A stretch of DNA of 64,000 nucleotides, taken from assembly GCA_049324575.1 (NCBI GenBank), contig JBMONI010000002.1, positions 92,804 through 156,803 on the forward strand, in the 5' to 3' direction. The notes beneath the pieces are model-generated. The model was given only the letters and a program-made list of their open reading frames with translations. It searched no databases and was not told where the DNA came from. The first letter of the stretch is position 1. Each line of letters starts with the position of its first letter. Origin of the DNA: Candidatus Omnitrophota bacterium (GTDB taxonomy: Bacteria; Omnitrophota; Omnitrophia; Omnitrophales; Aquincolibacteriaceae). Made by a program: the position numbers and the translations under genes. Shown one piece after another: positions 1 through 64,000 of this stretch.

Positions 1-3000
1 AAAGACCCAATAATACTGATAAGGGTCGGCCCCCTGGCGAGGCCGTTTGATAACATAAGCGTCTTGGAGACCGGATTCAGCGACGTTCCCTTCCAAAAAC
101 GCTTTATAGGCTTCCGATCCATCGGGATCTGCTTCAGCGCTAACGGCATCAGAGGGAGTCCCTTCTTCAGGAGCGGGCGGCGTAGTCACATCCGAAGCGC
201 GAGGCGGCAGATCGATAAGACGAAAAGCCAAGACCACAGTCGAAGCCTCGGACGAAAGGATCTTAATGGCAGTCTCTTCGGCCAGTTGGTAACGAGCGCC
301 CCATCCCGCATCGCTTGAGATCGCGGCTCCAAAAGCTCTCAAGGTCTTTAGTTTTTTAGCGCCGTCGCCGGGCACATCCGGTCGGATCGGCCATTCAAGG
401 GTGACCCTCTTCTTTTCCGCGCTGAATTTCAATTCAAGCGGATCCTCCGAGCGGTACCACTCCTGGGACGTGATCAGACCGACAAGATCACTGATATCAA
501 GATCGGCGGCCTCTCCTTCTTCCCTCACCTCGGCCCGTAATGAAATAACACGGGCCTCGGCGCGAAGGCCATGTTTGGGACGCAACTCCCGGTCCGCATT
601 GTGGAAAAAACTCCTCACGGCCACCGGCATCCCGACGCTCTTGCGCGAATCATACCCCACTTGATTATTCAGCCATCTCCGGAAGGTTTCAAATTGCGGC
701 GGTCTTGTGATCCTCGCCCTTTCAAGAAAACGACGCTCTTTTTTCAACAACTTTTCGAAAAAGCGAATGGCGCCTTGATTTTCCGGGGTCGGATCAGCTT
801 CCTTTGCCATCGCAAGCGCTCTTTCGATCGCGGCTAGCGCGGTTATTTCGGCAACGGCCGTCACCACGGGTTGAGCGACATCACTTCGCAATTCCGCCCG
901 CCCTTGGAGGCGAGGCGTCTCGCCTTGGGCGGACGCACGGCGACGGCGCGAAACTTCGCCGTCCGAAGTCACGGGCCCCATCACCCCTTCCGCATTGGTC
1001 ACGCTGGGTGTATAGCGGTTGAGATAATTCCAAAGGAGCGAGCGCTCATTGAGAAGCGAAACGTCCCAGCCCCGGACCCCGGCAAAGATCCTTTCGAAAT
1101 GCGCGAGCACATTGAAAACAAATTCCTGGCGATGCGGTTTTCTCGCTTCCTGGCTCAAAGCGATATCCACCAGCGGCGCCAAAAGACTTTTCAGGATCGG
1201 GAGTGAGTAAGGAAGGTAAACATTGATGGCGCGATCGGCATTGGCCCGAGTTTCAAAAACGCGGCGGGTTTCGGCGATACGTTGTTCCTTCCACCGGCTG
1301 ATGACCTCCTGGACAGTCTTTTCAGGTCCGACCACCAATGTCGAAAGGATATCGAGCATCAGACGAATATCGTAGCCTGTGAGCAAACCGTTCCCCTGGA
1401 GCAAAAGGTCCGGACTGTTATAGGTGAAAAGACCGTAATGCGGGCCATAAGGTTTCACCGCTTCGACCATGGCATCTGAAAGCGCCTCGTTCCCGCTTAC
1501 GATCAGGACTTCATCCGTTTCCAAACGCATTTTTTGTTGCTTGCCGGTTTCATCGCGAAATGAAATTTCATTTCCTTGCAATATCCCCCGGACTTCCTCG
1601 GGCCCCGCAAATTCGATATCCAGAACCTTGACTTTGAAACCACGCTCGCGAAGCCCCGCTTCAACTCTTTCGGCGATCACATGCTTTCCGGACGACCGCA
1701 TCCCGCCCATCAGCACGACATTCCCTCCTTGACGGGAGCGAATTCGATCGGCGATCTCTGTCACCGCTCCTTCGATCGAGCGATGAAGCGTTTCATCGAC
1801 ATCGGCGATCAGCTCTTGCCGCTCTTTTGCGTTCAATCCGTTCAACTGATGCACCGTCGCCGGCGTTTGATCGAGCGCTTCTTTTTCGATGGTATACGGT
1901 AATCTCCGGGAAGGAAAAAGAAAGACCCTCAGAAGGATCGTCAGAACGCGAACAAGCCGCCCCCACCGATCGGACGGTTTGGACAAAGGTTTTCTGTATT
2001 TTTTGTAAAAAACCGATTGAGGATCCGCCAGTTCCGCATTCACGATCCGGGCCAGGGCCGTGATAAAAGCGGCCTTGCGAAGGTTCGTCTTTTTCGCCCG
2101 GGCGAGTTTGACCACGCTGTAAAAGGCCTTCAGAATGCGGTCTTCCATCATGCCGTTGACCATCACTTCGGGCCACTGTTCATTGACGTTATTCTGCCGC
2201 CATTCGAGGAAAGAGACGATCACGCCGCCCGCATTCGCGATGACATCGGGAACGATCAGGGCTCCTTTTCTTTCGAGGATCTTTTCAGTTTTCCGATTCT
2301 TGATCGGCCCATTCGCCCCTTCGACGATCATTTTCGCCCTGATCAGGGGGGCGATCTTTTCATCCACGGTATTCTCGCCCGCCGCGAGCGTCAGGATGTC
2401 GACATCGCTTGACCAGAATTCCGCCACCGGAACGATCCTGGCTTTTCCAGGATTCGCTTCGGCATAAGCGCGGAGCGCGTGTCCTTTGAATTTCCCGAGG
2501 TTCTCTTCCACGGAATAAAAACGGTTCACAAAATCATTGAGCTCGGGAATATCCAGCCCTTCGGGACCCACACTTGCGATCGCCATCGCTTCCTTGGGAT
2601 CATAGGCTTCCTTGATCGCCATGATCTTTCCCCCGGCCTCGGCGTAGAACCCGGTCGCATATCCCCCGACGTTCCCGCCTCCTTCCACCGCGAACCGAAG
2701 CCCCTTGATCTCGGTCCCGATGCCGAGCATTTTTCCAAAGATTTTCAGAGCTTCGCGCGTAATGAAATAAACGCCGCGTCCGGTAGCCTCGCGCCGGCCT
2801 TTCGAGCCTCCCTTGTCTACCGGTTTCGACGTAACAAAGCCAAGCGGAGATCCCTGAACCATTTTGAGATTTTGATGTGCCGGGTCTTTCAGATAAAAAT
2901 CGAGATAAGGCGTTCCGGTATCGGGGAATGAATTTTCAAGGAATCTGCGGAATCTCGGCGTCATAAAAAGCTCCGCATGTTTGATCTTCAGATACTCATC

Positions 3001-6000
3001 CGCCATCCATCCCATGATCTTTTCGGAGGTCCCGATATCGGGAGCGGGAATATCATCCAGAGGCCCGATCGTATCGGGATTTTTCTCGATAAGCGCCCGG
3101 ACATAGCCCCGGGTCAGCCGCGCAAGTTCGCCTTCGGAAAGAGTGCTCGGATCAATCTCGATGCCGCCTTTTCCACCGCCGTAAGGAAGTCCCGCGATCG
3201 CGTTTTTGACGCTCATCCACATCGAAAGCGCCTGGACATCCTCCACATCCACATGCGGACTGTACCGCACGCCCCCTTTCCCGGCGCCCAGGGCCGCGTT
3301 GTGATAAACGCGGTAGCCTTTGAAGGTCCGTGTCGAGCCATTATCCATCCGCGCCGGAATAGAAACTTCCGTCACGCGGTAAAAAGACAAAAGCCAATCG
3401 AGAAGTTTCCGGTCAAGCCCCATCGCTTTGGCCGCCTGACGGACCTGCTCCTTCGCGTTCCGAAGCGCGATCGCACCCGCCGACGCCTGTCGCACTTCGG
3501 CCCTGCCGGATTTTTTTTCGGTCGAAGCTGGCTCGACCTTGTCAGGGGCGGCCGCGCGAGAAGAGCTCTGAAGCTGGGCCCAAATCTCCGCTTCCCTTTC
3601 ATCCAAAGCCGCAAGGCGCCGGGCAAGATGCACGGCCATGCGGGGGTCGGTTCCGAATTGTTGATTGAGGCGTTCCCTTTCTTCCTGGATCGTTTGAAGC
3701 TCAAGAAGCGCACGATCTTCCGATACGCGCGTCGCCATCGCCGGAGAAAGAACGCCCGCTTTTTCTGCCTGTCGCAGTTCAGCGCGGGGAGGATTTTGAA
3801 ACTGTTTCAGTTTTTCGCTGACCCGCTTATACAGATCAGAATCTTCGTACACCCCTTTGATGAGCAAAAAGATGTTGTTTGCTTGCTTCGCTTTTTCCAG
3901 AAGCGCAGAATCGATGCCTTCCAAGACCTCCACTAAAGCGCTTATGCCGACTTCTCTCATGGCAACGACCACAGGATCTTCCCAAAGTTTTCGTTCCGCC
4001 TTTTCCACAAAATCCTCATCATGGATATTCGCCAGAACAAGCGTGTTGGCTAAATACTGATGGACTGTGAGATTCCCGTTATATTCCAACGCCATGCTAA
4101 TACCGCTTTGAGGGGTCACTCCCATTTTCTGCCAGACGGGATAGACCCTGGCAAAATTGCCTTTCTGAGAGGCCCATTCCTCAGTGCCTTCCTCCATTTT
4201 CAACTCGCCGTAGTAAACCGGGATCTCCAGTCCTGACCCGAAGTCGATCTTTTTGACAGGAAATATCCTCGACTTCGCGAAATCATCCATAAGCTTCCCG
4301 CCCAGGCTTGCGGCTAGAGACGGGATAGGATCGTCCGGTGTCAATGTCCCGCGCCAACTCAGTTCCATATCCTGATAACGCGACACACCGTGTCGTTTGA
4401 ATAACTCCACGATATATCCGTAATTCGCAGGTTTAACCTTTTTATGAAAACTATCCACGCTCACGCGAATAAAGAGATTCTTCAGCGGCTTCTTGCCGAG
4501 TTCGCGCCTGGCCTTCGCAGCTCCGGCGATATCATCAAGCAACCTTTCCGTTCTTGTTTCGTCCGAGAACATGATGCCGCTCGTGATAATCTCGATCTCT
4601 TCGACGTCGGCTTCTCTGATAAATTTCAGAAGGGACGGCATCCGCGTCAGCGGCTCCCCGCCCGTCAGCCCGATCTTTCTGAATCGTTTTTCTTTCAGAT
4701 ACTTAAGGATCCTGTCCACGTCCTTTTCATTGAAAAAAACTTCTTTTCTGCGATCTTGAACGGCATGCATGAAACAGAATGCACATTGGACTGGGCAGAA
4801 ATTTGTCAGCGAAATATAGAGCTCTTCATATTTCAAAAATTGTTCCCGAGAATATGCCCGCGCTTCGGCCCGAGGTTTTGCGCTAATGCCTAATCGCCCA
4901 ACGGCTAACGGCTGAATGATCGCTCGGAGTTCCGCCCGGCCGTTCGGCGAGATCACCGCGTCAGCGCGACTCGCGTATTCCATCGTGCCCGCTTTCGCGG
5001 CCGCAAGTTCCCCCGCCTGCGAGAAGATCGAACGTATGTAGGCCTTGGTGCCCGCCTCGTCCGCTTTCGTGATTCGCGGCGTCAATCTCGCGTACGTGTA
5101 GCCCTTCGATTCAAAATGTTCCCGGAACGGTTCCGCGTGGAATCCGCCCGTCACCACCGCTACCCGGTCCGTCCCCAGTTCCTTGATCCGCTCTTCGACA
5201 CGCCTCATCATGATCGTGTCGCGCTGCTTCGCGAATGAATAAAAAGACATTGCCTTATTGAACAGATCATCGATCTCGGCCAGATTCTCGAACGCCACGT
5301 CTTTGACGCGATTGTCTTTGTTGAGCGCCGAGAATCGGGAGGCGATATTCGAAGGAAGCAGAGGCGTATGGGAGTAGGACGGTATGGCAGTATGGAGTAT
5401 GGAGTATGGAGTATGGGGTTTTGCTGCATCCTGTGTACTGCTTACTGTCATACTGTTATATTCGCTGTCCGTCAATTTCAACTCGAACAGTTTCTCCAGC
5501 AACTGATAATCCGAAAGCAGCGCCACCAGCGCTTTTTCCTCGTCCGTCTTCGACATCCGTTCCAAGAGCTTCCCTTTCAACTGCTCCACTTCCGCCATCA
5601 GCGCCCCCGCCTCAAGCTCCGTCGACAAAAGCCACTGCCCAAGATAACTCTTCACCTGCGGGTATTTCCCATGCGCGAAGTCCCTCGGCAAATATCTCAC
5701 CATGTCCTCCACCAAGGACTCCGATTCCGCGCCCGAAAGCGGGATCTCGTGGATCGGGGTCCCGAGCACTTTCTCGATATAACCGTAAAGGTTCCGTGCG
5801 GAGATCCATTTCCCGTGGATCCGCGATTGCGCTCTGGTCAGATACGGCTTCACCGCGGCGAGGAATGCCGCGCGCTCGCTCTCGAATTTCGCGGCGTCGA
5901 ATTTCTCCGCGAGGTCCGTCGTCACATACAGCCTCACCAGCATCGGCCACTCGGCCTGATAGCCCGGGTCCGCGAGGTCCCAGCCGTAGCGCTTCGCTTT

Positions 6001-6684
6001 CGCGCGCAGGAACTTCGTCCATTCGCCGAAGCTCATCCGCTCCAGGGCGTACGATTCCTGCGCTCGCATGAATCCTTTCAGCGTGTCGTTCAGATAATGA
6101 CCCGAAAGACGCGCGATCGATTCGTCCATCGCCTTCAGGAACTTTCCCGTCGATTCTTTCGCTTTCAACACTTCGATGAACGCTTGCTCGTTCGCTTTGT
6201 AGGCCGCGAGGTCTTCGATGCCGTAAGCCGAAGCCGCCTTTTCATCGAGAAGATAAAGCTCCGCGCCGTGGACAAGCGCTTTTTTCGTGAGGTAGTCGTT
6301 GGCTTTGCGGTTGCGCGTTGGGTCGTTCGGAAAGAAATTCAGGATCGCGGGATCGAGTTTCGCCACCGCGCCTTCCACCAGCACCGTCTTGATCCCGAGC
6401 GTCTTTGTCAGATGATTCAGCAGCGCCTGGATATTTTTCTGCGCTTCGAAATTCCCGTGCGCCGTCTGAATGTGCACGATCGCCGGCCCTTGCGCCGTTT
6501 TCAGATGATCGAGGCGCCCGTGCTTTGTGGGAATGCTGATCGCACCCCAAGAAGCGTGGTCCGAAGCTTGGCGAACACCGATTTCCGTCACTGGAAATCC
6601 TGGCGCACCATAAGAAACATTGGTTGTGATGAAAATAACGGTGGTGAGGGCAGCGACAGCAGCTTTAAAGGGTCGAGCGCGCAT
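1..6684 (-). CDS. Giant multidomain protein, partial (C-terminus beyond window start; at least 2,228 aa in window). Order N to C: signal peptide, TraB/GumN/Tiki-like domain, radical-SAM core, Glu/Leu/Phe/Val dehydrogenase (GDH), P-loop NTPase-like domain, further uncharacterised sequence.
   Basis: Manual reverse-complement translation of every 60-nt line from 6720 down to 1: ATG at 6684..6682 (MRARPFKAAVAALTTVIFITTNVSYGAP...), in-frame TAG 15 codons upstream, then no stop through position 1. Absent from ORF track only because no stop lies inside the window. Motifs read directly: CPVQCAFCF + IGLTGGEPL (radical SAM); LPYGGGKGGIEIDP, DIPAPDIGTS, VEGGGNVGG, EGANGP, IANAGGV (GDH); GGMRSSGKH (Walker-A-like); H..H / VLVEGA / VAVVTGGFHAEP...GYTYARL (TraB/GumN-like). 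Confidence 0.85.
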   Translation of the reverse strand, partial: MRARPFKAAVAALTTVIFITTNVSYGAPGFPVTEIGVRQASDHASWGAISIPTKHGRLDHLKTAQGPAIVHIQTAHGNFEAQKNIQALLNHLTKTLGIKTVLVEGAVAKLDPAILNFFPNDPTRNRKANDYLTKKALVHGAELYLLDEKAASAYGIEDLAAYKANEQAFIEVLKAKESTGKFLKAMDESIARLSGHYLNDTLKGFMRAQESYALERMSFGEWTKFLRAKAKRYGWDLADPGYQAEWPMLVRLYVTTDLAEKFDAAKFESERAAFLAAVKPYLTRAQSRIHGKWISARNLYGYIEKVLGTPIHEIPLSGAESESLVEDMVRYLPRDFAHGKYPQVKSYLGQWLLSTELEAGALMAEVEQLKGKLLERMSKTDEEKALVALLSDYQLLEKLFELKLTDSEYNSMTVSSTQDAAKPHTPYSILHTAIPSYSHTPLLPSNIASRFSALNKDNRVKDVAFENLAEIDDLFNKAMSFYSFAKQRDTIMMRRVEERIKELGTDRVAVVTGGFHAEPFREHFESKGYTYARLTPRITKADEAGTKAYIRSIFSQAGELAAAKAGTMEYASRADAVISPNGRAELRAIIQPLAVGRLGISAKPRAEARAYSREQFLKYEELYISLTNFCPVQCAFCFMHAVQDRRKEVFFNEKDVDRILKYLKEKRFRKIGLTGGEPLTRMPSLLKFIREADVEEIEIITSGIMFSDETRTERLLDDIAGAAKARRELGKKPLKNLFIRVSVDSFHKKVKPANYGYIVELFKRHGVSRYQDMELSWRGTLTPDDPIPSLAASLGGKLMDDFAKSRIFPVKKIDFGSGLEIPVYYGELKMEEGTEEWASQKGNFARVYPVWQKMGVTPQSGISMALEYNGNLTVHQYLANTLVLANIHDEDFVEKAERKLWEDPVVVAMREVGISALVEVLEGIDSALLEKAKQANNIFLLIKGVYEDSDLYKRVSEKLKQFQNPPRAELRQAEKAGVLSPAMATRVSEDRALLELQTIQEERERLNQQFGTDPRMAVHLARRLAALDEREAEIWAQLQSSSRAAAPDKVEPASTEKKSGRAEVRQASAGAIALRNAKEQVRQAAKAMGLDRKLLDWLLSFYRVTEVSIPARMDNGSTRTFKGYRVYHNAALGAGKGGVRYSPHVDVEDVQALSMWMSVKNAIAGLPYGGGKGGIEIDPSTLSEGELARLTRGYVRALIEKNPDTIGPLDDIPAPDIGTSEKIMGWMADEYLKIKHAELFMTPRFRRFLENSFPDTGTPYLDFYLKDPAHQNLKMVQGSPLGFVTSKPVDKGGSKGRREATGRGVYFITREALKIFGKMLGIGTEIKGLRFAVEGGGNVGGYATGFYAEAGGKIMAIKEAYDPKEAMAIASVGPEGLDIPELNDFVNRFYSVEENLGKFKGHALRAYAEANPGKARIVPVAEFWSSDVDILTLAAGENTVDEKIAPLIRAKMIVEGANGPIKNRKTEKILERKGALIVPDVIANAGGVIVSFLEWRQNNVNEQWPEVMVNGMMEDRILKAFYSVVKLARAKKTNLRKAAFITALARIVNAELADPQSVFYKKYRKPLSKPSDRWGRLVRVLTILLRVFLFPSRRLPYTIEKEALDQTPATVHQLNGLNAKERQELIADVDETLHRSIEGAVTEIADRIRSRQGGNVVLMGGMRSSGKHVIAERVEAGLRERGFKVKVLDIEFAGPEEVRGILQGNEISFRDETGKQQKMRLETDEVLIVSGNEALSDAMVEAVKPYGPHYGLFTYNSPDLLLQGNGLLTGYDIRLMLDILSTLVVGPEKTVQEVISRWKEQRIAETRRVFETRANADRAINVYLPYSLPILKSLLAPLVDIALSQEARKPHRQEFVFNVLAHFERIFAGVRGWDVSLLNERSLLWNYLNRYTPSVTNAEGVMGPVTSDGEVSRRRRASAQGETPRLQGRAELRSDVAQPVVTAVAEITALAAIERALAMAKEADPTPENQGAIRFFEKLLKKERRFLERARITRPPQFETFRRWLNNQVGYDSRKSVGMPVAVRSFFHNADRELRPKHGLRAEARVISLRAEVREEGEAADLDISDLVGLITSQEWYRSEDPLELKFSAEKKRVTLEWPIRPDVPGDGAKKLKTLRAFGAAISSDAGWGARYQLAEETAIKILSSEASTVVLAFRLIDLPPRASDVTTPPAPEEGTPSDAVSAEADPDGSEAYKAFLEGNVAESGLQDAYVIKRPRQGADPYQYYWVF
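1330..1745 (-). other. P-loop NTPase-like domain within the giant protein (Walker-A-like GGMRSSGKH)
   Basis: Translated ...RQGGNVVLMGGMRSSGKHVIAERVEAGLRERGFKVKVLDIEF...; family not recognised. Confidence 0.35.
1985..3420 (-). other. Complete Glu/Leu/Phe/Val dehydrogenase (glutamate dehydrogenase-like) domain within the giant protein
   Basis: Translated SIPARMDNGSTRTFKGYRVYHNAALGAGKGGVRYSPHV...LPYGGGKGGIEIDPSTLSEGELARLTRGY...DIPAPDIGTSEKIMGWMADEY...GGSKGRREATGRGVYF...FAVEGGGNVGG...DILTLAAGENTVDEKIAPLIRAKMIVEGANGP...PDVIANAGGVIVSFLEWRQN; catalytic Lys and Rossmann GxGxxG both present. Confidence 0.85.
3990..4830 (-). other. Radical SAM core domain within the giant protein (CxxxCxxC at 4800..4774)
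   Basis: Translated ...YISLTNFCPVQCAFCFMHAVQDRRKEVFFNEKDVDRILKYLKEKRFRKIGLTGGEPLTRMPSLL...; no further Cys cluster, so no SPASM/twitch extension. Confidence 0.75.
5050..6590 (-). other. TraB/GumN/Tiki-like (PF01963-like) domain region of the giant protein
   Basis: N-terminal AIVHIQTAHG...TVLVEGAV and C-terminal RVAVVTGGFHAEPFREHFESKGYTYARL resemble the paired GxxH / E motifs of the TraB/GumN family; assignment from motif memory. Confidence 0.45.
5365..5417. repeat. Imperfect tandem heptanucleotide repeat (GTATGGA)n, three perfect plus about four degenerate units, inside the giant CDS
   Basis: Plus strand 5390-5410 = GTATGGA x3 perfect, flanked by GTATGGG, GTATGGCA, GTAGGACG, GTATGGG; on the coding strand CCATACT repeats encode ...KPHTPYSILHTAIPSYSHTP... 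Confidence 0.85.
6598..6684 (-). other. Predicted N-terminal signal peptide or signal anchor of the giant protein (MRARPFKAAVAALTTVIFITTNVSYGA)
   Basis: Basic n-region (R2,R4,K7) followed by a roughly 20-residue hydrophobic stretch; translated by hand. Confidence 0.55.
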
Positions 6685-7145
6685 ACCTTGTGTAAGAATT
6701 CCCGCGTTACCGATTAAGGTAAAGTTATTCTATTGTCTTACGCTTAACTTTTAAAAAATCTCAGGAAAGACAAAGATGCAAGAAATTTAACCGTCATGAA
6801 TGGCTTTGTCAAGTATAAGCCATACAATTTGTTACGAAAAATCCACCCCTGCCGATTTAGCACTCTTTTTCAGTATAAATCCGGATCGTTTTTTCCCATT
6901 TTCAAGTCACCGGCTAGCCCTTGGTAAAATAGGCCCTAATTCATGCTTGTTCCGATCAAAAACTAGCATTCTTGCCTCTTCCGTACATTTTCTTCGCGTA
7001 AAAAACTCGAAGATCCTCTCACAGACCCAATATCCTAACAGCGAATAGCGGCTTTCCCCGGCTCCGTGACATTTTCCGGAAGTTTAGGTAGAATACCGCT
7101 TCCGTTTTTTTACCGTATCTTTTCACCCAGAAAAGGAGTTTTGCC

Positions 7146-7892
7146 ATGTATAAATTGGTGCTTCTGCGTCACGGCGAAAGCGTTTGGAACAAAGAGAATC
7201 TCTTCACCGGATGGACCGATGTCGACCTTTCCGAAAAAGGCTGCCAGGAAGCGCGCGAGGCCGGACTCACCCTCAAAAAAGAGGGTTTTACTTTTGATTA
7301 TGCCTTTACCTCGGTCCTGAAACGGGCAATCCGGACGCTTTGGCTCACCACCGATGCCATGGACCTCCTGTGGCTTCCGGTCGAAAAATGCTGGCGGTTG
7401 AACGAGCGTCACTACGGAGCTTTGCAGGGACTTAATAAAAGCGACATGGCCGCAAAATACGGCGAAGAGCAAGTCAAGATCTGGCGCCGCAGCTACGATG
7501 TCCGCCCCACCGCTCTCGAAGAGAACGATCCGCGCAATGTTCGCAAAGACCCGCGCTATGCCGGACTGAAACCCGGCGAAGTCCCTCTCACCGAATGCCT
7601 GAAGGACACGGTCGCGCGCGTCATCCCCTGCTGGAAAGAAAGGATCGCCCCCGCGATCCGGTCCGGGAAAAAGATCATCGTCGCCGCGCATGGCAACAGC
7701 CTTCGCGCCATGGTCAAATTTCTCGATAACATTTCCGACGAAGCGATCGTCAGCATGAACATTCCGACCGGTCTTCCGCTTGTCTATGAACTTTCTTCAG
7801 ACCTGAAGCCGATCAAAAATTATTATCTCGGGGACCCCGAAAAAGTAAAAGCCGCCATGGCCGCTGTCGCGAATCAAGGCAAAGCGAAATAA
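7146..7892 (+). CDS. gpmA: 2,3-bisphosphoglycerate-dependent phosphoglycerate mutase
   Basis: [32 protein letters not shown]... classic GpmA N-terminus (RHGES catalytic His); RBS AAAAGGAG 8 nt upstream. Confidence 0.95.
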
Positions 7893-8021
7893 GGCTTCGC
7901 CCGCCTCGAGATATTCCCGCGCGTGCTGTCCCTTTCCAGCTCCAGACCGCCCCGTTCCTCCTCGCCCGTAAAGAGTCTTTTTCCTTAATTAAAGAATAAT
8001 TACAATCTAATCGATATTATT

Positions 8022-8075
8022 TGACAGACAACCATTAGTTGTATTATCTTGTAATCTGCATACGATATATCGAAT
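8022..8075 (+). promoter_or_regulatory. Candidate nrdAB promoter (TTGACA 8022-8027) overlapping two NrdR-box-like palindromes (ACAACCATTAGTTGT 8028-8042; ATACGATATATCGAAT 8060-8075, centres about 32 bp apart)
   Basis: Inverted repeats read in the AT-rich leader upstream of nrdA; spacing and ACA..wAtATaTw..TGT pattern match the published NrdR box consensus as I remember it. Confidence 0.5.
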
Positions 8076-8160
8076 ATGAATTTATACGATTTCAAAATTG
8101 CCAGATGTTTTCAGTTCAGTTTCCGTCCTTCTTTCCGCAAACAGTCTTAAGGAGATTCTC

Positions 8161-11100
8161 ATGACCGAACTATCGACTCATCTCGCCTCGATCGCCGTCA
8201 AAAAAAGGAACGGCCAGGAAGTCCCATTCTTCGCCGTCCGGATCCAGCGCGCCATCGCCAGCGCTTTCAAAGCGCATTGCGGACTGCCGCAGGAATCCGA
8301 CCTTCCCGAAGATCTTGCCCGCTCCGTGGAAAAGATCACCACCCAAGTCGTGGCCGGGTGCGAGACCGAAGCCGTCGACCGCAAGGTCCTTTTCATCGAA
8401 GACATCCAGGACACCGTCATCCGGACACTCGCTGCATCCGGCTTTCCGGAAATCGCCCAGCGCTATAAAGATTACCGTCATCTTCAGCAGACCGAACGCC
8501 TCGAGCACCAGCGCATCACGGTCAGGAAACGGGACGGGCGGACTGTATCGTTCAAACCCGAAAAGATCACACGCGCGATCGCAAAAGCCTTCGCTGCGGA
8601 ACTCGGAGAGGATCTTTTTCCCGAGACCGCGATCGAAGCCGCCTTGAAAGTTTCCGATGCCGTCATTCAAAAGGTCCGCGCCTTGAGCGCCGATGCTTTC
8701 ACGGTCGACATCGAGAAGATCCAGGATCTCGCGGAACTCGCTCTGATGGAGCAGGGATTCCACGATATCGCGCAGCGCTACATCCGTTATCGCGAAGACC
8801 GGCGCATGGCGCGCATCAGCGGGCCCTCCTCCCTCGCGGCCGAGACCTCGCAGCCTTCGCTTCGCCTCAAAAAAGCGAACGGAACTGTGCTCCCGCTCGA
8901 CCTTGCGCTGCTTCGCCGGATCATTCTCGACGCCTGTTTCGGCTTTGAGGACGAAGTCTCGCCTGAGCTCATTTTGAAGGCAGCCCTCCGTAATTGTGTC
9001 GATACTATGCCGGAGGAAAAGCTGATCGACGCAGTGGCCCTCGCCGTGCGACCGCTCATCGAAAAAGACACGGCCTATTCGTATATCGCCGGGCGCGTTC
9101 TGCTCAAAAAACTTTATGAAGAGGTTCACGGCGGTCCGGCCTCCAAAGAGCTCATCCGCGGCGTCTATCCCGAGCTTTTCCGGAAGGCTGTGGTGCGCGG
9201 GATCGAAGCCGAGCGACTTTCGCCCGCCATGCAGGATTACAACCTGCAGAAGCTCGGCAAAGCCCTCCGGATGGAACGCGACGAAAGCTTTCAGTTCATG
9301 GGCCTGCAGATCCTCTATGACCGGTATTTCCTCCATCACGACGGCGTCCGTTTTGAAACCCCGCAGATCTTTTGGATGCGGATCGCGATGGGCCTGGCCC
9401 TGAACGAAGGAAAGGCGAAGGATGACCGGGCGATCGAATTTTACGAAGTCCTTTCGACCTTTCGGTTCGTCAGCTCAACGCCGACGCTTTTCAACGCCGG
9501 GACCCTGCATCCCCAGCTTTCCTCCTGTTTCCTCACCACCGTCGCCGACGACCTCGACCATATCTTCAAAAGCATCAAGGACAACGCCATGCTCTCGAAG
9601 TGGAGCGGCGGCCTCGGGAACGACTGGACTTCGGTCCGGGCCATGGGCGCAAGAATCAAGGGCACGAACGGAAAAAGCCAGGGGATCATCCCGTTCCTCA
9701 AGGTCGCCAACGATACCGCGGTCGCCGTCAATCAGGGCGGAAAACGCCAGGGTGCGGTTTGCGCTTACCTGGAATGTTGGCATCTCGACTTCGAGGAATT
9801 CCTCGAACTGCGAAAAAACACCGGCGATGACCGGCGGCGCACACACGATATGCACACGGCCAGCTGGATCCCGGACCTTTTCATGAAACGGGTCCTGGCC
9901 AACGGCGACTGGACCCTTTTCAGCCCGAACGAAGTCCCGGACCTCCATGATCTTACGGGAACCGCCTTCGAGGAGCGGTACCGGGGATACGAATCCGCGG
10001 CACTCGCGGGAAAACTCCGCCAATCCAAGCGCATGCCGGCCGTTGATCTCTGGCGGAAAATTCTCACCATGCTTTTCGAAACCGGCCATCCCTGGGTCAC
10101 TTTCAAGGACCCCTCGAATATCCGCTCGCCGCAGGACCATCAAGGCGTCGTGCACAGCTCAAACCTCTGCACGGAGATCCTTCTCAATACGAACCGCGAT
10201 GAGACCGCGGTCTGCAACCTCGGTTCGCTCAACCTGGCCGCCCACATGACTTCCGGCGGCTTCGATCGAACGCTTTTGGCCGACACGGTCGGTATCGCCA
10301 TGCGCATGCTCGACAATGTCATCGACCTCAACTATTACCCGACCCCTGAGGCGAGAAACTCGAACCTCAAGCACCGGCCGGTGGGCCTCGGCCTGATGGG
10401 TTTCCAGGATTGTCTGTACCGGATGGGTGTCAGTTACGCTTCCGACGAGGCCGTCCGCTTCGCCGATGAAAGCATGGAATTCATCTCTTATCATGCTCTC
10501 CTGGCCTCGACCGAGCTTGCGCGCGAGCGAGGCCCTTACGCGTCCTTCAAAGGTTCGAAATGGGACCGCGGGATCCTGCCGTTCGATACGCTGGCGCTCC
10601 TCGAAAAAGAACGCGGAGGCTATCTCGAGATCGACCGGTCACAAACCCTGGATTGGACCCCGGTCCGTGAGGCGATCCGCCAGCACGGCATGCGCAATTG
10701 CAATACCATGGCGATCGCTCCGACCGCCACGATCGCCCAGATCGTCGGGATTACGCAGTCGATCGAGCCTCTCTATAAACATCTTTTCGCCAAAAGCAAC
10801 CTCTCGGGCGAATTCACAGCGATCAATCCTTATCTCGTGGCCGAGCTCAAGGCCCTCGGGATCTGGGATACGGGAATGATCGATGACCTGAAATATTTCG
10901 ACGGGTGCTTGGCCGAGATCGCAAGGATCCCGCAAAGCGTCAAGAACCGTTTTCCGACAGCGTTCGAGATCGATTACGAGTGGATCATCGAATGCGCGAG
11001 CAGGCGTCAGAAATGGATCGATATGGGGCAGTCCGTGAATCTGTATCTCGCGGAAGCCAGCGGCAAGAAACTGCATAGCATGTACACCCTGGCTTGGCAG

Positions 11101-11271
11101 AAAGGGTTGAAAACGACCTACTACCTGCGCTCCCTGGGCGCGACACGGATCGAGAAATCCACGCTGGACGCGAAAAAATACAAGAACACGATCGGTAAAA
11201 AAAAATTCACCCCGGAACAGACGGCCCAGTGCCGCCTCGATAACCCTGACAGTTGCGAAGCCTGTCAGTAA
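8161..11271 (+). CDS. nrdA: Class I ribonucleoside-diphosphate reductase alpha subunit with N-terminal ATP-cone(s)
   Basis: ATG at 8161 preceded by AAGGAG (the ORF-track start at 8098 is an upstream extension). ATP-cone VKKRNGQEVPF..., active-site region NLCTEILLNTNRDETAVCNLGSLNLAAH. Confidence 0.93.
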   Translation: MTELSTHLASIAVKKRNGQEVPFFAVRIQRAIASAFKAHCGLPQESDLPEDLARSVEKITTQVVAGCETEAVDRKVLFIEDIQDTVIRTLAASGFPEIAQRYKDYRHLQQTERLEHQRITVRKRDGRTVSFKPEKITRAIAKAFAAELGEDLFPETAIEAALKVSDAVIQKVRALSADAFTVDIEKIQDLAELALMEQGFHDIAQRYIRYREDRRMARISGPSSLAAETSQPSLRLKKANGTVLPLDLALLRRIILDACFGFEDEVSPELILKAALRNCVDTMPEEKLIDAVALAVRPLIEKDTAYSYIAGRVLLKKLYEEVHGGPASKELIRGVYPELFRKAVVRGIEAERLSPAMQDYNLQKLGKALRMERDESFQFMGLQILYDRYFLHHDGVRFETPQIFWMRIAMGLALNEGKAKDDRAIEFYEVLSTFRFVSSTPTLFNAGTLHPQLSSCFLTTVADDLDHIFKSIKDNAMLSKWSGGLGNDWTSVRAMGARIKGTNGKSQGIIPFLKVANDTAVAVNQGGKRQGAVCAYLECWHLDFEEFLELRKNTGDDRRRTHDMHTASWIPDLFMKRVLANGDWTLFSPNEVPDLHDLTGTAFEERYRGYESAALAGKLRQSKRMPAVDLWRKILTMLFETGHPWVTFKDPSNIRSPQDHQGVVHSSNLCTEILLNTNRDETAVCNLGSLNLAAHMTSGGFDRTLLADTVGIAMRMLDNVIDLNYYPTPEARNSNLKHRPVGLGLMGFQDCLYRMGVSYASDEAVRFADESMEFISYHALLASTELARERGPYASFKGSKWDRGILPFDTLALLEKERGGYLEIDRSQTLDWTPVREAIRQHGMRNCNTMAIAPTATIAQIVGITQSIEPLYKHLFAKSNLSGEFTAINPYLVAELKALGIWDTGMIDDLKYFDGCLAEIARIPQSVKNRFPTAFEIDYEWIIECASRRQKWIDMGQSVNLYLAEASGKKLHSMYTLAWQKGLKTTYYLRSLGATRIEKSTLDAKKYKNTIGKKKFTPEQTAQCRLDNPDSCEACQ

Positions 11272-11451
11272 AAGAATTTGAAATGAAAAACAGAAATCCG
11301 AACACGGAAAATTCGAAACAACCGCGAAACTCTAAATTCGAAAGGGTCCAGCCCGGACGTTTTTCGGGCCTTGCATTTTCCGATTTCACGTTTGTTTCGA
11401 ATCTCTTATTTATAATTTCGGATTTGCCAACATCAAAATAAGGAGGCTGTG

Positions 11452-12507
11452 ATGAATAAAAAAGACTACATCATTCCGATGACCAAGGAGCGGATCCGCA
11501 TCGAGGACAAGCGGATCATCAATAACAAGGCCGTCGACGTAAACCAGCTGATCCCGATCAAATATGAATGGGCATGGCAGTATTATCTCGACGGATGCGC
11601 GAACCACTGGATGCCGCAGGAGATCTCCATGCAACGTGACATCGAGCAGTGGAAAGACCCGAAAGCCTTCTCTGACGATGAGCGTCTCATGTTCAAGCGG
11701 AACCTCGGATTCTTCACGACCTCCGACACGCTTGTCGCGAACAATATCATCCTGGCGATCTACCGCTACGTCACAGCCCCCGAGATCCGCCAGTATTTCC
11801 TCCGCCAAGCCTTCGAAGAGGCTGTTCACACCCACGCTTACCAGTACATCCCGCAATCACTTGCCTTTGACGAAGGCGAGCTCTACAACATGTACCGCGA
11901 GATCCCGTCGATGCATGCCAAAGCAGAGTTCGAAGCCGAACTCACCGCTGATATCCTGAAACCGGACTTCGAAACCGACTCTTTTGAAGGCCGCCAGCGG
12001 CTTTTGAGCAATTTAATCGGTTATTACGGAGTCACCGAAGGGATCTTTTTCTACGCGGCCTTTGTCATGCTGCTTTCCTTCGGCCGGCACAACAAATTGC
12101 CCGGCATGTGCGAGCAGGTCCAGTACATTCTCCGCGACGAAAGCATGCACCTCAATTTCGGACTGCATTTGATCAACGAGATCATCCGGGAGGAGCCGGC
12201 CATCTGGACCCCGGCTATGCGGGAAGAGACCGTACACAAATTCAAGAAAGGCGTGGAACTCGAGGTCGAATATGCCAAAGACTGTCTGCCGAACGGGCTC
12301 ATGGGCCTGACCCTGGACCTGATCCGCGAATACATCCAGCATATCGCGGACCGCCGGCTCGAAAGGCTCGGGCTTCCGGTCCAGTTCCCGAAGGCCGGGA
12401 ACCCTTTCCCCTGGATGAGCGAGATCATCGACCTGAGAAAAGAAAAGAATTTCTTCGAAACGCGCGTGACGGAATATCAGACCGGCGGAACGCTTGACTG
12501 GAGCTGA
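11452..12507 (+). CDS. nrdB: Class I ribonucleotide reductase beta subunit (ferritin-like, di-iron/tyrosyl radical)
   Basis: MNKKDYIIPMTKERIRIEDKRIINNKAVDVNQLIPIKYEWAWQYYLDGCANHWMPQEI...; RBS AGGAGG at 11441-11446; the GTG at 11449 is a 1-codon extension. Confidence 0.93.
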   Translation: MNKKDYIIPMTKERIRIEDKRIINNKAVDVNQLIPIKYEWAWQYYLDGCANHWMPQEISMQRDIEQWKDPKAFSDDERLMFKRNLGFFTTSDTLVANNIILAIYRYVTAPEIRQYFLRQAFEEAVHTHAYQYIPQSLAFDEGELYNMYREIPSMHAKAEFEAELTADILKPDFETDSFEGRQRLLSNLIGYYGVTEGIFFYAAFVMLLSFGRHNKLPGMCEQVQYILRDESMHLNFGLHLINEIIREEPAIWTPAMREETVHKFKKGVELEVEYAKDCLPNGLMGLTLDLIREYIQHIADRRLERLGLPVQFPKAGNPFPWMSEIIDLRKEKNFFETRVTEYQTGGTLDWS

Positions 12508-12534
12508 GCCGGCGCTATTTTCAAAAGCCCGGGC

Positions 12535-13269
12535 TCAAGACTGAATGCTGGCGATGATCCGGTCGCGGGTCTCTTCGCGCAGTTTCTCGAAGTCACCCGC
12601 CTGCAGCAATGCCGTTTCGACCGGCTCCAGGATGCGGATCCGGCAATAGACCTTGGTCGTAAAGACCCAGCTGTGCTTGGGCAAGGCATCGATCGTCCCT
12701 CCGATCGAGACCGGCAGGATCGGCAGTTTATGTTTGATCGCCAGTTTGAAAGCCCCGTTCTGAAATTCCTGGACCTCCCCCGTGCGGCTGCGTGTCCCTT
12801 CCGGAAAAAAAAGGACGGACATCCCCTTGGCCAGCCAATCGGAAGCTTCGCGATAGACTTGTTTGATGCTCGAAGCCTCACCACGACGAAGGCGGATATG
12901 CCGGCAAAGGCTGAGGCACCAACCGAGGGGCGGGACCTTGAAAAGACTGTCTTTAACGACCCATTTGAACTGCAGATGGGTCTGATAGATCACGGGGATA
13001 TCCCCGAGGCTCTGGTGATTCGCCACGATCACATAGGTCCGTCTGGGATCGACACGCTCCCGGCCCTCGATCTTGAGCGACCAGAAAGGGTTCGGCCGGA
13101 TCATGACGTCCGACCACCAGTAGCATTGGGCATGGGCGAGGCGGCGATCGGGATCCAGCGGAAAGGTCAGCAGGACGATCACCGCCTGCACGAGGGCTAG
13201 CACGGCGGTCGTCACAAAAAAATTCAGCCAGATGAAGGGCGAGATCAGATAACAAATAAAACGGGGCAT
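12535..13269 (-). CDS. plsC: 1-acyl-sn-glycerol-3-phosphate acyltransferase
   Basis: HX4D acyltransferase motif (VANHQSLGDIP), FPEGTRS motif; start trimmed to ATG 13269 (MPRFICYL...) with GGAGGAG RBS. The track's 13527 start is an upstream extension. Confidence 0.85.
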   Translation of the reverse strand: MPRFICYLISPFIWLNFFVTTAVLALVQAVIVLLTFPLDPDRRLAHAQCYWWSDVMIRPNPFWSLKIEGRERVDPRRTYVIVANHQSLGDIPVIYQTHLQFKWVVKDSLFKVPPLGWCLSLCRHIRLRRGEASSIKQVYREASDWLAKGMSVLFFPEGTRSRTGEVQEFQNGAFKLAIKHKLPILPVSIGGTIDALPKHSWVFTTKVYCRIRILEPVETALLQAGDFEKLREETRDRIIASIQS

Positions 13270-13303
13270 GTTCTTTTTCTCCTCCGAAGCGGCGCAGTGA
13301 ATC

Positions 13304-14137
13304 TCATTTGGTCTGAAGAAAACGCGCGGGGGGTTTGATCCTCTTAGACCGCATCGCCTGATAGACCAACCGGTCGAGATCTTCTTTGGAAAGACCGCGG
13401 AACAATTGCCCGCCGAAAGCCACGCTGATCTCCCCGCGCTCTTCGGAAGCGACAAGGCTGAGCGCGTCTGCCTTTTCCGTGATGCCGATCGCCGAACGGT
13501 GCCGGGTCCCGACCCCCAGAGGGACATTCGGACCAGAGGCCAGAGGCAGGATCACTTTCAGCGCGCGGATCCTCCCCTTGCGAATGAGGATCGCTCCGTC
13601 ATGGACCGGCGATTCATGCGAAAAAAGAGAAAGCAGGATCTCCGATTTTACCTCGCCGTCGAAAGAAAAACCCTTGGAAAGGAACGGTGAAAGGTCGGAG
13701 CGTCTTTCAAGAACGATCAAAGCGCCCATCTTTTTTGCGGCCATGGCCTCGAGGGCGCGCGTGATCTCCGCCAAATAGACCGGCAAGCCAAATTTGCGGC
13801 GGAGCCGCCACCACGTCCTGAAACGCCCCCAGAGTCCCAACAGCATTTGAAAGCTGAGCAAGAGGAAGCCGAACGTCACAAGGGCCATCTGGACCCCGTC
13901 GAGAAAACGGACTGTGAGGATCCCGGTCAGGATCCATCGGACCGCGGTCCAGAGGCAAAAAGCGCCGGCCCCATAGCGTAAAAGACGGTTCCCGCAAGAA
14001 TCGGCGGGATGGTAAAGAATGAAACCAAAGCCCGTGAGAAGGGCCAGCCAGAAAAGGATCGGAGTTAGCGCATCAAAATTCATAGGAAGGTCATCTCGGT
14101 CATGAAATGGGATTATAAACGAAAAGAGCCGGTTCAT
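13304..14137 (-). CDS. cdaA: Diadenylate cyclase (c-di-AMP synthase), membrane-anchored CdaA type
   Basis: Three N-terminal TM helices then DisA_N motifs HDGAILI and GTRHRSAIGITEKADALSLVASEERGEISVA (DGA / RHR). Start codon sits in the loop of hairpin 14124..14148. Confidence 0.8.
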   Translation of the reverse strand: MNRLFSFIIPFHDRDDLPMNFDALTPILFWLALLTGFGFILYHPADSCGNRLLRYGAGAFCLWTAVRWILTGILTVRFLDGVQMALVTFGFLLLSFQMLLGLWGRFRTWWRLRRKFGLPVYLAEITRALEAMAAKKMGALIVLERRSDLSPFLSKGFSFDGEVKSEILLSLFSHESPVHDGAILIRKGRIRALKVILPLASGPNVPLGVGTRHRSAIGITEKADALSLVASEERGEISVAFGGQLFRGLSKEDLDRLVYQAMRSKRIKPPARFLQTK

Positions 14138-14148
14138 CACCGGCTCTT
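14124..14148. repeat. 9-bp perfect stem hairpin AAGAGCCGG-ttcatca-CCGGCTCTT enclosing the cdaA ATG/GTG start; terminator-like when read on the plus strand (followed by TTTTTG)
   Basis: Read directly from 14121-14150. Confidence 0.6.
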
Positions 14149-14197
14149 TTTGCTGTCTTATCTAGGGGCATCTGACAAAACTGACTTCGCGATTGTT

Positions 14198-14227
14198 CTG
14201 GAGGGCAGGTTTAAACCTGCCCTCCAG
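14198..14227. repeat. Perfect inverted repeat CTGGAGGGCAGG-tttaaa-CCTGCCCTCCAG (12-bp arms)
   Basis: Read directly; lies about 175 nt downstream of the 14401 gene on the minus strand and upstream of cdaA; no adjoining U-tract. Confidence 0.7.
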
Positions 14228-14400
14228 GTTCTGTTAGACGCTCTATGTCATAAAAACATCCGCTACGCCTGCGAGATTAGCTTGGGATTAGGACTGCGGA
14301 TTAGCCCCCGGCCTTGCGACCGTTCACCCCGGTTCAGGTTCTCCCGCTCCCGGTCACCCGGGATTTGGCGGCGTATCCTGTAAAAGATACGCGAACGCAA

Positions 14401-14769
14401 TTACATCGCGACTTCCGGAGCGACAGCAGCGGCTTCTTCAGCCACCGGAGCAACTTCTTCGGCTGCCGGCGCAGCTTCCGCTGCGACAACCTCCTCCACG
14501 CTCACCGACACGGCCTCGAGGGTCACATCGTCCTGTTCGACGACGACATTCTGCCCCACCAAGGTCGTCGGATCCGTCACGCCTTCCGGCCACACGGTCG
14601 TATCCACATAATTCACCTGGACCGAACCATCGACCGTCGCAACCTCAAGGGCCATCGCCTCCGCATCCACGGAAACGACCGCGCCTTCCACGGTTGCGGC
14701 ATACGACACGCCGCTCAACATCACCACAGCGACGACAAGCAATACCACGACTTGAAGTGTCTTTTTCAT
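14401..14769 (-). CDS. Hypothetical secreted protein (signal peptide; Val/Glu/Ala-rich repeats)
   Basis: MKKTLQVVVLLVVAVVMLSGVSYAATVEG... signal peptide; low-complexity EAV-repeat body; no recognised domain. Confidence 0.5.
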   Translation of the reverse strand: MKKTLQVVVLLVVAVVMLSGVSYAATVEGAVVSVDAEAMALEVATVDGSVQVNYVDTTVWPEGVTDPTTLVGQNVVVEQDDVTLEAVSVSVEEVVAAEAAPAAEEVAPVAEEAAAVAPEVAM

Positions 14770-15252
14770 TCAATTCACCTCCCTTCCTTTAAAGGATCGT
14801 TCCGCGCAAAGTTCGCGCGGATCACTGATTTTTATTCAAAAAACCGTTTTTGAATAAAAAAAACCATTTAATTTTAACTGCCATGCCGCTCCGCTGAGCC
14901 GGTCATCACAGCAAAATTAAATGGTCGCTACTCTTTTGCTTCCGTCAAAACGAGACTTGCGGTCCCGTTCTGCTACCCCGGCTTTCTTCATACGGAAAGC
15001 CTTTATCTTCAATACGGGGATATTTCGGACTATGTTCTCTCCTTATGACAGGGCGATCGCAAAAACGCGTATCAGACTAGCATCAAAACCTTGATTGTCA
15101 ATCGGGTATTTAGATGCTTGGGAAGGCCGATTATTCAAAAGACAAAAGCCAAACTCCCCGATGCCCGCTTAGCCTCGCGGGCTTGAAGCGTCATAACTTA
15201 TTTCAAGACAATGGGTTAGAAAAACAACGGTTCCGCTTTTCAAAAATAGACC

Positions 15253-15984
15253 CTAGCCGATATTTTTCAGGATTTCCTCGAAAGCCGGCGGAAGTTCGGC
15301 CGTCACGGTCATCTCCTGGCAGGTTTCTGGATGACGGAAAGTGATCGAGGAAGCATGCAGCATCAACCGCTTGGCCCCGATCTTTCCGCGAAGATTCTTA
15401 TTCATCCGGAAATCCCCATAGATCTCGTCCCCGACGATCGGCCAGCCCCGGAAGGCCGCTTGAATACGGATCTGATGGGTCTTCCCGGTCACCAGGAGGA
15501 TCTCGAGGAGGGAAAGATGCATCCCTTGGAAATATTTTTCAAGACGATAGGTCAAGACCGCATTGGGCGCTTTCCCTTTAAGGATCAAGGAGCGTACCGC
15601 GCTTCGTCCGATCTTTTTGATCAGATGATCGCGCCAGGCCCCCTCACGCGGATGGACCCGCCCCAAGGCAAGCGCCCGGTAGATTTTCCTGATCTCCCCT
15701 TTTTCAAACTGTTCCCGACAAACTTCCGCTGACCGATGGGTCTTAGCCGCCAGAAGAACACCGGAAGTATCCTGGTCAAGGCGGTGGATCAACCACAGCG
15801 GTCCTCCGGCCGACTCGAAAACTCTTCGCGCAGGATCGTACTTTCCTTCAAAAGCGCACCGCCCGGAAGCTCTTCCGGGATTTGGATGGGAGAGGACCCC
15901 TTCGGGTTTTTCGACGATCAAAAGATCCGAATCCTCATAGAGGATGGGAGAGGTTGTCATTTGGTTTTTCGGGAACATCGTCAT
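15253..15984 (-). CDS. RluA-family 23S/tRNA pseudouridine synthase
   Basis: HRLDQDTSGVLLAAKT (catalytic Asp motif) and GKTHQIRIQ; start trimmed to ATG 15984 (MTMFPKNQ...); the track's 16209 extension overlaps the neighbouring gene. Confidence 0.85.
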   Translation of the reverse strand: MTMFPKNQMTTSPILYEDSDLLIVEKPEGVLSHPNPGRASGRCAFEGKYDPARRVFESAGGPLWLIHRLDQDTSGVLLAAKTHRSAEVCREQFEKGEIRKIYRALALGRVHPREGAWRDHLIKKIGRSAVRSLILKGKAPNAVLTYRLEKYFQGMHLSLLEILLVTGKTHQIRIQAAFRGWPIVGDEIYGDFRMNKNLRGKIGAKRLMLHASSITFRHPETCQEMTVTAELPPAFEEILKNIG

Positions 15985-16021
15985 TCGCGCTGTCTCCCAA
16001 AAGATCCGCAGCGCCTCCGGT

Positions 16022-17773
16022 TCATTCCCGCAACGCCTCCAAAAGGGCCTGAGCGGCAGCCTCGGGCCCGGAACGCTCGTTGCCTGAGATCCCCAGGCGG
16101 GTACGGATCTGACCAACCGCGATCTTTTTCTCGAAGAACATACCGAAGAACCGGCGGGCGCATTCGTCATGGAGCTCTTTATACTGGGCAGGCCCGAAGA
16201 TATTGGCAAAATAGGAATGAACGATCCCGGTCGAAGTTGTCGTTCCTTTGCTCATGACCGCCCCGGCACGAAAGACCTTCAGCGCATTCTCCGGATCATG
16301 GAACTTTTCAAGGATCGGATGCTCTTCGTCAACCTGCTCATAGTTATTCGCATAAAGAACCATATCGACAGAAAATCCGCGGACCACGTTCTCGAAGCTT
16401 GTGACCGGAAGGACAATGCGTGCATTAACTTTATTCGGGCTCATAATGACCGCCCGGTCCATTTGCCCGAAAGCGTAACCAGGCTGAAGATCATCCAACC
16501 GAAGAAAAGCCCCGATCTCGGTGCCGTACCCAAGGATCTCCCCCGACGGTCCCAGTCCGAGAGAACCCATATCGTCCGCCACAATGGTCATATCCTGAAT
16601 CTGGTCGGAGCCAATCGTTCTCAGCGCTTCCAGGGTCTCGGATTTCCCCGCTCCGGTATCCCCGATGAAAAGAACCGTTTTCTCATAATCTCCCTTTAAG
16701 ATCAGCCGGACCAAAGCCCCGTGGAACGGCAAACGGCCCCGTTTCATCATGAGGATATTGTGGAGCGTTAGCACCATTTTCTTTAAATAGCCGAAATAAC
16801 CAAAGTGATCCTCTCCCGGGACCGCCGCGACCATCATGGCGTTCGTTTCATCCTCGTAAAAGACCGAAGGAAGATCCCCGAATTTTTTCAAACCCCCTCC
16901 GGGAACACCGAAAACATAAACTGCGTCTGGCTTCTTTTCGAGGTCCTCATCATTCGCGATCTCAAAAAGATTGCACAGGGAAAAACCCAGTTCGTAAAAT
17001 TTTTGATGAAAATAGATCAGGATCGTCAGCTCACCGACCTTCGCGGGATAACATAGCCACTCCGTGGCTTCGAGCCCAGGAAGATCCTCCAGCGGATTTT
17101 CCATTACACGGGCAAATTTTCCGGAGCGTTTGTTCTGCGGCGGGTTCAAGATCAGCGGTGGGTATAAAAGCATCTGGCGGATCACCGGCACGCTGAGCAG
17201 TTTTTGATAGCTCCCCCCGGGAAGCGGTACCGGGAGCGGGAGTGAAATCACCGCTGCCTCGGCGCCGGCCCGGACCTGGCGGTAGGTGCGTGGCGGACGA
17301 TCCGTAATGTTTTCCTCGATGTCGCGGTAAGTCCCCCGTGCCAAATGCGTCAACTGTTCGATCGTGTTATTGAACGTTTTGGAAGGCCGGCGGTGGAGGT
17401 CCGTCCCGGTTGAATCGCAAATGATAAACCGGTCAAAGCTCCGCCAATAGTTATAAAGATATTCGACGAAATCGTTCAAAAGCCCCGGGTCCCGGAAGAA
17501 CTTTTCGCCGCCCGGAACGACGTTCGGCACCAGGGAGCCCGGCATTTTCGCAAGGAAGCGGAGCGTTTCGATGAGAGCCCGGAGATCCTGGTCCCCCGGC
17601 TCAAACGTATCGAAAACGCGAAGCAGGACCGATCGGCGCGCGACCAGGCGGCGAACGGCATGATCGAGGACGACCCGAAAAAGCTCGCTTTCGAGAAGCT
17701 CATCCGCCGTTTCACAAATACGGGTCTTGATGCGCAGGATGACTTTATTTTCGAATATTTGAAAACTGCTCAT
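16022..17773 (-). CDS. Uncharacterised 583-aa protein whose C-terminal half is HPr kinase/phosphorylase (HprK C-domain)-like P-loop
   Basis: FHGALVRLILKGDYEKTVLFIGDTGAGKSETLEALRTIGSDQIQDMTIVADDMGSL matches the HprK pattern HG...GdSGiGKSE...LvADD; the N-terminal roughly 250 aa were not recognised. Confidence 0.55.
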   Translation of the reverse strand: MSSFQIFENKVILRIKTRICETADELLESELFRVVLDHAVRRLVARRSVLLRVFDTFEPGDQDLRALIETLRFLAKMPGSLVPNVVPGGEKFFRDPGLLNDFVEYLYNYWRSFDRFIICDSTGTDLHRRPSKTFNNTIEQLTHLARGTYRDIEENITDRPPRTYRQVRAGAEAAVISLPLPVPLPGGSYQKLLSVPVIRQMLLYPPLILNPPQNKRSGKFARVMENPLEDLPGLEATEWLCYPAKVGELTILIYFHQKFYELGFSLCNLFEIANDEDLEKKPDAVYVFGVPGGGLKKFGDLPSVFYEDETNAMMVAAVPGEDHFGYFGYLKKMVLTLHNILMMKRGRLPFHGALVRLILKGDYEKTVLFIGDTGAGKSETLEALRTIGSDQIQDMTIVADDMGSLGLGPSGEILGYGTEIGAFLRLDDLQPGYAFGQMDRAVIMSPNKVNARIVLPVTSFENVVRGFSVDMVLYANNYEQVDEEHPILEKFHDPENALKVFRAGAVMSKGTTTSTGIVHSYFANIFGPAQYKELHDECARRFFGMFFEKKIAVGQIRTRLGISGNERSGPEAAAQALLEALRE

Positions 17774-17888
17774 GGCTTCAACTCTCCGGATCCGGCACGG
17801 TTTTAAACGCTATTATACCCAACTGTTAAATAAAAGAAGGATGAATTTTGGAATCTCCTCGCTGGCCCGCTTCGCCGCGAAAAGGGTT

Positions 17889-18848
17889 TCAGCGGACAAG
17901 GAATCCTTGCAGCCAATTGAGGAGATAGCCGGTCAGGATGATCGCCAGCGTCGTCACCGCGAAGAAGATCCCGATCAAGGGCAGCCGCATCGCCCGGCGC
18001 AGCATGACCGCTTCCGGCAGACTCAGCGCCGCGATCGCCATCATAAAAGCCAGCGCAGTCCCCAAGGGGATCCCCTTCTGGAACAACACCACCGCGATCG
18101 GCAGTATCGCCGCGCAGCTCCCGTACATCGGGACTCCCAGGAGCACGGCGATCGGGACGGAAAAGTAACCCGTGCGGGCGATGATTGCTTGCACCGCTTC
18201 TTCGGGAACGAGATTATGGATCAGGGAACCGAGCCCTACGCCCACGAGAACCCATAACCAGATCTTGTGGACGATCGAAAAAGCCTCTTCGAGGCCAAAC
18301 CGAAGGCGGTCACGGAGACCTCGAAACCCCGGTTCCTCTTCGTCCTCTTCCGCCGATGTAAAATCGCTGACCAGATACTTCTCGACCCGGAGTCGCTGAA
18401 GCAGGGCCCCTGAGGCCACCCCGATCAGGATCCCGCTCGCGATATAGGCCAAGGTGATCTTCCATCCGAAGAATCCGAGCATCAGGACTACGAGATATTC
18501 ATTGATCAGGGGGGAGGTGATCAAAAAAGCGAAATTCACGCCAATCGGAATACCGGCCTTGAGCAGCCCGATGAAGATCGGGATCGAAGAGCAGGAACAG
18601 AACGGCGTGACCGCCCCGAACAGGGCCGCGAACCCGTAGGAGGCCGCCGCGCGTTTTGATAAAAAATCGCGGAGGCGTCGGCGGGGAAGGTACGAACGCA
18701 AAAAACCGATCGCGGTGATCATCCCCACGAGGAGCAAGAGGATCTTCACGCTATCATAAATAAAGAAATCGAGAACCGCTCCCCAACGTGAATCGACCGG
18801 AAGCCTGAAGATCTCTTCCGTGATCCATGCCGAGATCATCCGCAGCAT
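17889..18848 (-). CDS. arsP: ArsP-family (COG0701) permease, putative organoarsenical/metalloid efflux permease
   Basis: Polytopic membrane protein with the TPFCSCSSIPI motif characteristic of ArsP; second GSCAAILP motif. Confidence 0.7.
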   Translation of the reverse strand: MLRMISAWITEEIFRLPVDSRWGAVLDFFIYDSVKILLLLVGMITAIGFLRSYLPRRRLRDFLSKRAAASYGFAALFGAVTPFCSCSSIPIFIGLLKAGIPIGVNFAFLITSPLINEYLVVLMLGFFGWKITLAYIASGILIGVASGALLQRLRVEKYLVSDFTSAEEDEEEPGFRGLRDRLRFGLEEAFSIVHKIWLWVLVGVGLGSLIHNLVPEEAVQAIIARTGYFSVPIAVLLGVPMYGSCAAILPIAVVLFQKGIPLGTALAFMMAIAALSLPEAVMLRRAMRLPLIGIFFAVTTLAIILTGYLLNWLQGFLVR

Positions 18849-19009
18849 GAGGATCCTCCCGATCGCTCACCGGACGCTCTTTTTTGTTTTGGGCCGCAGC
18901 ACTTTTTTTCTTGGGCTTTAGCCTCAAGCTTTTGATCGAGATGGTCAAAAAAACGTTTTAAAAATCCGCTGCGGGAGGTTTTTTTATCGCCCTGTTTTGG
19001 GTTGGTCAT
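18836..19009 (-). CDS. Small 57-aa basic protein with two vicinal cysteine pairs (…KKCCGPK…SSCCG)
   Basis: ATG 19009 with GAGAGAAAGAA upstream; 4-nt overlap (ATGA) with the DUF134 stop. Its 3' end contains the GGAGGA RBS and ATG of arsP, giving a three-gene coupled unit. Confidence 0.5.
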   Translation of the reverse strand: MTNPKQGDKKTSRSGFLKRFFDHLDQKLEAKAQEKKCCGPKQKRASGERSGGSSCCG

Positions 19010-19323
19010 TTCTTTCTCTCCTTTCGCAAGGACGAAACTTCGCAACAGCCGCCCCGGATCCGGATCGCTTTCAGATTCACAAAAGCATCCGCTGTTTTCC
19101 GGTGCGCAGAGGCCAGGATCCTCGAAACGGTCGAGCGGTGGACCTTCATCTTTTTCGCGACGGCATCCTGGTCCCGGCGCTCACCGTCGCAGAGCCGGAT
19201 CGCCTCGAACTCGTCGAGAGTCAGGATGACCCCTTCGAGCTTTTTCCCTTTTTTGCAAAGAGGCCGGAAGCACCGCTCATGCGGCCGGCAGCTGATCCAA
19301 CGCGTTTTTTTAGGCCGGGACAT
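19006..19323 (-). CDS. DUF134/UPF0251 family predicted DNA-binding protein
   Basis: MSRPKKTRWISCRPHERCFRPLCKKGKKLEGVILTLDEFEAIRLCDGERRDQDAVAKKMKVHRSTVSRIL... typical DUF134; ATG 19323 with GGAGG RBS. Confidence 0.7.
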   Translation of the reverse strand: MSRPKKTRWISCRPHERCFRPLCKKGKKLEGVILTLDEFEAIRLCDGERRDQDAVAKKMKVHRSTVSRILASAHRKTADAFVNLKAIRIRGGCCEVSSLRKERKK

Positions 19324-19511
19324 AAAGCCTCCAGAGTTATGCACATATACTCATAATAATCTATCAGATTCGTCAAGCCACGTCCCTTTTTTTCAGAATC
19401 AGTCCCACTTCCCCGCTGCGGATTCATCTGGCCGAACAAGCCGATCCCCTTTATAATCATGCCCTAACTTAACCCCCCTTCCGGGGCTTTGTTCTCAAGG
19501 AGGTTTGGGCC

Positions 19512-19931
19512 ATGCTTGAAGAATTCAAAAAGTTCGCGCTGCGGGGCAACGTCGTCGATATGGCAATCGGTATCATCATCGGCGCGGCCTTCGGCAAGAT
19601 CATTAACTCGCTCGTCAACGATGTCCTGATGCCCCCGATCGGAAAGCTGCTGGGCGGGGTCGATTTCTCGAATTTGTTTTTCAACATAAGCGGAGGAACT
19701 TACGACAGTCTCGCCGCCGCTCAAGCCGCCGGCGCCGCCACGATCAATTACGGCGTTTTCATCAACACGGTCATTAACTTCGTGATCATCGCGTTCGCGA
19801 TGTTCCTGATCGTCAAAGGAATGATCTCGCTGCAAAAAAAGGAAGAGGCCGCCCCTGCGGCTCCGCCAGCGTTGACGGCGGATCAGATCCTTCTGACCGA
19901 GATCCGGGATATCCTGAAAACCCGTTCGTAA
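19512..19931 (+). CDS. mscL: Large-conductance mechanosensitive channel
   Basis: [44 protein letters not shown]... canonical MscL; RBS AAGGAGG. Confidence 0.95.
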
Positions 19932-19944
19932 TCGATTCTTCGAA

Positions 19945-19990
19945 AATAAAAAAGCCCGGGGGAAAATCCCCGGGCTTTTTCTTTTTAAAA
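19945..19990. terminator. Bidirectional rho-independent terminator (GCCCGGGGG-aaaat-CCCCGGGC, A-tract 5' and T-tract 3')
   Basis: Read directly between mscL (+) and the SulP gene (-). Confidence 0.8.
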
Positions 19991-20006
19991 GGCCCTCCGC
20001 GCTCGG

Positions 20007-21728
20007 TCAGGACTGCTCACGCTTGACCGTCGGAACGAAAGGCTCCGGTCGCGGGACTTTCGGAAGCCCCAGGATCTCCCGTGCCCGGTTCAGCGCATCG
20101 TCGATATTCCCGAAAACATGATCCTCCCCGATCTGCTCCAAAAGCCCGGACCGCTCGAGGGCAAAAAGCGGCTGGGTATGCACATCCGAGAGGATGAAAG
20201 CTGTCTTTTGTCTTTCCGACTCCCGAAAGGCCTGCCGGAGAACATGGAGCCCGGTCGCATCCATTGCCGGCACATGGCGCATCCGGACGATCCGGACCTG
20301 GGGTTTGCGGCCAAAAACACGCATCGCTTCCATGAATTTATAAGACGCCCCGAAAAAGAAAGGTCCGTTCACCTCGTAAACTTCAATACCCGCCGGGACT
20401 TCCCGCTTAACGATCGCATTCGGGTCTTCTTTTTCCTCTTCATCCCGGAACTCCCGCGTCACGACCTCGACGTTCGTCACGATCGCCATCCGGCGGATGA
20501 AAAGGAATGCCGACAAAAGCACCCCCGTCTGGATCGCTACGGTCAGGTCAACCGCAATCGTGAGAAAGAAAGTAATGAGGAGAACCGCGACATCGCTCTT
20601 CGGGCTCGTCAGCAGCATTCGAAAGGTTTTCCATTCGCTCATGTGGTAGGCGATCATCACAAGGATCGCCGCCAAACAGGCAATGGGCACAAAAGCGATC
20701 CACCGGCTCATGCACATCATGATGACAAAAAGGGTCGCGACATGCACGAGCCCGGCTACCGGAGTCCGTCCTCCGCTTTTGATGTTCGCAGCCGTCCGGG
20801 CGATCGCGCCCGTTGCCGGGATTCCACCGAAAAGCGGCGAAAGGATGTTCGCGATCCCCTGCGCGACGAGTTCCATATTCGGCCGGTGCATTCCTCCGAT
20901 CATGCCGTCAGCAACCACGGCCGACAGGAGGGACTCGATCCCCGCCAAAAGCGCGATCGTCAGCGAGACCGGGAAAAGTTCGCGCACCGTGGCCAGATCG
21001 AAATGCGGGACCCTCGGGTTCGGAAGCGTGTGGGGCACCGCGCCGTAACGGCTCCCGATCGTTTCTACCGGAAGATCCAGAAAATACGCAAGGAGAGTCC
21101 CCGCCACAAGAGCCACCAACGGGCTCGGGATGCGAAACCGTCCCATCTTTTTCGCAACCTTGTCCCAAAAAAAAATCACCCCGAGGGAAAAAACACTTAA
21201 AAAGAACGTCGACGGGTTCCAGGTGTGAAGGTTCCTGAAATAAGCGCCCCACTTCTCCCAGAAATCCGCCGGCACGGAAAGGATATGAAGTCCCAGAAAA
21301 TCTTTCACCTGGGAAGAGAAAATAATGACCGCGATCCCGCTTGTAAATCCGACAATAATCGGATACGGAATGAACTTGACCGCCGAACCAAAACCGAGGA
21401 AACCCATGATCATCAGGATCGCACCCGCCATCAGCGTCGCAATGGCCAGGCCATTCAGACCGTACCGATGGACCACGGTATACACGATCACAACAAAAGC
21501 CCCGGTCGGTCCCCCGATCTGCACCCGGCTCCCCCCGAATGCCGAAATCACGAAACCGGCCACGATCGCAGTGAAAAGGCCCCTCTCCGGAGAGACCCCG
21601 GAAGCGATCGCAAAAGCAATGGCGAGAGGAAGCGCCAGGACGCCGACCACGATCCCGGCGATCGTATCGGACTGGAACTGGGTCCACGAATAGGCTTTGA
21701 GCGTTGTCAGCAGCTTAGGTCTTAACAT
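20007..21728 (-). CDS. SulP-family anion transporter with C-terminal STAS domain
   Basis: Multi-TM SulP body plus cytoplasmic STAS-like tail; start trimmed to ATG 21728 (MLRPKLLTT...). Confidence 0.85.
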   Translation of the reverse strand: MLRPKLLTTLKAYSWTQFQSDTIAGIVVGVLALPLAIAFAIASGVSPERGLFTAIVAGFVISAFGGSRVQIGGPTGAFVVIVYTVVHRYGLNGLAIATLMAGAILMIMGFLGFGSAVKFIPYPIIVGFTSGIAVIIFSSQVKDFLGLHILSVPADFWEKWGAYFRNLHTWNPSTFFLSVFSLGVIFFWDKVAKKMGRFRIPSPLVALVAGTLLAYFLDLPVETIGSRYGAVPHTLPNPRVPHFDLATVRELFPVSLTIALLAGIESLLSAVVADGMIGGMHRPNMELVAQGIANILSPLFGGIPATGAIARTAANIKSGGRTPVAGLVHVATLFVIMMCMSRWIAFVPIACLAAILVMIAYHMSEWKTFRMLLTSPKSDVAVLLITFFLTIAVDLTVAIQTGVLLSAFLFIRRMAIVTNVEVVTREFRDEEEKEDPNAIVKREVPAGIEVYEVNGPFFFGASYKFMEAMRVFGRKPQVRIVRMRHVPAMDATGLHVLRQAFRESERQKTAFILSDVHTQPLFALERSGLLEQIGEDHVFGNIDDALNRAREILGLPKVPRPEPFVPTVKREQS

Positions 21729-21938
21729 CGTTGGGAAAGACTCCGTCCTCAGACCGGTCGGGGCAGGAAAATGAAAAAATGAAAGCGTATCTACGAAGAT
21801 AATTCCTGTCCGCGAACGCGATGATAACTTATCATAAAAAAACAACTTTTGGAAAAATGTTTTATCGTGCGGCAACTTTAAAAAGCGACGGATTGCCCTT
21901 GCCGGCTATAATAGGCTGTCGTTAGAGAACTTTTCGAA

Positions 21939-23180
21939 ATGCTAGAAAAGAGAAGGATCCAAACCTTTATGGCGCTGAAATTCCGGTCCGCCAAACCCAG
22001 GAACTGGATCATCGACTGCGCCCAATGGCTGAACGCTGTCGACCTCCTTTGGCGAAGCCGGGTGCAGCTTGGCCGTCATGACCTCGAAAACCTCGGCCGT
22101 ATCCCCCAGGATGCGGGCCTGATCATCGCGTCGAATCATGCCGACGAAATGGATATCAAGGTCTGTATGGAGATCTCCAAGCGCTCGGGCCGCCGGTTCC
22201 TTTACATGATCAATGCCGAGGCCTTCGAAGAATATCTCGGCTGGGCCGGCTGGTGGCTGCGCCGGCTGGGAGGTTTTTCGGTCGAGCGCGGCGGCACGGA
22301 CGTGCGCGCGAAAGATTACTCGGTCGATGTGGTGAAAAGCGGGCGCGATGCCTTGGTGATCTTTCCCGAAGGCGAAATCCATTATCTGAACGATGCGGTC
22401 CAGCCCTTCAAATCCGGTATCGTCCATATCGGCATGGAAGCCCTAACTGAAATGCGCCAGACCGATCCCCAGTGGCAAGTGTATATTCTTCCGGTCTCTT
22501 TGAAATATCGCTACCGCGACCCGGTGGCCCATGAGCTCGACAAGCGCATTCAAAAGATGGAACGGACACTTTTTCAAAAAATATCCCACGCGACCTTCCA
22601 GGAGCGCCTGCTCCGGCTTTGGGCTAAACGGCTCCGCCGGGAAGACCTGCTCCAGAAAAAAGACGCGACTTCAGCGTCTTTTGACGCCCTGAAAGAAGCG
22701 ATCCATCAAACACGGCGCTCGATCCTGGCGCGCATTGAATCCAAATACCCCGCCGAAGGCCTCTCCCCCCCCAAACAGCTTAAAGACCGGGCGCAGAAAC
22801 TCATCTTCCATTTGAGAGAGCGTTTGAGCCAGAAAAAATTCTTCAGCAAAGAAACCGCCAAGCTCCTGCGGGAAGATCTGGAAGAACTCAAGCGGGTCGT
22901 CCATATGGAAGGCTGGCAGCCGCGCTATGTCGATCTCCATCCTTCGGATGAGCGGCTTGCGGAATCGGTCATGAAGCTGGAACGGGAACTCTACGGGACC
23001 AAACGCCCGAAGCCGCTTGCAAACCGCATGGTCGCGGTCAGGATCGGAGAACCGATCCTTCTGGGGGATTTCGCTTCGGCCTATGCGCAGGATGCGCGCA
23101 GGACCGCTCAGGAGCTAACCGACCTGCTCCGGCAAAAGATCCAGGAACAGGTCCAGCCTTCGGCCTCGCCTTTAGCGTAA
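21939..23180 (+). CDS. PlsC-like glycerolipid acyltransferase (lysophospholipid / GPAT-like)
   Basis: [12 protein letters not shown] (HX4D), FPEGE motif; TATAAT at 21907-21912 upstream. Confidence 0.65.
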
Positions 23181-24230
23181 CACGGGGCTAAACCACTTTT
23201 TCTTGAGGAGAAAAGCGGCATTCACAAGGCTGATCAGCACTGGCACTTCGACCAGCGGGCCAACAACCGCTGCGAATGCCTGACCGGAATGGATCCCGAA
23301 CACTGCCACCGCAACGGCAATAGCAAGCTCGAAATTATTGCTGGCCGCAGTAAAAGAAAGCGTAGCGGATTGGCTATAAGTCGCTCCTATTCTCTTGCTC
23401 ATGAAAAACGAGATCAGGAACATCGTAACGAAATAGATGAGAAGCGGGATCGCGATCCGCACCACATCCGTCGGGATCTTCACGATATACTCCCCCTTCA
23501 TGGAGAACATCACAACGATGGTAAACAGCAAAGCGATAAGCGTGACGGGGCTGATCACGGCTATGAATTTTGTTTCATACCAGGCCTTGTCCTTGAACTT
23601 AAGCAAGATAAACCGGGTCAGGAACCCTGCGATGAACGGGATCCCGAGATAGATAAAAACACTTTCTGCGATCTGACGGATCGTAATGTCGACCACCGTC
23701 CCCTCAAGTCCAAACCAGCGTGGGAGGATCGTGATAAAAACCCAGGCGTAGAGAGAAAAGAACAATACCTGGAAGATCGAGTTGAACGCCACCAGTCCTG
23801 CGCAATACTCCGTGTCTCCTTCCGCAAGATCGTTCCAAACGATCACCATTGCGATACAGCGCGCGAGACCGATCAGGATAAGTCCGATCATATATTCCGG
23901 ATAATCCCGGAGAAAGAGGATTGCCAGTGCAAACATCAAGACAGGTCCGATCACCCAGTTCTGGATCAGGGACAGAACCAGGATTTTGACATTCTTGAAC
24001 ACATCGCCGAGCTCTTCATATTTCACTTTGGCAAGCGGCGGGTACATCATGAGGATCAGTCCGATCGCGATCGGGATATTCGTTGTACCGGCCTGGAACC
24101 TGTTCCAAAATCCGACGATGGGCGGGTAGAAATATCCTGCCGCAACACCGACCCCCATGCCAAGAAAGATCCAGAGCGTCAGAAATCGATCGAGAAAAGA
24201 AAGTCTCTTTGGCTGGTCGCAGCAGGGCAT
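23172..24230 (-). CDS. acr3: ACR3-family arsenite efflux transporter
   Basis: [36 protein letters not shown]... near-canonical ACR3 N-terminus; 10 TM; RBS GGAGGTGA. Confidence 0.9.
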
Positions 24231-24386
24231 AAATCACCTCCTCTTTTTTGAGAAGCTATTCAACCGAGCCTCTTTTAAATTTTTACGGATCCCATCGCAG
24301 CCTTTCCGGAGCCCGTTCAAAACCGCCTCCGCCATCTGGGAACGGCGGGAGTTCTCAGTATAAAAGATTATTTCCCTGTTTCCTTC

Positions 24387-24725
24387 TTATTTTATATCCG
24401 CGCGGTAGAGGATCACATTCGCCTTTTCGAGCGTCACCAGCCCTTCGCGGACCATGGCGTCCAAATGCGGAAGAAAGGTCTGGATCTTTTCTTCGGTGTC
24501 TACGATCTCGATCACGATCGGAAGGTCTTCTGAAAGTCTAAGAAGTTTTGCGGTATGCATACGGCTTTTACAGCCGAACCCCATAAATCCCTTGATCGCC
24601 GTGGCACCGGCCATCCCTTCTTTCTTGGCCAGATGGATGATCGCCTCATAAAGCGGCCTGCCCTGCCACTTATCCTGCTCTCCCAGGAAGATCCGCAACA
24701 ATTTTCCGTCCGCCGGTAATTTCAT
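24387..24725 (-). CDS. DUF190 (PII-like) protein commonly co-encoded with crcB
   Basis: MKLPADGKLLRIFLGEQDKWQGRPLYEAIIHLAKKEGMAGATAIKGF...; ATG 24725; the track's 24833 GTG start overlaps crcB and is rejected. Confidence 0.8.
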   Translation of the reverse strand: MKLPADGKLLRIFLGEQDKWQGRPLYEAIIHLAKKEGMAGATAIKGFMGFGCKSRMHTAKLLRLSEDLPIVIEIVDTEEKIQTFLPHLDAMVREGLVTLEKANVILYRADIK

Positions 24726-24738
24726 CGAAGCCCTCCGA

Positions 24739-25110
24739 TCAAAGGATCTCGGCGATCCAGAGCCCCGCTCTGAAGAAGAGAAAACCCAGGGCCACACTGA
24801 CCGCCATGTTAAGGAATGCGCTGAAAGTTTCACCGCTCTTAAAAAGTTCCGCGGTTTCGAGCATCAAGGTCGAAAAAGTCGTGAAAGCCCCGCAGAACCC
24901 CGCCATCAAAAGCACCCTCGCATTCGGCCCCAGGAGGAATTTCTCCTCGGCGAGTCCCGCGAGAAAACCGACGAAAAGACAGCCGCTGACGTTGACCGCC
25001 AAGGTTCCGTAGGGAAAACGGGTCCCGAACAATCCATAAACGGCCCCGGAGAGGCCATACCGTGCCAGGGTCCCCGTGACCCCTCCCAAGATGAGACAGA
25101 TCCATTTCAT
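24739..25110 (-). CDS. crcB: Fluoride ion channel CrcB/Fluc
   Basis: MKWICLILGGVTGTLARYGLSG...GAFTTFSTL... 4-TM CrcB; RBS GAGGGGGA. Confidence 0.92.
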   Translation of the reverse strand: MKWICLILGGVTGTLARYGLSGAVYGLFGTRFPYGTLAVNVSGCLFVGFLAGLAEEKFLLGPNARVLLMAGFCGAFTTFSTLMLETAELFKSGETFSAFLNMAVSVALGFLFFRAGLWIAEIL

Positions 25111-25132
25111 GCCGCAAAATCCCCCTCAAATG

Positions 25133-25212
25133 AAAAAACTCCTGCCATTCTTTCGAATTTGCAGGAGTCATCAGCCCGAAGGCATTTAAAGGCGAACTCC
25201 ATCGCCTGGATA
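25133..25212 (-). promoter_or_regulatory. Fluoride riboswitch (crcB motif) with expression-platform intrinsic terminator; sigma-70-like -10 TATAAT at 25221-25226
   Basis: Minus-strand RNA reads CCAGGCGAUGGAGUUCGCCUUUAAAUGCCUUCGGGCUGAUGACUCCUGCAAAUUCGAAAGAAUGGCAGGAGUUUUUUCA; GGCGAUGGAGUUCGCC...CUGAUGACUCC is the conserved aptamer core, followed by a CUCCUGC/GCAGGAG + U6 terminator that competes for the aptamer 3' end. Confidence 0.88.
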
Positions 25213-25310
25213 CCGGCCGCGATTATACCCGGAATTTGCGAACTGGAAAACTTTTTTACTAGGAGAACAAGGACCCTGAGAAAGCCGAAAGCCCCGGATC
25301 TGGATTCAAA

Positions 25311-25652
25311 TCAACCGATCGCGACCTTGTTATGTTCGCCGGTGCGAATACGGATGCATTCCTCCATGTCTAAGACGAAGATCTTCCCGTCTCCCACATG
25401 ACCGGTCTTTCCCCCTTCCATGATCGCATCGATCGCCGGTTTCACGAATTCGTCGTTGACCGCGATCTCGAGCTTGGCCTTCTTGAGAAGGCTCCCCGCT
25501 TCCTTATGACTCCGGTAAACCTCGGCGATCCCTTTCTGACGGCCGCGGCCCAACACGTTGGAGACGGTCACCAGATGGATCTCATAAGCCTCGAGCCTTT
25601 CGAGAACCTGGTCCAGCCGGTCCGGCTGAACGATCGCTATGATGTATTTCAT
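25311..25652 (-). CDS. glnK: Nitrogen regulatory protein P-II
   Basis: MKYIIAIVQPDRLDQVLERLEAYEIHLVTVSNVLGRGRQKG... canonical PII T-loop region. Confidence 0.92.
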   Translation of the reverse strand: MKYIIAIVQPDRLDQVLERLEAYEIHLVTVSNVLGRGRQKGIAEVYRSHKEAGSLLKKAKLEIAVNDEFVKPAIDAIMEGGKTGHVGDGKIFVLDMEECIRIRTGEHNKVAIG

Positions 25653-25664
25653 TTTTCGCTCCTT

Positions 25665-26978
25665 TTAGTCAAGAAGGGTGTAAGCCGCTTCGCGATGCTG
25701 GGTAAGGTCCAGGCCGATCCTCTCATCCTGCTCGGAAACCCTCAGCTTCAGGACCCCGTCGACCAATTTCAAAAGGACCACTGAGACCGTAAAAGAATAA
25801 ACGATCGTGATCAGGACCGCTTTGAGCTGGACCATGAACAAGCCGGGATTCCCGTAAAAAAGACCGTCGGCCCCGGCCGGATTGACCGCCTTCGACGCCC
25901 AAAGGCCGGTCGCAAGCGCGCCCCATATTCCCCCGATCCCATGGACCCCGAAAGCGTCCAGGGAATCGTCATATCCGAATTTGGGTTTTAGGTAAGCCAC
26001 CGCAAAGAAACAAATGACGGAAACGCCAGCGCCAACCCAGATCGCGTCCATGGCGCTCACAAAACCCGAAGCCGGCGTAATGGCCACAAGTCCTGCGACG
26101 GCCCCCGTAATCATTCCGAGCATAGTCGGCCTGGAATTGATCTTCCATTCAAGCAAAGCCCACGTAAGCCCTGCACTCGCAGCCGCCACATGGGTCGCCA
26201 CAAAAGCGTTCACCGCCAGTCCGTTGGCCCCTAAAGCACTCCCGCCGTTGAAACCGAACCACCCGAACCAAAGGATCCCGGCACCCAGAACCGCCAACGG
26301 AAGATTATGCGGAGGCGACATATGGTGGGGATATCCTTTTCGCCTCCCCAGGACAAGGGCGGCCGCGAGAGCAGCGACCCCGGCATTGATATGGACCACG
26401 GTCCCGCCCGCAAAATCCAAAGCGCCGGTCTGTCTCAAGAATCCGCCAACGGCCCAAACCCAATGGCAAACGGGATTGTAGACAAAAGTCGCCCAAAGAA
26501 CCGAAAAGACGCAGAACGCCGAGAATTTCATGCGCTCCGCGAAAGCGCCGAGGATCAGGGCCGGAGTGATAATCGCGAACATGGCCTGATAGATCATGAA
26601 CGCCTGATGCGGGATGGTCGCCGAATAATCGGCGTTCGGCTCGAGTCCGACGCCCTTCAAACCGAACCAGTCCAGGCTCCCGATCCACCCCTTGATATCG
26701 GGTCCGAACGAAAGACTGTAACCAAACAGGATCCACTGCAACGTGATGATGCAAATGATCACAAAGCATTGCATCAGGACGGAAAGCATGTTCTTTTTAC
26801 GGACCAGTCCCCCATAGAAAAAAGCGAGACCCGGGGTCATGAAAAGAACAAGCGCTGCAGCCATGAGAACCCAGGCAGTATCACCGGTATCGACGGTCGG
26901 CCCTTCAGCCCAGGAGACCCCGCCGGAAATCAGGAGCAGAAGGGCACTAAGCCCAAGCATTTTGAAAAATCGCTTCAT
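25665..26978 (-). CDS. amt: Ammonium transporter
   Basis: Signal peptide, 11 TM, DFAGGTVVHI and GVHGIGGIWGAL motifs. Confidence 0.95.
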   Translation of the reverse strand: MKRFFKMLGLSALLLLISGGVSWAEGPTVDTGDTAWVLMAAALVLFMTPGLAFFYGGLVRKKNMLSVLMQCFVIICIITLQWILFGYSLSFGPDIKGWIGSLDWFGLKGVGLEPNADYSATIPHQAFMIYQAMFAIITPALILGAFAERMKFSAFCVFSVLWATFVYNPVCHWVWAVGGFLRQTGALDFAGGTVVHINAGVAALAAALVLGRRKGYPHHMSPPHNLPLAVLGAGILWFGWFGFNGGSALGANGLAVNAFVATHVAAASAGLTWALLEWKINSRPTMLGMITGAVAGLVAITPASGFVSAMDAIWVGAGVSVICFFAVAYLKPKFGYDDSLDAFGVHGIGGIWGALATGLWASKAVNPAGADGLFYGNPGLFMVQLKAVLITIVYSFTVSVVLLKLVDGVLKLRVSEQDERIGLDLTQHREAAYTLLD

Positions 26979-27100
26979 GGAAATCTCCTCAGTTTACAAA
27001 ATTGCATGGCGGTCAACATTCTTGTAGCCCAATCCCCCAAGTCCTCTAAAGCTTATTCAAAGGGATCCCCTTGGACCACGGATAGTCTATTCAATGATTT

Positions 27101-27116
27101 TGCAATATTGATGCCA
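27101..27116 (-). promoter_or_regulatory. Candidate sigma-54 promoter (TGGCAT-N5-TTGCA; GG-N10-GC) upstream of amt-glnK
   Basis: Minus-strand sequence ...TTTGGCATCAATATTGCAAAA... about 120 nt upstream of the amt ATG. Confidence 0.5.
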
Positions 27117-27144
27117 AATCGCAGAAACTGTGGAATGAGGTGGG

Positions 27145-27867
27145 TTATTTCTTAGGAGTGAAAACGTCTTTGAGGAGCTGGGTCACGCGGGCGGCGGGGT
27201 CTTTGCGGATCGCTTTTTCCTGTTCGCCGAGCATATAGAATAACCCGGCCAGGGATCGCTCGACGACGTAGTCTTCGATCCCCGGCAAAGGCAGTTGCTT
27301 GGCCACAGGAAGGACGTTGTACCGGCCTGCGATCGTCTGATAGAACCGGGAGACCTGATATTCAGCGATCGTTTTCGCAACAACCGGACGATAGAGCTTC
27401 GCAAGGTCCGCAAAGGTCTTGTTCTTGAAGTAATCGGTCGCGGCCGTATCGCCTCCCCGGTAGATCCCCATCACATCTTGGATGCTCATGCCGGAAATCG
27501 CCTGAAGGAAAATGGGTTTGGCCTGGGGCGCCGCGGCTTCGGCCGCGCGGTTCATGCTTAGGATCAGCTGATCCAATTGAGAACCAAGCCCTAACGGGCG
27601 AAGCATGGATTCGGCCTTGCGCAATCGCTCGGGAAGCAGGATTTTGATCGCTTCGTTCTTAAAATAGCCGTTTTCGCAGGCCGTAAGCGCCACGGCTTTT
27701 TCAGAACCGATCTGGAGGGCCTCTTTGAGACCGGAAAGGATCTTGGTCTGGCTGGGCTGCGCCGTCCCGCCTAGGCCGAACCGTTGGAGAAAATCTCCCC
27801 ATCCGGCGTAGGCGGGACCTGACGCAATAAAAAGAGCGAGGAATACCGCAAAAAGTCTTTTCTTCAA
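27145..27867 (-). CDS. DUF4197-like secreted protein
   Basis: Signal peptide KKRLFAVFLALFIASGPAYA; best start is TTG 27867 (GGGGA 13 nt upstream). The track's 28017 start overlaps the upstream small gene in another frame. Confidence 0.55.
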   Translation of the reverse strand: MKKRLFAVFLALFIASGPAYAGWGDFLQRFGLGGTAQPSQTKILSGLKEALQIGSEKAVALTACENGYFKNEAIKILLPERLRKAESMLRPLGLGSQLDQLILSMNRAAEAAAPQAKPIFLQAISGMSIQDVMGIYRGGDTAATDYFKNKTFADLAKLYRPVVAKTIAEYQVSRFYQTIAGRYNVLPVAKQLPLPGIEDYVVERSLAGLFYMLGEQEKAIRKDPAARVTQLLKDVFTPKK

Positions 27868-27887
27868 AAAACTCTGATATCCCCGCT

Positions 27888-28058
27888 TTATCCCTTCTTC
27901 CGCCCAAGGAAGAAGTAAAGGATGAGGCCCAGGACCGGCAGGACCAGGATCAGCACGATCCAAAGGATCTTCATCCCCATGGTAAGCGAGCTCTTTACGA
28001 CTTCGACGATGGCCCAAATATCAAGGACCAATACGATCAACCCGAGAATACCGCCCAT
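27888..28058 (-). CDS. Small 56-aa two-TM membrane protein resembling PLD-nuclease N-terminal (PLDc_N) domain proteins
   Basis: MGGILGLIVLVLDIWAIVEVVKSSLTMGMKILWIVLILVLPVLGLILYFFLGRKKG; GGAGG RBS; below the 60-aa cut-off of the ORF track. Confidence 0.55.
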   Translation of the reverse strand: MGGILGLIVLVLDIWAIVEVVKSSLTMGMKILWIVLILVLPVLGLILYFFLGRKKG

Positions 28059-28159
28059 AAGAGTGCCTCCTATTGTTTTTAAAGAGCTTTTGCCCGTGAC
28101 TATCTTAGATTCGCCGGGGGGAAAGAATCAAGCAATTTAATCCCTCCTGCCCTGGGGCC

Positions 28160-28630
28160 TTAGTTCAGCCTCCAGATCGAAAAATTCAAATAGACCGCAA
28201 AGGAGACCCATAGGAAGTAAGGGACTAGCAAAGCGCCCGCCCCCTTATCCTGCCTAGTGAAAAGGATAATCGTCAAAGCAATAGCGGCCCATAGCAGGAG
28301 GATCTCTGCCAATGCCGCTCCCGGATTTCTCAAGCCGAAAAAAAGGAAGGACCAACCCAGATTAAGCCCCCATTGGATCGTATAGGCCCCCCAGGAGAAA
28401 GGGGCGTCATGAAATCCGCGCTTCAACCAAAGCCGCCAGCCGGCGATGGCTATCATCATGTAGAGAAGGGTCCAAACCGGGCCAAAGACCCCGTCAGGAG
28501 GGTTCCAAGAAGGTTTATTTAGCCCCTGGTACCAGCCTGCGATATTCGGGTAAGTAAGGACCGAGCCGATACCCCCGAGGCCGAGACAAACAATAACAAA
28601 AAGAATCAAACTTATAACTTTCTTGATCAT
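28160..28630 (-). CDS. tspO: TspO/MBR tryptophan-rich sensory protein
   Basis: W-rich 5-TM protein; ...GPVWTLLYMMIAIAGWRLW...WGAYTIQWGLNLGWSFLFFG... Confidence 0.9.
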   Translation of the reverse strand: MIKKVISLILFVIVCLGLGGIGSVLTYPNIAGWYQGLNKPSWNPPDGVFGPVWTLLYMMIAIAGWRLWLKRGFHDAPFSWGAYTIQWGLNLGWSFLFFGLRNPGAALAEILLLWAAIALTIILFTRQDKGAGALLVPYFLWVSFAVYLNFSIWRLN

Positions 28631-28723
28631 TTTTATCTAATCCTGACATGAAAAATAATCCATAAAAAACCCCTTGTCCAGCGCTATTTTGCCTCTCCCG
28701 AGAAGATCAGATCCTTTTCCTCC

Positions 28724-28752
28724 CTTGACAACCTCCCGGAACATGCTACACT
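28724..28752 (+). promoter_or_regulatory. Candidate sigma-70 promoter (TTGACA-16-TACACT) with a roughly 170-nt 5' UTR upstream of the RRM-protein gene
   Basis: Read directly: cTTGACAacctcccggaacatgcTACACTcc. Confidence 0.4.
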
Positions 28753-28928
28753 CCCTCCGTCAGTGAAAGGTTGAGGGGGCCAGACACAGTGGCTGGTCGT
28801 TTAGGTTAACGTTCCGTGCTCGTTTCTCCCGCCGCATATCTTTCCCGATAAATCAAATAGGTTTCGGGTTGTGGTCTATTCGGACCTTAATGCCGAGACC
28901 TAAAATCAAAATAAGGAAACTAAGAACA

Positions 28929-29255
28929 ATGCAACCAAAACTCTATGTGGGTAATCTAAGCTATAACGCGACTGAGGCCGATATTCAGGGTCTTTTCCAG
29001 AAGTACGGGGAGATCAAGTCTGTCAGCCTTATCACCGACAAGTACTCGGGACAGTCCAAGGGATTCGCTTTCGTCGAAATGGCGAAACCGGAAGATGCCG
29101 AAAAGGCATTGGCCGAGAACGGCAATCCTTTCATGGGCCGCAACCTGACCGTGTCGGAAGCTAGACCCCCCAAGCGTGACGACAACCGCGGGAACAGCCG
29201 TGGTGGTTTTGATCGCGGCGGACGCGGTGGCGAGCGGAAGCGTTTCGGATATTAA
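28929..29255 (+). CDS. RRM-type RNA-binding protein (glycine/arginine-rich C-tail)
   Basis: MQPKLYVGNLSYNATEADIQGLFQKYGEIKSVSLITDKYSGQSKGFAFVEM... RNP1/RNP2 motifs; RBS AAGGAA. Confidence 0.9.
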   Translation: MQPKLYVGNLSYNATEADIQGLFQKYGEIKSVSLITDKYSGQSKGFAFVEMAKPEDAEKALAENGNPFMGRNLTVSEARPPKRDDNRGNSRGGFDRGGRGGERKRFGY

Positions 29256-29270
29256 TTTCCGTTCTACCCT

Positions 29271-29316
29271 AAAAACCCCCCAGAGCCTTCAAGGCGCTGG
29301 GGGGTTTTTATTTTTC
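29271..29316. terminator. Bidirectional rho-independent terminator (CCCCCAGAGCC-ttcaa-GGCGCTGGGGGG, flanked by A5 and T-tract)
   Basis: Read directly between the RRM gene (+) and the cus operon end (-). Confidence 0.75.
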
Positions 29317-29340
29317 GAACTGACTTGAACTTGGTATTTT

Positions 29341-29646
29341 CTACCCGGCAGCCGGTTCGCCCTGCTCAGCCGCAACCTGGCTCGCCTCAAAAGCAGCGAT
29401 ATACTTCACAGGATCCTTCTCGAACACTCCTTTACACATAGGGCAGCAAAGACCATAACGCTTCCCTTCGTAGACGACAAAATCCTTTCCGTTCACTTCT
29501 CCACCCAGGACCGGGCATAGTTTGTTCCCCACATCCACGATCGCAGGCTCTTCCATGACCTCTTCGATAGCAAAAGCCAGGTTCCACGAGGCCGAAGTCA
29601 AAAACGCCAATGCCAGCATGAACACAACTATTACTTTCTTTTTCAT
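29341..29646 (-). CDS. Secreted YHS-domain metal-binding protein (likely periplasmic Cu/Ag-binding partner of the Cus pump)
   Basis: Signal peptide, then CPVLGGEVNGKDFVVYEGKRYGLCCPMCKGVFEKDPVKY fits the YHS pattern; AAGGAGG RBS favours ATG 29646. Confidence 0.65.
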   Translation of the reverse strand: MKKKVIVVFMLALAFLTSASWNLAFAIEEVMEEPAIVDVGNKLCPVLGGEVNGKDFVVYEGKRYGLCCPMCKGVFEKDPVKYIAAFEASQVAAEQGEPAAG

Positions 29647-29659
29647 AACCATCCTCCTT

Positions 29660-32600
29660 TTAGGGTGATATGTTCGAAATCCAGGATGCCTTACCCTCTT
29701 TCATTTCAAAACGCCATTTCCAAATGAAATAAATGACGGGGTAGACAAGCAATTCAAGTATAAACGAAGTGGCAAGCCCTCCGATCATCGGCGCCGCGAT
29801 ACGCTTCATGGCATCGGAACCTGCACCCGTTGCCCACATGATCGGCAAAAGCCCCATGAAGGTCGCCATCACGGTCATCATTTTGGGACGGACACGTTTG
29901 ACGGCGCCGTGCATGATCGCTTCTTCCAGGTCTCTTTGGGTGCGCATCTTTTTATTCCGGACCGCATCGTCATAGGCCAGATCGAGAAAAAGCAGCATAA
30001 AAACCCCTGTTTCTGCGTCAAGACCCATCAAAGCGATCATCCCCACCCAGACCGCGATCGAAATATGATAATCCAGAAGCCAGAGGAACCAGACCGCCCC
30101 GACCAGGGAAAAGGGAACCGCTAAGAGAACAATGCCTGTTTTAACCGCGGATTTAGTGTTGATATAAAGTAAGAGACAGATAAGAAAAAGCGTCAAAGGA
30201 ACCACGATCTTTAATCGTTCTTTCACGCGGATCATGTTTTCATATTGCCCGCTCCAGATCAGGGAATAACCTTGCGGAAGTTTGAGTTCGCGCGTTACGA
30301 TCTTTTTGGCTTCCGCGACATAGCTGCCGATATCCCGGCCGGCCATATCGACGTAAACATAACCCGCCAAGAGCCCGTTCTCATTGCGAATCATCGCAGG
30401 GCCGGGGACTTTTTTGATCTCCGCAAGCTGCGCGATCGGGATTTGTCTTTCCATCGGGCCTTTCACCGCAGAGCCCGTCCCCTCTGCTCGTGTAGGAACA
30501 AGAACGCGTTTGAGCTTTTCAAGGTCATCGCGGAATTCCCTCGAATACCTGACATTGACGGGATAGCGTTCACGCCCTTCTACCGTCGTCGTAATGTTTT
30601 CTCCGCCAATCGCAGACGTGATCACGCTTTGAACATCCTCCACCGAAAGTCCATAGCGCGCCATCGCTTCGCGATTGAGTTCAAAATCGAGAAAATACCC
30701 TCCCGCCACCCGTTCCGCATAGATGCTCCGGGTCCCGGGAATATCCTTCAGGATCATTTCTAAATGTGTCCCGATCTCTTCGATCTTTTTGATGTCCGCG
30801 CCCAAGACCTTGATCCCGATGGGGGTACGCACCCCGGTCGAAAGCATATCGATCCGGTTTTTGATCGGAAGAGTCCAAGCGTTGGTGGTTCCGGGGATCT
30901 GCAAAGCCTGATCCAATTTTTGCACCAGCTCCTCCCGAGAGAGATGCTGTGGCCAAATACGCTCGAGCGGCCACTGGAACATTTCCGGGACCCAGCGAGA
31001 ATACCACCGTTCCTTTTTTGTCCACTCCCTTTCCGGTTTCAGGAGAATAACGGTTTCTATCATGGAAAAAGGCGCCGGATCCGTGGAACTCTCCATCCGT
31101 CCGGCTTTCCCGAACACCCGTTCGACCTCCGGAAAAGCTTTGAGGATCTTATCCTGCTTTTGAAGAAGCCGCTGGGCCTCCGTCACCGAAATCCCGGGCA
31201 AAGTGGTCGGCATATAAAGAAGGTTCTCTTCCCATAGAGGCGGCATAAACTCGGAACCAAGCTTGAAATAGACAGGGATCGTACTCAACACAAGAAGCAG
31301 CGCTGCGAGGATCGTGGTCTTCCGGTGCTTCAGAACCCAACGGCAAACCGGCTCATAAATTCCGAACAGGACCCGACTAACCGGGTGTTTTTCTTCCGGA
31401 TAGTAAGTTCCGACCGCAATCCCTGTAACCGCTTTGGAAAGACCGGTTTCGATCTTTTTGGGAAAAAAAGGCAACTTCAGCCGGATCGGATCCATCCGGG
31501 CAAAAAGCATCCGCATCGCGGGATCCAGCGTCACCGCTAAAAGCGCCGCCATGACCATGGCCAGATTCTTTGCCCAGGCCAGCGGCCGGAATAAACGGCC
31601 CTCCTGGTCCATCAGCGTGAACACCGGCAAGAACGAAACCGCAATGACCAAGAGTGAAAAGAAAACCGCGGGTCCGACCTCTTTCAGCGCTTGAAGACGG
31701 ATCGCGTGGAAATCCCCCTGGCGCCCCCCTGCGATCCATTGCTCAAGGCGTTTGTAGGCATTTTCCACCTCTACGATAGCTCCATCCACCAAGACCCCGA
31801 TCGAGATCGCAATGCCGGAAAGTGACATGATATTCGAAGTGAGCTCCATCCGGTGAAGAAGAATAAAGGAGAGCAGGACCGAAATGGGGATCGTCACGAT
31901 CGGGACAATGGCGGAGGGGAAATGCCAGAGAAAAAGGAGAATCACAAAACTGACAATGATCATTTCTTCGATCAACTGATGTTTTAGCGTATCGATGGCA
32001 TGCAGGATCAGCTCTGAACGGTCATACGTCACAACCAATTCCACGCCGGCCGGAAACGAAGGTTTTAGCTCCTCGATCCTCGCTTTAACCCGCCGGATGA
32101 CATTTAAAGCATTTTCGCCCGAACGCATCACCACCGTGCCGGAAACCACATCGCCCTCACCATCCAGGTCCGCAAGCCCGCGGCGGATGTCGGGACCGAT
32201 CGCCACGGTGCCCAGATGCTTGATCAAGACCGGGGTTCCCTTCGGATCCGTCGTTACGACAATATTCTCAAGGTCCTGGACTGATCTTGCATAACCCCGC
32301 CCGCGGACCATATATTCTGCACCGCTGAATTCTAAAAGCCGGCCTCCGGTCTCCTGATTGCCGCTGCGGACCGCCGCTAAAACTTGGGTGATCGGGATGT
32401 CATAGGCCAGAAGCTTATTCGGATCGAGCGTGATCTGATATTGTTTGACAAAACCGCCGAGGGAAGCCACTTCCGCAACGCCGGGAACGCTTTGCAGGTA
32501 ATAACGGAGATACCAATCCTGGAAGCTTCTCAATTCCTGGAGACTGTGCTTGCCGGTCTTATCGACCAGGACATACTGGAAGACCCAGCCGACCCCGGTC

Positions 32601-33022
32601 GCATCCGGTCCAAGCTCGGTCTGCACTCCTTGTGGAAGCCGGGGAATGATCTTACTCAGATATTCGAGTGTCCGGCTTCTCGCCCAATAAAGGTCCGTTC
32701 CGTCCTTGAAGATCACATAGACATAGGAAAAGCCAAAATCCGAGAATCCGCGGACCGCTTTGACATGGGGCGCGCCGAGCATCGCGGTAACGATCGGATA
32801 AGTGACTTGGTCTTCAATGAGGTCAGGGCTGCGGTCCCACTTGGAGTAAATGATGACTTGGGTATCCGAAAGATCAGGAATCGCATCCAGCGGGATGTTC
32901 TGGATCGACCATACCGAAGCCACGACAGCGACCGCCGTGAGAACAAAAACAAGAAGCTTATTATGGGCCGAAAATTCGATGATCCGTTCAACCCAACCGC
33001 CCTGCCTCAATGGCGCGTCCAT
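29660..33022 (-). CDS. cusA: CusA/CzcA-family heavy-metal efflux RND transporter
   Basis: 1,120-aa 12-TM RND permease. Confidence 0.9.
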   Translation of the reverse strand: MDAPLRQGGWVERIIEFSAHNKLLVFVLTAVAVVASVWSIQNIPLDAIPDLSDTQVIIYSKWDRSPDLIEDQVTYPIVTAMLGAPHVKAVRGFSDFGFSYVYVIFKDGTDLYWARSRTLEYLSKIIPRLPQGVQTELGPDATGVGWVFQYVLVDKTGKHSLQELRSFQDWYLRYYLQSVPGVAEVASLGGFVKQYQITLDPNKLLAYDIPITQVLAAVRSGNQETGGRLLEFSGAEYMVRGRGYARSVQDLENIVVTTDPKGTPVLIKHLGTVAIGPDIRRGLADLDGEGDVVSGTVVMRSGENALNVIRRVKARIEELKPSFPAGVELVVTYDRSELILHAIDTLKHQLIEEMIIVSFVILLFLWHFPSAIVPIVTIPISVLLSFILLHRMELTSNIMSLSGIAISIGVLVDGAIVEVENAYKRLEQWIAGGRQGDFHAIRLQALKEVGPAVFFSLLVIAVSFLPVFTLMDQEGRLFRPLAWAKNLAMVMAALLAVTLDPAMRMLFARMDPIRLKLPFFPKKIETGLSKAVTGIAVGTYYPEEKHPVSRVLFGIYEPVCRWVLKHRKTTILAALLLVLSTIPVYFKLGSEFMPPLWEENLLYMPTTLPGISVTEAQRLLQKQDKILKAFPEVERVFGKAGRMESSTDPAPFSMIETVILLKPEREWTKKERWYSRWVPEMFQWPLERIWPQHLSREELVQKLDQALQIPGTTNAWTLPIKNRIDMLSTGVRTPIGIKVLGADIKKIEEIGTHLEMILKDIPGTRSIYAERVAGGYFLDFELNREAMARYGLSVEDVQSVITSAIGGENITTTVEGRERYPVNVRYSREFRDDLEKLKRVLVPTRAEGTGSAVKGPMERQIPIAQLAEIKKVPGPAMIRNENGLLAGYVYVDMAGRDIGSYVAEAKKIVTRELKLPQGYSLIWSGQYENMIRVKERLKIVVPLTLFLICLLLYINTKSAVKTGIVLLAVPFSLVGAVWFLWLLDYHISIAVWVGMIALMGLDAETGVFMLLFLDLAYDDAVRNKKMRTQRDLEEAIMHGAVKRVRPKMMTVMATFMGLLPIMWATGAGSDAMKRIAAPMIGGLATSFILELLVYPVIYFIWKWRFEMKEGKASWISNISP

Positions 33023-33028
33023 TCTTTC

Positions 33029-34315
33029 TCATCCTCCGTGCGCATGGCTGCTTGTGCCGCCCGCGTCTTCAAGCGCGGCTTTGAGCCGGCTTTCGGAATC
33101 GATCAGAAAATTACCGCTTGTAACAACGATCTCGCCTTCCTGAAGTCCACCCTGGATCTGATAAAAACCATCGGTTTTCGTTCCCAAGGCAACGGCGCGA
33201 GGTTCAAAAAGAGAACTTTCTTTCGCGACAAAAACAATGTTTTTTTCGCCGGTCATGAACACGGCCTCTTCGGGCACCGCCAAATGTTCGCCAAGGTCGA
33301 TCCTGAGCGAAACATTCACATACATCTCCGGCTTCAGCTCCCCCGCCGGGTTTTCGAGCTGGGCCCGCACCCGGATCGAGCGCGTCACGGGATCTACCAC
33401 GGGATCCAGCGAACGGATCGTCCCTTGAAATATCTTTTGAGAAATAGCAGGCACCTCCACTTCGACCGGGTCTCCGGCATGAACAAAAGGCATCTCATAT
33501 TCATAGATGGCCGCATAAAGCCAGACCTTGCCCCCCGCGTCGGAGTAAAGGAGCGAACGATCCGGCTTACCGGCCTCTTCGAGCTCCTGCACAAGGGCAT
33601 CGTTCAAACCCAGCAAGCGCAGTTTGATCCGGGCCGAATCCACAAGCTTTTCGGCTTGCTCTCGCATCTCAGGATCGGCGTTTTCCGCTCTTTGCAGAGC
33701 CCGGACCGCTTGCAAATATTCCTCTTCAGCCTGATAGAGTTCGGGATCGTAAGCGATCCTCCCGGAAACACGAAGGGTCTTTTCAAGCCTCTGTTCCTGT
33801 ACCGGGGCCATTTTGACACCGATGGCCTGCTGTTTTTCCGTCCCCAACCGGATCTTCGTATAACCCTCGGGGAAAGCATCTTGTACGATAACTCCCAGAT
33901 CTTCCATGCAATGAGGGCATTTGCCCATTCTCGCAAACTCCGGGGTCATGGCGATCATGCACTGCCCCATCTTGCATTTATGGAGAAGGCAGATCTCCCC
34001 CGGCTTCATGGCGACAAGCTGTTCGACCGTAAAGACCTTCGGCGATGTCTCCGGCGAACTTTCATGGCCGTTATGCCCTTCAGACGCTATCGACTCATCA
34101 GCAGAAGCTTCGCGTTTTACCAGCGACATGTTACAGATCGGGCATGTGCCCGGACGGTTCGAAGTATAATTGGGATGCATGGGGCAATAATAGAGTTCTT
34201 TGGAAGCTTGCATATCGGCCGGTGCTGCGGAGTGAAAGCGGACCCCCCAAAGAGTTCCCGCCGCAACGATCGCTGCGACCGCCAAGACCCATAATGCGCG
34301 GTTCATTTTGATCAT
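33029..34315 (-). CDS. cusB: CusB-like RND periplasmic adaptor with two N-terminal Cys/Met metal-binding motifs
   Basis: YYCPMHPNYTSNRPGTCPICNMSL and CLLHKCKMGQCM...CPHCMEDL N-terminal metal sites; MFP body. Confidence 0.85.
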   Translation of the reverse strand: MIKMNRALWVLAVAAIVAAGTLWGVRFHSAAPADMQASKELYYCPMHPNYTSNRPGTCPICNMSLVKREASADESIASEGHNGHESSPETSPKVFTVEQLVAMKPGEICLLHKCKMGQCMIAMTPEFARMGKCPHCMEDLGVIVQDAFPEGYTKIRLGTEKQQAIGVKMAPVQEQRLEKTLRVSGRIAYDPELYQAEEEYLQAVRALQRAENADPEMREQAEKLVDSARIKLRLLGLNDALVQELEEAGKPDRSLLYSDAGGKVWLYAAIYEYEMPFVHAGDPVEVEVPAISQKIFQGTIRSLDPVVDPVTRSIRVRAQLENPAGELKPEMYVNVSLRIDLGEHLAVPEEAVFMTGEKNIVFVAKESSLFEPRAVALGTKTDGFYQIQGGLQEGEIVVTSGNFLIDSESRLKAALEDAGGTSSHAHGG

Positions 34316-35643
34316 GGGAGCTTCTCCTTTTCCGCGTTTTTCAGATCAAGCCCGGCGGCCCAGGCAAGATCGGTGTATGCCTGCAAAGCCGTCGTATAAA
34401 AACGGATCTGAGAAAGTTTCGCATTAAGATAAATGCGTTCGCTATCGAGCAGATCCAAAAAATCGGTTTTCCCGGATTCATAGCCAGCTTGATCCGCAGA
34501 AAGCGCTAATTGAGCCTGCGGAACGATCGCAACGTCATAAAGATCCGCGATCTTGGAGGCGCTTTGAAAGCGGGAATACGAATCTTTGACCTCGAAGAAA
34601 GCTTGATTTTTCACAGCCAAAAGCTTGGCGCGTTCGGCCTCCTCCAATTTGGCGGCTTTCTGGATCTCCGGGATGATCCGGTTCTGCCAGATCGGAAGAT
34701 TCACTTTCAGCGGGAACATCCAGCTGTCCCGTCCGTCCATATCGGAGGGTTCCATCGTCGTCCCGGCGCCGACCCGTACATACTCAAACCCGACATTCAC
34801 ATCGGGGACATAGGCCAATTGCGCAAGACGTTTGGAATAATGAGCTTTGGAAACCATGGCTTCCGCTTCTTGGATCGCCGGCCGGTGAAGGACCGCAAGG
34901 TTCACGAGCTCTACCAGGGAATTCCCCAAAACCGGTTTGGGCGGAAGCGTTGCCTTCCCGAACGGCTGCATCGGGTCCCGGTCAAGGAGCGCATTGATCT
35001 GGGCCGTAACACTTTCCCTTTCTTGCTCCAGCCTATAAAGTTTTTCGAGGCTCATCGAAAATTCCGTCTGGGCCTTCGCGACATCGCGCTGAGATCCTTC
35101 CCGGCTTGAATAGCGGGCCTGCGCAGCCGCCTCGAATTTTTTAAGAAGTTCTTTGATTTCAGCAAGCGTATCCAGAGAGGCATCAATAAAATAAAGCTCA
35201 TAATAAAGTTTGCTGAGTTTGGCCGTAATGTCACGTTCGAACGCTTGGTAGCGGGCCCAAGCCGCCCTGGCCTCGGCTTTGGCTTCGTTCCTTTGCTCCC
35301 AGAGCTTAAGCGGAAAGGGAATGTCCTGAGCCACCATAAAACGGTTTTTCTGAGGCCCGACACGGGTCTCGGTCATTGAGCCCATAATGTCGTAGCCCCC
35401 TATTGGATCTGGAAGGGCCCACGAGGCCAGGATCTCCTTCTGAAAAGCCTCCCATCCAGCTTTCGCCGCAATAAGCTCTGGATTCCGTTGAAGGGCTTCT
35501 TGGAGGAGGACTTCCAGATCGAGGGAAGAAGAAGACAGAACCACCGCTCCTGTCTCCTCCCCCCTGCAAACAGGGGAAAGAAGGGAGAGGACCGTCAAAA
35601 TACTGAGCAGAACCCTGAGATGCTTTCCGCTAGAACCGCTCAT
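34312..35643 (-). CDS. cusC: TolC-family outer-membrane efflux protein
   Basis: Start trimmed to ATG 35643 (MSGSSGKHLRVLLSILTVLSLLSPVCRG signal); 4-nt overlap with cusB. Confidence 0.8.
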   Translation of the reverse strand: MSGSSGKHLRVLLSILTVLSLLSPVCRGEETGAVVLSSSSLDLEVLLQEALQRNPELIAAKAGWEAFQKEILASWALPDPIGGYDIMGSMTETRVGPQKNRFMVAQDIPFPLKLWEQRNEAKAEARAAWARYQAFERDITAKLSKLYYELYFIDASLDTLAEIKELLKKFEAAAQARYSSREGSQRDVAKAQTEFSMSLEKLYRLEQERESVTAQINALLDRDPMQPFGKATLPPKPVLGNSLVELVNLAVLHRPAIQEAEAMVSKAHYSKRLAQLAYVPDVNVGFEYVRVGAGTTMEPSDMDGRDSWMFPLKVNLPIWQNRIIPEIQKAAKLEEAERAKLLAVKNQAFFEVKDSYSRFQSASKIADLYDVAIVPQAQLALSADQAGYESGKTDFLDLLDSERIYLNAKLSQIRFYTTALQAYTDLAWAAGLDLKNAEKEKLP

Positions 35644-35699
35644 CCAAGCCGTCCTTTCCAGACCGGTAATTCCGGTCGCCATCGGCCGCTCTTCCGATC

Positions 35700-35978
35700 T
35701 TATTTTCTCAGGCTCTCGAAAAGACGGTAGATCTCGTTCAAGTGCTCCGTCTTCTTCGCCTGAGACCGCCCTTCGAACGCCTGCTTGGCGCAAGCGTTCA
35801 AATGATCCTTGAGGATCTTTGCTTCAACGGTTTTAAGCGCGCCGCGAATAGCCGCGATCGCGTTCAAGATATCGACGCAATACCGTCTCGTTTCGATCAT
35901 CCTCTGGATGCCGCGCACCTGTCCGGCAATCCGGCGAAGGGCGACCAACTGATCGTCATGTGGGGTTCCTTTCTTCAT
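35700..35978 (-). CDS. csoR: CsoR/RcnR-family metal-sensing transcriptional repressor
   Basis: MKKGTPHDDQLVALRRIAGQVRGIQRMIETRRYCVDILNAIAAIRGAL... with the C-H-C copper-ligand pattern; start at ATG 35978. Confidence 0.85.
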   Translation of the reverse strand: MKKGTPHDDQLVALRRIAGQVRGIQRMIETRRYCVDILNAIAAIRGALKTVEAKILKDHLNACAKQAFEGRSQAKKTEHLNEIYRLFESLRK

Positions 35979-36007
35979 GGTCTTTTCCTCCTGGCAGAAC
36001 AAATATA

Positions 36008-36028
36008 ACATACCCCATGGGGGTATGT
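36008..36028. promoter_or_regulatory. CsoR-type operator: perfect palindrome ACATACCCC-atg-GGGGTATGT immediately upstream of csoR
   Basis: Read directly; matches the GC-rich ATACCC...GGGTAT CsoR box known from copZA operators. Confidence 0.7.
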
Positions 36029-36050
36029 CAAGAAAAACCTCGGGCGAACT

Positions 36051-36374
36051 TCAGGCTTCGAGAAGGCTAAAGACCTGCCGGTAATAGTCTGCCAGATTAC
36101 GCAAGGACCGCATAAAAAGGAGGGAAAGCGCCCAGGTCACGGCGAGGATGAGGAGCGTCCAAAGCCATTTCATAGGACGGGAATATTTCGGGTGGAACCA
36201 GAGGAGCGGAAGCATCAGGGGCCCGACCATGAAAAAGCCGATCACGAGAGTGGAAAGTTTGAAATACCAGGGAGCGCCGACAGAGGTCTTTCGCCCTTCC
36301 AGGAATTCACCGCAATGCTTGCATTTGATGGCTTCGTCCTGGATCTCTTCCGCGCAAAACGGACATTTTTTCAT
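36051..36374 (-). CDS. Zinc-ribbon (CPFC...CKHC) two-TM membrane protein, hypothetical
   Basis: MKKCPFCAEEIQDEAIKCKHCGEF... followed by two hydrophobic helices. Confidence 0.5.
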   Translation of the reverse strand: MKKCPFCAEEIQDEAIKCKHCGEFLEGRKTSVGAPWYFKLSTLVIGFFMVGPLMLPLLWFHPKYSRPMKWLWTLLILAVTWALSLLFMRSLRNLADYYRQVFSLLEA

Positions 36375-36423
36375 TCCAAGCTCCCGGCATGGCCCGCCCG
36401 GTCCCGCTTATCCGAAAGACCGC

Positions 36424-37065
36424 TTAACTGACACGGATAAAAGCGGAAGCGTCGGTCTTGCAGATCGCACAGGTCCCCGAAGAGGCCGCTTCCTTGATAT
36501 TCCCGCAGACGGGGCACACGAAAAAATTCTTGGTCCCCTTTTTCCAGGCTTCCTCATGATCAAGGATCTTGCGGCAAAGGTCCGCATGAACGTTCTCGGC
36601 CTGCATCGCGTCCTTGAAAGAATCGACAGCCTCTTCGGCCCCCGCCGCCTCGGCGGTCTCGAGGAAATCCGGATACATGGCCGTGGCTCCGTCCATGCGC
36701 TCGTTGAGCATCGTTTCGAGGTTGTCGCGGGTACTCTCGACCTTCGCCGGATCGATCACCGCCGCCGGCTCGCCGCCGAGCTGGCGGATCACTTCCGCGT
36801 GCCGTTCAAAATGGACCTGGGCCGCACGCGCGATTGCGCGGAAAAAGCCCGCGACCGCTCCAAAGCCTTCCTGGTCAGCCTTCCCGGCGAACGCCATCGC
36901 GTTCACATGGGCATTGCTCTCCGCGCGGAAAGCGGTCATGAGAAGCTCAAGCGGGCCGTTCTCCTGGTTCGTTTCCGCGGCCACGCTCATGCCCGACAAG
37001 GTTATCCCCATCAAACCTGCCAGCAAGAATGCCCCCAGTCGCTTGCGCGCTCGGACCCTGTTCAC
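36424..37065 (-). CDS. Rubrerythrin with apparent N-terminal signal peptide and C-terminal rubredoxin-like CPVCG...CAICK
   Basis: Ferritin-like E...E..H motifs (AFRAESNAHVNAMAFAGKADQEGF...HFERHAE); GTG start 37065 has a good RBS (GGGAAGGA-8nt) and overlaps the stop of the upstream giant gene (GTGA). Confidence 0.75.
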   Translation of the reverse strand: MNRVRARKRLGAFLLAGLMGITLSGMSVAAETNQENGPLELLMTAFRAESNAHVNAMAFAGKADQEGFGAVAGFFRAIARAAQVHFERHAEVIRQLGGEPAAVIDPAKVESTRDNLETMLNERMDGATAMYPDFLETAEAAGAEEAVDSFKDAMQAENVHADLCRKILDHEEAWKKGTKNFFVCPVCGNIKEAASSGTCAICKTDASAFIRVS

Positions 37066-40000
37066 GCTTTTTTTCCTTCCCGCAAAGAGACCTCAGCACC
37101 GATCGGGCTCTTGCTCACATCCCGGCGGACCCGGCCCACCTTCAAACGGCCGCGAGGCTCTCCGAGATCCTTGGGAAGGACCAGCTGATTCCCCGCCAGG
37201 GAAGCCCCGACCACGCCTTCGATCGCCTGACGAAGCATCCATCCCGCCGCCCCGGTATAACCGTGCCATATCATGCGGCCCTGGTCGTAATTGGTCAAAA
37301 GGTCTGCCGCCTGTTTGTTCGGCTGGCCCCCGTAGATCTCGATCTCTCCGGCCGTCACATGCGGAATGGAGGAAATTTTCAACCATAGCCGAAGCGCGGT
37401 TTCGCGATAGGAAGCCGCTTTGGAAGCATTCCCCCGCGAGGCATAATGTTCGGCCAGGACCCTGGCGGCTTTCACAAGCCATTGGACCCCGTGACAGTAC
37501 ATGCCGTTCTCGCGGACCCCTTCCGGATATTTACTGCTTCGGCCCAGATAAGGCTTAGTATCCTCGCGAAGCGACGGCCATCCGAGCAGGATGGCGTTCG
37601 GTTTTTCAAGGACCTGAAGCGCCGTATTGAAAACGATCTCATTGCGCTCGGGATTGATCCCCGCCATGACCGCCCACGCCGCGGTCAGGGCGTCAATCTC
37701 CCAGATCCCGCTCCCCTTGATACCGATCTCGGTGCCGTCATCATGGATCGCCCGAAGATACCGGTCGGTCCGCCATGTTCTTTCGAGCGCTTCGGCAAGC
37801 GCCTTCATCTTTTTCTCGTAGTGCTCCCGCCGGGCGAGCCCGTCCCGCTTCTCGATGATCCCAAGCATTTCCTTGAGGATATAGTAAAGGAAGAAACCGA
37901 GCCAAATACTTTCCCCCTTCCCCGCGCTCCCGATCTCATCCAGCCCGTCGTTCCAGTCCCCGGTCCCGATCAGCGGGATGCCGTTACGCCCCATCCTTTT
38001 TTCGAGTACGACGTCGATCGATTTCATGCAATGGCGATAGACCGTATCGGCCCGCGTGGAGCGCTGGTAAAAATGTCCCCAGCCATGTTTGTTCTTCGGC
38101 AGAGGCGCGAACGGGAATTCCGAGGTCACATAAGAGGTCATTTCGTCGAGAATCGTTTCATCCCCGGCAAGGCGAAGATATTCCGCCACTCCCCAGGAGA
38201 GCCACAGCAGATTGTCCGAGGCATGGGAACGGCAGGAAAAAGAAGTGCGTCCGTCGGTCAGCGTGAAGAACCAGTGGAAGACATCCCCTTCCACGAATTG
38301 ATGCGAGGCATGGAGCAGGATCTGTTTACGAGCCAGCGCCGGATCGACCCAGATCATATTGACGGTATCCTGAAGCTGGTCCCGGAAACCGAACGCGCCG
38401 CTGGTCTGATAAAAGCCCCGGCGCGCCCAGATCCGTTCCGCAAGGGCCTGATATTTGAGCCAGTATTGGTATGCATCGAACTCCGGAAGGTCGGTCTTGA
38501 TCTCAAGGGTGTTCATGAGCCGGAGCCACCAGTCGCGCGTTTCTTCCAGGCTCTTTCGGGCGGTATCGAGATTTTTGTATTTCTGGACGATCCGGATCGC
38601 CTCCGGATGCGTGTCGGTCTGTCCCAAGACGATCGCAATGGTTTTCTCGCCCCTGGCCGGGATCTCCACCGTCCCAAGGAATCCCGCGACCGGCTTGTCA
38701 TCGGTCCGATGCCCGAGGTCCGGCTCCCCGGTTTCCACCAAAAAGGGGTGCGTCACCCCGCGGCCCCGGCCGAAAAAGGCCCCGCGTTTCGTGACCCAGC
38801 GGTCGGCCGGAATCGACATGGACGCAAAAGCCCACCCGGTGCGGAAAAGATTGCGTGGATTCTCGAAAAGAAGCGCATCGAGGACCTTGTCATGTTTTTG
38901 GCACAAAGCTCCGGCCCGCTCAGGCTGGAACGCGAGCGCGATCTGAAAATAAGGCGCGATCCGCATCCGCTTGAGCCTGTCGGAATCGTTCTTCACGGTG
39001 AGAAGATAAACCCCGGTCGGCTCGTCCGGAGGGACAAAAACGGTCAACTGGGTCGAGACCGAGCCGGAACTCATCCGGAACACCGCGGTCCCGTCCACGC
39101 TGAATTCGGATTCATAGCGCGCCCGCAGATCATTCAAGGGATGATAGGTCGGTGAGAACCATTCTTTTTGATCCGGATCGTACAGATAGATCGCTTCCGC
39201 CGGGACTTCTTTCGTCACCGTATCGGGCCAATCCGGCGTCACGCGGTTCTGCTGAGAATTGCCGTTGCAGGAAGTATGCAGGCCCCGGTTCGTGACCATG
39301 ACCGAATGCACGGCATTGGAAAGTGCGTGATCATAAGGACGGGTCGTGAACGGGGTCCGGACGATAAGCTTCCGCCCTTCGGCCGTATATTCCGAATAAG
39401 GCTGCGGGGTCCCGGGCAGGATCTCGCCGTGGCCGATCAAAGGCTGTCTTTTCTTACCGGGGACCGCGGGGGACGCGGCGGCCTTCGGGGCCAGATGCTT
39501 CTCGATCATCTCGAGCGCCGCCTTCTTGTTCTTCGCCCAGCCGATCATCAGCCGCATCGATTTTGGGGCCGCGGGCGCAAGCGCCATGTCCACCACAAGA
39601 CAACCGATCGGATCGAAGGTCGGATAAGGCGCCATGTCTCGCGCTTCAAGAAAACCCATGGTCTCAAGGATCCGGGGTGTCCAAAGACTCCGGGCGCGGC
39701 CGATAAAATCCATGCGGGAGGTATGGAACCCCTCGGGCGCCGCCTCCGAAGCCAGGATCCCCATGGACTTCGTGTTCTTCTGCCAGGAAAGCACGGCATT
39801 GGCCTCGCTCACATATTCCATTTCCGGATAAAGCCGAGCATACTGCGTATGGAAGCGATCATCCAGAGGCCGGTTCAACACCCACTCCAGATACGGGACG
39901 ATCTTGAGCGCGCGGGGCTTCGAACTCAAGTTCTCGAGCAAAATCGTCCACACCTCCGCCGTCCCGTTATGCGGAACGAGCCCGATCTCGATCGTGGCCC

Positions 40001-43000
40001 GCACCCCGTGATTCTCGTTCACAAGCTTCAGGCGATTTCCGTCCTTGGAGATCCTGGACGCCGGGAACCGGTCGCGCGGAAAATTCCCGAAGATTGGCCA
40101 GGCGCGCGCCGCGCTCCCCGGTTTTTCCGCCATATCCACCACAAAAAGCGCGCGGCCGCAGGGCTCGAGATTATCGTAGCAGCGGCGGCTCACATCATAG
40201 CTTTTTTGCACCACTTCGCTGTACCCTTCGCCGCCCTCGAGGACCACCGTCTTGTATTCATGATGTCCGATCTCGAAACTTTTCTCGCGGCGGCTTTCCC
40301 CGCGGCGGACCATCGCGCGGAAACAAAAGGAAATGAGCGTCGCCAACAAGACCGCCCCGAGACCGACCCCCAAGAGCTGAAGGACCGGAAGCGCCCGCAG
40401 GGACGCGACAAGTCCCGCGCCCTTTGCGTTCTGGATCGCAAGCGAGGTCCCCCACGCATAATCCCATTCCGCGCCGCGCGGGATATAAAAGGGAATGAGA
40501 AGCGGCGCCCATGTGGTGAACCGCTTGACCCCTTCGGGAATGCACCGTTGCGCAGCGGCCGGACCGATGAACTTCGCGGTCTTCTCGTCCAGCTTATCCA
40601 TGCCGATAAAGCTCAGGTTCACGAGCGTCGCGACCCGCAGCCCCATGTGGTCCATCCAGATCAGGACACGAAAGAAATCAAAGGCCAGCACGTAGACGAA
40701 AACCGTAAGGCTCCAGTCCCGGAAAGCCTCCGGAGACAGGGTCAGCTTATTCCAGATCGCGACCAAGGTGCGGATCGCGCCATCCTGGTTATACCAGGTC
40801 GGATCGGGCATCATGCGCAGGAACGTAAAAATAATAGGCGACATCCAGAGTCCCCAACGGAGGACGTAAAGCATGTGCTGGATGAGCTCCATGAAACCGG
40901 CTTTCGAGAAAAAGAATTTGATCGGCGCGGTATCCTTCTGGAAGAACGCCTCCATGAAGACCTTATTGACAGCGAAAAGCCAGGCCGCGATCGACCAGTT
41001 AATGACCCCCGCCAGGGATTCGGTGAAAAGGAGCTTGGCCCCGCCGGAGTAACTGCCGAGGTCGATCCGCCCCCATTTGTTGACCAACGGATAGGTGATG
41101 TAGTCGACCGGAGTAAATCCGGCGCTCGTATAAAGTTTGAATTTTTCGATAACCACGGGGACCTGAAGCGAATCCAAATAGAAAGCGACCGCGCTTCCGA
41201 CGAAAGCGCCCAGGGCCGCGTCCACCAGATAAAGCCGCCACGACTGGATATTCCCCTGGCCTTTGAACGTATAGAGGGCGTCCCGCAGCAAACTGACCCC
41301 CAGCGAGGCCGCCAGACCGACCATGCAGCCGAAATGGATCCGGCTCGGCATCGCTTCCTGGAAAAGCCCGCGGCTGATCATGAAAGCCAGTCCAAAGCCG
41401 ACCACCGCTCCGCGCACGTACAGGATCGGATTCCGGTAACTGTAATGAGCCCGCTCAAAAAAAGGAAGACTGCCGTCGAACGATTCGATGATGGTCTTGA
41501 TGAGCGGGAAAACAAGCGCTCCCGCCATAAGCCCCACGACCAGAGGGAAAGAAGCCATGATCGAGCTCACCGCCGAATGGTTGAGCGCCAGATACAAAAG
41601 ATAAAGGATCGCAAGCAGGATCCCGCTATAGGCCATCCCCTTGCGCATGCCGGTATAGGAATGCTGGGAAACCGTTTCCGAACTCGGAGCTTTCCGGTGC
41701 ACCCCGTCCACAATAGCGCCCGTGATCAGATAAACTTCGCCCCAAAGCCCCGCATAAGAAAGGATCGTCGCAAGGATCGACACCATGCCGCGAAAGAGCG
41801 CCGGCAAAGCGCCGACCCAGGCGGTGGAACCCCAATCCGCGATCTCAGGCGCGAGCGCCACGGCGACCGAAACAAAAAGCATGGAAAGATGCGCTTTGCG
41901 GACGTTCAGGACCTTCCCCTGGGTCGCGAGACTGATCCCGCTGATCACGACTTCGTTAAAAGCAAAAACGATCACGGCACGGCCCAAGATCCCCAAAACG
42001 ACCGGCCACGCCGCAAGTACGCTCAGCGTCAAGGCGCCGGCCAGGTCCTGCAAAAGCGCCGCGTTCTCGAGAAGAAGGATCCAGCCTAAAAGATAAGGAG
42101 TAAGCACGATCAGTCCGCCCGCGATCGGCCGCAGGTGCTTTCCGGAGTTGGCCATCGACAGGACGTTCACGGACTGGTAGATCACAAAGGTCAGCGCTGC
42201 GAGATGGTTCGTTAAAAGGAAGAGCTGCGACCATGTCGCCGGGGCCTGAAGGATCTCCTGCCGGCTCGAACCCGCGGCCAAAAGTCCCGTCAAAAGGATG
42301 TCCTGGAAAAGCTCGGACGGGGTCAGCGTTTTCCCGGCAAGCACCCGCTTGCAAACGGCAGAAAGCGCGGCTCCGAGCAAGGCGATCCCGAGGAAATGAA
42401 AATTGGTATCGAGCGTGCTCCCCTTGCCGAGCCCGCAGATCATGAAACCGATCGCAAGGATCGTGACCGCAACGGCCCCGTAAAAAAGATCCTTTTTGAG
42501 ATGCCAGAGCCAGGACCTCGGAAACGCCGAAAGGTCCTCGGCCGGGACCGCAGAAGGAGCAGCGGACATCCGCCGGCCCCGGAAGATCCGCTTTAAGAAC
42601 GCGGCGACGCCCGCCATCAGGAGGCTCAGCAGGATGACGAGAGAGACCTTGATCAGCGTAAAATTCTTCTCGAGCGGCGTCAAACGTCCGAAGCGGAGAT
42701 CGAAGAAAAGTTTTCCCGTGACGGCTTCGCTGATCTCAAGCGGGCTCACGCCGATCGGATTGATGGCCATCGGTCCTATCGCCATCGGACTGACGACATA
42801 AACGACCTCCGTCAGGTTCCCGATCGTATTCCAGTTCACCGCCTCAAGGAAATAATTCCATCCGGGCTGCAGCCGTAGCGGAATGCTCTGCATCCCGCGG
42901 GTCCCCTTGATCTCGGCTTTGACGGTCACCTGCTGGATCTGATCCCCATGGGGGACCTTGACGCCGATCTTTACGGCGTCCGCGACCTCGGCCCCGTAAT

Positions 43001-44330
43001 CCTCGGGATACGATTTAGTCCAGATCCCCACCGTCGATCCTTCGGGCAGCGTGTAACTGAACTCCCAAAGGTCCCTTTTCAAGCTTTCATCGAAAACGCC
43101 GGTCACACTCCCCTGCGAAGGCCCGATGTTGAAAACCCCTTTTTCCCCCGCATCGAGCATCCCGAAAACGGCCGTGAAGAGGTCCGGAGCGGAAGTTTTC
43201 GGAACCGGGCTTGCCCTTTTGACGAAATCAAAAGCCAAATAAAGGGTGCCATGGGCCTTTTCGATCCCCTCCCGCGCCGTAATGCGAAGCCGGAGTTCTT
43301 TGAGGTCCCCGAGAGAAGCTCCGTCCAGGAATTCCTGGATCGAATTCCATCCCCGTTTGAGTTCAAGCGGAAAGTTTTTTTCGCTTCGGGTCCCTTTCAA
43401 AAGGACTTCCGCAGTGATCTGTTCGACCTGTCCCGCTTCCGGCACCCGGATCCCCATCCGGAGGGTGTCCATCGCTCCGGACTCGATCCCCGCCGGGAAA
43501 TCCTTGGCCCTCATTTCCACTGAGCCCTCATCCTCGATCGAGTAATCGAACTCCAGAACGTCTTTTCCCGCAACCTCATCGAAGGAAGGCGTAAGCGTCC
43601 CCTTGGCATCCCCGTCCTTTTCGACCTCGCGCTTACCTGCGCTCATCAGCGTCATGGACGACACCCCCGCGGCCGCAGGAGTCGGTTTCGGAGGCGGCGG
43701 TGCAGCAACCCGAGGAGAACTGACCGTGGTTTTGACGGACGGGGTCTGCGGAGGTAACATCGAGATGAATTCCGCGGTAAAAGCAACGGATCCTTCGGCG
43801 CTCATTCCTTGAGCGGCCGGTGAAACGGAAAATTCGACTGCTTCCAGCGTCCCCACCTTCGCCCAATCCAAGGATTCCTGGAAAGCGCTCCATCCCTCAC
43901 GAAGCCGCACGGGGATCTGCTGGGTCCCGGCCGATCCCTTGATCTCCAAGGTTAGGGAGATCTGCTTTGCGGTCTCGGCACTTGCCGCTTTGGCCCCGAT
44001 CCTTACCGCAGAAACGGCCGCAGCGCTCAGGAAGGCGGGGAACGATCTCGCCCAAAAAACCACTTTCGCTCCCGCCGGAATGGAGTAATCGAGCTCGAGA
44101 ACGTCTTTGCCGCTCGCGCTGTCATAAGTCGGCGTCGAAACCGCCTTCAGCACCCCATCCTTCGTGAGGCCACGCTCCTTGGCGTCCAAAAGCGTCGCGA
44201 TCGGGGCTGAGGCATCGGTTTCGGCGGCGCTCGAGACCCCGGAAGGAAAACAAGCATTTAAGAAAAAAACGGAAAGGGAAAAGAGGAGCGATCTTGAGAA
44301 CAAAAAAGCCTGCTGTCTTCTCGAGAACAT
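37062..44330 (-). CDS. Giant 2,422-aa membrane protein: signal peptide, three tandem roughly 170-aa repeats (exported), roughly 20-helix membrane domain, C-terminal GH94-like glycoside phosphorylase / cyclic-glucan-synthase-C-terminal-like domain
   Basis: Three repeat motifs DVLELDYSIPAGAKVVFWARSFPA / DVLEFDYSIEDEGSVEMRAKDFPA / DLWEFSYTLPEGSTVGIWTKSYPE; long hydrophobic block; C-terminal motifs QTSGAFGFRDQLQDT and IGTGDWNDGLDEIG typical of GH94. Confidence 0.75.
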   Translation of the reverse strand: MFSRRQQAFLFSRSLLFSLSVFFLNACFPSGVSSAAETDASAPIATLLDAKERGLTKDGVLKAVSTPTYDSASGKDVLELDYSIPAGAKVVFWARSFPAFLSAAAVSAVRIGAKAASAETAKQISLTLEIKGSAGTQQIPVRLREGWSAFQESLDWAKVGTLEAVEFSVSPAAQGMSAEGSVAFTAEFISMLPPQTPSVKTTVSSPRVAAPPPPKPTPAAAGVSSMTLMSAGKREVEKDGDAKGTLTPSFDEVAGKDVLEFDYSIEDEGSVEMRAKDFPAGIESGAMDTLRMGIRVPEAGQVEQITAEVLLKGTRSEKNFPLELKRGWNSIQEFLDGASLGDLKELRLRITAREGIEKAHGTLYLAFDFVKRASPVPKTSAPDLFTAVFGMLDAGEKGVFNIGPSQGSVTGVFDESLKRDLWEFSYTLPEGSTVGIWTKSYPEDYGAEVADAVKIGVKVPHGDQIQQVTVKAEIKGTRGMQSIPLRLQPGWNYFLEAVNWNTIGNLTEVVYVVSPMAIGPMAINPIGVSPLEISEAVTGKLFFDLRFGRLTPLEKNFTLIKVSLVILLSLLMAGVAAFLKRIFRGRRMSAAPSAVPAEDLSAFPRSWLWHLKKDLFYGAVAVTILAIGFMICGLGKGSTLDTNFHFLGIALLGAALSAVCKRVLAGKTLTPSELFQDILLTGLLAAGSSRQEILQAPATWSQLFLLTNHLAALTFVIYQSVNVLSMANSGKHLRPIAGGLIVLTPYLLGWILLLENAALLQDLAGALTLSVLAAWPVVLGILGRAVIVFAFNEVVISGISLATQGKVLNVRKAHLSMLFVSVAVALAPEIADWGSTAWVGALPALFRGMVSILATILSYAGLWGEVYLITGAIVDGVHRKAPSSETVSQHSYTGMRKGMAYSGILLAILYLLYLALNHSAVSSIMASFPLVVGLMAGALVFPLIKTIIESFDGSLPFFERAHYSYRNPILYVRGAVVGFGLAFMISRGLFQEAMPSRIHFGCMVGLAASLGVSLLRDALYTFKGQGNIQSWRLYLVDAALGAFVGSAVAFYLDSLQVPVVIEKFKLYTSAGFTPVDYITYPLVNKWGRIDLGSYSGGAKLLFTESLAGVINWSIAAWLFAVNKVFMEAFFQKDTAPIKFFFSKAGFMELIQHMLYVLRWGLWMSPIIFTFLRMMPDPTWYNQDGAIRTLVAIWNKLTLSPEAFRDWSLTVFVYVLAFDFFRVLIWMDHMGLRVATLVNLSFIGMDKLDEKTAKFIGPAAAQRCIPEGVKRFTTWAPLLIPFYIPRGAEWDYAWGTSLAIQNAKGAGLVASLRALPVLQLLGVGLGAVLLATLISFCFRAMVRRGESRREKSFEIGHHEYKTVVLEGGEGYSEVVQKSYDVSRRCYDNLEPCGRALFVVDMAEKPGSAARAWPIFGNFPRDRFPASRISKDGNRLKLVNENHGVRATIEIGLVPHNGTAEVWTILLENLSSKPRALKIVPYLEWVLNRPLDDRFHTQYARLYPEMEYVSEANAVLSWQKNTKSMGILASEAAPEGFHTSRMDFIGRARSLWTPRILETMGFLEARDMAPYPTFDPIGCLVVDMALAPAAPKSMRLMIGWAKNKKAALEMIEKHLAPKAAASPAVPGKKRQPLIGHGEILPGTPQPYSEYTAEGRKLIVRTPFTTRPYDHALSNAVHSVMVTNRGLHTSCNGNSQQNRVTPDWPDTVTKEVPAEAIYLYDPDQKEWFSPTYHPLNDLRARYESEFSVDGTAVFRMSSGSVSTQLTVFVPPDEPTGVYLLTVKNDSDRLKRMRIAPYFQIALAFQPERAGALCQKHDKVLDALLFENPRNLFRTGWAFASMSIPADRWVTKRGAFFGRGRGVTHPFLVETGEPDLGHRTDDKPVAGFLGTVEIPARGEKTIAIVLGQTDTHPEAIRIVQKYKNLDTARKSLEETRDWWLRLMNTLEIKTDLPEFDAYQYWLKYQALAERIWARRGFYQTSGAFGFRDQLQDTVNMIWVDPALARKQILLHASHQFVEGDVFHWFFTLTDGRTSFSCRSHASDNLLWLSWGVAEYLRLAGDETILDEMTSYVTSEFPFAPLPKNKHGWGHFYQRSTRADTVYRHCMKSIDVVLEKRMGRNGIPLIGTGDWNDGLDEIGSAGKGESIWLGFFLYYILKEMLGIIEKRDGLARREHYEKKMKALAEALERTWRTDRYLRAIHDDGTEIGIKGSGIWEIDALTAAWAVMAGINPERNEIVFNTALQVLEKPNAILLGWPSLREDTKPYLGRSSKYPEGVRENGMYCHGVQWLVKAARVLAEHYASRGNASKAASYRETALRLWLKISSIPHVTAGEIEIYGGQPNKQAADLLTNYDQGRMIWHGYTGAAGWMLRQAIEGVVGASLAGNQLVLPKDLGEPRGRLKVGRVRRDVSKSPIGAEVSLREGKKA

Positions 44331-44453
44331 GGATTTTGTCCTTTTATACAGCGGTAAAAAAAGTCCCCGCTCATTTTCCGCGCGATGGGTCCTGCTTCAT
44401 GAGAGTGCGCTGGAGGCGGTACCGTTCGAAACCGCCGGATTCCGGGGTGTCGT

Positions 44454-44482
44454 ATTATAATCAGAATCGGCTTTTTGCCAAA
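44454..44482 (-). promoter_or_regulatory. Candidate sigma-70 promoter TTGGCA-16-TATAAT for the 2,422-aa gene
   Basis: Minus-strand ...cTTGGCAaaaagccgattctgatTATAATacg..., about 120 nt upstream of the ATG. Confidence 0.4.
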
Positions 44483-44549
44483 GAATTTGTTTCCAGAAAC
44501 CCCGCCGGGGAGCCTCGCCGGAACAAGCCCGACGCGCAACGCCAAGCCC

Positions 44550-46622
44550 TCATGACAGAGGGCGGATCAGAACGACGATGGACCGGGCCTTCACGAGATA
44601 ATCCGGCCCCCGCAACGCAGCTTCATGCCCGGGATCCAAAACATCCTCCGGGCTTTCAAGGGACGTATCGATCACCCGTTTCCAATCCTTGGTCGTCCCC
44701 TCCTGCAAGGTAAAAATATGGTCTTTCCAATCCCCGTTGATCATGACGTAGAGGTCGCTGTCGCCAAGATCCTTCCCCAGCAGACAATAAGCCAGCGCAT
44801 GGGACTCCTCCCCGAAATCGGGGTCCGGACCGGTGCCATACCAGCGGACATCATCACGCCAATAACCGCTGCGGCCGATCGAACGGTGCGCTTTCCGGAA
44901 AGCGATCATATTCTTGAAAAAACGGAAGATCGGCCGGTTCTTTTCGAGGAGGTCCCAATCGAGCCAGGTCGTTTCATTATCTTGATTGTAGGGGTTGTTA
45001 TTGCCTTTTTGTGTGTTCAGGAACTCGTCCCCGGCACAGAACATCGGCGTTCCGTTGGAAAGCATCAAAAGCGCGAAGAAATTCTTCGCCTGGCGGCGGC
45101 GAAGAGCCGCGACCTCTTGGGGGACATTTTGGTCGCCTTCGATCCCGCAGTTCCAGCTGAAATTCCAGTCCGATCCGTCCTGGTTGTCATTGCCATTGGC
45201 CTGGTTATGCTTTTGATTGTAAGCGGTGAGATCATAAAGACAAAAACCGTCGTGCGAGGTCACGTAGTTGATGCTTTGATAAGGCCGGTACGCATTCGCG
45301 ACTTCCTCGGGAAAAAGATCGTCGCTACCGTAAAGTCTTTGCGCGAGCGCGCCGACCACCCCCTTATCCCCTTTCACGAACATGCGGATATCATCGCGGT
45401 ACTTTCCGTTCCACTGCCGCCACACCAAGCCGGGAAATTGTTTCCCGAGCAAGTTCGCCTCGATGTCCCAAGCCTCGGCCACGAGCCGAAGATCGCTTTG
45501 GTAAGCAAGATAACTGATCTCGAAGATGATCGGCGGCGAGACCGTGTTGAGGGACCCGTCATCATGGCGCGCAAAGATGGAAGCCAGGTCAAAACGGAAT
45601 CCGTCAATGCGCATCTCATCCGCCCAGCGCCGAAGACTTTCGAGGACCAGCAGCCGTACCGCGGGGCTTGTGCAACGCATTGTATTGCCGCATCCCGTAT
45701 TGTCCACATAAGCTTTCGTCTCCGGATCCAGGAAGTAATATTCCGCATTGTCGATCCCTCGGAAACTATGGGTCGGCCCTTTTTCGTTCCCTTCGCTCGT
45801 ATGGTTGTAGACCACATCCATCCAGACCTCGATCCCCGCGTCATGGAAAGCTTTGACCATCTGCCGGAATTCGTCCCGGGGATTCCCGTACGCATATTGC
45901 CGGTGAGGAGAGAAGAAGTTGAGCGTCATATAGCCCCAATAGGCCCCCTCCTGCGGATCGAACTGATGGACCGGAAGCAATTCAACGACCGTAACTCCGA
46001 GATCTTTGAGATAAGGGATTTTGTCGATCAGCCCTAAAAAGGTCCCCCGACGTTCCGGCGCTATCCCGGAATTCGCGCGCGCGGTGAATCCTTTTACATG
46101 GAGTTCGTAGATGATCGTATCATGGGTATGACGGGGGCGGCGATCCTCTCCCCAAGGGAAATCGTCCGCCCTCCGGGGCAGCACGCCGAGAGGGGAACGG
46201 CCGACCGTCATTCCGGGGCCGACCGCGGCCATACGGTCATAGCGGGGCGGGAAAAATATTTCCTCGGCAAAAGGATCGAGGAGGAGCTTGCCTGCATCAA
46301 AGCGATGCCCGCGCTCGGGGTCCCACGGCCCCTCGATTTGATATGCGTAAAGTTCCGCTCCAGCGAGTTTGCTGAACGGGATCATGCAGTGCCAGATATG
46401 TTCCGACCGGTTCTTCCGCGGATCGAAGCGAAATCCGAACACCGCTTTGGACGGGTCCTCGCGCCGGTAAAAAAGCAGTCTCACGCCGGTTGAGTTCTTG
46501 GAATAAAGTGCGAAATTATAGGCCTGGGCCGATTCGACCCAGGTCGATCCGAGCGGCCACACCGCGCCCTCTTTTAATTCCCAAGCTTCGATCGTCTGCA
46601 TTTTTCCCATATTCTTTTTCAT
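44550..46622 (-). CDS. glgX: Glycogen debranching enzyme (GH13 isoamylase type)
   Basis: N-terminal CBM48-like region then GH13 catalytic motifs (GFRFDLA, EAWD). Confidence 0.88.
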   Translation of the reverse strand: MKKNMGKMQTIEAWELKEGAVWPLGSTWVESAQAYNFALYSKNSTGVRLLFYRREDPSKAVFGFRFDPRKNRSEHIWHCMIPFSKLAGAELYAYQIEGPWDPERGHRFDAGKLLLDPFAEEIFFPPRYDRMAAVGPGMTVGRSPLGVLPRRADDFPWGEDRRPRHTHDTIIYELHVKGFTARANSGIAPERRGTFLGLIDKIPYLKDLGVTVVELLPVHQFDPQEGAYWGYMTLNFFSPHRQYAYGNPRDEFRQMVKAFHDAGIEVWMDVVYNHTSEGNEKGPTHSFRGIDNAEYYFLDPETKAYVDNTGCGNTMRCTSPAVRLLVLESLRRWADEMRIDGFRFDLASIFARHDDGSLNTVSPPIIFEISYLAYQSDLRLVAEAWDIEANLLGKQFPGLVWRQWNGKYRDDIRMFVKGDKGVVGALAQRLYGSDDLFPEEVANAYRPYQSINYVTSHDGFCLYDLTAYNQKHNQANGNDNQDGSDWNFSWNCGIEGDQNVPQEVAALRRRQAKNFFALLMLSNGTPMFCAGDEFLNTQKGNNNPYNQDNETTWLDWDLLEKNRPIFRFFKNMIAFRKAHRSIGRSGYWRDDVRWYGTGPDPDFGEESHALAYCLLGKDLGDSDLYVMINGDWKDHIFTLQEGTTKDWKRVIDTSLESPEDVLDPGHEAALRGPDYLVKARSIVVLIRPLS

Positions 46623-46628
46623 CCTAGC

Positions 46629-48050
46629 TCATGATCCCAACATGTGGATCTTGATGAAATTCGTCCCGCCCGCTCTTTGGGCGGGGATCCCGCCGACCAT
46701 GAGAACGCGATCGCCGGCCGAGGCCAATCCTCGCGCGATCAGGGTCTTTTCCATGAGACGTGTCAAACCTTCGAAAGTATCGGAAGTCTCGGAAACAAGC
46801 AAAGGACGGATCCCCCAAAAAAGATTCAAGGCATGATACACGTCAGGAGACGGCGTCAGCGCGATCACCGGAGCCCTGGATCTCTCGGCCGCGACAAAAC
46901 GGGCCGTATGCCCGCTGGCGGTAAAAACAACGATACAGCGGGGCCGCACCGCTTTTTCGAGTACATTGACGGCCTGGCTCAAGGCATGGGTCTCGGTCGT
47001 GCCCGCAGGCGGATAATTCCGGAATTCGATCTTTGCTTCGACATCGGTCGCGATACGGGCCATCATTTCGACCGCACGCACCGGGAAAGCCCCCACCGCG
47101 GATTCCCCCGAAAGCATCACGGCATCGGTCCCGTCGATGATCGCATTCGCCACATCACTCGCCTCGGCGCGGGTCGGACGCGGTTGTGCGATCATGCTCT
47201 CAAGCATTTGCGTTGCCGTGATCACCGGAAGCCCGCGGCGATTGCAAAGCTCGATAATCCTTTTCTGGAGCATCGGGACTTTCTCAGGACTCATTTCCAC
47301 ACCGAGATCGCCCCGCGCGACCATCACGCCCTGGACTTCGTCAAGGATTTCCTCCAGATGCTCGATGGCCTGCGGTTTTTCGATCTTGGCCAGGATAGGC
47401 TTTCTCGCCCCCTTGGACGCGAGGAACTCCTTAAGCGAGCGGATGTCCCGAGCGCTACGGACAAAACTGAGAGAGAGCCAATCTACCTTCTGGGTCAAAC
47501 CGAATTCGATATCCTGTTTGTCCTTTTCGGTCAACGCGGGCAGTTGCAGGGAAACTTGCGGAAAATTGACGCCTTTGCGACTTTTCAGGATCCCGCCTTC
47601 CACGACGCGGCAATGAAGTGCCGGAAGCGATACTTTCTCGATCGTAAGTTCGAATGCGCCATCGGCCAGGAGAACGGTCATTCCCGGCTTCGCATCCGCT
47701 GCCGCATGGAGATAATCGACCGGAATCGTGCCCGGCCCGTCCCGATATTCCGCTTCCGGAACCAGTGTGACCGTTTTTCCGGACTGGAGAGCGCACTGAT
47801 CTCCCGGAAGCCGCCCGACACGGATCTTCGGTCCCTGAAGGTCCTGGAGAAGGGTCACGGGACGATCAAGCTCGGAGGCCGCGGTGCGAAGGTCTGCGAT
47901 CGCGCGTCGATGTTCCTCATGATCGCCGTGGGAAAAATTGATCCGCGCCACGCTCATGCCCGCCAGGATCATTTGACGCAAGATCTCCGGGCTTCGGCTC
48001 GCGGGGCCGAGCGTCGCTACAATCTTGGTATGGCGGGGAAGATCCTCCAT
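46629..48050 (-). CDS. pyk: Pyruvate kinase
   Basis: TKIVATLGPASRSPEILRQMILAGMSVARINFSHGDHEEH... canonical. Confidence 0.95.
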   Translation of the reverse strand: MEDLPRHTKIVATLGPASRSPEILRQMILAGMSVARINFSHGDHEEHRRAIADLRTAASELDRPVTLLQDLQGPKIRVGRLPGDQCALQSGKTVTLVPEAEYRDGPGTIPVDYLHAAADAKPGMTVLLADGAFELTIEKVSLPALHCRVVEGGILKSRKGVNFPQVSLQLPALTEKDKQDIEFGLTQKVDWLSLSFVRSARDIRSLKEFLASKGARKPILAKIEKPQAIEHLEEILDEVQGVMVARGDLGVEMSPEKVPMLQKRIIELCNRRGLPVITATQMLESMIAQPRPTRAEASDVANAIIDGTDAVMLSGESAVGAFPVRAVEMMARIATDVEAKIEFRNYPPAGTTETHALSQAVNVLEKAVRPRCIVVFTASGHTARFVAAERSRAPVIALTPSPDVYHALNLFWGIRPLLVSETSDTFEGLTRLMEKTLIARGLASAGDRVLMVGGIPAQRAGGTNFIKIHMLGS

Positions 48051-48271
48051 CCAGCCTTTTCCTTTGGGTTGAGGGACCGGATAAACTCAGACATTGTATC
48101 GCAAAGGCGGCAGCACGGAGAAGCCTTATTCGCGCGATTTCGCTTTGTCTTGGCTTGGGGGGTTTGTTATACTCCTCGCCGCAAAACGCCTTTGGACCCG
48201 CGGATCCCGAGATGGGTTTCCCCCCGCCTCCCAGGATCCGAGGGAATAATCCCCCGGGGACTCTGAACGCT

Positions 48272-49021
48272 ATGGAAAGACCCGATAGCCGCTCGCCGGA
48301 AAATCTTGCCGCCTTGTTCAAGAAACTGGGCGATATCCGTCACGACTTCCGGAACAAGAACCTGTACGCATTCCTGCTCGCCCGATTAAAGCCCGGTTCG
48401 CTCCTCGATATCGGATGCGGCGCCGGGCATTTTCTTCATCTCGCGCAAAAGGCGGGACACCCTATCACGGGGATCGAACCGAACGAAGGACTTATCGCGC
48501 TCGCTGAAAAACTTTACGGCAAACTCGATATCCGGAAACTCGCCGTCGAAGACCTAAGCGCGATCGACGAGCGTTACAACAATATCACCGTGATCGATGT
48601 GCTGGAACATATCGAAAAAGACGAGGAATTGCTGAAACGGCTCAAAAACCTTCTTGCCGCGAACGGGCGCCTGCACATCCTGGTCCCCTGCTACCAACAC
48701 CTTTACGGAAAAAGGGACCAGACGCTTGGCCATTACCGCCGTTACGAAAAAACGGATCTCGTCTCGAAACTCCGCCGGACGGGTTACGAGGTCCGCGAAA
48801 GCCGCTATTGGAATATGCTGGGATATGGGCCTTACTGGTTCGCGGAAAAACTCCTGAAGCGGGAGATCTCGGTCGCTCTCCGGACCCAGCGTAAAAAGAA
48901 CTTCGTTCAGAAATCGCTTTCACGGGTCCTGGATCTCTGGTTTAGGATTGTCGAAAACCGACTAAACCTGGGATTCGGTCTGAGCTTTTACTGCTCCGCT
49001 TCCCCTGCCAGGGTTCCCTGA
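48272..49021 (+). CDS. Class I SAM-dependent methyltransferase
   Basis: LLDIGCGAGHF motif I; start trimmed to ATG 48272. Confidence 0.75.
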   Translation: MERPDSRSPENLAALFKKLGDIRHDFRNKNLYAFLLARLKPGSLLDIGCGAGHFLHLAQKAGHPITGIEPNEGLIALAEKLYGKLDIRKLAVEDLSAIDERYNNITVIDVLEHIEKDEELLKRLKNLLAANGRLHILVPCYQHLYGKRDQTLGHYRRYEKTDLVSKLRRTGYEVRESRYWNMLGYGPYWFAEKLLKREISVALRTQRKKNFVQKSLSRVLDLWFRIVENRLNLGFGLSFYCSASPARVP

Positions 49022-49150
49022 GGTCGTTCCCTATATCCCTTCAGCCCCCTCCCTAAGCGTAGGGCATTTTCAAGCGCCCTTGACAAAATTTTTTCAACGC
49101 CTTGGAGGGCGCCCTTAAGGGTGCCCTACGTAAACAAAATGACGGGGATA

Positions 49151-50554
49151 TCAATAGGAAAGCGCTTTTTGTTTTTGAGGGACCGCGATGCTCACAGCCA
49201 TAAGCGCGATCCAGGAGACCGCAAAAGCCATGAGCTGGGAGGGATAGGTTGATGGGAGGATGTTTGAAAAAACGATCCAGGCGAGGATCCCGCTCACGAG
49301 AGCGGCAAGCGCCCCGGCAGTACTCGCGCGTTTCCAGAACATCCCGGCGATCATTGGCGCAGAAACGCCGACGAGAAGGATCCCCCACGACTGCGTACAG
49401 AGCGTATAAACATTCTTGAAACAGATCGCCAGAAAAAGGGACGCGAGTCCCACGATCGGGATGCTCGCTTTGCACCAGCGCAGCCGGGCCGCATCATCAT
49501 ACTGAGGATGGAAATAGGCCGCGAGATTGTTCCCGATGATCCCGGCCGGGGCCAGAAGTGCGCTGTCCGCCGTGCTCATGATCGCCGAAAGCAGGGCCCC
49601 CACCATCAGCGCCCGAAGCGGAAGCGAGAGATATTTCTCGGAAAGCGCGAGAAGGATCGAATCGCCGGCGTTTTCGGGAAGCACAATCCTTCCCAAGATC
49701 CCGAGCAGGACAGGGATCATGCCGATGATCATGTAAAGCAACCCCGCAAGGACCGCGCTCCACCGCGCGATCGTCTCATTCCTCGGCGCCATGATGCGCT
49801 GAAAAAGATCCTGGGCCGGAAGAGAGCCAATCCCCACGATCATCCAGGCCTGAGCGTAGGAAAGCCAAGCAAGCGCGCCGCCCTCGCGCGGGTAAAAATG
49901 GAAAAAATGATCGGGGATCTGCGCCCGGGCCGTCTGCCATCCACCGAGATCCGAAAGAAGGACCGGGAAAAGGATGCCGAGCCCGAGGATAATGAAGAAC
50001 ATCTGGACAAGATCCGTTGCGGCGACGGCCCACATCCCCCCTGAATACGTATACAAAAGAACGACCGCAGTCGCCGTCGCGACGGCCACACTCACCGGAA
50101 GTCCGGTCAGGGAATGAAGAATAAGCCCGAAGGCCAGCAGCTGGCCGCCGACCCACCCCAGATAAACGGGGACATAGAGCAACCCGAAGATCGAGGCGGT
50201 TTTTTTTCCATAACGAGCCTCGAAAAAATGAATGATCGTCGTAAACCCGAACCGGCGGAAAAAACGAACAAAAAAAAGTCCGCTCAGGATCAGGCACAGA
50301 CCCGCGCCGAAAGGATCGGCGATGACCCCCAGGATCCCCTGCTCATAGGCTGTGCGGGAAGACCCCATGCAAGTCTCGGCCCCGAACCAAGTCGCAAAAA
50401 GAGTCCCGAGACTGAGCCATCCCCCAAGCCTTCCTCCCGCGACGATATAATCCCTTGTATTGTGGATCTTCCCGCTGGCCCAGAATCCGATCGCAAGCAT
50501 CACGGCCATATACACGGCCACGCTGACCACGAGAACGATCTGAGATCCTGTCAT
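49151..50554 (-). CDS. Sodium:solute symporter (SSS) family transporter
   Basis: 13-TM SSF fold, ...YIVAGGRLGGWLSLGTLFATWFGAETCMG... Confidence 0.85.
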   Translation of the reverse strand: MTGSQIVLVVSVAVYMAVMLAIGFWASGKIHNTRDYIVAGGRLGGWLSLGTLFATWFGAETCMGSSRTAYEQGILGVIADPFGAGLCLILSGLFFVRFFRRFGFTTIIHFFEARYGKKTASIFGLLYVPVYLGWVGGQLLAFGLILHSLTGLPVSVAVATATAVVLLYTYSGGMWAVAATDLVQMFFIILGLGILFPVLLSDLGGWQTARAQIPDHFFHFYPREGGALAWLSYAQAWMIVGIGSLPAQDLFQRIMAPRNETIARWSAVLAGLLYMIIGMIPVLLGILGRIVLPENAGDSILLALSEKYLSLPLRALMVGALLSAIMSTADSALLAPAGIIGNNLAAYFHPQYDDAARLRWCKASIPIVGLASLFLAICFKNVYTLCTQSWGILLVGVSAPMIAGMFWKRASTAGALAALVSGILAWIVFSNILPSTYPSQLMAFAVSWIALMAVSIAVPQKQKALSY

Positions 50555-50587
50555 GAAGGCTATCTCCCGAGCAAGAGGGCAGAAGGA

Positions 50588-52012
50588 TCAGCCCTTAAGT
50601 GCGGCCACGATCTGGGTAAGAGTCTTCTTTGCATCGCCGAAGACCATCATCGTGTTCGGATGGACGAAAAGCTCGTTCTCGATCCCCGCAAAACCAGGGT
50701 TCATACTGCGCTTGAGGACAAGGGTCGCCTTCGATTGGTCGACATTGAGAATCGGCATCCCGAAGATCGGGCTGCCGGGCGTATTCCTGGCGGCCGGATT
50801 CACCACGTCGTTGGCTCCGACGACGATCGAAACATCGGTGCGCGGAAATTCATCGTTGATCGCCTCGAGCTCGAAAAGCTGGTCATACGGCACATTCGCC
50901 TCGGCAAGAAGCACATTCATATGCCCGGGCATCCGTCCCGCGACCGGATGGATCGCGTATTTGACCGAGGTGCCGTTCTTCTCGAGCTGCTCGGCCACAT
51001 CGCGTACAGCATGCTGCGCCTGCGCCACCGCCATCCCGTAGCCGGGAACGATAATGACGGAATTGGCCACCTTCAAAAGCTCGGCAGCCTCTTCGGGCGA
51101 GCATTCCCGAACGGCTCCCCCCTTCGCTTCCGCCACAGCACCCTTGGCCTCTTTGCCGAACGCCCCGAAGATCACGTTACCGAAAGAACGGTTCATCGCT
51201 TTGCTCATGATGACCGCCAGAATGAACCCCGAACCGCCGTCAAGCGATCCGCAGACGATCAGCACGGGATTATTGAGAGCGAAACCCGTTGCGGCCGCGG
51301 CCAGTCCGGCATAAGAATTCAGAAGACAGATCACGACCGGCATATCCGCGCCTCCGATCCGCACGACGAAAAGGATCCCTAGAATGAAAGCGATCGCGGT
51401 CAGGATCCAGAAGAGGACCGGCTGATTCGGCTCAATGACAAGAAGGATCATCATCGTTAGCGCGGTCGCAAGCAAAAGAAGATTCAGCGCATTTTGCCCC
51501 CTGAAAGTCTGGGGCCGACCGGGCAGGATCCCCTGCAGCTTCCCGAACGCCATCAAGCTCCCGGTAAAGGTCAGAGCGCCGAGCAGGACCTCGAAACCGA
51601 TCGCGCCCGCAAAGAAACGCTCCAGGTGTTCGTGGTGATTGGTGTATTTGGCGATCCCGACGAGCGCGACCGCGAGTCCGCCGAACGCATGCGAAAGAGC
51701 GATCCGTTCCGGCATTTTGGTCATCGGGATCCAAAGACCCATCGGGATCCCGATCAGCGTCCCCACGATCAGCCCGCCGGCGATCCACTCATAGGTCACG
51801 ATCCCCCGGTGGACCAGGGTACCCGCTACCGCAATGAGCATTGCGATCACCGCCATCATCATGCCGCGGCGTGCCGTATCGGCTTTGGAAAGTCCGTGCA
51901 GACCGAAAATGAAAAGCAGCGATGAAATGAAGAGCGAAACAAGGTAGACAATCTGCCGAAGATCGACCGCCCCAGCCGTTTCCTGCCCCGGGAACACCGC
52001 AAGCGCGATCAT
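50588..52012 (-). CDS. pntB: NAD(P) transhydrogenase subunit beta
   Basis: ...SVIIVPGYGMAVAQAQHAVRDVAEQLEKNGTSVKYAIHPVAGRMPGHMNVLLAEANVPYD... dIII NADP-binding domain. Confidence 0.95.
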   Translation of the reverse strand: MIALAVFPGQETAGAVDLRQIVYLVSLFISSLLFIFGLHGLSKADTARRGMMMAVIAMLIAVAGTLVHRGIVTYEWIAGGLIVGTLIGIPMGLWIPMTKMPERIALSHAFGGLAVALVGIAKYTNHHEHLERFFAGAIGFEVLLGALTFTGSLMAFGKLQGILPGRPQTFRGQNALNLLLLATALTMMILLVIEPNQPVLFWILTAIAFILGILFVVRIGGADMPVVICLLNSYAGLAAAATGFALNNPVLIVCGSLDGGSGFILAVIMSKAMNRSFGNVIFGAFGKEAKGAVAEAKGGAVRECSPEEAAELLKVANSVIIVPGYGMAVAQAQHAVRDVAEQLEKNGTSVKYAIHPVAGRMPGHMNVLLAEANVPYDQLFELEAINDEFPRTDVSIVVGANDVVNPAARNTPGSPIFGMPILNVDQSKATLVLKRSMNPGFAGIENELFVHPNTMMVFGDAKKTLTQIVAALKG

Positions 52013-52308
52013 GCCTTGGCCTTTTCTTTCTTGCGGAACATTTTGAGCATGCGGTCCGTGATCAAAAATCCGCCCACGACGTTGATCGTCGCTGCGCCTA
52101 CGGCCACAGCCCCAAGGATGGAACTGGTGAGATTGCGCCCTTCGCCGGCGATCACCAGGGAGGCAACCAGCGAGATCCCCGAGATCGCGTTCGTGAAAGC
52201 CATCAGCGGCGTATGCAAAAGCTGCGGAACTTTCGAAATGATCTGGTACCCGCAGAAGATCGAAAGCGCGAACACATAGAGAAGAATGATGAAATACTCT
52301 AGCGGCAT
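52009..52308 (-). CDS. pntAB: NAD(P) transhydrogenase subunit alpha part 2 (membrane dII piece)
   Basis: 99-aa three-TM protein; 4-nt overlap with pntB. Confidence 0.88.
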   Translation of the reverse strand: MPLEYFIILLYVFALSIFCGYQIISKVPQLLHTPLMAFTNAISGISLVASLVIAGEGRNLTSSILGAVAVGAATINVVGGFLITDRMLKMFRKKEKAKA

Positions 52309-52462
52309 CGTTTCAAATCCTTTGTTGCATGTCTCTTAAATACCCAAGATACCGGATTTCGGCACGATCAGCGGGTATTATATCCTTCCGCGCAAAATTT
52401 CAAAACGAATTCCCCGCCGCCGGCCCGAGATCCCCCGGCAAAACTTCGGGGCCGGTTCGGAT

Positions 52463-52792
52463 TCACCATTTTTTGAAAATGAAAAAGACCGCTCCGATCA
52501 GGAATGCGAAACCGACGAGATAATTCCACTTCAGTTCTTCCCGAAGATAAAACACGGAAAAAAAACAGAAAACCACGAGCGTAATGACCTCTTGGATCGT
52601 CTTCAGCTGGGCGGTCGAAAAATGCATGGATCCGATCCGGTTGGCCGGGACCTGGAAGCAATACTCGAAGAACGCGATCAGCCAACTCACCAATACCACG
52701 ATCCAGAGTGCCTTATGCTTGAACCGCAGATGGCCGTACCAGGCAAAGGTCATAAAAATATTCGAAATCGTCAGCAATGCGACTGTTCTCAT
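52463..52792 (-). CDS. DUF486-like small 4-TM (DMT-superfamily) membrane protein
   Basis: Hydrophobicity pattern; WYGHLRF motif. Confidence 0.45.
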   Translation of the reverse strand: MRTVALLTISNIFMTFAWYGHLRFKHKALWIVVLVSWLIAFFEYCFQVPANRIGSMHFSTAQLKTIQEVITLVVFCFFSVFYLREELKWNYLVGFAFLIGAVFFIFKKW

Positions 52793-52828
52793 AGCCGGAT
52801 CTCTGTTTATCCCTGGCCGCAGAAAGCG

Positions 52829-53389
52829 TCAGGCCGCAAGATGCTCCAAAAGGATCTTGAGCCCAAGCCCCGCGAGGATAATCCCCCCTAAAATTTTAAC
52901 TTTTTGCTGGAGTCCCTGGCCGAATCTTTTTCCGATCTGGACCCCGATACAGGAAAGGAAAAAGGTCACGGCTCCGATCAAAACTGCCGCAAGCCCGATA
53001 GGGACCTCAAGGAACGCAAATCCGATCCCCGCCACAAACGCATCGATACTGGTCGCAAGCGAAAGTGCAAAAAGCACATCCGCCCTGAGCGGATCGAAGA
53101 GCCTCCCTGCCCCAGGCGGCCGCAGGCCTTCCGCGATCATCTTCCCGCCGAGCAGTCCCAGCAGTCCAAAAGCAATCCAGTGGTCGACATTCGTGATCAG
53201 GGCCCGCAAACCGCTCCCCGCGAACCCTCCCAAGACCGGCATGAACGCTTGGAAGATCCCGAATGAAAGACCGATCTTTAGCGCGTCCGTCATCCGGGGA
53301 CGGGGGATGATAAAACCGCTCATGACCGCGACGGCAAAAGCATCCATCGCCAGGGCAAATGCCAGAATAAAAAGTTCGGGGAAATTCAT
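52829..53389 (-). CDS. mntP: Manganese efflux pump MntP
   Basis: MNFPELFILAFALAMDAFAVAV...SIDAFVAGIGFA... twin DAF motifs. Confidence 0.9.
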   Translation of the reverse strand: MNFPELFILAFALAMDAFAVAVMSGFIIPRPRMTDALKIGLSFGIFQAFMPVLGGFAGSGLRALITNVDHWIAFGLLGLLGGKMIAEGLRPPGAGRLFDPLRADVLFALSLATSIDAFVAGIGFAFLEVPIGLAAVLIGAVTFFLSCIGVQIGKRFGQGLQQKVKILGGIILAGLGLKILLEHLAA

Positions 53390-53404
53390 GAAGGATCCGG
53401 AATT

Positions 53405-53737
53405 TTAGCGGTTACGGCGGGCGGCATAAGCAAAAGCGAAAAAATATTTTTTCCAGGAATCGGAGGTTGAGCAGTACTCATTGTCCCCCAAAAAATAGTC
53501 CGCCAAAGTTTCTCGGACACGAGCGATCTCGCGACGACGGGCGGAAGTATGGGAATTCGCCAACGTAAGGTCGGTTAGCTCCAAAGCACGCTCCGCCGCC
53601 TTGACCGAATAAGCGGCATTCCCCCGATCCTTCCACAGAAGAGCCCTTTCGACTTCACTGCCGATATGGGCCATCTGCTCGAGAAAAGGCCTCTGAGCCC
53701 ATCGACCAGACGCCTCCTCGCGATGCTGAACGTTCAC
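53405..53737 (-). CDS. Hypothetical protein
   Basis: ORF only; 4-nt overlap with upstream ORF. Confidence 0.35.
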   Translation of the reverse strand: MNVQHREEASGRWAQRPFLEQMAHIGSEVERALLWKDRGNAAYSVKAAERALELTDLTLANSHTSARRREIARVRETLADYFLGDNEYCSTSDSWKKYFFAFAYAARRNR

Positions 53738-54075
53738 GGAACGATCCTCTGCCTGACGATCGCAACGATCCGCTCCCGGATATCGGCACGTTCGACGCCC
53801 CGGCTCCGGTTCCCCTGCGAGGGACGTATGTTGATCATCGAATCAAACTCCACGAATTCCCCAGGCGGAAGCTCCGGGTAAAGATTGATGCCCCACAGAT
53901 CCTGCTGCCTTGAACCGGCCTCCAGAAGTACGGCCTCGAGATCCGAATGCAGTTCCGCGTCAACAGCCAAAAGCCCTCGTTCGATATCCACGACCGCCTT
54001 GACCATATTGCCAAAAAGCGCCGCGGCCATTTCTTCCAGACGCGAGAATTTCAGAGTATTTTCGATGATCTCCAT
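53734..54075 (-). CDS. Hypothetical protein
   Basis: ORF only. Confidence 0.35.
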   Translation of the reverse strand: MEIIENTLKFSRLEEMAAALFGNMVKAVVDIERGLLAVDAELHSDLEAVLLEAGSRQQDLWGINLYPELPPGEFVEFDSMINIRPSQGNRSRGVERADIRERIVAIVRQRIVP

Positions 54076-54145
54076 AGAATGGCTTTCGTGAGTTCCTTAA
54101 ACGGAGGATTATACCCGGGAACCCGGGTTTGCGATAATCGAAATA

Positions 54146-54568
54146 TCAGCCGATCTTCAGAAGCCAGATCCCCGCGATGACCAAGACCGCTCCGGCGATC
54201 TTCCAAACGCTGAGCGATTCCCCCAAAAAAAGCACGCCGAGCAGGAAGGCGATCAAAGGATAACTGCCCGAGATCGGAACGACCTTGGAGACATCCCCGA
54301 GTTTGAGACCGTTATAAAAACAGATCTGTGCTACAAAGCTCGCCAGAAATCCGCTGAGGATAAGCAATACGACCGAACGCACTTCGACCGCACGGATATC
54401 CTCAGGTTTGACCATGAAAAGCCCGAGCAGGATGACGCCGATCACAACCCCAAAACACCGATAGAACAGGCCGGCCAGGGGCCGAACGTTCACAAGCCCC
54501 GCCTTTTCCAAGATGGGAACCAGACCCCAGATCACCGCCGCCAGGATCGACCATAGAAAAGCGCTCAT
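54146..54568 (-). CDS. EamA-like small DMT transporter
   Basis: 140-aa 4-TM protein with EamA-like pattern. Confidence 0.55.
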   Translation of the reverse strand: MSAFLWSILAAVIWGLVPILEKAGLVNVRPLAGLFYRCFGVVIGVILLGLFMVKPEDIRAVEVRSVVLLILSGFLASFVAQICFYNGLKLGDVSKVVPISGSYPLIAFLLGVLFLGESLSVWKIAGAVLVIAGIWLLKIG

Positions 54569-54744
54569 TCCCTCTCCTTGCCGCTCAGAAAGAAGTCCGG
54601 AAGGATTCCCCGAAACGGCCTATCGAGCGCAAACATTACCGCTGTCAAAGTGGATTTTCAATAAAAAATTTCCAGTCTTCCAGGCCGGGAAAAGACCTTT
54701 GGGTTCAAGGAAAAGACACTGCTCCTCACGGAAGCAGGGAAAAA

Positions 54745-56385
54745 TCAGCCAGAAGGAGGGAGTAAACGGAACCAGTAAAAGGTGTGCGGCCCCAGGGTGA
54801 AAAAATAAGGCAAGTCGCCGATCTTTGGAAACCGCGTATTCCCCCACAATTCGAGAGGTTCCCATCCGCTATAGCGGTGGAGTTCCAGCTCGACCGGCTG
54901 GACATAACGGGATAGGTTATTGACGATCAGCAAGGTCTCGTCCTTATACGCGCGGATATAAGCGAGGATCTTCGGATTTTTATGCCGTAGGAATTCAACG
55001 GTCCCCCGGCCGAACGCCTTGAAATTTTTTCGCACACGGATCATCCTTTTCGTCCAGTTCAAGAAAGAGGATTGGGTCATGTTCTGGGCTTCCACATTGA
55101 TCGCCTGATAGCCGTAGACCGGATCGATGATGACCGGCGCATAAAGTTTATCGGAGCTGACTTCCGAGAACCCCGCATTCCGGTTCCCGTTCCATTGCAT
55201 GGGAGTCCGGACCCCGTTGCGATCGCCAAGATGGATATTGTCGCCCATGCCGATCTCGTCCCCGTAATAGATAATCGGCGTCCCCGGCAAACTGAACAGG
55301 AGGCTGTTCAAGAGCTCCATCTGACGCCGCCCGTTGTTCATGAGCGGAGCCAGCCGGCGCCGGATCCCCAGGTTCAATTTGGCCTTCGGATCCGAAGCGT
55401 ATTCGCGGTACATATAGTCCCGCTCTTCGTCCGTGACCTTTTCCAGGGTCAGCTCGTCATGATTGCGCAGGAAAACGGCCCACTGGCAATTCTCGGGGAT
55501 CGCCGGCGTCCGCTGCATGATCTCAAGGATCGGAGTTTGGTCTTCTTTTCGGATCGCCATGAAAATACGCGGCATGAGCGGAAAATGGAACGCCATGTGA
55601 CATTCGTCACCCTCCCCGTAATAGGGGCGGACATCCTCCGGCCACTGATTCGCTTCCGCCAGCAAGATCGCATCCTTGGAGATCGCGTCCAATTTGGCGC
55701 GTAATTTTTTGAGGAAGGCGTGCGTTTCGGGAAGATTCTCACAAGAAGTGCCTTCCCGTTCAAAAAGATAGGGAACCGCGTCGAGCCGGAATCCGTCAAC
55801 GCCCATCTTGAGCCAAAAAGCGAGAACCTCTTCCATTTCGCGGCACACCTCGGGATTGTCAAAATTGAGATCCGGCTGATGGCTGAAAAACCGGTGCCAG
55901 TAGTATTGGCCCGAAACCGGATCATGGGTCCAATTGGATTTTTCCGTATCCGAAAAAATAATCCTGGCTTCCTTGTATTTTTGGGGGTCCTCGGTCCAAA
56001 CGTAGTAATCCCTCTTGGGAGAGTCCTTGGACGAACGGGCTTCTTTGAACCAGGCATGCTCATCCGAAGTGTGGTTGGGCACAAGCTCAATAATGACCTT
56101 GATGCCGTGGTGGTGCGCTTCCTTCACGAAGGCTTTGAAATCCGCGAGGGCCCCGTACTCGGCAGCCACTTCGCGAAAATCGGAGATATCATAGCCGTCA
56201 TCTTTCAGGGGACTTTTGTAAAACGGCAGGAGCCAAAGGCAGTTGACCCCAAGCTCCCGGAGATAATCGAGTTTTTTCGTCAAACCCGGAAAATCGCCAT
56301 ACCCGTTCGAATTCGAATCCAAAAAAGCTTTGACATGGACCTGATAAATGATCGCGTCCTTATACCAAAGAGGGTCCTGCGCCAT
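54745..56385 (-). CDS. treS: Trehalose synthase / maltose alpha-D-glucosyltransferase (GH13)
   Basis: WYKDAIIYQVHVKAFLDSNSNGYGDFPGLTKKLDYLRELGVNCLWLLPFYKSPLKDDGYDISDF... near-identical to TreS N-terminus. Confidence 0.9.
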   Translation of the reverse strand: MAQDPLWYKDAIIYQVHVKAFLDSNSNGYGDFPGLTKKLDYLRELGVNCLWLLPFYKSPLKDDGYDISDFREVAAEYGALADFKAFVKEAHHHGIKVIIELVPNHTSDEHAWFKEARSSKDSPKRDYYVWTEDPQKYKEARIIFSDTEKSNWTHDPVSGQYYWHRFFSHQPDLNFDNPEVCREMEEVLAFWLKMGVDGFRLDAVPYLFEREGTSCENLPETHAFLKKLRAKLDAISKDAILLAEANQWPEDVRPYYGEGDECHMAFHFPLMPRIFMAIRKEDQTPILEIMQRTPAIPENCQWAVFLRNHDELTLEKVTDEERDYMYREYASDPKAKLNLGIRRRLAPLMNNGRRQMELLNSLLFSLPGTPIIYYGDEIGMGDNIHLGDRNGVRTPMQWNGNRNAGFSEVSSDKLYAPVIIDPVYGYQAINVEAQNMTQSSFLNWTKRMIRVRKNFKAFGRGTVEFLRHKNPKILAYIRAYKDETLLIVNNLSRYVQPVELELHRYSGWEPLELWGNTRFPKIGDLPYFFTLGPHTFYWFRLLPPSG

Positions 56386-56387
56386 GG

Positions 56388-57197
56388 CTAACGATCTCCT
56401 GTCATCCGAACTTGAGCAAGCCGTTCCAAAAAATTCAGAACCGCCGCGGGGGAACGAAGCCGGTAATGCGCCGAAGTCCGCTTCCCGGCCCCTATCCGGA
56501 TCCCGATCCCCGACCTGTGCACGACCCGAAAAGCATCTTCATCGGTTTGATCATCCCCGAGATAGACCACCGTCGCTCGTTTCCGCCATGTCGACGGAAG
56601 TGTCTTCAGCAACGCCCGGACCGCTTTTCCTTTGTCCGTTCTTCCTCGTCTTGGGCGAATCTCCCACACCTTTTTCCCTTTTTTAAGCCGGAATAAAGAA
56701 GAGCCGGAGAAACGGCTCCATGTTCTTTCGACGATCCGCCGGACTTTTGCAACCTCGGACGTCTTAACTCGACGGTAATGAACGCTCAAAGTATAGATCT
56801 TGTTTTCGACCCAGGCTGCCGGAATCGGCCTGAGAGCGGCCCGAAGTTCACGCGCGAGATTCAAAACAGGCCCAACCAATCGCGCGGCCCAGGGATCGAC
56901 CCGCCTCCGGCAGCGAATTCTTTGCTCGAGCCCGTGATTGCCGACATAATCGATCTTCGGAAGACCGACAAGCCGGACAAGTTCCCGAAGATTTCTCCCG
57001 CTTACGATGGCCACCCTCGTTCGCGAAGCGCAGGCAAGCCGGCGAAGTGTTTCTTTGACGCGAAATGCCAATTTTGCTTCCGACGGGCGGCTCACGATCG
57101 GAGTCAGGGTCCCGTCATAATCACAGATCAAATACAAACATGTTACCGCCGCAAGACGGCGAGCCAGGTCCGGGGGAAGCGTGGAAGGCTTCGTCAT
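56388..57197 (-). CDS. otsB: Trehalose-6-phosphate phosphatase
   Basis: HAD motifs LICDYDGTL and VSGR; start trimmed to ATG 57197, 2 nt after the otsA stop. Confidence 0.85.
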   Translation of the reverse strand: MTKPSTLPPDLARRLAAVTCLYLICDYDGTLTPIVSRPSEAKLAFRVKETLRRLACASRTRVAIVSGRNLRELVRLVGLPKIDYVGNHGLEQRIRCRRRVDPWAARLVGPVLNLARELRAALRPIPAAWVENKIYTLSVHYRRVKTSEVAKVRRIVERTWSRFSGSSLFRLKKGKKVWEIRPRRGRTDKGKAVRALLKTLPSTWRKRATVVYLGDDQTDEDAFRVVHRSGIGIRIGAGKRTSAHYRLRSPAAVLNFLERLAQVRMTGDR

Positions 57198-57199
57198 GC

Positions 57200-59431
57200 T
57201 CAATAGGATTTCACCAAACCGGTGATCATATCCGCCGCCCATCGGTAAATATTATATTCCTGGACGATATTGCGAAGCGCATGCATTCGTTCTTTCTTTT
57301 CTGCCGGAAGCATGGTCAAGGCTTGATGGATCGTCTCGGCGGTGCCTTCGATATCATACGGATTGACCAAAAGCGAGCTATTGGCGAATTCATAACTCGC
57401 GCCCGCAAAGCGGCTCAGGATCAGCACTCCATCCTCATCGCCACGGGCCGCGGCATACTCCTTGGCCACGAGATTCATTCCGTCGTGAAGCGAGCTTACA
57501 AGACAAAAATCAGCGAGCTTGTAGAATTGACGGACCTTGTCCTGGCCATGATGTTCTTTGAGGAACTGGATCGGCATATAATTGCCGGACCCGTATTTTT
57601 CATTGATCTGCTTGACCAGATCGTCAACCTCTTTCAAGTGGCTCTGATAACTTGGGATCAGGGTCCTCGATGGAGCCCCGAGCTCCACAAAAACAAGCTG
57701 CCCCTGATAGGCGGGATATTTCTCGAAGAACCGCTCGATTGAGCGAAAACGTTCCAAAAGTCCTTTCGTATAATCGATACGGTCAACTCCCACCCCCACC
57801 CTTTTCCCTTCCAAACCAAGGTCACGCTTGATCTTATCCAAGGCCTCTTTTTCCCCGGCCCCAAGAGCCTTCAAGTCTTCCGAGGAGAAAGCGATGCTGA
57901 TCGGAAAAGGCCTTACATAGCTCGTATTTCCCCCTCGGCTCACGCCGAAAGTCGTCCAGTCGATCCTCGACTCCAGGGCACGATCCACCGTATCCAGAAA
58001 ATTATTACAGTGATATTGCGTATGAAAGCCGATCAGATCGGCTCCCAGCATTCCTTCGAGGATCTCGTCCTGCCAGGGACAGATCCCGAACGCCTCAGGA
58101 TTCGGCCACGGGATATGCCAGAAGATCGCGATCTTGGCATCGGGCCGGGCTTCCTTGATCATTTTGGGAAGCAGCGCAAAATGATAATCCTGCACAAGAA
58201 TAAGCGGCGGCTCATCATCCAGCTCCTCCAGAAGCGCCGCCGCAAACTTCCAGTTCACTTCCTTGTAGCAGGTCCAGTCCTCGATCCGGAAAACAGGCCG
58301 GACATGACTGATATGGCAAAGCGGCCAGAGACCTTCATTGGAAAAACCGTAATAATAGCCTTTTTCTTCCTGCTCGCTGAGCCAGACCCGCTTCAGCGTA
58401 AAAGAAGGCCTCCAGGGCGGGACCGTGATTTTGTTTTTTTTATCGACGGTCTCCCGATCGGCATTCCCCGCTCCGTGCGCCACCCAAAGCCCTCCGGTCG
58501 CCTGCATAACAGGGTCCAGGGCCGTCACCACGCCGCTGGCCGGCACAATGCATTCGATCTCATTTCCCTTTTTCCGATGGATATACGGCTCGCGGTTCGA
58601 GACCACAAAAAGCTGTTTGCCCCTGAGCTTGGTCTGCAGATAATCCTTGAGACGCTCTTTGGTCCAGATAGCGCCTTCGACATTGGCCAAACGGGACTGT
58701 TGAACGAGATCCAGGCGGGCCACCTTCAAACTCGCCGCCATATGGCTAACGCTAAGGAGCAACTTTTCGATCTCCCCCTGCGCCTTTCCCTCCGCGACCG
58801 ACGGCGCATGCTCGACCCCGAGCGCTTTTTGGACCATGGCGGCGATCCTGGCAATAGGCCCCGTTACGCTCCAGCGGATTACCCAAAGCGAAACGACTGA
58901 AAGGATGACGGCGAGGATAGAGAAGGTCAAAGCCGAGTTCTTCCAGAACTCCCGGATCTGGCTGACGATAAAGCCCCGGTCATGAATAAGCCCCAGGGCC
59001 CCTACGGCCTTTTCTCCCTGATTAAGCGGGACCGCAAAATAATTGACCTTGCGGCCCTCCCATTCCCCGTTGATATCCACGAAAATATTCTCGTCGGCGG
59101 CCCTGGCGGATTCCCTCTTAAAAAGGTCCCCTTCCGTCAATTCGGGAGGAAGCGCGATCCGGGGCCCCTCGTTCATATCGACAATGATCCCGATCAGCCG
59201 TTTGTGGCCCTGGAATTTTCCGATGAATTGCCGGATCCGCTCGGGTTGGTCGGTGCGTTCGAGGGAAGATTCGATCGCTTCCTTGAAACTCTTTGCGAGA
59301 ACCGCCGTTCGCAGCCTCAGCTCTTCATTCAAACGGCTCTCTTCTTTTTGCGCCTGGAAATAGGTGAAGCCAACGACCACCAAGGTGGTGGCGATCAACA
59401 AGGAAATGATCAATCGAAGCGTTATTTTCAC
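57200..59431 (-). CDS. otsA: Trehalose-6-phosphate synthase (GT20) with N-terminal roughly 270-aa membrane sensor-like extension (TM, exported segment, TM, HAMP-like)
   Basis: C-terminal GT20 motifs (IFWHIPWP, GFHTQYHC); N-terminus MKITLRLIISLLIATTLVVVGF... then a second TM SALTFSILAVILSVVSLWVI. Confidence 0.85.
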   Translation of the reverse strand: MKITLRLIISLLIATTLVVVGFTYFQAQKEESRLNEELRLRTAVLAKSFKEAIESSLERTDQPERIRQFIGKFQGHKRLIGIIVDMNEGPRIALPPELTEGDLFKRESARAADENIFVDINGEWEGRKVNYFAVPLNQGEKAVGALGLIHDRGFIVSQIREFWKNSALTFSILAVILSVVSLWVIRWSVTGPIARIAAMVQKALGVEHAPSVAEGKAQGEIEKLLLSVSHMAASLKVARLDLVQQSRLANVEGAIWTKERLKDYLQTKLRGKQLFVVSNREPYIHRKKGNEIECIVPASGVVTALDPVMQATGGLWVAHGAGNADRETVDKKNKITVPPWRPSFTLKRVWLSEQEEKGYYYGFSNEGLWPLCHISHVRPVFRIEDWTCYKEVNWKFAAALLEELDDEPPLILVQDYHFALLPKMIKEARPDAKIAIFWHIPWPNPEAFGICPWQDEILEGMLGADLIGFHTQYHCNNFLDTVDRALESRIDWTTFGVSRGGNTSYVRPFPISIAFSSEDLKALGAGEKEALDKIKRDLGLEGKRVGVGVDRIDYTKGLLERFRSIERFFEKYPAYQGQLVFVELGAPSRTLIPSYQSHLKEVDDLVKQINEKYGSGNYMPIQFLKEHHGQDKVRQFYKLADFCLVSSLHDGMNLVAKEYAAARGDEDGVLILSRFAGASYEFANSSLLVNPYDIEGTAETIHQALTMLPAEKKERMHALRNIVQEYNIYRWAADMITGLVKSY

Positions 59432-59611
59432 GCTAGCCTCGGCTCAGTAAAAAGACCCATTGCGAAGAAACCAGGACCCTGCTCTCGGGATCCCGGGAAA
59501 AACATGGGGCAAAGCAAGCCCCTCCCCGCTCCAACGATCGGTCGCGATGAGGACAAAAACCTCCACGCGTTTTCGTCAGCGAAAAATCTTCCCTTTGGGG
59601 GCCGGGAAAGA

Positions 59612-59899
59612 TCAGGCGTTCTTTTTCCCGAAAGCGGCGGCCACCCGGCGAAGGCTCGCCAAGCGGGCTTTTTTCTGCTCTGCGGTTCCGGTGCCCAGCA
59701 TCTGGGAAGCGGTCGCAAGCGATCTGACGTTCATGGACTTTTTCGAAGGCGCGGGATCGGAGATCTGGTACGAATCCGCATAACTTGAAGTTTCTTGATA
59801 ACCGGAAGTCGAAGACCCGGTTGAAGCCGTGTTCTCCCCGCCCCAGTTAAAACCGGAAAACAGCAAAACACAGATCAAAAGCGCTAATGTTTTTTTCAT
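59612..59899 (-). CDS. Small hypothetical secreted protein
   Basis: Signal peptide MKKTLALLICVLLFSGFNWGG; no domain recognised. Confidence 0.35.
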   Translation of the reverse strand: MKKTLALLICVLLFSGFNWGGENTASTGSSTSGYQETSSYADSYQISDPAPSKKSMNVRSLATASQMLGTGTAEQKKARLASLRRVAAAFGKKNA

Positions 59900-60028
59900 G
59901 ATATCCCCCTTTTGTGACTCGACAATTGGACTTCCAACGGCCCCTTTTATTCAAACGGTGCGAGGTCCGAACCCCCTTACTGCAAGGATTCAAGGACATC
60001 CGTCCTTCCGAAAAAGCCGGTCCCCCTA

Positions 60029-60070
60029 AAAATAAAAAACCGCCGTCCGGTTATTGCAACCAGATGGCGG
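60029..60070 (-). terminator. Rho-independent terminator downstream of pckG (CCGCCATCTGG...CCGGACGGCGG + U-tract on the minus strand)
   Basis: Read directly. Confidence 0.7.
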
Positions 60071-60202
60071 CCCGACCATCAGCTTACTACTTCCTCCGGA
60101 AGCACCCCCCTTTCCGGACCTCTTATTCGCTCATATTTCCCAAAGAGCGTGAAGGAATTCTAGCCACGGAAAATAGCCCCGTCAAGGGAGAAATAACCGC
60201 TT

Positions 60203-61972
60203 TCAGTCTACCTTAGCGGTCAATGCGCTCAACTCCTGGCGAAGTCCCTGAGGCAGCCGGTCCCCGAACTGGCTGAAGAATTTTTCAGTGTCTTCGACCT
60301 CGGCCTGCCAAGCTTCGGGATGGATCTCGAAGAGCTTTTCCAGATCTTTTGGGGGAATGTGGAGCCCTTCCAGATTCAGGTCTTTGAGATGAGGAATGCG
60401 TCCTAGAGGCGTCTCCCGGGCTTCCACCTGATCCCGCGTCCGCTCGATGATCCACTTCAGCACGCGGATATTATCGCCAAACCCCGGCCAGATGAACTTG
60501 CCGTCCTCATTGACGCGGAACCAGTTCACCGAAAAGATCTTCGGCGGATGCGTTAGTTTTTTCCCGACATTCAGCCAATGGGCGAAATAATCGCCCATAT
60601 GATAACCGCAGAAAGGAAGCATGGCCATCGGATCGCGCCTCAGCACCCCTTCCTTGTGGATCGCCGCGGCGGTCGTCTCGGAACCCGTCCGTGCCCCCAT
60701 AAAAACCCCATGCTGCCAGCTTAAGGACTCGCAAACCAGAGGAATAAGCTGGGTCCGGCGGCCGCCAAAGATGATCGCTGAGATGGGAACTCCCTTGGGG
60801 TTGTGGAACTCTTTCGACAAGGTCGGCGCGTTCAGGATCGAAACCGTAAAACGCGAGTTCGGATGAGCCGCTTTCGACCCGCTCGAGGGATCCCACGCCT
60901 TGCCCTGCCAATCAAGCAAGTGTTCCGGCCTTTCGCCGTCGAGTCCCTCCCACCACGGATGGTTTTTCTCCGTATCCAAAGCGGTGTTCGTAAAAAGCGT
61001 CGGATAGAACTTTTGGGCTTTAAGCGTTTTGATCATGTTCGGGTTGGTCTTGAGCGAAGTCCCTGGCGCGACCCCGAAAAGCCCCGCTTCGGGATTGATC
61101 GCCCACAGCCTCCCATCCGGCCCAACATTCAACCAGGCGATATCGTCACCCAACGTCCATATCTTATAGCCTGGCAAAGCCGACTTCAGCATAGCAAGGT
61201 TCGTCTTCCCGCAGGCCGAAGGCATGGCGGCCGTGACATAGGTCACATAACCTTTCGGATCCTCGATCCCCAGGACCACCATATGCTCCGCAAGCCAGCC
61301 CTCCTTGTACCCCTGCCAGGACGCGATCCTCAACGAAAAACATTTTTTCCCGAGAAGCGCGTTCCCGCCGTACCCCGAACCGATGCTCCAGACAAAATTT
61401 TCGTCGGGGAAATGCATGATAAACCGCTTGTTGGGATCGAAATCGCCGACAGAATGAAGCCCTTTGACGAAGTTCGTACTGTTACCGATCTTGGCAATAA
61501 CGTCTTTGCTCATGCGCGTCATGATCCGCATGCTCACAGCGACATAGGTAATATCGGTCAGCTGAACGCAGGCCTTGGCGTAGGGAGAATCGGGATGCCC
61601 CATCATGTAAGGAAGCACATACATCGTTCTCCCTTTCATGCAATTGACGGAAAGCTTACGCATCTTTTCCTTCGCTTCATCGGGATGCATCCAATTATTA
61701 TTCGGACCCGCCGTTTCTTTGTCGGTATGACAAACGAAGGTCAAATGTTCCGTGCGGGCAACGTCGGTCGGATGACTGCGGTGAAAATAAGCATTGGGCC
61801 AGGCATGATGGTCGAGCCGCTGGAAGACCGGCGTATTGCCGATCTTCTCCTCTTTCATCCCGATCTCGAGCAACTTCCGCGTTTCTTCCTCGGAACCGTC
61901 ACACCAGTGGATACGGTCGGGCTTGCACAATTTCGCCTGTTCTTCGACCCATTGTTCGAGCGGTGTCGCCAT
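60203..61972 (-). CDS. pckG: GTP-dependent phosphoenolpyruvate carboxykinase
   Basis: MATPLEQWVEEQAKLCKPDRIHWCDGSEEE... canonical PEPCK-GTP; RBS AAGGAGAG before ATG 61972. Confidence 0.95.
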   Translation of the reverse strand: MATPLEQWVEEQAKLCKPDRIHWCDGSEEETRKLLEIGMKEEKIGNTPVFQRLDHHAWPNAYFHRSHPTDVARTEHLTFVCHTDKETAGPNNNWMHPDEAKEKMRKLSVNCMKGRTMYVLPYMMGHPDSPYAKACVQLTDITYVAVSMRIMTRMSKDVIAKIGNSTNFVKGLHSVGDFDPNKRFIMHFPDENFVWSIGSGYGGNALLGKKCFSLRIASWQGYKEGWLAEHMVVLGIEDPKGYVTYVTAAMPSACGKTNLAMLKSALPGYKIWTLGDDIAWLNVGPDGRLWAINPEAGLFGVAPGTSLKTNPNMIKTLKAQKFYPTLFTNTALDTEKNHPWWEGLDGERPEHLLDWQGKAWDPSSGSKAAHPNSRFTVSILNAPTLSKEFHNPKGVPISAIIFGGRRTQLIPLVCESLSWQHGVFMGARTGSETTAAAIHKEGVLRRDPMAMLPFCGYHMGDYFAHWLNVGKKLTHPPKIFSVNWFRVNEDGKFIWPGFGDNIRVLKWIIERTRDQVEARETPLGRIPHLKDLNLEGLHIPPKDLEKLFEIHPEAWQAEVEDTEKFFSQFGDRLPQGLRQELSALTAKVD

Positions 61973-62144
61973 TTCAAGTCTCTCCTTTTTCAAATCTTAA
62001 GAAAATACGGCTGGTCCTTCGCCTACGGCTAGGCCTTTCGTGGCGGGGATTATAGCAATAAATCCTTCCGGCGCCAAAATGATTCTATCCAAAGCCCTTT
62101 TAAAACACGGCACGCGGCCGGAGGAGCGGAAAACGCCCTCCCCC

Positions 62145-63131
62145 TTATTTCCCGCTGGGAAGATAAGGGCATTTTTCCTTGGCGGCAAGGACCGCGCAAT
62201 CTTCAGCGCACGGGATAATGCTGACCGTCGCCTCGCACGCAGGAATATTTTCATGGAGATCCCGCTCGACGCTCTTCGCCAGCCGATGGGCTTCGTCAAA
62301 AGGCAGAGCCTTCGGCAGGACTAATTTGAGCTCGACAAAGTTATGCCGTCCTGAACTGCGGCTCCGGACATCCCGGAATTCACAGCATTGGCCGAGATAT
62401 TTTCCAAGCTGCTTCATAACCTCCATTTTCCCCTTCTCCTCCAGAGAGGCGTCCAGCAATTTGAGAAATGCCCGTTTTGCAAGACCGAAAGAAGGAAGCG
62501 AGATCAAAAAACTCACGATCAGGGTCGCGGCCGGATCAAGGTAGACCGCCCAGGGGCTGAGAGGGGTCCGTGAAAGGAGGACAGCCAGCAAAAAGGCCGC
62601 CGCAACGGTCAGAGAGATAAAACCTTCCAGCTGATAATGGACCCCTTCGGCACGGACCGCCGGAGAATCGCTGGCCCGGCCGAGCGCAAGGATCCAGGCC
62701 GCTCCGATAAAATTGACCATCGCGCTGATCACGCTGAACCCGAAACCCAGCCACGGCATCCCGATCTCCTTGGGATGCAGAAGATGCATGAGCGCCTGAA
62801 ACGACATGGCAAAGGCAATGCCGATCAGCACCATGCCTTCGAGCGCCTCGCAGACATGCTCCACCTTCCCGTAGCCGTAATTATGGAGCGGATCCGCCGG
62901 ACGGCTTGAAAGCTCCACGGAATAATAAAGGATCCCCGACACAATGAGCCCGACCACGGTGATCCCGAGATCGGCAGCGATCGCGAGCGAATTGACAAAA
63001 ACCAGCGCCGTGGCCTTCAGGACAAAAAGAAGGATATTGCCGAACAAGCTGACCTGCGCTGCGCGAAACATCAATTGGGGGTTGGGGATCCCGGAAACCA
63101 TTCCATGCTCCATTTTAAAAAAATCAGACAC
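62145..63131 (-). CDS. Cation diffusion facilitator (CzcD/FieF-type) transporter
   Basis: 6 TM plus cytoplasmic CTD; HxxxD-type sites. Confidence 0.88.
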   Translation of the reverse strand: MSDFFKMEHGMVSGIPNPQLMFRAAQVSLFGNILLFVLKATALVFVNSLAIAADLGITVVGLIVSGILYYSVELSSRPADPLHNYGYGKVEHVCEALEGMVLIGIAFAMSFQALMHLLHPKEIGMPWLGFGFSVISAMVNFIGAAWILALGRASDSPAVRAEGVHYQLEGFISLTVAAAFLLAVLLSRTPLSPWAVYLDPAATLIVSFLISLPSFGLAKRAFLKLLDASLEEKGKMEVMKQLGKYLGQCCEFRDVRSRSSGRHNFVELKLVLPKALPFDEAHRLAKSVERDLHENIPACEATVSIIPCAEDCAVLAAKEKCPYLPSGK

Positions 63132-63220
63132 GCCTTGGACGGATTTTGAGAGATTATAGATCGCTCCGCAAAAGAAAGGAAAACAATTACGGGGACCCGC
63201 GGTGACCCAGCCGCTTTGTT

Positions 63221-64000
63221 TTAAACCAGAGACGGGCCGGTTTTTCTTGCGGGTCCTTCTTGGGGCAATTGAACGGTAAAAACCGATCCTTGCCCGAGTA
63301 CGCTTTCCACTTGGATCGAACCGCCATGCCGTTCGGCGATCTCTTTGCAGATCGAAAGTCCCAGGCCGACCCCTTTTTCGGCGCTGATGGCCGGTTTGCC
63401 GAATTGTTCATAGCGGTTGAAGATCTTCGGGATATGCTCGGCCGCAATCCCGATCCCCGAATCGGAAACACGGCAAAGCCCATGCCCCGGCGTTTCCGCG
63501 ATCTCGACCTTGATGAAGCCCTTTTCCGTATATTTGACCGCATTGTTCAGCAGGTTCGTGATACAGCGGGCAATCGCATCCCGGTCCCCATGGATCAAGA
63601 CCGGTTTTTCGGGGAAGCGCGGCTCGAGCGCAAGCCCTTTCCGGGAAACATTCTTTTCGAAAAGCCTGCATAGTTCCTTCACAAGCTCTACGAGGTCAAA
63701 TGCCGTGATCTGAAGGCTCGCACGGCCGGATTCCATTTTCGCCACGTCGAGCAGGTCGGAGGTAGTCCTCAGCAGACGCGCAATACAGCTCTGCGCAAGC
63801 TCGATCAGTTCTTTTTGCAATGGCGTCAGGTTCTCGGCGTGCAGCTCGAGGAGCTGCGCCGTCACCTCCCGAAGCGCCGCGAGCGGATTCCTCAGCTCAT
63901 GGCTCACCATGTGCACGAACCGGTCCTTTAGAAGAAGGATCCTCCGGCGTTCGACCGCATAATCGATCGCACGCAAAAGCCCGTCGGAGGTCACAACTCC
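63221..64000 (-). CDS. Sensor histidine kinase, partial (N-terminus beyond window end)
   Basis: H-box HMVSHELRNPLAAL, N/G1/G2 boxes (NLLNNAVKYT, DSGIGI, GLGLSI). Confidence 0.85.
   Translation of the reverse strand, partial: GVVTSDGLLRAIDYAVERRRILLLKDRFVHMVSHELRNPLAALREVTAQLLELHAENLTPLQKELIELAQSCIARLLRTTSDLLDVAKMESGRASLQITAFDLVELVKELCRLFEKNVSRKGLALEPRFPEKPVLIHGDRDAIARCITNLLNNAVKYTEKGFIKVEIAETPGHGLCRVSDSGIGIAAEHIPKIFNRYEQFGKPAISAEKGVGLGLSICKEIAERHGGSIQVESVLGQGSVFTVQLPQEGPARKTGPSLV

Follow-up and report, generated by a model that had tools for sequence, protein, structure and literature searches.

The CusCFBA system of E. coli is a tripartite pump composed of an outer-membrane factor (OMF), a periplasmic adaptor (MFP) and an RND transporter. 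The cusF gene lies between cusC and cusB, a CusB site with M49, M64 and M66 is the acceptor of copper from CusF, and the regulator is the two-component system CusRS. In the CsoR-copZA systems of M. tuberculosis, B. subtilis, S. lividans and Geobacillus, a repressor with C-H-C Cu(I) ligands acts at a G-tract TAC-N9-GTA operator over the promoter, csoR is the first gene and is autoregulated, and the cargo is a P-type ATPase and the chaperone CopZ. In Salmonella GolS-GesABC and P. aeruginosa CueR-MexPQ-OpmE, a cytoplasmic Cu/Au sensor drives an envelope-spanning RND exporter; both GolS and CueR are activators of the MerR family. Archaeal CopM, encoded in the copper-resistance cluster of Sulfolobus (copTMA/copMA), is a small protein with a single TRASH/YHS-type Cys domain and a proposed copper carrier. 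The CopM of Synechocystis, which is of another family, is periplasmic and binds copper. The CopRS-CopBAC-CopM system of Synechocystis comprises a copper RND pump with an accessory protein other than CusF (PMC4182526). In the literature consulted, CsoR stands over copA/copZ-type genes and Cus under CusRS or CopRS, and no CsoR-Cus operon was described in the titles and abstracts searched.

In the present study, we analyzed a 64-kb stretch of DNA (the window) from a bacterium of the uncultivated phylum Omnitrophota, and found a five-gene copper-export operon on the minus strand at 29341-36031. In the direction of transcription, its features are as follows.

36026-36031, minus strand: -35 hexamer TTGACA of a predicted sigma-70 promoter (11/12 match together with the -10 hexamer, 18-nt spacer, TG before the -10)
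36008-36028, no strand assigned: CsoR-type operator, an inverted repeat ACATACCCC-CAT-GGGGTATGT that fills the promoter spacer
36002-36007, minus strand: -10 hexamer TATATT of the same predicted promoter
35700-35978, minus strand: csoR, encoding a 92-aa protein of the CsoR/RcnR family (PF02583, 84.9 bits, E 5e-24)
34312-35682, minus strand: cusC-like OMF gene (PF02321 OEP, two repeats, 1.3e-42)
33029-34315, minus strand: cusB-like MFP gene (HlyD_D23, 2.7e-31; HMBD, PF19335, at aa 42-67, 8.3e-13)
29660-33022, minus strand: cusA, gene for a heavy-metal RND transporter of the Cu/Ag (monovalent-ion) class (TIGR00914, 1076 bits; model cut-off, 701)
29341-29652, minus strand: gene for a secreted YHS/TRASH-like protein of 103 aa (101 aa in the NCBI call, which starts at 29646)
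29270-29310, no strand assigned: hairpin of a bidirectional terminator, flanked by the YHS gene and a convergent RRM-protein gene (20-nt arms, 95% complementary)

The operon is real and coherent, and every part of it comes from a known family, while the combination is an uncharacterised one. The tripartite pump is the same as in E. coli CusCFBA; however, the regulator is a cytoplasmic CsoR repressor, with no CusRS gene next to the operon, and cusA is followed by a gene for a secreted YHS protein. Compared with the CsoR-copZA systems, the repressor family, the operator and the leading position of csoR are shared, whereas the cargo is an outer-membrane-spanning RND pump and a periplasmic protein. 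GolS and CueR activate transcription, whereas the sensor here would repress by promoter occlusion. Judging from the sequence, we favor, with moderate confidence, the reading that csoR-cusC-cusB-cusA-yhs is a single transcription unit for CsoR-switched Cu(I) export, in which the YHS protein would be the metal carrier to CusB.

The genes are tightly packed. Neighbouring genes overlap by 4 nt at one extreme and lie 17 nt apart at the other, or up to 56 nt apart if the cusC-like gene, the start of which is uncertain (ATG 35682 or ATG 35643; TTG 35793, as listed, lies within an overlap with csoR), begins at ATG 35643. The stop codon of the cusC-like gene shares the sequence ATGA with the start of cusB, 7-13 nt separate cusA from the start of the YHS gene, and the only terminator within the operon follows this last gene. 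The hairpin there is flanked by AAAAA/TTTTT on both sides, and part of it is also in the list of terminator-like sequences. The sequence-only reading had csoR followed co-directionally by cusC, cusB and cusA, which agrees with the minus-strand genes and their family profile matches. The true csoR start is not ATG 36011, which lies inside the operator, but ATG 35978, 7 nt after GGAGG.

Two 9-nt operator arms (36008-36016 and 36020-36028), 100% complementary, flank a 3-nt spacer. The site had been called a perfect palindrome; the arms are indeed perfect and of the CsoR type, but the whole is a 9+3+9 inverted repeat and not a 21-nt perfect palindrome. It has a TAC-N9-GTA dyad around G/C tracts and lies between the TTGACA -35 and the -10. 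The core ATACCCC-N3-GGGGTAT occurs once in the window and was matched exactly in 0 of 100 dinucleotide shuffles; when up to two mismatches are allowed, 0.11 matches are expected in the 64-kb window. With the published operator consensus ATATACCCCTNAGGGGTATAT and TAC-X9-GTA rule for comparison, the site fits the TAC-N9-GTA G-tract class of CsoR operators (PMC3902906). Across 16 aligned related loci, the footprint CATA...G.GTAT is invariant while the flanks are divergent and unalignable, and the TTGACA directly 5' of the operator is kept in related loci. Furthermore, 11 related loci each carry exactly one copy of the footprint TTGACATACCC-N5-GGGTAT, in every case before the first gene of the module; in L058, the first gene behind the operator is the YHS gene.

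The list of terminator-like sequences also includes the operator hairpin (11 pairs, 3-nt loop, T-rich tail TATTTGTTCT), and the stop codon of the upstream gene, which encodes a zinc-ribbon membrane protein (36051-36374), is 23 nt before the repeat. That the repeat is a mere intrinsic terminator of this gene, without an operator role, is nevertheless extremely improbable, because the repeat with its fused TTGACA is kept ahead of csoR where the upstream genes and flanks differ completely, and because it matches a biochemically defined operator class. A dual role as operator and terminator is possible. The type of the operator, its location within the promoter and its conservation across 16 loci, together with the C-H-C ligands of the regulator, suggest that the operon is most likely repressed by CsoR.

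The Cu(I) ligands of this CsoR are Cys34, His59 and Cys63. Its best solved relatives are the CsoR proteins of Geobacillus (4m1p, 5.9e-15) and S. lividans (4adz), and its RYC and H-x3-C motifs line up with their ligands. Because the CsoR/RcnR family is functionally diverse, and because the NCBIfam matches to RicR, FrmR and RcnR were all sub-threshold, we considered a regulator that senses a non-copper signal (nickel or cobalt, as do InrS/RcnR; persulfide, as does CstR; or formaldehyde, as does FrmR) and a pump that exports another substrate. However, the x-C-H-C fingerprint is that of copper sensors; the ligand His, which CstR is not known to have, is present, and where InrS has its extra His there is a Gln here. 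Both solved relatives are copper sensors, the operator is of the copper-CsoR type, and the pump carries the Met triad for Cu/Ag, its score to CusA being double that to ZneA. Non-copper sensing is thus very improbable, and we retain copper as the probable signal. The earlier term "Gram-positive-type" for this sensor is a misnomer, since functional CsoR has been described in Bradyrhizobium and Pseudomonas putida (PMC5057107, PMC11978298), and MAGs carrying the labels Omnitrophota, Planctomycetota and Bdellovibrio have csoR ahead of related cusCBA operons.

As for the pump, the cusC-like OMF matches TolC/NodT subfamilies below their cut-offs, and no solved relative was found for it at 1e-5. For the adaptor, the best match among solved proteins is E. 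coli CusB (3.2e-23), and the N-terminal metal sites are homologous: the HMBD aligns onto the M49, M64 and M66 region, these residues being M46, C61 and M63 here, so that the three Met of E. coli contrast with a Cys/His/Met site. Of the two N-terminal metal sites proposed earlier for this adaptor, the HMBD holds, whereas the second, a Cys/Met/His-rich patch at aa 107-140 with the pattern C-x2-H...G-x-C-P-x-C, gave no significant score as an HMBD. CusA scores 1016 bits to E. coli CusA versus 472 bits to ZneA, and the residues aligned with M573, M623 and M672 (the three-methionine Cu(I)/Ag(I) site) and D405 are conserved. It differs from E. coli CusA by Leu at M403 and Glu at M410, two of the transmembrane Met-pair positions of that protein, and by a Trp-rich insertion of about 24 aa. 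The alignments support a CusA-type pump.

The last gene product is supported as a secreted YHS/TRASH-like protein, as had been proposed. The signal peptide ends between AFA and IEE, C46, C69, C70 and C73 are invariant in the family, and the TRASH Cys motif is complete. In the Pfam YHS (PF04945) scan, the protein itself reached E 2e-6 with 28.1 bits, 2.2 bits short of the gathering score of 30.3, and all 26 of the scanned relatives matched. Every member of the family has a signal peptide and the CPV motif is invariant; many have Met/Glu-rich tails, and many are tandem arrays of 2-9 domains, an appearance that would suit a metal sponge better than a chaperone. The protein belongs to a distinct 'CPV...CCxxC' subfamily and, with its cleavable signal peptide and periplasmic RND pump, differs from Sulfolobus CopM, a cytoplasmic protein partnered with a P-type ATPase. 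It also differs from Synechocystis CopM, which is of a non-YHS family and under a two-component regulator.

The closest match to the modelled fold is the YHS-like C-terminal domain of phenol hydroxylase (PhN), which is the nearest solved relative in both fold and sequence, and ribosomal protein L24e has the TRASH fold as well. The homologous cysteines of phenol hydroxylase presumably coordinate structural zinc; the Cys cluster therefore need not be a copper-transfer site, and the four cysteines could form a structural zinc site or periplasmic disulfides in a protein with a role outside metal trafficking, for example an assembly factor or adaptor. We consider this unlikely, because the YHS gene is consistently inside copper modules (CsoR operator, Cus pump, a P-type ATPase in L015, HMBD proteins), because the invariant vicinal C69-C70 and the CPV motif are not needed in a zinc ribbon, and because of the Met/Glu-rich tails.

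With the YHS protein as a metal carrier, we infer that the system would work as follows. At low cytoplasmic Cu(I), CsoR tetramers on the TAC-N9-GTA site would block RNA polymerase at the sigma-70-type promoter. Cu(I) bound to Cys34, His59 and Cys63 would release CsoR from the DNA and turn on all five genes, including csoR itself, which would thus be autoregulated. CusC, CusB and CusA would assemble into an envelope-spanning pump, in which Cu(I), and probably Ag(I) too, would enter at the three-methionine site on the periplasmic side of CusA and be driven out across the outer membrane. The YHS protein, exported via its Sec signal peptide, would bind soft metal by the invariant Cys cluster, and would most likely hold periplasmic Cu(I) and hand it to the HMBD at the CusB N-terminus, the homologue of the E. 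coli site fed by CusF. Such a relay would be thiolate-based, where that of E. coli is all-methionine.

CusF-like sequences were detected neither in the window, in agreement with the earlier claim that CusF is missing, nor in 80 related cusA loci. Contrary to the earlier claim, the YHS gene does not occupy the cusF slot, since it follows cusA; in L044, L052 and L076, a YHS gene does lie between cusC and cusB. Of the 80 loci, 14 have csoR upstream and 28 have a YHS-like gene next to the cusA module; the association between the two is weak (YHS in 8/14 with csoR versus 20/66 without, Fisher p 0.07). An HMBD-bearing CusB is nearly universal, YHS present or not; thus, there is no specific co-occurrence of YHS and HMBD. 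The order csoR-OMF-MFP(HMBD)-RND-YHS was also found in L001, L003, L016, L081-L083, L085 and L089. The arrangement, previously described as unusual, is therefore so in comparison with model organisms, but it is not rare in nature, as many environmental and uncultured genomes carry it, and the interpretation made from the sequence-only reading is partly supported as a whole.

Among the relatives, the most constant partner of YHS, even without the pump, is an ArsP_1 permease. At a syntenic site of relatives, the two are kept without cusCBA (L090, L086) and also without cusCBA, csoR or the operator (L087, L088), and the pair persists without cusCBA on contig P0002; in L001, the closest relative, ArsP_1 directly follows YHS. 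The function of YHS is thus not dependent on the pump, and the protein does not simply stand in for CusF; that it replaces CusF one for one is unsupported. In L090 and L086, an extra secreted Cys-rich peptide beside YHS suggests a theme of sequestration. Together with the arrays of up to 9 domains, these observations speak for the alternative that copper export is indeed CsoR-controlled, but that YHS buffers periplasmic Cu(I) on its own as a thiolate sponge, or is a partner of an ArsP_1-type permease, and merely shares the regulon. This alternative deserves serious consideration, although we think it rather doubtful: no ArsP_1 gene follows YHS in the window, where the gene is instead packed between cusA and the terminator, and YHS-like genes adjoin 28 of the 80 related cusA modules, several of them in the position of E. 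coli cusF. The role of carrier to CusB is thus the one we prefer for the YHS protein.

By every sequence criterion, the genes from csoR to that of the YHS-like protein are predicted to be a single operon, composed as follows in window positions.

36031-36026, minus strand, -35 hexamer TTGACA of the operon promoter
36028-36008, minus strand (read 5' to 3'), inverted repeat ACATACCCC-CAT-GGGGTATGT, the CsoR-type operator
36007-36002, minus strand, -10 hexamer TATATT
35978 (ATG) to 35700 (stop), minus strand, csoR, 92 aa, with GGAGG ahead of the start
35682 or 35643 (start) to 34312, minus strand, cusC-like gene for a TolC-family outer-membrane factor, a two-repeat OEP protein
34315-33029, minus strand, gene for the CusB-like adaptor (HlyD_D23)
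33022-29660, minus strand, cusA, the RND pump
29652-29341, minus strand, gene for the YHS-like protein, 103 aa
29310-29270, bidirectional terminator with a 20-bp stem, common to the operon end and the convergent RRM-protein gene

As the sequence-only reading had it, csoR, cusC, cusB and cusA are co-directional. The minus-strand genes are closely packed, with spacings from a 4-nt overlap up to 17 nt (56 nt if cusC starts at ATG 35643), and no promoter or terminator scoring better than chance was found inside the operon. The adaptor and outer-membrane factor are co-encoded with the RND pump in overlapping or near-abutting genes. In a check for a genomic island, the GC content was 0.52-0.55 in the operon, 0.51-0.57 in one flank and 0.58-0.61 in the other.

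The CsoR protein scored 84.9 bits against PF02583 (cut-off 22.8), covering positions 4-74 of the 78 in this profile of the four-helix-bundle repressor domain, and among solved structures it comes closest to the copper sensors of Geobacillus and Streptomyces lividans. The RYC and H-x3-C Cu(I) ligands of these two structures match Cys34, His59 and Cys63 in the alignment, which agree with the x-Cys-His-Cys copper fingerprint (C36/H61/C65 in Mtb), and the position of the extra His of the nickel sensor InrS is occupied by Gln20. The operator has two perfect 9-nt arms separated by a 3-nt spacer; therefore, what had been described as a perfect CsoR palindrome is perfect in its arms and correctly placed, but its 21 nt do not form one unbroken palindrome. 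The core, ATACCCC-N3-GGGGTAT, is found at a single place in the 64 kb and in none of 100 shuffles. The consensus of streptomycete CsoR operators is ATATACCCCTNAGGGGTATAT, and copper CsoR operators have a TAC-X9-GTA dyad bridging G-tracts, in which the swapping of any dyad base abolishes binding (PMC3902906). The window operator reads TAC-CCCCATGGG-GTA and obeys this biochemically derived rule, and such a G-tract pseudopalindrome with the TAC-N9-GTA dyad, lying at the putative regulated promoter, agrees with membership of the CsoR family. Furthermore, TTGACATACCCCC..GGGGTATG.TA is kept in 16 loci of different organisms with unalignable flanks, CATA...G.GTAT being invariant, and the promoter-operator string TTGACATACCC-N5-GGGTAT was found exactly once in each of 11 loci, always before the first gene of the module. 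This conservation across loci is the strongest evidence for the putative operator. The hairpin was listed, too, as a terminator-like element of the upstream gene. A role as a terminator only was rejected, because the repeat is conserved across loci together with the -35 hexamer; a dual role, in which the operator hairpin doubles as the terminator of the upstream gene, is possible. We consider the repressor, operator and operon part of the mechanism to be very probably correct.

CusA exceeded the cut-off of the CusA/CzcA family (TIGR00914, 1076 bits, cut-off 701) and scored 1016 bits against E. coli CusA and 472 bits against the zinc pump ZneA. In the alignment to 3k07_A (chain numbering +8), the residues matching E. 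coli M573, M623 and M672 of the periplasmic Cu(I)/Ag(I) site are conserved in LLYMP, FSMIE and RIDMLS, as is D405 of the proton relay. E. coli CusA also has transmembrane Met pairs for uptake from the cytoplasm, which we take to be M391, M403, M410 and others. At these three positions, M391 is conserved, M403 is replaced with Leu and M410 with Glu; as far as these three can tell, the window pump does not keep the transmembrane Met pairs of the E. coli protein. Specificity of the pump for Cu/Ag is, in our judgement, highly likely. The Cu(I) ligands of CsoR, the operator and the CusA Met site thus point to a Cus pump under CsoR control, as the sequence-only reading had proposed; its label of a "Gram-positive-type" sensor is inaccurate. 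Near the residue matching M623, at about aa 669-695, CusA has a Trp-rich insertion of about 24 aa, RWYSRWVPEMFQWPLERIWP, relative to E. coli CusA; most of 80 related CusA proteins share the insertion, and about a dozen lack it. The outer-membrane factor had no solved-structure relative at 1e-5.

The closest solved relative of the adaptor is E. coli CusB. Pfam placed a heavy-metal-binding domain (HMBD, PF19335) at aa 42-67 (E 8e-13), which aligns residue for residue with the E. coli segment WYDPM49YPNTRFDKPGKSPFM64DM66DLV; M49, M64 and M66 of E. coli correspond to M46, C61 and M63, and C44, H47 and C58 are additional. Therefore, the adaptor appears to keep the site to which CusF delivers Cu(I) in E. 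coli, and this predicted metal-accepting site is homologous to the E. coli one and chemically different from it (Cys/His/Met). The alignment suggests that the three-Met site of E. coli CusB may be a methionine-substituted HMBD; if the YHS protein traffics Cu(I), the alignment would explain the origin of the E. coli M49/M64/M66 site. Of the two N-terminal metal sites earlier attributed to CusB, the HMBD holds, but the Cys/Met/His patch at aa 107-140, which fits a regular expression for the domain, scored -0.2 bits against an HMBD profile and was therefore not counted as a second domain.

The product of the last gene carries a Sec-type signal peptide, which ends in AFA|IEE. Among the aligned relatives its invariant core is N43, C46-P47, C69-C70 and C73; C46-x22-C69-x3-C73 fits the TRASH cysteine signature, which we take to be C-x19-22-C-x3-C, and the invariant vicinal C70 is extra. 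Against the YHS profile PF04945, the window sequence alone is marginal (E 2e-6; 28.1 bits, below the gathering score of 30.3, with only profile positions 18-44 of 47 matched), but all 26 aligned relatives match at E<=1e-3 (best 4.9e-9), and therefore the profile search supports the YHS assignment. Among solved structures, its sequence is related only to the YHS-like domain of the phenol hydroxylase component PhN, and a predicted model has the small beta-hairpin and helix (treble-clef-like) fold common to the PhN YHS domain and L24e. NCBI has the same YHS protein, without any difference, under a Candidatus Omnitrophota metagenome-assembled genome, which places the window in a genome of this kind. 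Copper binding by the YHS protein is, on balance, probable.

CusF is an OB-fold protein with a His-Met-Met(-Trp) Cu(I) site. The YHS-like protein differs from it in both fold and ligands; it is therefore not a CusF homologue, and any equivalence would be functional only. The operon is packed too tightly for a further gene such as cusF, and phmmer and tblastn with an E. coli CusF query, a search of limited sensitivity, detected nothing CusF-like in the window or in 80 related loci. Likewise, there is no sensor kinase or response regulator among the adjacent upstream genes of the same strand, and the operon is not of the E. coli type with CusF and CusRS. The "CusF slot" of the sequence-only reading is inaccurate, as the window YHS gene comes after cusA.

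The 80 loci were collected by a CusA genome scan (65-87% identity) and belong to MAGs labelled Omnitrophota, Planctomycetota, Elusimicrobiota, Acidobacteriota, Bdellovibrionota and others. Upstream sequence was sufficient in 69 loci, and 14 of these have csoR directly upstream. In loci without csoR, no regulator family dominates upstream, where we found a few ECF sigma/anti-sigma pairs, BlaR1-like proteins, one wHTH protein and one response regulator. YHS genes were detected with a fixed core-domain HMM, because an iterative HMM, evidently led on by proteins to which YHS-like domains are fused, drifted into the whole MFP (adaptor) family and into P-type ATPases. A small secreted YHS-like gene adjoins in 28 of the 80 loci, usually directly after cusA; in L044, L052 and L076 it lies between cusC and cusB, the exact position of E. 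coli cusF, and in L058 it is the first gene behind the operator. The association of csoR with the YHS gene gave a p value of 0.07; the HMBD is near-universal in the loci, and thus its co-occurrence with YHS is uninformative. The complete order csoR, outer-membrane factor, adaptor with HMBD, RND pump and YHS was also found in independent metagenome contigs (L081-L083, L085 and L089). In L081 (3999-4613, plus strand), L082 and L083, an extra gene of 204 aa lies between cusB and cusA; it has no Pfam match and is absent from the window.

In many relatives (L081-L083, L087-L090, and L001 at 11734-12720), the gene directly after the YHS gene encodes an ArsP_1 permease (PF03773). One lineage has a syntenic site, flanked by tsaD and a glycosyltransferase gene, that occurs in three states.

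State 1, csoR-cusCBA-YHS-ArsP_1, in L081-L083 and L089
State 2, csoR-X-(tiny secreted Cys-rich peptide)-YHS-ArsP_1, pump absent, in L090, L086 and the P0002 contig
State 3, YHS-ArsP_1 alone, csoR and operator absent, in L087 and L088

ArsP_1 is the most constant neighbour of YHS, even without cusCBA and csoR; in some organisms, therefore, the YHS protein works in the absence of the pump. L001, the closest relative of the window, has ArsP_1 after YHS, where the window has the terminator; the window has no ArsP_1 at the operon and a distant paralogue at 17889-18848 (minus strand). These pump-less states and the L001 arrangement keep alive the alternative that the YHS protein serves as a thiolate buffer in the periplasm or as the partner of a permease, and not as a dedicated chaperone like CusF. 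The family with the 'CPV...CCxxC' motif is consistent with this alternative as well, since it is large (7137 cluster representatives at E<=1e-3, 1701 at E<=1e-10) and many members are tandem arrays of 2-9 domains (protein hits including P0040-P0188); signal peptides were present in all five representatives read. That the YHS protein stands instead of CusF is plausible rather than proven: the search for CusF in the window and the 80 loci was negative, but the linkage with ArsP_1 complicates the claim. Direct hand-over of Cu(I) from the YHS protein to CusB is a tentative proposal, somewhat improbable on balance. It is doubtful that secreted YHS proteins of this kind are a new class of periplasmic Cu(I)/Ag(I) metallochaperones that replaces CusF in many uncultivated, largely anaerobic lineages, feeds the Cys/His HMBD of CusB and, with CsoR, makes up a complete Cus pathway based on thiolates, with a cytoplasmic sensor as its switch. 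In L090 (4594-4726, plus strand) and at the same position in L086, the tiny secreted peptide of the pump-less module, MKK...AFA|GKQCQCKPCKCNPCECSKK, has its own hairpin and is encoded between csoR-X and the YHS gene; six of its 19 mature residues are Cys, and it may be a metallothionein-like peptide of the periplasm.

In the proposed mechanism, apo-CsoR would occlude the promoter, and cytoplasmic Cu(I) would release CsoR so that the five genes are co-expressed. CusCBA would remove periplasmic Cu(I)/Ag(I), and the Cys cluster of the exported YHS protein would bind Cu(I) and most probably feed or shield the pump via the CusB HMBD. The E. coli Cus system, in contrast, is methionine-only and controlled by CusRS, a periplasmic two-component sensor in place of a cytoplasmic repressor; its CusB acceptor site is all-Met, whereas that of the window is a Cys/His version, and it has CusF where the window operon encodes a secreted YHS/TRASH protein. 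Precedents for a cytoplasmic sensor driving an RND metal pump are GolS-GesABC and CueR-MexPQ-OpmE, although the sensors there are MerR-type activators and not a CsoR repressor. Archaeal CopM is a proposed TRASH-domain copper chaperone, but it is cytoplasmic, whereas the window protein is secreted. In the reviews and papers examined, CsoR is described as a regulator of copA/copZ-type genes and Cus is described under CusRS/CopRS. We found no description of CsoR with Cus or an RND pump, or of YHS in a periplasmic or RND arrangement; coverage of the literature was incomplete, and this is absence of evidence only. The arrangement is real, recurrent and uncharacterised; since every component is of a described family, it is a variant and not categorically new.

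Almost all that is understood of copper export across the Gram-negative envelope comes from E. coli CusCFBA/CusRS, and the present operon with its many relatives points to a second, widespread design. If the thiolate-based pathway is true, it would be an alternative to the methionine-only, CusRS-controlled system, and if the YHS protein traffics Cu(I), this would be the first function for a large secreted family of >7000 representative sequences. The simple operator/repressor pair is a candidate copper-inducible switch for diderm bacteria.

Directly upstream of the operon, on the same strand, are genes for a zinc-ribbon membrane protein (DUF983-like; 36051-36374, minus strand) and a rubrerythrin with an apparent N-terminal signal or anchor (36424-37065, minus strand); sequences upstream of csoR in related loci are unlike this region. 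A giant protein of 2422 aa is encoded at 37062-44330 (minus strand), with a C-terminal GH94 (cellobiose/cyclic-glucan phosphorylase-like) module and a long multi-pass membrane region. Elsewhere in the window, three minus-strand RNAs scored above the Rfam gathering score: a fluoride riboswitch (25155-25215, 55.7 bits), a c-di-AMP riboswitch (14252-14380, 54.9 bits) and an nhaA-I RNA (60062-60121, 39.6 bits).

What the first reader, a model, noticed from the sequence alone, without database searches (positions are those of the whole stretch)
37062..44330. 2,422-aa membrane protein coupling three exported tandem repeats, a roughly 20-helix membrane domain and a GH94-like phosphorylase domain
GH94 motifs (GAFGFRDQLQD, GDWNDGLD) sit in the C-terminal roughly 1,000 aa, but unlike cyclic beta-1,2-glucan synthase (Cgs/NdvB) I see no GT84-like glycosyltransferase segment. 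Instead there is a very large polytopic membrane block and an N-terminal exported triple repeat (CBM-like?). It sits between glgX/pyk and a coupled rubrerythrin. It could be an undescribed membrane-integrated glucan synthase or exporter.
Basis: partly seen in the sequence, partly recalled or inferred. Interest (0 to 1): 0.75.

Follow-up and report, generated by a model that had tools for sequence, protein, structure and literature searches.

The report
Membrane-embedded beta-1,2-glucan phosphorylase, unknown 19-helix module

Summary
ORF 37062-44330 (-) encodes 2,422 aa with these parts:
- a signal-like N-terminus;
- three real tandem repeats (30-36% identity, E 1e-26 to 1e-33) with a CBM-type beta-sandwich fold;
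- a roughly 19-helix membrane block;

There is no GT84 domain, no cyclase domain and no Rossmann-fold-like (RFL) insert, so it is not a Cgs, although databases label relatives that way.

The window's neighbours (glgX, pyk, rubrerythrin) are not conserved. In 19 of 82 related loci the neighbours are exported PF10091 (beta-1,2-glucanase-type) enzymes. About 11 loci also carry a sugar ABC importer, a ROK protein and a two-component system.

Best reading: a transmembrane glucan conduit coupled to phosphorolysis, most likely uptake. A glucose-1-phosphate-driven synthase/exporter remains a serious rival. No description of this architecture was found in the literature searched.

The parts
37062..44330 (-). 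Whole ORF, 2,422 aa: signal-like N-terminus, 3 CBM-like repeats, 19-TM block, GH94 region.
   Evidence: An identical protein, P0001, is in NCBI (Candidatus Omnitrophota MAG).
44454..44481 (-). Sigma-70-like promoter, TTGGCA-16 nt-TATAAT (11 of 12 matches), about 120 nt upstream of the ATG. An AAGGA ribosome-binding-like site precedes the ATG.
   Evidence: This is a consensus match only.
44223..44330 (-). Residues 1-36: signal-peptide-like N-terminus (RR, a hydrophobic core, LNAC/SSA).
   Evidence: Sequence and hydropathy. Export is inferred. One-repeat homologues also begin with signal-like sequences.
43746..44210 (-). Repeat 1 (res 41-195), CBM-like.
   Evidence: 33% identical to repeat 2, 36% to repeat 3.
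43206..43664 (-). Repeat 2 (res 223-375), CBM-like, after a Pro-rich linker.
42675..43184 (-). Repeat 3 (res 383-552), CBM-type beta-sandwich. This is the repeat that aligns with the single repeat of the one-repeat homologues checked.
40299..42662 (-). Membrane block (res 557-1344): about 19 TM helices and one beta-hairpin (1070-1096). No known family or fold.
40452..41072 (-). Hyper-conserved core of the membrane block (res 1087-1293). Motifs: LRWGLWM, TWYNQDG, IWMDHMGLRVATLVN, RFTTWAPLLIPFYIPRG. Mostly on the predicted periplasmic half.
   Evidence: Most of the 92 near-invariant membrane residues in a 29-sequence cross-phylum alignment lie here. Topology.
39411..40277 (-). First GH94 supersandwich region (res ~1352-1640), equivalent to Cgs GP1. 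The RFL insert of Cgs is absent after it.
   Evidence: Query 1452-1590 aligns to Cgs (8rf9) 1635-1779. Pfam reports two supersandwich stretches. Cgs domain map from PMC10901819.
38622..39329 (-). Second GH94 supersandwich domain (res 1668-1903), equivalent to Cgs GP2.
   Evidence: PF06165, E 9e-62.
37206..38531 (-). GH94 catalytic domain (res 1934-2375). Includes D1984 (codon 38379-38381) and D2128 (codon 37947-37949).
   Evidence: PF17167, E 1e-60.: these align with Cgs D2393 and D2528, the residues mutated to inactivate the Cgs phosphorylase. Near-invariant (at most one exception) in 29 sequences. Coordinates checked.
36424..37065 (-). Downstream rubrerythrin-like ORF whose start overlaps the stop codon. 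Probably the same transcript, but not a conserved partner.
   Evidence: No counterpart in 82 related loci.

Best explanation
SHOWN.
- The gene encodes a single inner-membrane protein.
- Its C-terminal ~1,080 aa form a complete GH94 phosphorylase of the Cgs clade: two supersandwich domains and a catalytic domain, with both Cgs active-site aspartates conserved.
- Its N-terminal part consists of three CBM-type beta-sandwich repeats behind a signal-like sequence.
- The two parts are joined by a ~790-aa membrane module of about 19 helices. The module has no detectable relative in Pfam or the PDB, evolves as slowly as the enzyme domain, and every full-length relative examined also carries GH94.
- It is not a cyclic glucan synthase: it lacks the GT84 polymerase, the cyclase and the RFL insert.

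INFERRED.
- Substrate: beta-1,2-glucan. The closest relative of the GH94 part is the Cgs phosphorylase, and the recurrent neighbours are exported PF10091 enzymes of the beta-1,2-glucanase/transglycosylase clan.
- Topology: repeats in the periplasm, phosphorylase in the cytoplasm.
- Mechanism: a glucan chain spans the membrane module with its non-reducing end in the cytoplasmic GH94 pocket.

MOST LIKELY DIRECTION (least certain step): inward. The periplasmic repeats capture linear beta-1,2-glucan, which neighbouring exported endo-enzymes may produce from cyclic or long glucans. The membrane module threads the chain in. The GH94 domain removes glucose units one at a time with phosphate as glucose-1-phosphate. 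Uptake is thereby pulled forward, and one ATP per glucose is saved for a fermentative cell.
For: GH94 region:
- Pfam domains are present.
- The best PDB relative is Cgs (8rf9/8rf0, 337 bits), against about 110 bits for cellobiose phosphorylases and 15 bits for the soluble 1,2-beta-oligoglucan phosphorylase 5h3z.
- D1984 and D2128 correspond to Cgs D2393 and D2528. Both are near-invariant (at most one exception) in a 29-sequence cross-phylum alignment.

Repeats:
- They are true repeats.
- The fold is CBM-like.
- A profile comparison gives a borderline match (58.8% probability, E 9e-5) to the CBM11-like domain of neighbouring exported PF10091 enzymes.

Topology:
- Alternate counting gives 19 TM helices, with K/R-rich loops on the inside.
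- The repeat-less subfamily lacks exactly the signal sequence, the repeats and TM1, and starts at the TM2 equivalent.

Coupling of membrane block and enzyme:
- The HMM search found 558 cluster representatives.
- Of seven representatives scanned against Pfam, two are full-length and carry both GH94 domains, three end in a partial GH94 supersandwich and two show no Pfam domain; all 155 full-length homologues listed by the two homologue searches carry both GH94 Pfam domains.
- Identity to the proteobacterial forms is the same in the membrane part (34-39%) and the GH94 part (about 35%).

Catabolic context:
- 19 of 82 related loci have exported PF10091 neighbours.
- About 11 loci share a co-directional operon: SBP_bac_1, response regulator, histidine kinase, CBM11-like protein, CBM+PF10091, TPR protein, this gene, CBM+PF10091, two MalFG-type permeases, a membrane-anchored ~250-aa protein of unknown function, ROK, M48 peptidase.
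- In most of these operons, no other cytoplasmic glycan-cleaving enzyme was found within the fetched flanks.
Against: - The operon's own ABC importer could deliver oligosaccharides to the cytoplasm, which would make a second import route look redundant.
- To my knowledge there is no precedent for polysaccharide import through a polytopic channel fused to an enzyme.
- In Alphaproteobacteria, in a Planctomycetota-like contig and in this window the gene stands alone, without catabolic partners. That suits a self-sufficient synthase equally well.
- The architecture (periplasmic carbohydrate-binding domains, a TM anchor, a channel, a cytoplasmic enzyme acting on the non-reducing end) also mirrors BcsB/BcsA-type exporters. 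A periplasmic TPR protein sits next to it in about 11 loci.
- No atomic coordinates were available, so a continuous conduit was not verified.
- Linkage specificity was not tested.
- The structure model rests on only 35 sequences.
Confidence: 0.45

Rival explanations
1. Nucleotide-sugar-independent glucan synthase/exporter. The GH94 domain runs in reverse: it adds glucose from glucose-1-phosphate to the non-reducing end of a beta-1,2 chain. The membrane module extrudes the chain reducing end first. The periplasmic CBM-like repeats guide it, as BcsB does for BcsA. Exported PF10091 enzymes trim or cyclise it, as OpgG/OpgD do for OpgH. This is essentially the first reader's idea.
For: - GH94 reactions are reversible; the Listeria 1,2-beta-oligoglucan phosphorylase makes beta-1,2 chains from glucose-1-phosphate in vitro (abstract of PMC3960220).
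- The closest relative is a domain of a synthase.
- The gene stands alone in Alphaproteobacteria and elsewhere, as cgs and opgH often do.
- Exported glucanase-type neighbours and a periplasmic TPR protein are also typical of periplasmic-glucan and exopolysaccharide systems.
- The window carries glycogen and trehalose genes that could supply glucose-1-phosphate.
Against: - From general knowledge, not tested here: cytoplasmic phosphate normally favours phosphorolysis, and phosphorylases are rarely biosynthetic in vivo.
- A primer would be needed.
- The conserved operon contains an SBP-dependent importer and a ROK protein, which point to sugar uptake.
- The window's glycogen-gene adjacency is not conserved.
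Confidence: 0.3
2. Cgs-like logic with a new polymerase. The unknown membrane block is itself an unrecognised glycosyltransferase that makes the glucan. The GH94 domain only trims chain length, as in Cgs.
For: - In Cgs the GH94 domain is a length controller and scaffold, not the polymerase (PMC10901819).
- The membrane block has long runs of invariant D, H, R, N and W residues that look catalytic.
- One alphaproteobacterial locus has a GtrA-like gene next door.
Against: - The block is almost entirely helical and has no GT-A or GT-B domain.
- No similarity was found to GT-C enzymes, BcsA, Cgs or any other PDB fold.
- Its most conserved motifs lie on the predicted periplasmic side, opposite the cytoplasmic GH94 domain.
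Confidence: 0.1
3. Anchor or sensor only. The membrane block and repeats merely tether a cytoplasmic oligoglucan phosphorylase near the ABC importer, or sense periplasmic glucan. No chain crosses through the protein.
For: The operon's ABC importer would suffice for uptake, and a two-component system lies nearby.
Against: - A tether does not need about 19 helices with 92 near-invariant residues across phyla, or conservation equal to that of the enzyme.
- Full-length relatives always carry both parts, including where no importer is nearby.
Confidence: 0.1
4. Assembly or gene-calling artefact that joins unrelated genes.
For: None, beyond the unusual length and the MAG origin.
Against: - The reading frame is uninterrupted.
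- An identical protein lies on a 175-kb contig.
- The same fusion occurs in hundreds of proteins from many phyla, including complete genomes.
Confidence: 0.01

Closest known systems
[quoted passage not shown]
   Same: - Giant inner-membrane protein with a cytoplasmic C-terminal GH94 phosphorylase.
- The GH94 parts are each other's closest solved relatives (E ~1e-98; GP1, GP2 and GP3 all align).
- Both active-site aspartates are conserved.
   Different: - No GT84 polymerase, no PF10091/GH189 cyclase domain, no N-terminal domain and no RFL insert.
- About 19 TM helices of unknown fold instead of 6.
- Exported CBM-like repeats are added.
- PF10091 proteins, where present, are separate and exported.
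1,2-beta-oligoglucan phosphorylase (SOGP; Lin1839, LpSOGP, PDB 5h3z)
   Same: [quoted passage not shown] - Sits in loci with an ABC sugar importer (PMC3960220). The operon in about 11 relatives is comparable.
   Different: - SOGP is soluble.
- Sequence similarity is marginal (E 0.033).
- SOGP has no membrane module and no exported repeats.
OpgH/OpgG system for osmoregulated periplasmic glucans
   Same: A membrane protein handles a beta-1,2 chain across the inner membrane, and periplasmic beta-1,2-glucanase-type partners are encoded nearby (background from PMC11842490, and the abstract of 10.1101/2023.03.29.533101).
   Different: - OpgH is a GT2 enzyme that uses UDP-glucose.
- No GT2 domain or fold is present here.
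- The partners here are PF10091-type, not OpgG-type.
Cellulose synthase BcsA-BcsB
   Same: By analogy only: periplasmic carbohydrate-binding domains on a TM anchor, a polytopic channel, and a cytoplasmic enzyme acting at the non-reducing end.
   Different: No sequence or fold similarity to BcsA or any other PDB chain. The enzyme here is a phosphorylase, not a GT2.
CBM11-type and related beta-sandwich carbohydrate-binding modules
   Different: The repeats have no Pfam CBM hit. Sequence identity to the structural matches is about 10%. Ligand binding is untested.

Membership tests
GH94 glycoside phosphorylases | N-terminal beta-supersandwich domain (PF06165) | tested here: met
   E 9e-62, two stretches.
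GH94 glycoside phosphorylases | (alpha/alpha)6 catalytic domain (PF17167) | tested here: met
   E 1e-60, residues 1934-2375, full profile length.
GH94 glycoside phosphorylases | Catalytic acid Asp in the GDWNDG motif, and the Asp of the RDQLQD motif | tested here: met
   D2128 and D1984 align with Cgs D2528 and D2393. Both are near-invariant (at most one exception) in the family.
GH94 glycoside phosphorylases | Phosphate-dependent cleavage of a beta-glucosidic bond | not testable with these tools
   Needs an enzyme assay. The conserved RENG-x-Y-x-H and YTGAAGW motifs are consistent with activity; their role in phosphate binding is from memory.
[quoted passage not shown] | GT84 (modified GT2) polymerase domain | tested here: not met
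   No GT Pfam hit at E <= 1. The region before GH94 is helical membrane. The phmmer alignment to Cgs covers only the GH94 part.
[quoted passage not shown] | Central cyclase domain (PF10091, GH189/GH144-like) | tested here: not met
   Absent here and in all ~35 close homologues. Every true Cgs hit in the same search carries PF10091.
[quoted passage not shown] | RFL subdomain inserted between GP1 and GP2 | tested here: not met
   About 60 residues separate the two aligned blocks here, against about 257 in Cgs.
[quoted passage not shown] | C-terminal GH94 phosphorylase domain | tested here: met
1,2-beta-oligoglucan phosphorylase (SOGP) | Sequence membership in the SOGP clade of GH94; a soluble enzyme | tested here: not met
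   5h3z matches at only E 0.033 (15 bits), against 337 bits for Cgs. The protein is membrane-integrated.
1,2-beta-oligoglucan phosphorylase (SOGP) | Specificity for beta-1,2-linked glucose chains | not testable with these tools
   Inferred only, from the Cgs relationship and PF10091 neighbours.
Membrane-embedded GT2 synthases (BcsA, OpgH, chitin or hyaluronan synthase) | Cytoplasmic GT-A domain with D, D, D and QxxRW motifs packed under a TM channel | tested here: not met
GT-C glycosyltransferases, MOP/Wzx flippases, and secondary transporter folds | Characteristic polytopic fold | tested here: not met
CBM11-like carbohydrate-binding modules | Beta-sandwich (jelly-roll) fold | tested here: met
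CBM11-like carbohydrate-binding modules | Sequence membership and glycan binding | tested here: inconclusive
   No Pfam CBM hit. hhalign gives 58.8% probability, E 9e-5, to the neighbours' CBM11-like domain. Binding is untested.

The most novel reading that the evidence does not exclude
The family is a new class of polysaccharide-translocating machine. A glycoside phosphorylase, rather than a nucleotide-sugar glycosyltransferase or an ATPase, is mechanically coupled to a previously unseen 18-19-helix glucan conduit.

Because the GH94 reaction is reversible, the protein could act in either direction. With a high glucose-1-phosphate to phosphate ratio it would build and export periplasmic beta-1,2-glucan without UDP-glucose. 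With a low ratio it would reel the glucan back in as glucose-1-phosphate.
Probability: 0.3. Interest if true: 0.9.

Novelty: new variant of a known kind. Interest (0 to 1): 0.72.

Why it matters
1. Annotation. [quoted passage not shown] The protein lacks the polymerase and the cyclase, so metabolic inferences drawn from those labels are wrong.

2. A new membrane module. The ~790-aa block is conserved across phyla and is present in 559 of 185,579 species genomes. It has no family, no fold relative and no literature that I could find. Its aromatic and polar invariant motifs suggest it handles sugar chains.

3. A new principle, if translocation is coupled to phosphorolysis. This would be either energy-saving import of a polymer or synthesis without nucleotide sugars.

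4. Ecology. It points to a beta-1,2-glucan economy in uncultivated Omnitrophota, Elusimicrobiota and Planctomycetota, possibly scavenging the periplasmic glucans of other bacteria.

5. Testability. The repeat-less form is present in cultured Alphaproteobacteria, so experiments are feasible.

Tried and rejected
- Pfam and NCBIfam on the whole protein, on the N-terminal and membrane parts alone, and on 13 family members. Nothing consistent was found outside GH94.
- A profile of the membrane block against all PDB sequences at E <= 10 gave zero hits.
- The afdb50 fold library was unavailable.
- hhalign of sub-segments of the membrane block found no internal duplication.
- An HMM built from the repeats and searched against the neighbour proteins gave no convincing hits. 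Only the profile-profile comparison gave a borderline link.
- I looked in the 64-kb window for PF10091, SBP, permease and ROK homologues of the conserved operon. None is present.
- I considered glgX, pyk and rubrerythrin as functional partners and rejected them: none is conserved in 82 related loci. An RND pump also lies beside one Omnitrophota relative, but this is not general.
- I looked at neighbourhoods of the proteobacterial and a Planctomycetota-like member for a Cgt-type exporter, OpgH, a GH3 enzyme or glycogen genes. None was found.
- Literature searches for this architecture found nothing.
- The look-up of the Lichenibacterium gene context failed because the protein is not on record.


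Full report
OBSERVATION

Both quoted motifs are present: GAFGFRDQLQD at residue 1978 and GDWNDGLD at 2124. An identical protein is in NCBI on a 175-kb contig of a Candidatus Omnitrophota metagenome-assembled genome, named 'GH36-type glycosyl hydrolase domain-containing protein'. A near-consensus sigma-70-type site (TTGGCA-16-TATAAT, 44481-44454) lies about 120 nt upstream. The next good terminator-like hairpin is at 36030-36006, after the rubrerythrin and a small zinc-ribbon/DUF983 gene.

C-TERMINAL REGION

Pfam finds only two families: GH94_b-supersand (two stretches) and Glyco_hydro_94. [quoted passage not shown] Cellobiose phosphorylases score about 110 bits. The soluble 1,2-beta-oligoglucan phosphorylase 5h3z scores 15 bits.

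The alignment covers Cgs subdomain GP1 (query 1452-1590 to Cgs 1635-1779) and GP2-GP3 (query 1650-2391 to Cgs 2036-2764). The Rossmann-fold-like (RFL) insert that Cgs carries between them (residues 1847-2012 in PMC10901819) is missing.

The two aspartates mutated to inactivate the Cgs phosphorylase are D2393 and D2528 (PMC10901819). They correspond to D1984 and D2128 here. Both are near-invariant (at most one exception) in a 29-sequence alignment that spans phyla. The phosphorylase therefore looks catalytically competent. Activity and linkage specificity remain untested.

WHAT IS ABSENT

No glycosyltransferase family is found even at E <= 1. No PF10091 cyclase domain is present. In the same homologue search, every true Cgs carries PF10091, and none of the ~35 close homologues of this protein does. 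[quoted passage not shown]

N-TERMINAL REPEATS

Residues 41-195, 223-375 and 383-552 are pairwise 30-36% identical (E 1e-26 to 1e-33) and are separated by proline-rich linkers. They follow a signal-peptide-like N-terminus.

Repeat number varies from 1 to 5 among the closest relatives. A large subfamily has none.

MEMBRANE BLOCK

Residues 557-1344 were modelled at pLDDT 79.6 and pTM 0.76. The model has about 20 helices plus one beta-hairpin at 1070-1096. Alternate counting of helices, checked against the positive-inside rule, gives 19 transmembrane helices, with the N-terminus outside and the C-terminus inside.

Independent support comes from the repeat-less subfamily. It lacks exactly the signal sequence, the repeats and TM1, and it begins at the equivalent of TM2.

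The block has no detectable relative:
- No Pfam or NCBIfam match.
- No consistent Pfam match in 13 members.
- No PDB sequence match to its profile at E <= 10.
- No Foldseek match below E 0.1.
- No internal duplication.

Yet it is as constrained as the enzyme. Against proteobacterial members it is 34-39% identical, and the GH94 region is about 35% identical. Ninety-two residues are near-invariant, mostly between 1087 and 1293. These include the runs LRWGLWM, TWYNQDG, IWMDHMGLRVATLVN and RFTTWAPLLIPFYIPRG. They lie mainly on the predicted periplasmic half. The aromatic and polar character of these motifs is what one expects of a sugar-contacting surface. That is an inference.

DISTRIBUTION

- A profile of the membrane block finds 558 cluster representatives among 1.84 billion proteins, 254 of them below E 1e-30.
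- Seven representatives were scanned against Pfam. The two full-length ones carry both GH94 domains, three end in a partial GH94 supersandwich, and two (730 and 1,236 aa) show no Pfam domain at all.
- All 155 full-length homologues listed by the two homologue searches carry both GH94 Pfam domains in the precomputed annotation.
- In species-representative genomes, 559 of 185,579 encode a relative. The closest 80 come from Omnitrophota, Elusimicrobiota and Planctomycetota-labelled bins, plus Auribacterota, Sumerlaeota, Chlamydiota, FCPU426 and Deltaproteobacteria.
- The repeat-less ~1,830-aa form occurs in cultured Alphaproteobacteria (Lichenifustis flavocetrariae, Lichenibacterium ramalinae, complete genome CP036515.1). 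It also occurs in Roseiarcus, Burkholderiales and Myxococcota bins.

GENOMIC CONTEXT

The window's neighbours are a GlgX-like gene, pyruvate kinase, a solute symporter, the rubrerythrin, and a Cus-like RND pump. None has a counterpart near the gene in 82 related loci, so they say nothing about function.

Other neighbours do recur. Nineteen loci carry one to three PF10091 proteins, almost all with signal or lipoprotein-like N-termini. PF10091 is the domain of the Cgs cyclase, as shown by the Cgs hits. It belongs to the beta-1,2-glucanase clan (PMC12102758).

About eleven loci share a co-directional operon:
1. a sugar-type solute-binding protein
2. a response regulator
3. a histidine kinase
4. 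a secreted CBM11-like protein
5. a CBM+PF10091 protein
6. a periplasmic TPR protein
7. this gene
8. a second CBM+PF10091 protein
9. two MalFG-type permeases
10. a membrane-anchored ~250-aa protein of unknown function
11. a ROK protein
12. an M48 peptidase

The CBM11-like domain of these neighbours gives a borderline profile match to the repeats of this protein (58.8% probability, E 9e-5). In Alphaproteobacteria and in a Planctomycetota-like contig the gene stands alone.

INTERPRETATION

Three things are firm: the anatomy, the GH94/Cgs-clade identity of the enzyme, and the failure of Cgs membership.

The beta-1,2-glucan substrate is a reasonable inference from two independent lines. One is the closest relative. 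The other is the recurrent PF10091 partners.

The membrane block and the enzyme occur together in every full-length member examined, they evolve at the same rate, and the exported repeats sit on the far side of the membrane. Together this argues that the protein handles a chain that crosses the membrane.

The direction is open. I favour uptake coupled to phosphorolysis (about 0.45), for three reasons:
- The conserved operon contains an importer and a ROK protein.
- In most of those operons, no other cytoplasmic glycan-cleaving enzyme was found within the fetched flanks.
- Phosphorolysis is the usual physiological direction.

A glucose-1-phosphate-driven synthase/exporter (about 0.3) fits the stand-alone genes, the BcsB/BcsA-like layout and the OpgH/OpgG analogy. 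Less likely readings are that the membrane block is a new polymerase (about 0.1) or only an anchor or sensor (about 0.1).

NOVELTY

The enzyme domain is a known kind. The fusion and the membrane module are undescribed in the literature I could search. I rate it a new variant of a known kind. There is roughly a 30% chance that it represents a new principle of polysaccharide translocation.

LIMITS

- No atomic coordinates were returned, so no pore could be traced.
- The AlphaFold database fold library was not available.
- The structure model rests on a shallow alignment.
- Export of the N-terminus and the membrane topology are predictions.
- Only the best 80 genome loci and the best 150 profile hits could be inspected.

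Noticed in passing
window 36424-37065 (-): The rubrerythrin/ferritin-like ORF has about 39 residues before the Pfam domain. These include a hydrophobic, signal-like stretch (RKRLGAFLLAGLMGITLSGMSVA). Its GTG start overlaps the stop codon of the large gene (GTGA). The true start, and whether the protein is exported, are unclear.
   Followed up: partly
window 29660-35793 (-): A three-gene RND efflux system: outer-membrane factor, a membrane-fusion protein with a heavy-metal-binding domain (CusB-like), and an AcrB/CusA-like pump. An RND system also lies next to a homologue of the large gene in locus L001, but not in other loci.
   Followed up: partly
window 54745-59431 (-): An alpha-amylase-family gene with a maltogenic-amylase C-domain (54745-56385) and a 743-aa GT20 (trehalose-6-phosphate-synthase-type) protein with a ~270-aa N-terminal extension (57200-59431). 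Together with glgX, these make this part of the window rich in alpha-glucan and trehalose genes.
   Followed up: no
window 5368-6717 (+) and 16022-17773 (-): Two sizeable ORFs (449 and 583 aa) have no Pfam match at E <= 1e-4.
   Followed up: no
L066 2909-5281 (+) and L018 5-2377 (+): In two Omnitrophota loci, including the complete chromosome CP070780.1, a soluble 790-aa GH94 protein (cellobiose-phosphorylase-sized) lies in the same operon as the large membrane GH94 gene.
   Followed up: partly
L036, L037, L019, L025, L066 (about 4-22 kb in each locus): A conserved co-directional operon of about 12 genes surrounds the large gene. It contains three different exported proteins with CBM11-like domains, two of them fused to PF10091, and a single-pass membrane protein of ~250 aa of unknown function. 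It looks like an undescribed beta-1,2-glucan locus of Omnitrophota.
   Followed up: partly
L087 7474-7878 (-): In Lichenifustis flavocetrariae a GtrA-family small membrane protein is encoded divergently, right next to the repeat-less homologue. This is a single case.
   Followed up: no
window 36001-44000: G+C is about 0.58-0.59 across the large gene, against about 0.50-0.55 in the flanking 28-36 kb. The shift is mild and was not analysed further.
   Followed up: no

Follow-up and report, generated by a model that had tools for sequence, protein, structure and literature searches.

We consider it probable that the rubrerythrin-like gene analyzed in this work encodes a Sec-exported, nigerythrin-like protein, a divergent orphan of a clade of exported relatives that has lost both the canonical di-iron site and its usual partner, and that its adjacency to a giant GH94 gene is specific to this lineage. 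The gene lies on the minus strand of the window, i.e., the whole stretch of 64,000 nucleotides that was analyzed, and the NCBI entry of identical sequence, on a contig of 175 kb, is named 'MAG: rubrerythrin family protein [Candidatus Omnitrophota bacterium]'. The product can be assigned, by profile, fold and start-site comparison, as a rubrerythrin-family, nigerythrin-like protein with a 30-residue N-terminal leader read from GTG 37065. The features of the gene and of its 5′ boundary are as follows.

37062..44330, minus strand, giant gene encoding a protein of 2,422 aa (Pfam, hydropathy)
37074..37080, minus strand, Shine-Dalgarno-like GGAAGGA within the 3′ end of the giant gene (compared with other upstream regions)
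37062..37065, minus strand, GTGA shared by the start codon and the stop of the upstream 2,422-aa gene (sequence)
36424..37065, minus strand, ORF of 213 aa, predicted exported rubrerythrin-family (nigerythrin-like) protein (ORF list, Pfam PF02915)
36976..37065, minus strand, predicted Sec-type signal peptide, codons 1–30 (MNRVRARKRLGAFLLAGLMGITLSGMSVAA, then ETNQ) (charge and hydrophobicity profile)
36556..36954, minus strand, four-helix-bundle (ferritin-like) domain, aa 38–170 (phmmer alignments, MAFFT)
36430..36525, minus strand, C-terminal rubredoxin-like domain, aa 181–212 (Cys conservation; pLDDT 94–98)

Translation Start and Predicted Export Leader

The GTG of the rubrerythrin-like gene occupies 37065–37063 and the TGA stop of the giant gene 37064–37062. 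GTG 37065 is the most upstream start possible because an in-frame TGA lies 10 codons 5′ of it, with no start codon in between. The GGAAGGA motif (37080–37074) ends 8 nt before this GTG, and AGGA or GGAG stands at like spacing before the giant gene, the pyruvate kinase gene, the efflux genes and the CsoR gene of the window. The Shine-Dalgarno context is poor at the internal ATGs 37011 (Met19) and 36990 (Met26). Both the GTG start supported by a ribosome-binding site and its overlap with the stop of the 2,422-aa GH94 gene, as given in the preliminary description, are thus borne out by the spacing of GGAAGGA, by the absence of an earlier start in frame and by the coordinates 37062–37065.

The first 30 residues carry five basic residues in the n-region (R3, R5, R7, K8, and R9) and a hydrophobic core, AFLLAGLMGITL, with a Kyte-Doolittle maximum of 2.23 over 12 residues, and V28-A29-A30 occupies positions -3 to -1 directly before E31. 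The leader was compared with the general scheme of Sec-type (SPase I) signal peptides, i.e., a basic n-region, a hydrophobic h-region of about 10–15 residues and small residues at -3 and -1, and it shows all of these elements by this scheme, which is a heuristic and not a dedicated predictor. No lipobox was found, residues 1–40 being free of Cys, and the Tat consensus (S/T)-R-R-x-F-L-K (SRRxFLK) was not found in the leader, which reads R-K-R-L-G-A, without an RR pair ahead of hydrophobic residues. An exceptionally basic n-region (RVRARKR) and the many Gly of the h-region make the leader somewhat Tat-like in appearance. In the AlphaFold model, residues 1–36 have a pLDDT of 57–64 and form a lone helix (4–24) followed by a coil or disordered linker. 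The leader is real and would serve for export, most likely by the Sec route with cleavage after Ala30; we infer both cleavage rather than signal-anchoring and Sec rather than Tat.

A Clade of Leader-Bearing Rubrerythrins

HMMER was run exhaustively against 1.84 billion cluster representatives and returned 1,530 matches, and the single-domain proteins among the best 150 of them made up 135 clusters. Leaders, recognized as an N-terminal extension with a hydrophobic core, were present in 108 of these 135 nearest homologue clusters; about 23 clusters had a lipobox and 4 an RR motif (e.g., SRREFLR in P0104), so the type of export in the clade appears to be mostly Sec. Furthermore, 63 of 80 loci from GTDB species genomes encoded a leader-bearing rubrerythrin. 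These loci were found with 11 canonical sequences and intact ligand motifs were required, so this set says nothing on the frequency of degenerate members. The leader-bearing clade extends over Acidobacteriota, Omnitrophota, Cyanobacteria, Verrucomicrobiota, Planctomycetota, and other phyla, and it includes stand-alone homologues with Sec-type leaders in other Omnitrophota genomes (loci L010, L013, and L034). The leader is therefore a trait of the clade and not a peculiarity of the window locus.

This distribution agrees with the Sec-like leader of the preliminary description and confirms that it is conserved in the homologues, as that description had left to be checked. Its statement that rubrerythrins are normally cytoplasmic holds for the characterized enzymes and does not hold for the nearest relatives of the window protein, which are mostly leader-bearing. 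A GTG/TGA overlap is by itself not improbable; beyond chance is that it goes together with the correct frame, a Shine-Dalgarno site, an n-h-c leader and leaders of this kind in the nearest homologue clusters.

The nearest relatives (e.g., P0009 and P0015) are 37–48% identical to the window protein, and the identity of 48% to the nearest one compares with 55–66% among the canonical members themselves. A word-indexed protein search returned nothing beyond the window protein itself and two fragments, and no close orthologues of it were found in the metagenome scan. The nearest homologue, P0009, is encoded on a contig of 942 bp and has no neighboring genes to compare.

The neighborhoods of the 80 loci were surveyed by clustering and annotating the genes up to three positions away from the rubrerythrin gene in either direction. 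A gene for a DUF2231 membrane protein followed immediately downstream in 25 of them, all leader-bearing (25/63, about 40%, vs. 0/17 leaderless loci; Fisher p = 0.0009). Other neighbors were a Rieske protein (6 loci, all cyanobacterial), a ferric-reductase/FAD/NAD (NOX-like) protein (3/80), a histidine kinase (22/80), a sigma-54 response regulator (20/80), and a P-type ATPase (6/80). Five His residues are conserved among the DUF2231 neighbors, which suggests a role as a haem-type transmembrane electron carrier. When an HMM made from 26 DUF2231 neighbors was run against the six-frame translation of the window, no match was found, and no DUF2231, Rieske or NOX-like gene stands at +1 of the window gene, where a 107-aa zinc-ribbon protein is encoded instead. 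By these comparisons the window protein is a divergent, partner-less orphan within a large clade of predicted extracytoplasmic rubrerythrins.

Fold and Di-Iron Site

The window protein matched the Pfam Rubrerythrin family (PF02915) over aa 40–167 with 73.1 bits (cut-off 22.8). The match to Pfam RUBY_RBDX was weak (16.9 bits, under the cut-off of 26.5), and the two NCBIfam equivalogs stayed below their cut-offs, i.e., nigerythrin NF045783, the best NCBIfam match, with 81.8 bits vs. 340, and rubrerythrin NF045767 with 66.4 bits vs. 200. The AlphaFold (AF2) model, calculated from a 40-sequence alignment, has a mean pLDDT of 91 and about 98 for residues 38–213. It shows the architecture of the rubrerythrin family, with helices at 38–65, 69–95, 112–140, and 144–169 and a small beta domain. 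Nigerythrin and rubrerythrin were its top Foldseek matches, and the best fold match in the PDB was nigerythrin of D. vulgaris (1yux; TM 0.77–0.82, rmsd 1.5 Å over 178 columns, 29% identity). The confidence of the model together with the intact ORF indicates that the fold is maintained, which is uninformative on activity.

The di-iron ligands were placed by phmmer pairwise alignment to P. furiosus rubrerythrin (1nnq) and to nigerythrin (1yux), and by a MAFFT alignment of the 135 homologues. The seven positions read E49, A82, H85, R123, G126, E157, and H160, so four of the seven are kept. The bridging Glu is replaced by Ala (A82), and both Glu of helix 3 are replaced as well (R123 and G126); the codons at these positions were checked against the DNA sequence. 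The set E, ExxH, ExxE, ExxH, by which a catalytic rubrerythrin is recognized, is consequently incomplete in the window protein. Glu occupies the three altered columns in 114, 114, and 108 of the 135 homologues, respectively. Moreover, position 56 is Ala in the window protein, where Tyr is at least 90% conserved in the homologues. On the other hand, C184, C187, C199, and C202 of the rubredoxin-like domain are all present, and these Cys are kept in 126–130 of the 135 homologues. Among the relatives, 81 carry all seven ligands and 54 deviate at one position at least, a share that is perhaps inflated because the query itself is degenerate; nearly all keep Cys4.

With these replacements the canonical di-iron peroxidase centre should be unable to form, leaving a 2-His/2-Glu remnant and the Cys4 centre. 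Since the canonical site and the usual membrane partner are both lost, the window protein is probably not a canonical peroxidase or peroxide reductase. The loss of ligands in this copy, recognized here from the alignments, had gone unnoticed in the preliminary description. Its designation of the product as a rubrerythrin therefore stands for family and fold. As a name for a peroxide reductase it is doubtful, with three of seven di-iron ligands gone; because the site is broken in this orphan copy, the annotation 'rubrerythrin' overstates the function.

It could be argued that the protein is an active periplasmic peroxidase or ferroxidase with a non-canonical metal site, formed for example by E49/H85/E157/H160 with E122 and D125. 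In favor of this, four ligands and the complete set of Cys are retained, the confidence of the fold prediction is very high, and departures at one or two ligand positions are common among clade members. E122 and D125 each lie one residue before the lost ligands R123 and G126, with the same i, i+3 spacing, and they might re-form a site after a local rearrangement. However, a shift of the helix register does not rescue them, because the spacing from N115-L116 to M130-Y131 in helix 3 is identical to that in the homologues, with no indel to move it. The bridging Glu (E53 equivalent) has become Ala82 without a neighboring substitute, Arg123 stands where the E94 equivalent would be, Ala replaces the near-invariant Tyr56, and no candidate electron-donor gene was found nearby in the window. 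We regard such an activity as rather unlikely, even if it survives better than the other alternatives.

Slightly less probable is that the gene is a paralogue in decay, which under relaxed selection is turning into a pseudogene and has no specific function. The protein is an orphan, more distant from its nearest relative than the canonical members are from each other, and the three catalytic ligands, the second-sphere Tyr and the partner gene have all been lost. Yet the 213-codon ORF, the leader, the Shine-Dalgarno site, the four Cys, and the packing of the core (pLDDT about 98) are intact. Degenerate di-iron sites are, moreover, frequent in the clade and stably paired with DUF2231, from which it can be argued that the degenerate members retain a function. 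The three strongly degenerate exported members, with 2, 2, and 4 of the 7 ligands, each have DUF2231 directly downstream. Because they keep it, the module of exported rubrerythrin and DUF2231 would be independent of an intact di-iron site, and ligand loss by itself does not, on this comparison, mean loss of the clade function.

The Giant GH94 Gene and the Transcription Unit

The giant protein has a signal peptide, a set of three periplasmic repeats, about 13 TM segments and, at the C-terminus, the GH94 part, with the supersandwich and catalytic domains at aa 1668–2375 (Pfam). The GH94 domain is predicted to be cytoplasmic, as judged by hydropathy and by the basic residues that follow the last TM segment, and the N-terminal repeats are predicted to lie outside. 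About 35 orthologues of the giant protein, with 50–62% identity, were found in Omnitrophota and Elusimicrobiota. In none of the seven orthologue loci examined was a rubrerythrin gene found downstream, and the genes in this position all differ, i.e., a pilin-like gene, Dps, small unknown ORFs, a convergent decarboxylase-family gene and a divergent TetR gene. The 'ferritin' after the giant-gene orthologue in locus L003 was considered as a hint of pairing and rejected; it is a leaderless Dps with an HWNVTG motif and not a rubrerythrin. In the MAG RIFCSPLOWO2_12_FULL_44_17, the giant-gene orthologue and a rubrerythrin are encoded on separate scaffolds.

Translational coupling is recognized here by a stop/start overlap together with a ribosome-binding site inside the upstream gene, and both are present as GTGA and GGAAGGA. 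No terminator-like site was seen between the giant gene and the rubrerythrin-like gene, and the sole promoter-like site upstream of the latter is weak (37298–37270). For these reasons transcription together with the giant gene and some translational coupling are plausible. The overlap permits coupling and does not fix a 1:1 ratio, and other 4-nt overlaps occur in the window at 34312, 52009, and 53734. Stoichiometric co-expression with the GH94 gene, which had been read from the overlap, is not borne out, since rubrerythrin is missing downstream of the orthologues, the two genes lie apart in one MAG, such overlaps are routine and the ratio is left free. A conserved or stoichiometric partnership is thus not supported by the comparison of loci, and the adjacency appears to be lineage-specific, non-conserved gene packing.

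The downstream boundary of the unit is given by two features.

36051..36374, minus strand, zinc-ribbon protein of 107 aa with two TM segments, encoded 49 nt downstream of the rubrerythrin-like gene (Pfam)
36002..36031, minus strand, TTGACA-18-TATATT, a strong sigma-70-like promoter, with the palindrome ATACCCCCATGGGGTAT overlapping it; start of the next unit

No terminator-like site was found between the rubrerythrin-like gene and the 107-aa zinc-ribbon gene, with which their common transcription unit probably ends. The promoter at 36031–36002 is followed by a gene for a CsoR-family repressor and then by OEP/MFP/RND efflux genes, and we take the palindrome to be a putative CsoR operator. Membership of the rubrerythrin-like gene in this copper or metal efflux operon was rejected, the efflux operon having its own strong promoter and palindrome further downstream.

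The same locus could also be read as encoding a dedicated accessory subunit of the giant GH94 membrane protein, i.e., a periplasmic redox or metal module acting on its repeats or membrane domain, with the overlap ensuring matched synthesis. The start/stop overlap without a terminator or strong promoter between the genes, the extracytoplasmic parts of both products and the shared ...AA|ET at the end of both leaders agree with this, and another membrane partner is conceivable for a copy without the usual DUF2231. We nevertheless hold it to be unlikely, in view of the seven orthologue loci, the separate scaffolds of the MAG, the routine nature of 4-nt overlaps in the window and the predicted cytoplasmic location of the GH94 catalytic domain. 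Still more doubtful, in our opinion, is the speculation that the core of the exported-rubrerythrin redox system is the Cys4 domain with DUF2231 and not the di-iron site, and that the window copy has been re-wired to the giant GH94 membrane domain; if true, periplasmic redox or metal status would be linked to a glucan-processing machine.

Translation from ATG 36990 (Met26), which would give an ordinary leaderless cytoplasmic rubrerythrin and make the upstream 25 codons an untranslated spacer, has a protein of normal length (15 residues before the first aligned helix residue vs. 10 in P. furiosus rubrerythrin) and a stronger start codon, ATG being preferred over GTG, in its favor, but it is the least probable reading of all, because the leader is a trait shared across the clade, including the Omnitrophota homologues, because this ATG is preceded by GGGGA only at about 14 nt, compared with GGAAGGA at 8 nt for the GTG, and because a full n-h-c leader ending in a VAA site would have to be encoded in the spacer by chance.

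Proposed Function and Comparison With Known Systems

We hypothesize that the leader takes the nigerythrin-like protein across the cytoplasmic membrane, after which the four-helix bundle and the Cys4 domain would be located in the periplasm. Canonical members of the clade would reduce peroxide outside the cytoplasm with electrons that cross the membrane via the product of the gene usually found next to theirs, i.e., the His-rich DUF2231 protein, the NOX-like ferric-reductase or the Rieske protein. The window copy would most likely be a periplasmic metal-binding or single-centre redox protein and not an H2O2 reductase. Its gene would be transcribed with the giant GH94 gene, and its translation may be coupled, with no conserved functional pairing. 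A point against this explanation is that a metal cofactor protein exported in the unfolded state would have to take up its iron in the periplasm.

Rubrerythrins are the textbook cytoplasmic peroxide reductases of anaerobes. The classical enzymes (P. furiosus 1NNQ, D. vulgaris 1RYT/1LKM) share with the window protein the PF02915 domain, the order of domains and the CxxC-x11-CxxC spacing. They are cytoplasmic NAD(P)H- or rubredoxin-dependent H2O2 reductases with the full ligand set, whereas the window protein is predicted to be exported and keeps 4 of the 7 ligands. Nigerythrin of D. vulgaris (1YUX/1YUZ) has, like the window protein, a non-swapped four-helix bundle and a C-terminal Cys4 rubredoxin-like domain, but it has no export leader and all seven di-iron ligands are present, in contrast to the leader and A82/R123/G126 of the window protein. 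The leader, the nigerythrin-like domain and the Cys4 domain are all common to the window protein and the leader-bearing clade (P0009, P0015; loci L010–L089). The clade differs in that the full ligand set is found in 81 of the 135 clusters and in that its loci often have DUF2231, Rieske or NOX-like partners and a two-component system, which the window copy does not have. Periplasmic oxidative-stress enzymes such as MsrP-MsrQ and cytochrome c peroxidase are supplied with electrons by a haem protein of the membrane or by cytochromes of the periplasm. They offer a functional analogy for an exported rubrerythrin with a His-rich DUF2231 protein, with no kinship in sequence or fold.

Significance

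The open-access full-text literature contained nothing relevant on periplasmic, secreted, exported or membrane-bound rubrerythrins, an absence that is not proof, and no description of the leader-bearing clade was found in its searchable part. Where papers name rubrerythrin together with signal peptides, the contexts are unrelated. The family-wide rubrerythrin survey of 2016 is silent on signal peptides, periplasm, secretion, and export (PMC5114695). For DUF2231, one database paper was found in the open-access literature, with nothing relevant. The clade of exported rubrerythrins is thus apparently undescribed.

The window locus matters less in this respect, the overlap with the giant gene being without demonstrable functional meaning. 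The more interesting lead is the pattern at the level of the clade, i.e., an exported rubrerythrin together with DUF2231, NOX-like or Rieske partners. If the proteins of the clade are active, they would provide peroxide defence in the periplasm, or another redox task there, by a non-haem iron enzyme, and DUF2231, a domain of unknown function, would gain a testable role.

Gene neighbours and tandem forms of exported rubrerythrins

Among the 80 rubrerythrin loci taken from GTDB species genomes, a gene for a DUF2231 membrane protein directly follows 25 of the 63 leader-bearing rubrerythrins (L014, L018, L019, L021, L023 and L025, among others), but none of the leaderless ones. These DUF2231 neighbours of exported rubrerythrins have five conserved His residues. 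In its place (+1), a NOX-like gene was observed at L027, L032 and L060, and a Rieske gene at the cyanobacterial loci L012, L052, L054, L056, L072 and L085. DUF2231 is also found directly downstream of three members with a degenerate di-iron site, and two DUF2231 genes are located as follows.

L091, 5702-6358: DUF2231 gene
L092, 5728-6288: DUF2231 gene

The homologues P0004-P0013, P0017, P0024 and P0029 from the HMMER search are secreted poly-rubrerythrins, in which a signal peptide is followed by 2-8 complete rubrerythrin units in tandem; P0004 (1,957 aa) contains 8 units. Almost all units have two ExxH and two CxxC motifs.

Genes downstream of the rubrerythrin-like gene

In the window, the rubrerythrin-like gene is followed after 49 nt by a zinc-ribbon gene, which lies ahead of the promoter of a CsoR-family gene.

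36051-36374 (-): 107-aa protein; zinc ribbon (CxxC...CxxC) at the N-terminus, plus two TM helices; DUF983 match weak
36002-36031 (-): strong sigma-70-like promoter, TTGACA-18-TATATT (11/12, extended TG)
35700-35978 (-): CsoR-family metal-sensing repressor, directly downstream of the promoter
29660-35793: genes for OEP, MFP and RND components, the MFP carrying a heavy-metal-binding domain; located after the CsoR-family gene

The promoter overlaps a perfect palindrome, ATACCCCCATGGGGTAT, and the CsoR-family gene together with the OEP, MFP and RND genes appears to form a copper or metal efflux operon that regulates itself. Translation of CsoR probably begins not at the ATG at 36011 but at the one at 35978, which is preceded by AGGAGG.

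The giant GH94 protein and its orthologous loci

The likeness of the giant protein to cyclic beta-1,2-glucan synthases is confined to the GH94 part, which spans about 30% of the protein and shows 28-33% identity, and the GT84 and PF10091 domains of those enzymes are missing. It has instead a signal peptide, three periplasmic repeats of about 170 aa and about 13 TM segments, and no Pfam match to the repeats or the TM region was obtained. Its predicted leader (within aa 1-40, 44330 region) ends in ...SGVSSAA/ETDAS, nearly like that of the rubrerythrin-like protein (36976-37065), ...SGMSVAA/ETNQE; this may reflect a signal-peptidase site preferred in this organism, or chance.

About 35 orthologues of the giant protein were found, in Omnitrophota and Elusimicrobiota only. 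At one orthologous locus (L003), a leaderless Dps with the HWNVTG motif (13319-13804) lies 74 nt downstream of the giant gene, with an Rrf2 regulator next; this Dps is also an iron/oxidative-stress gene at the position of the rubrerythrin-like gene, yet it is no kin of rubrerythrin. In several orthologous loci (L006/L007, L009), an efflux system (OEP, or TetR-MFP-RND) follows the giant gene at a distance of a few kb, and the window, with its efflux genes at 29660-35793, resembles them, while the intervening genes vary. Because the synteny between the giant gene and the efflux genes is loose and the genes between them are variable, the comparison suggests that the rubrerythrin-like gene sits within a variable insert.
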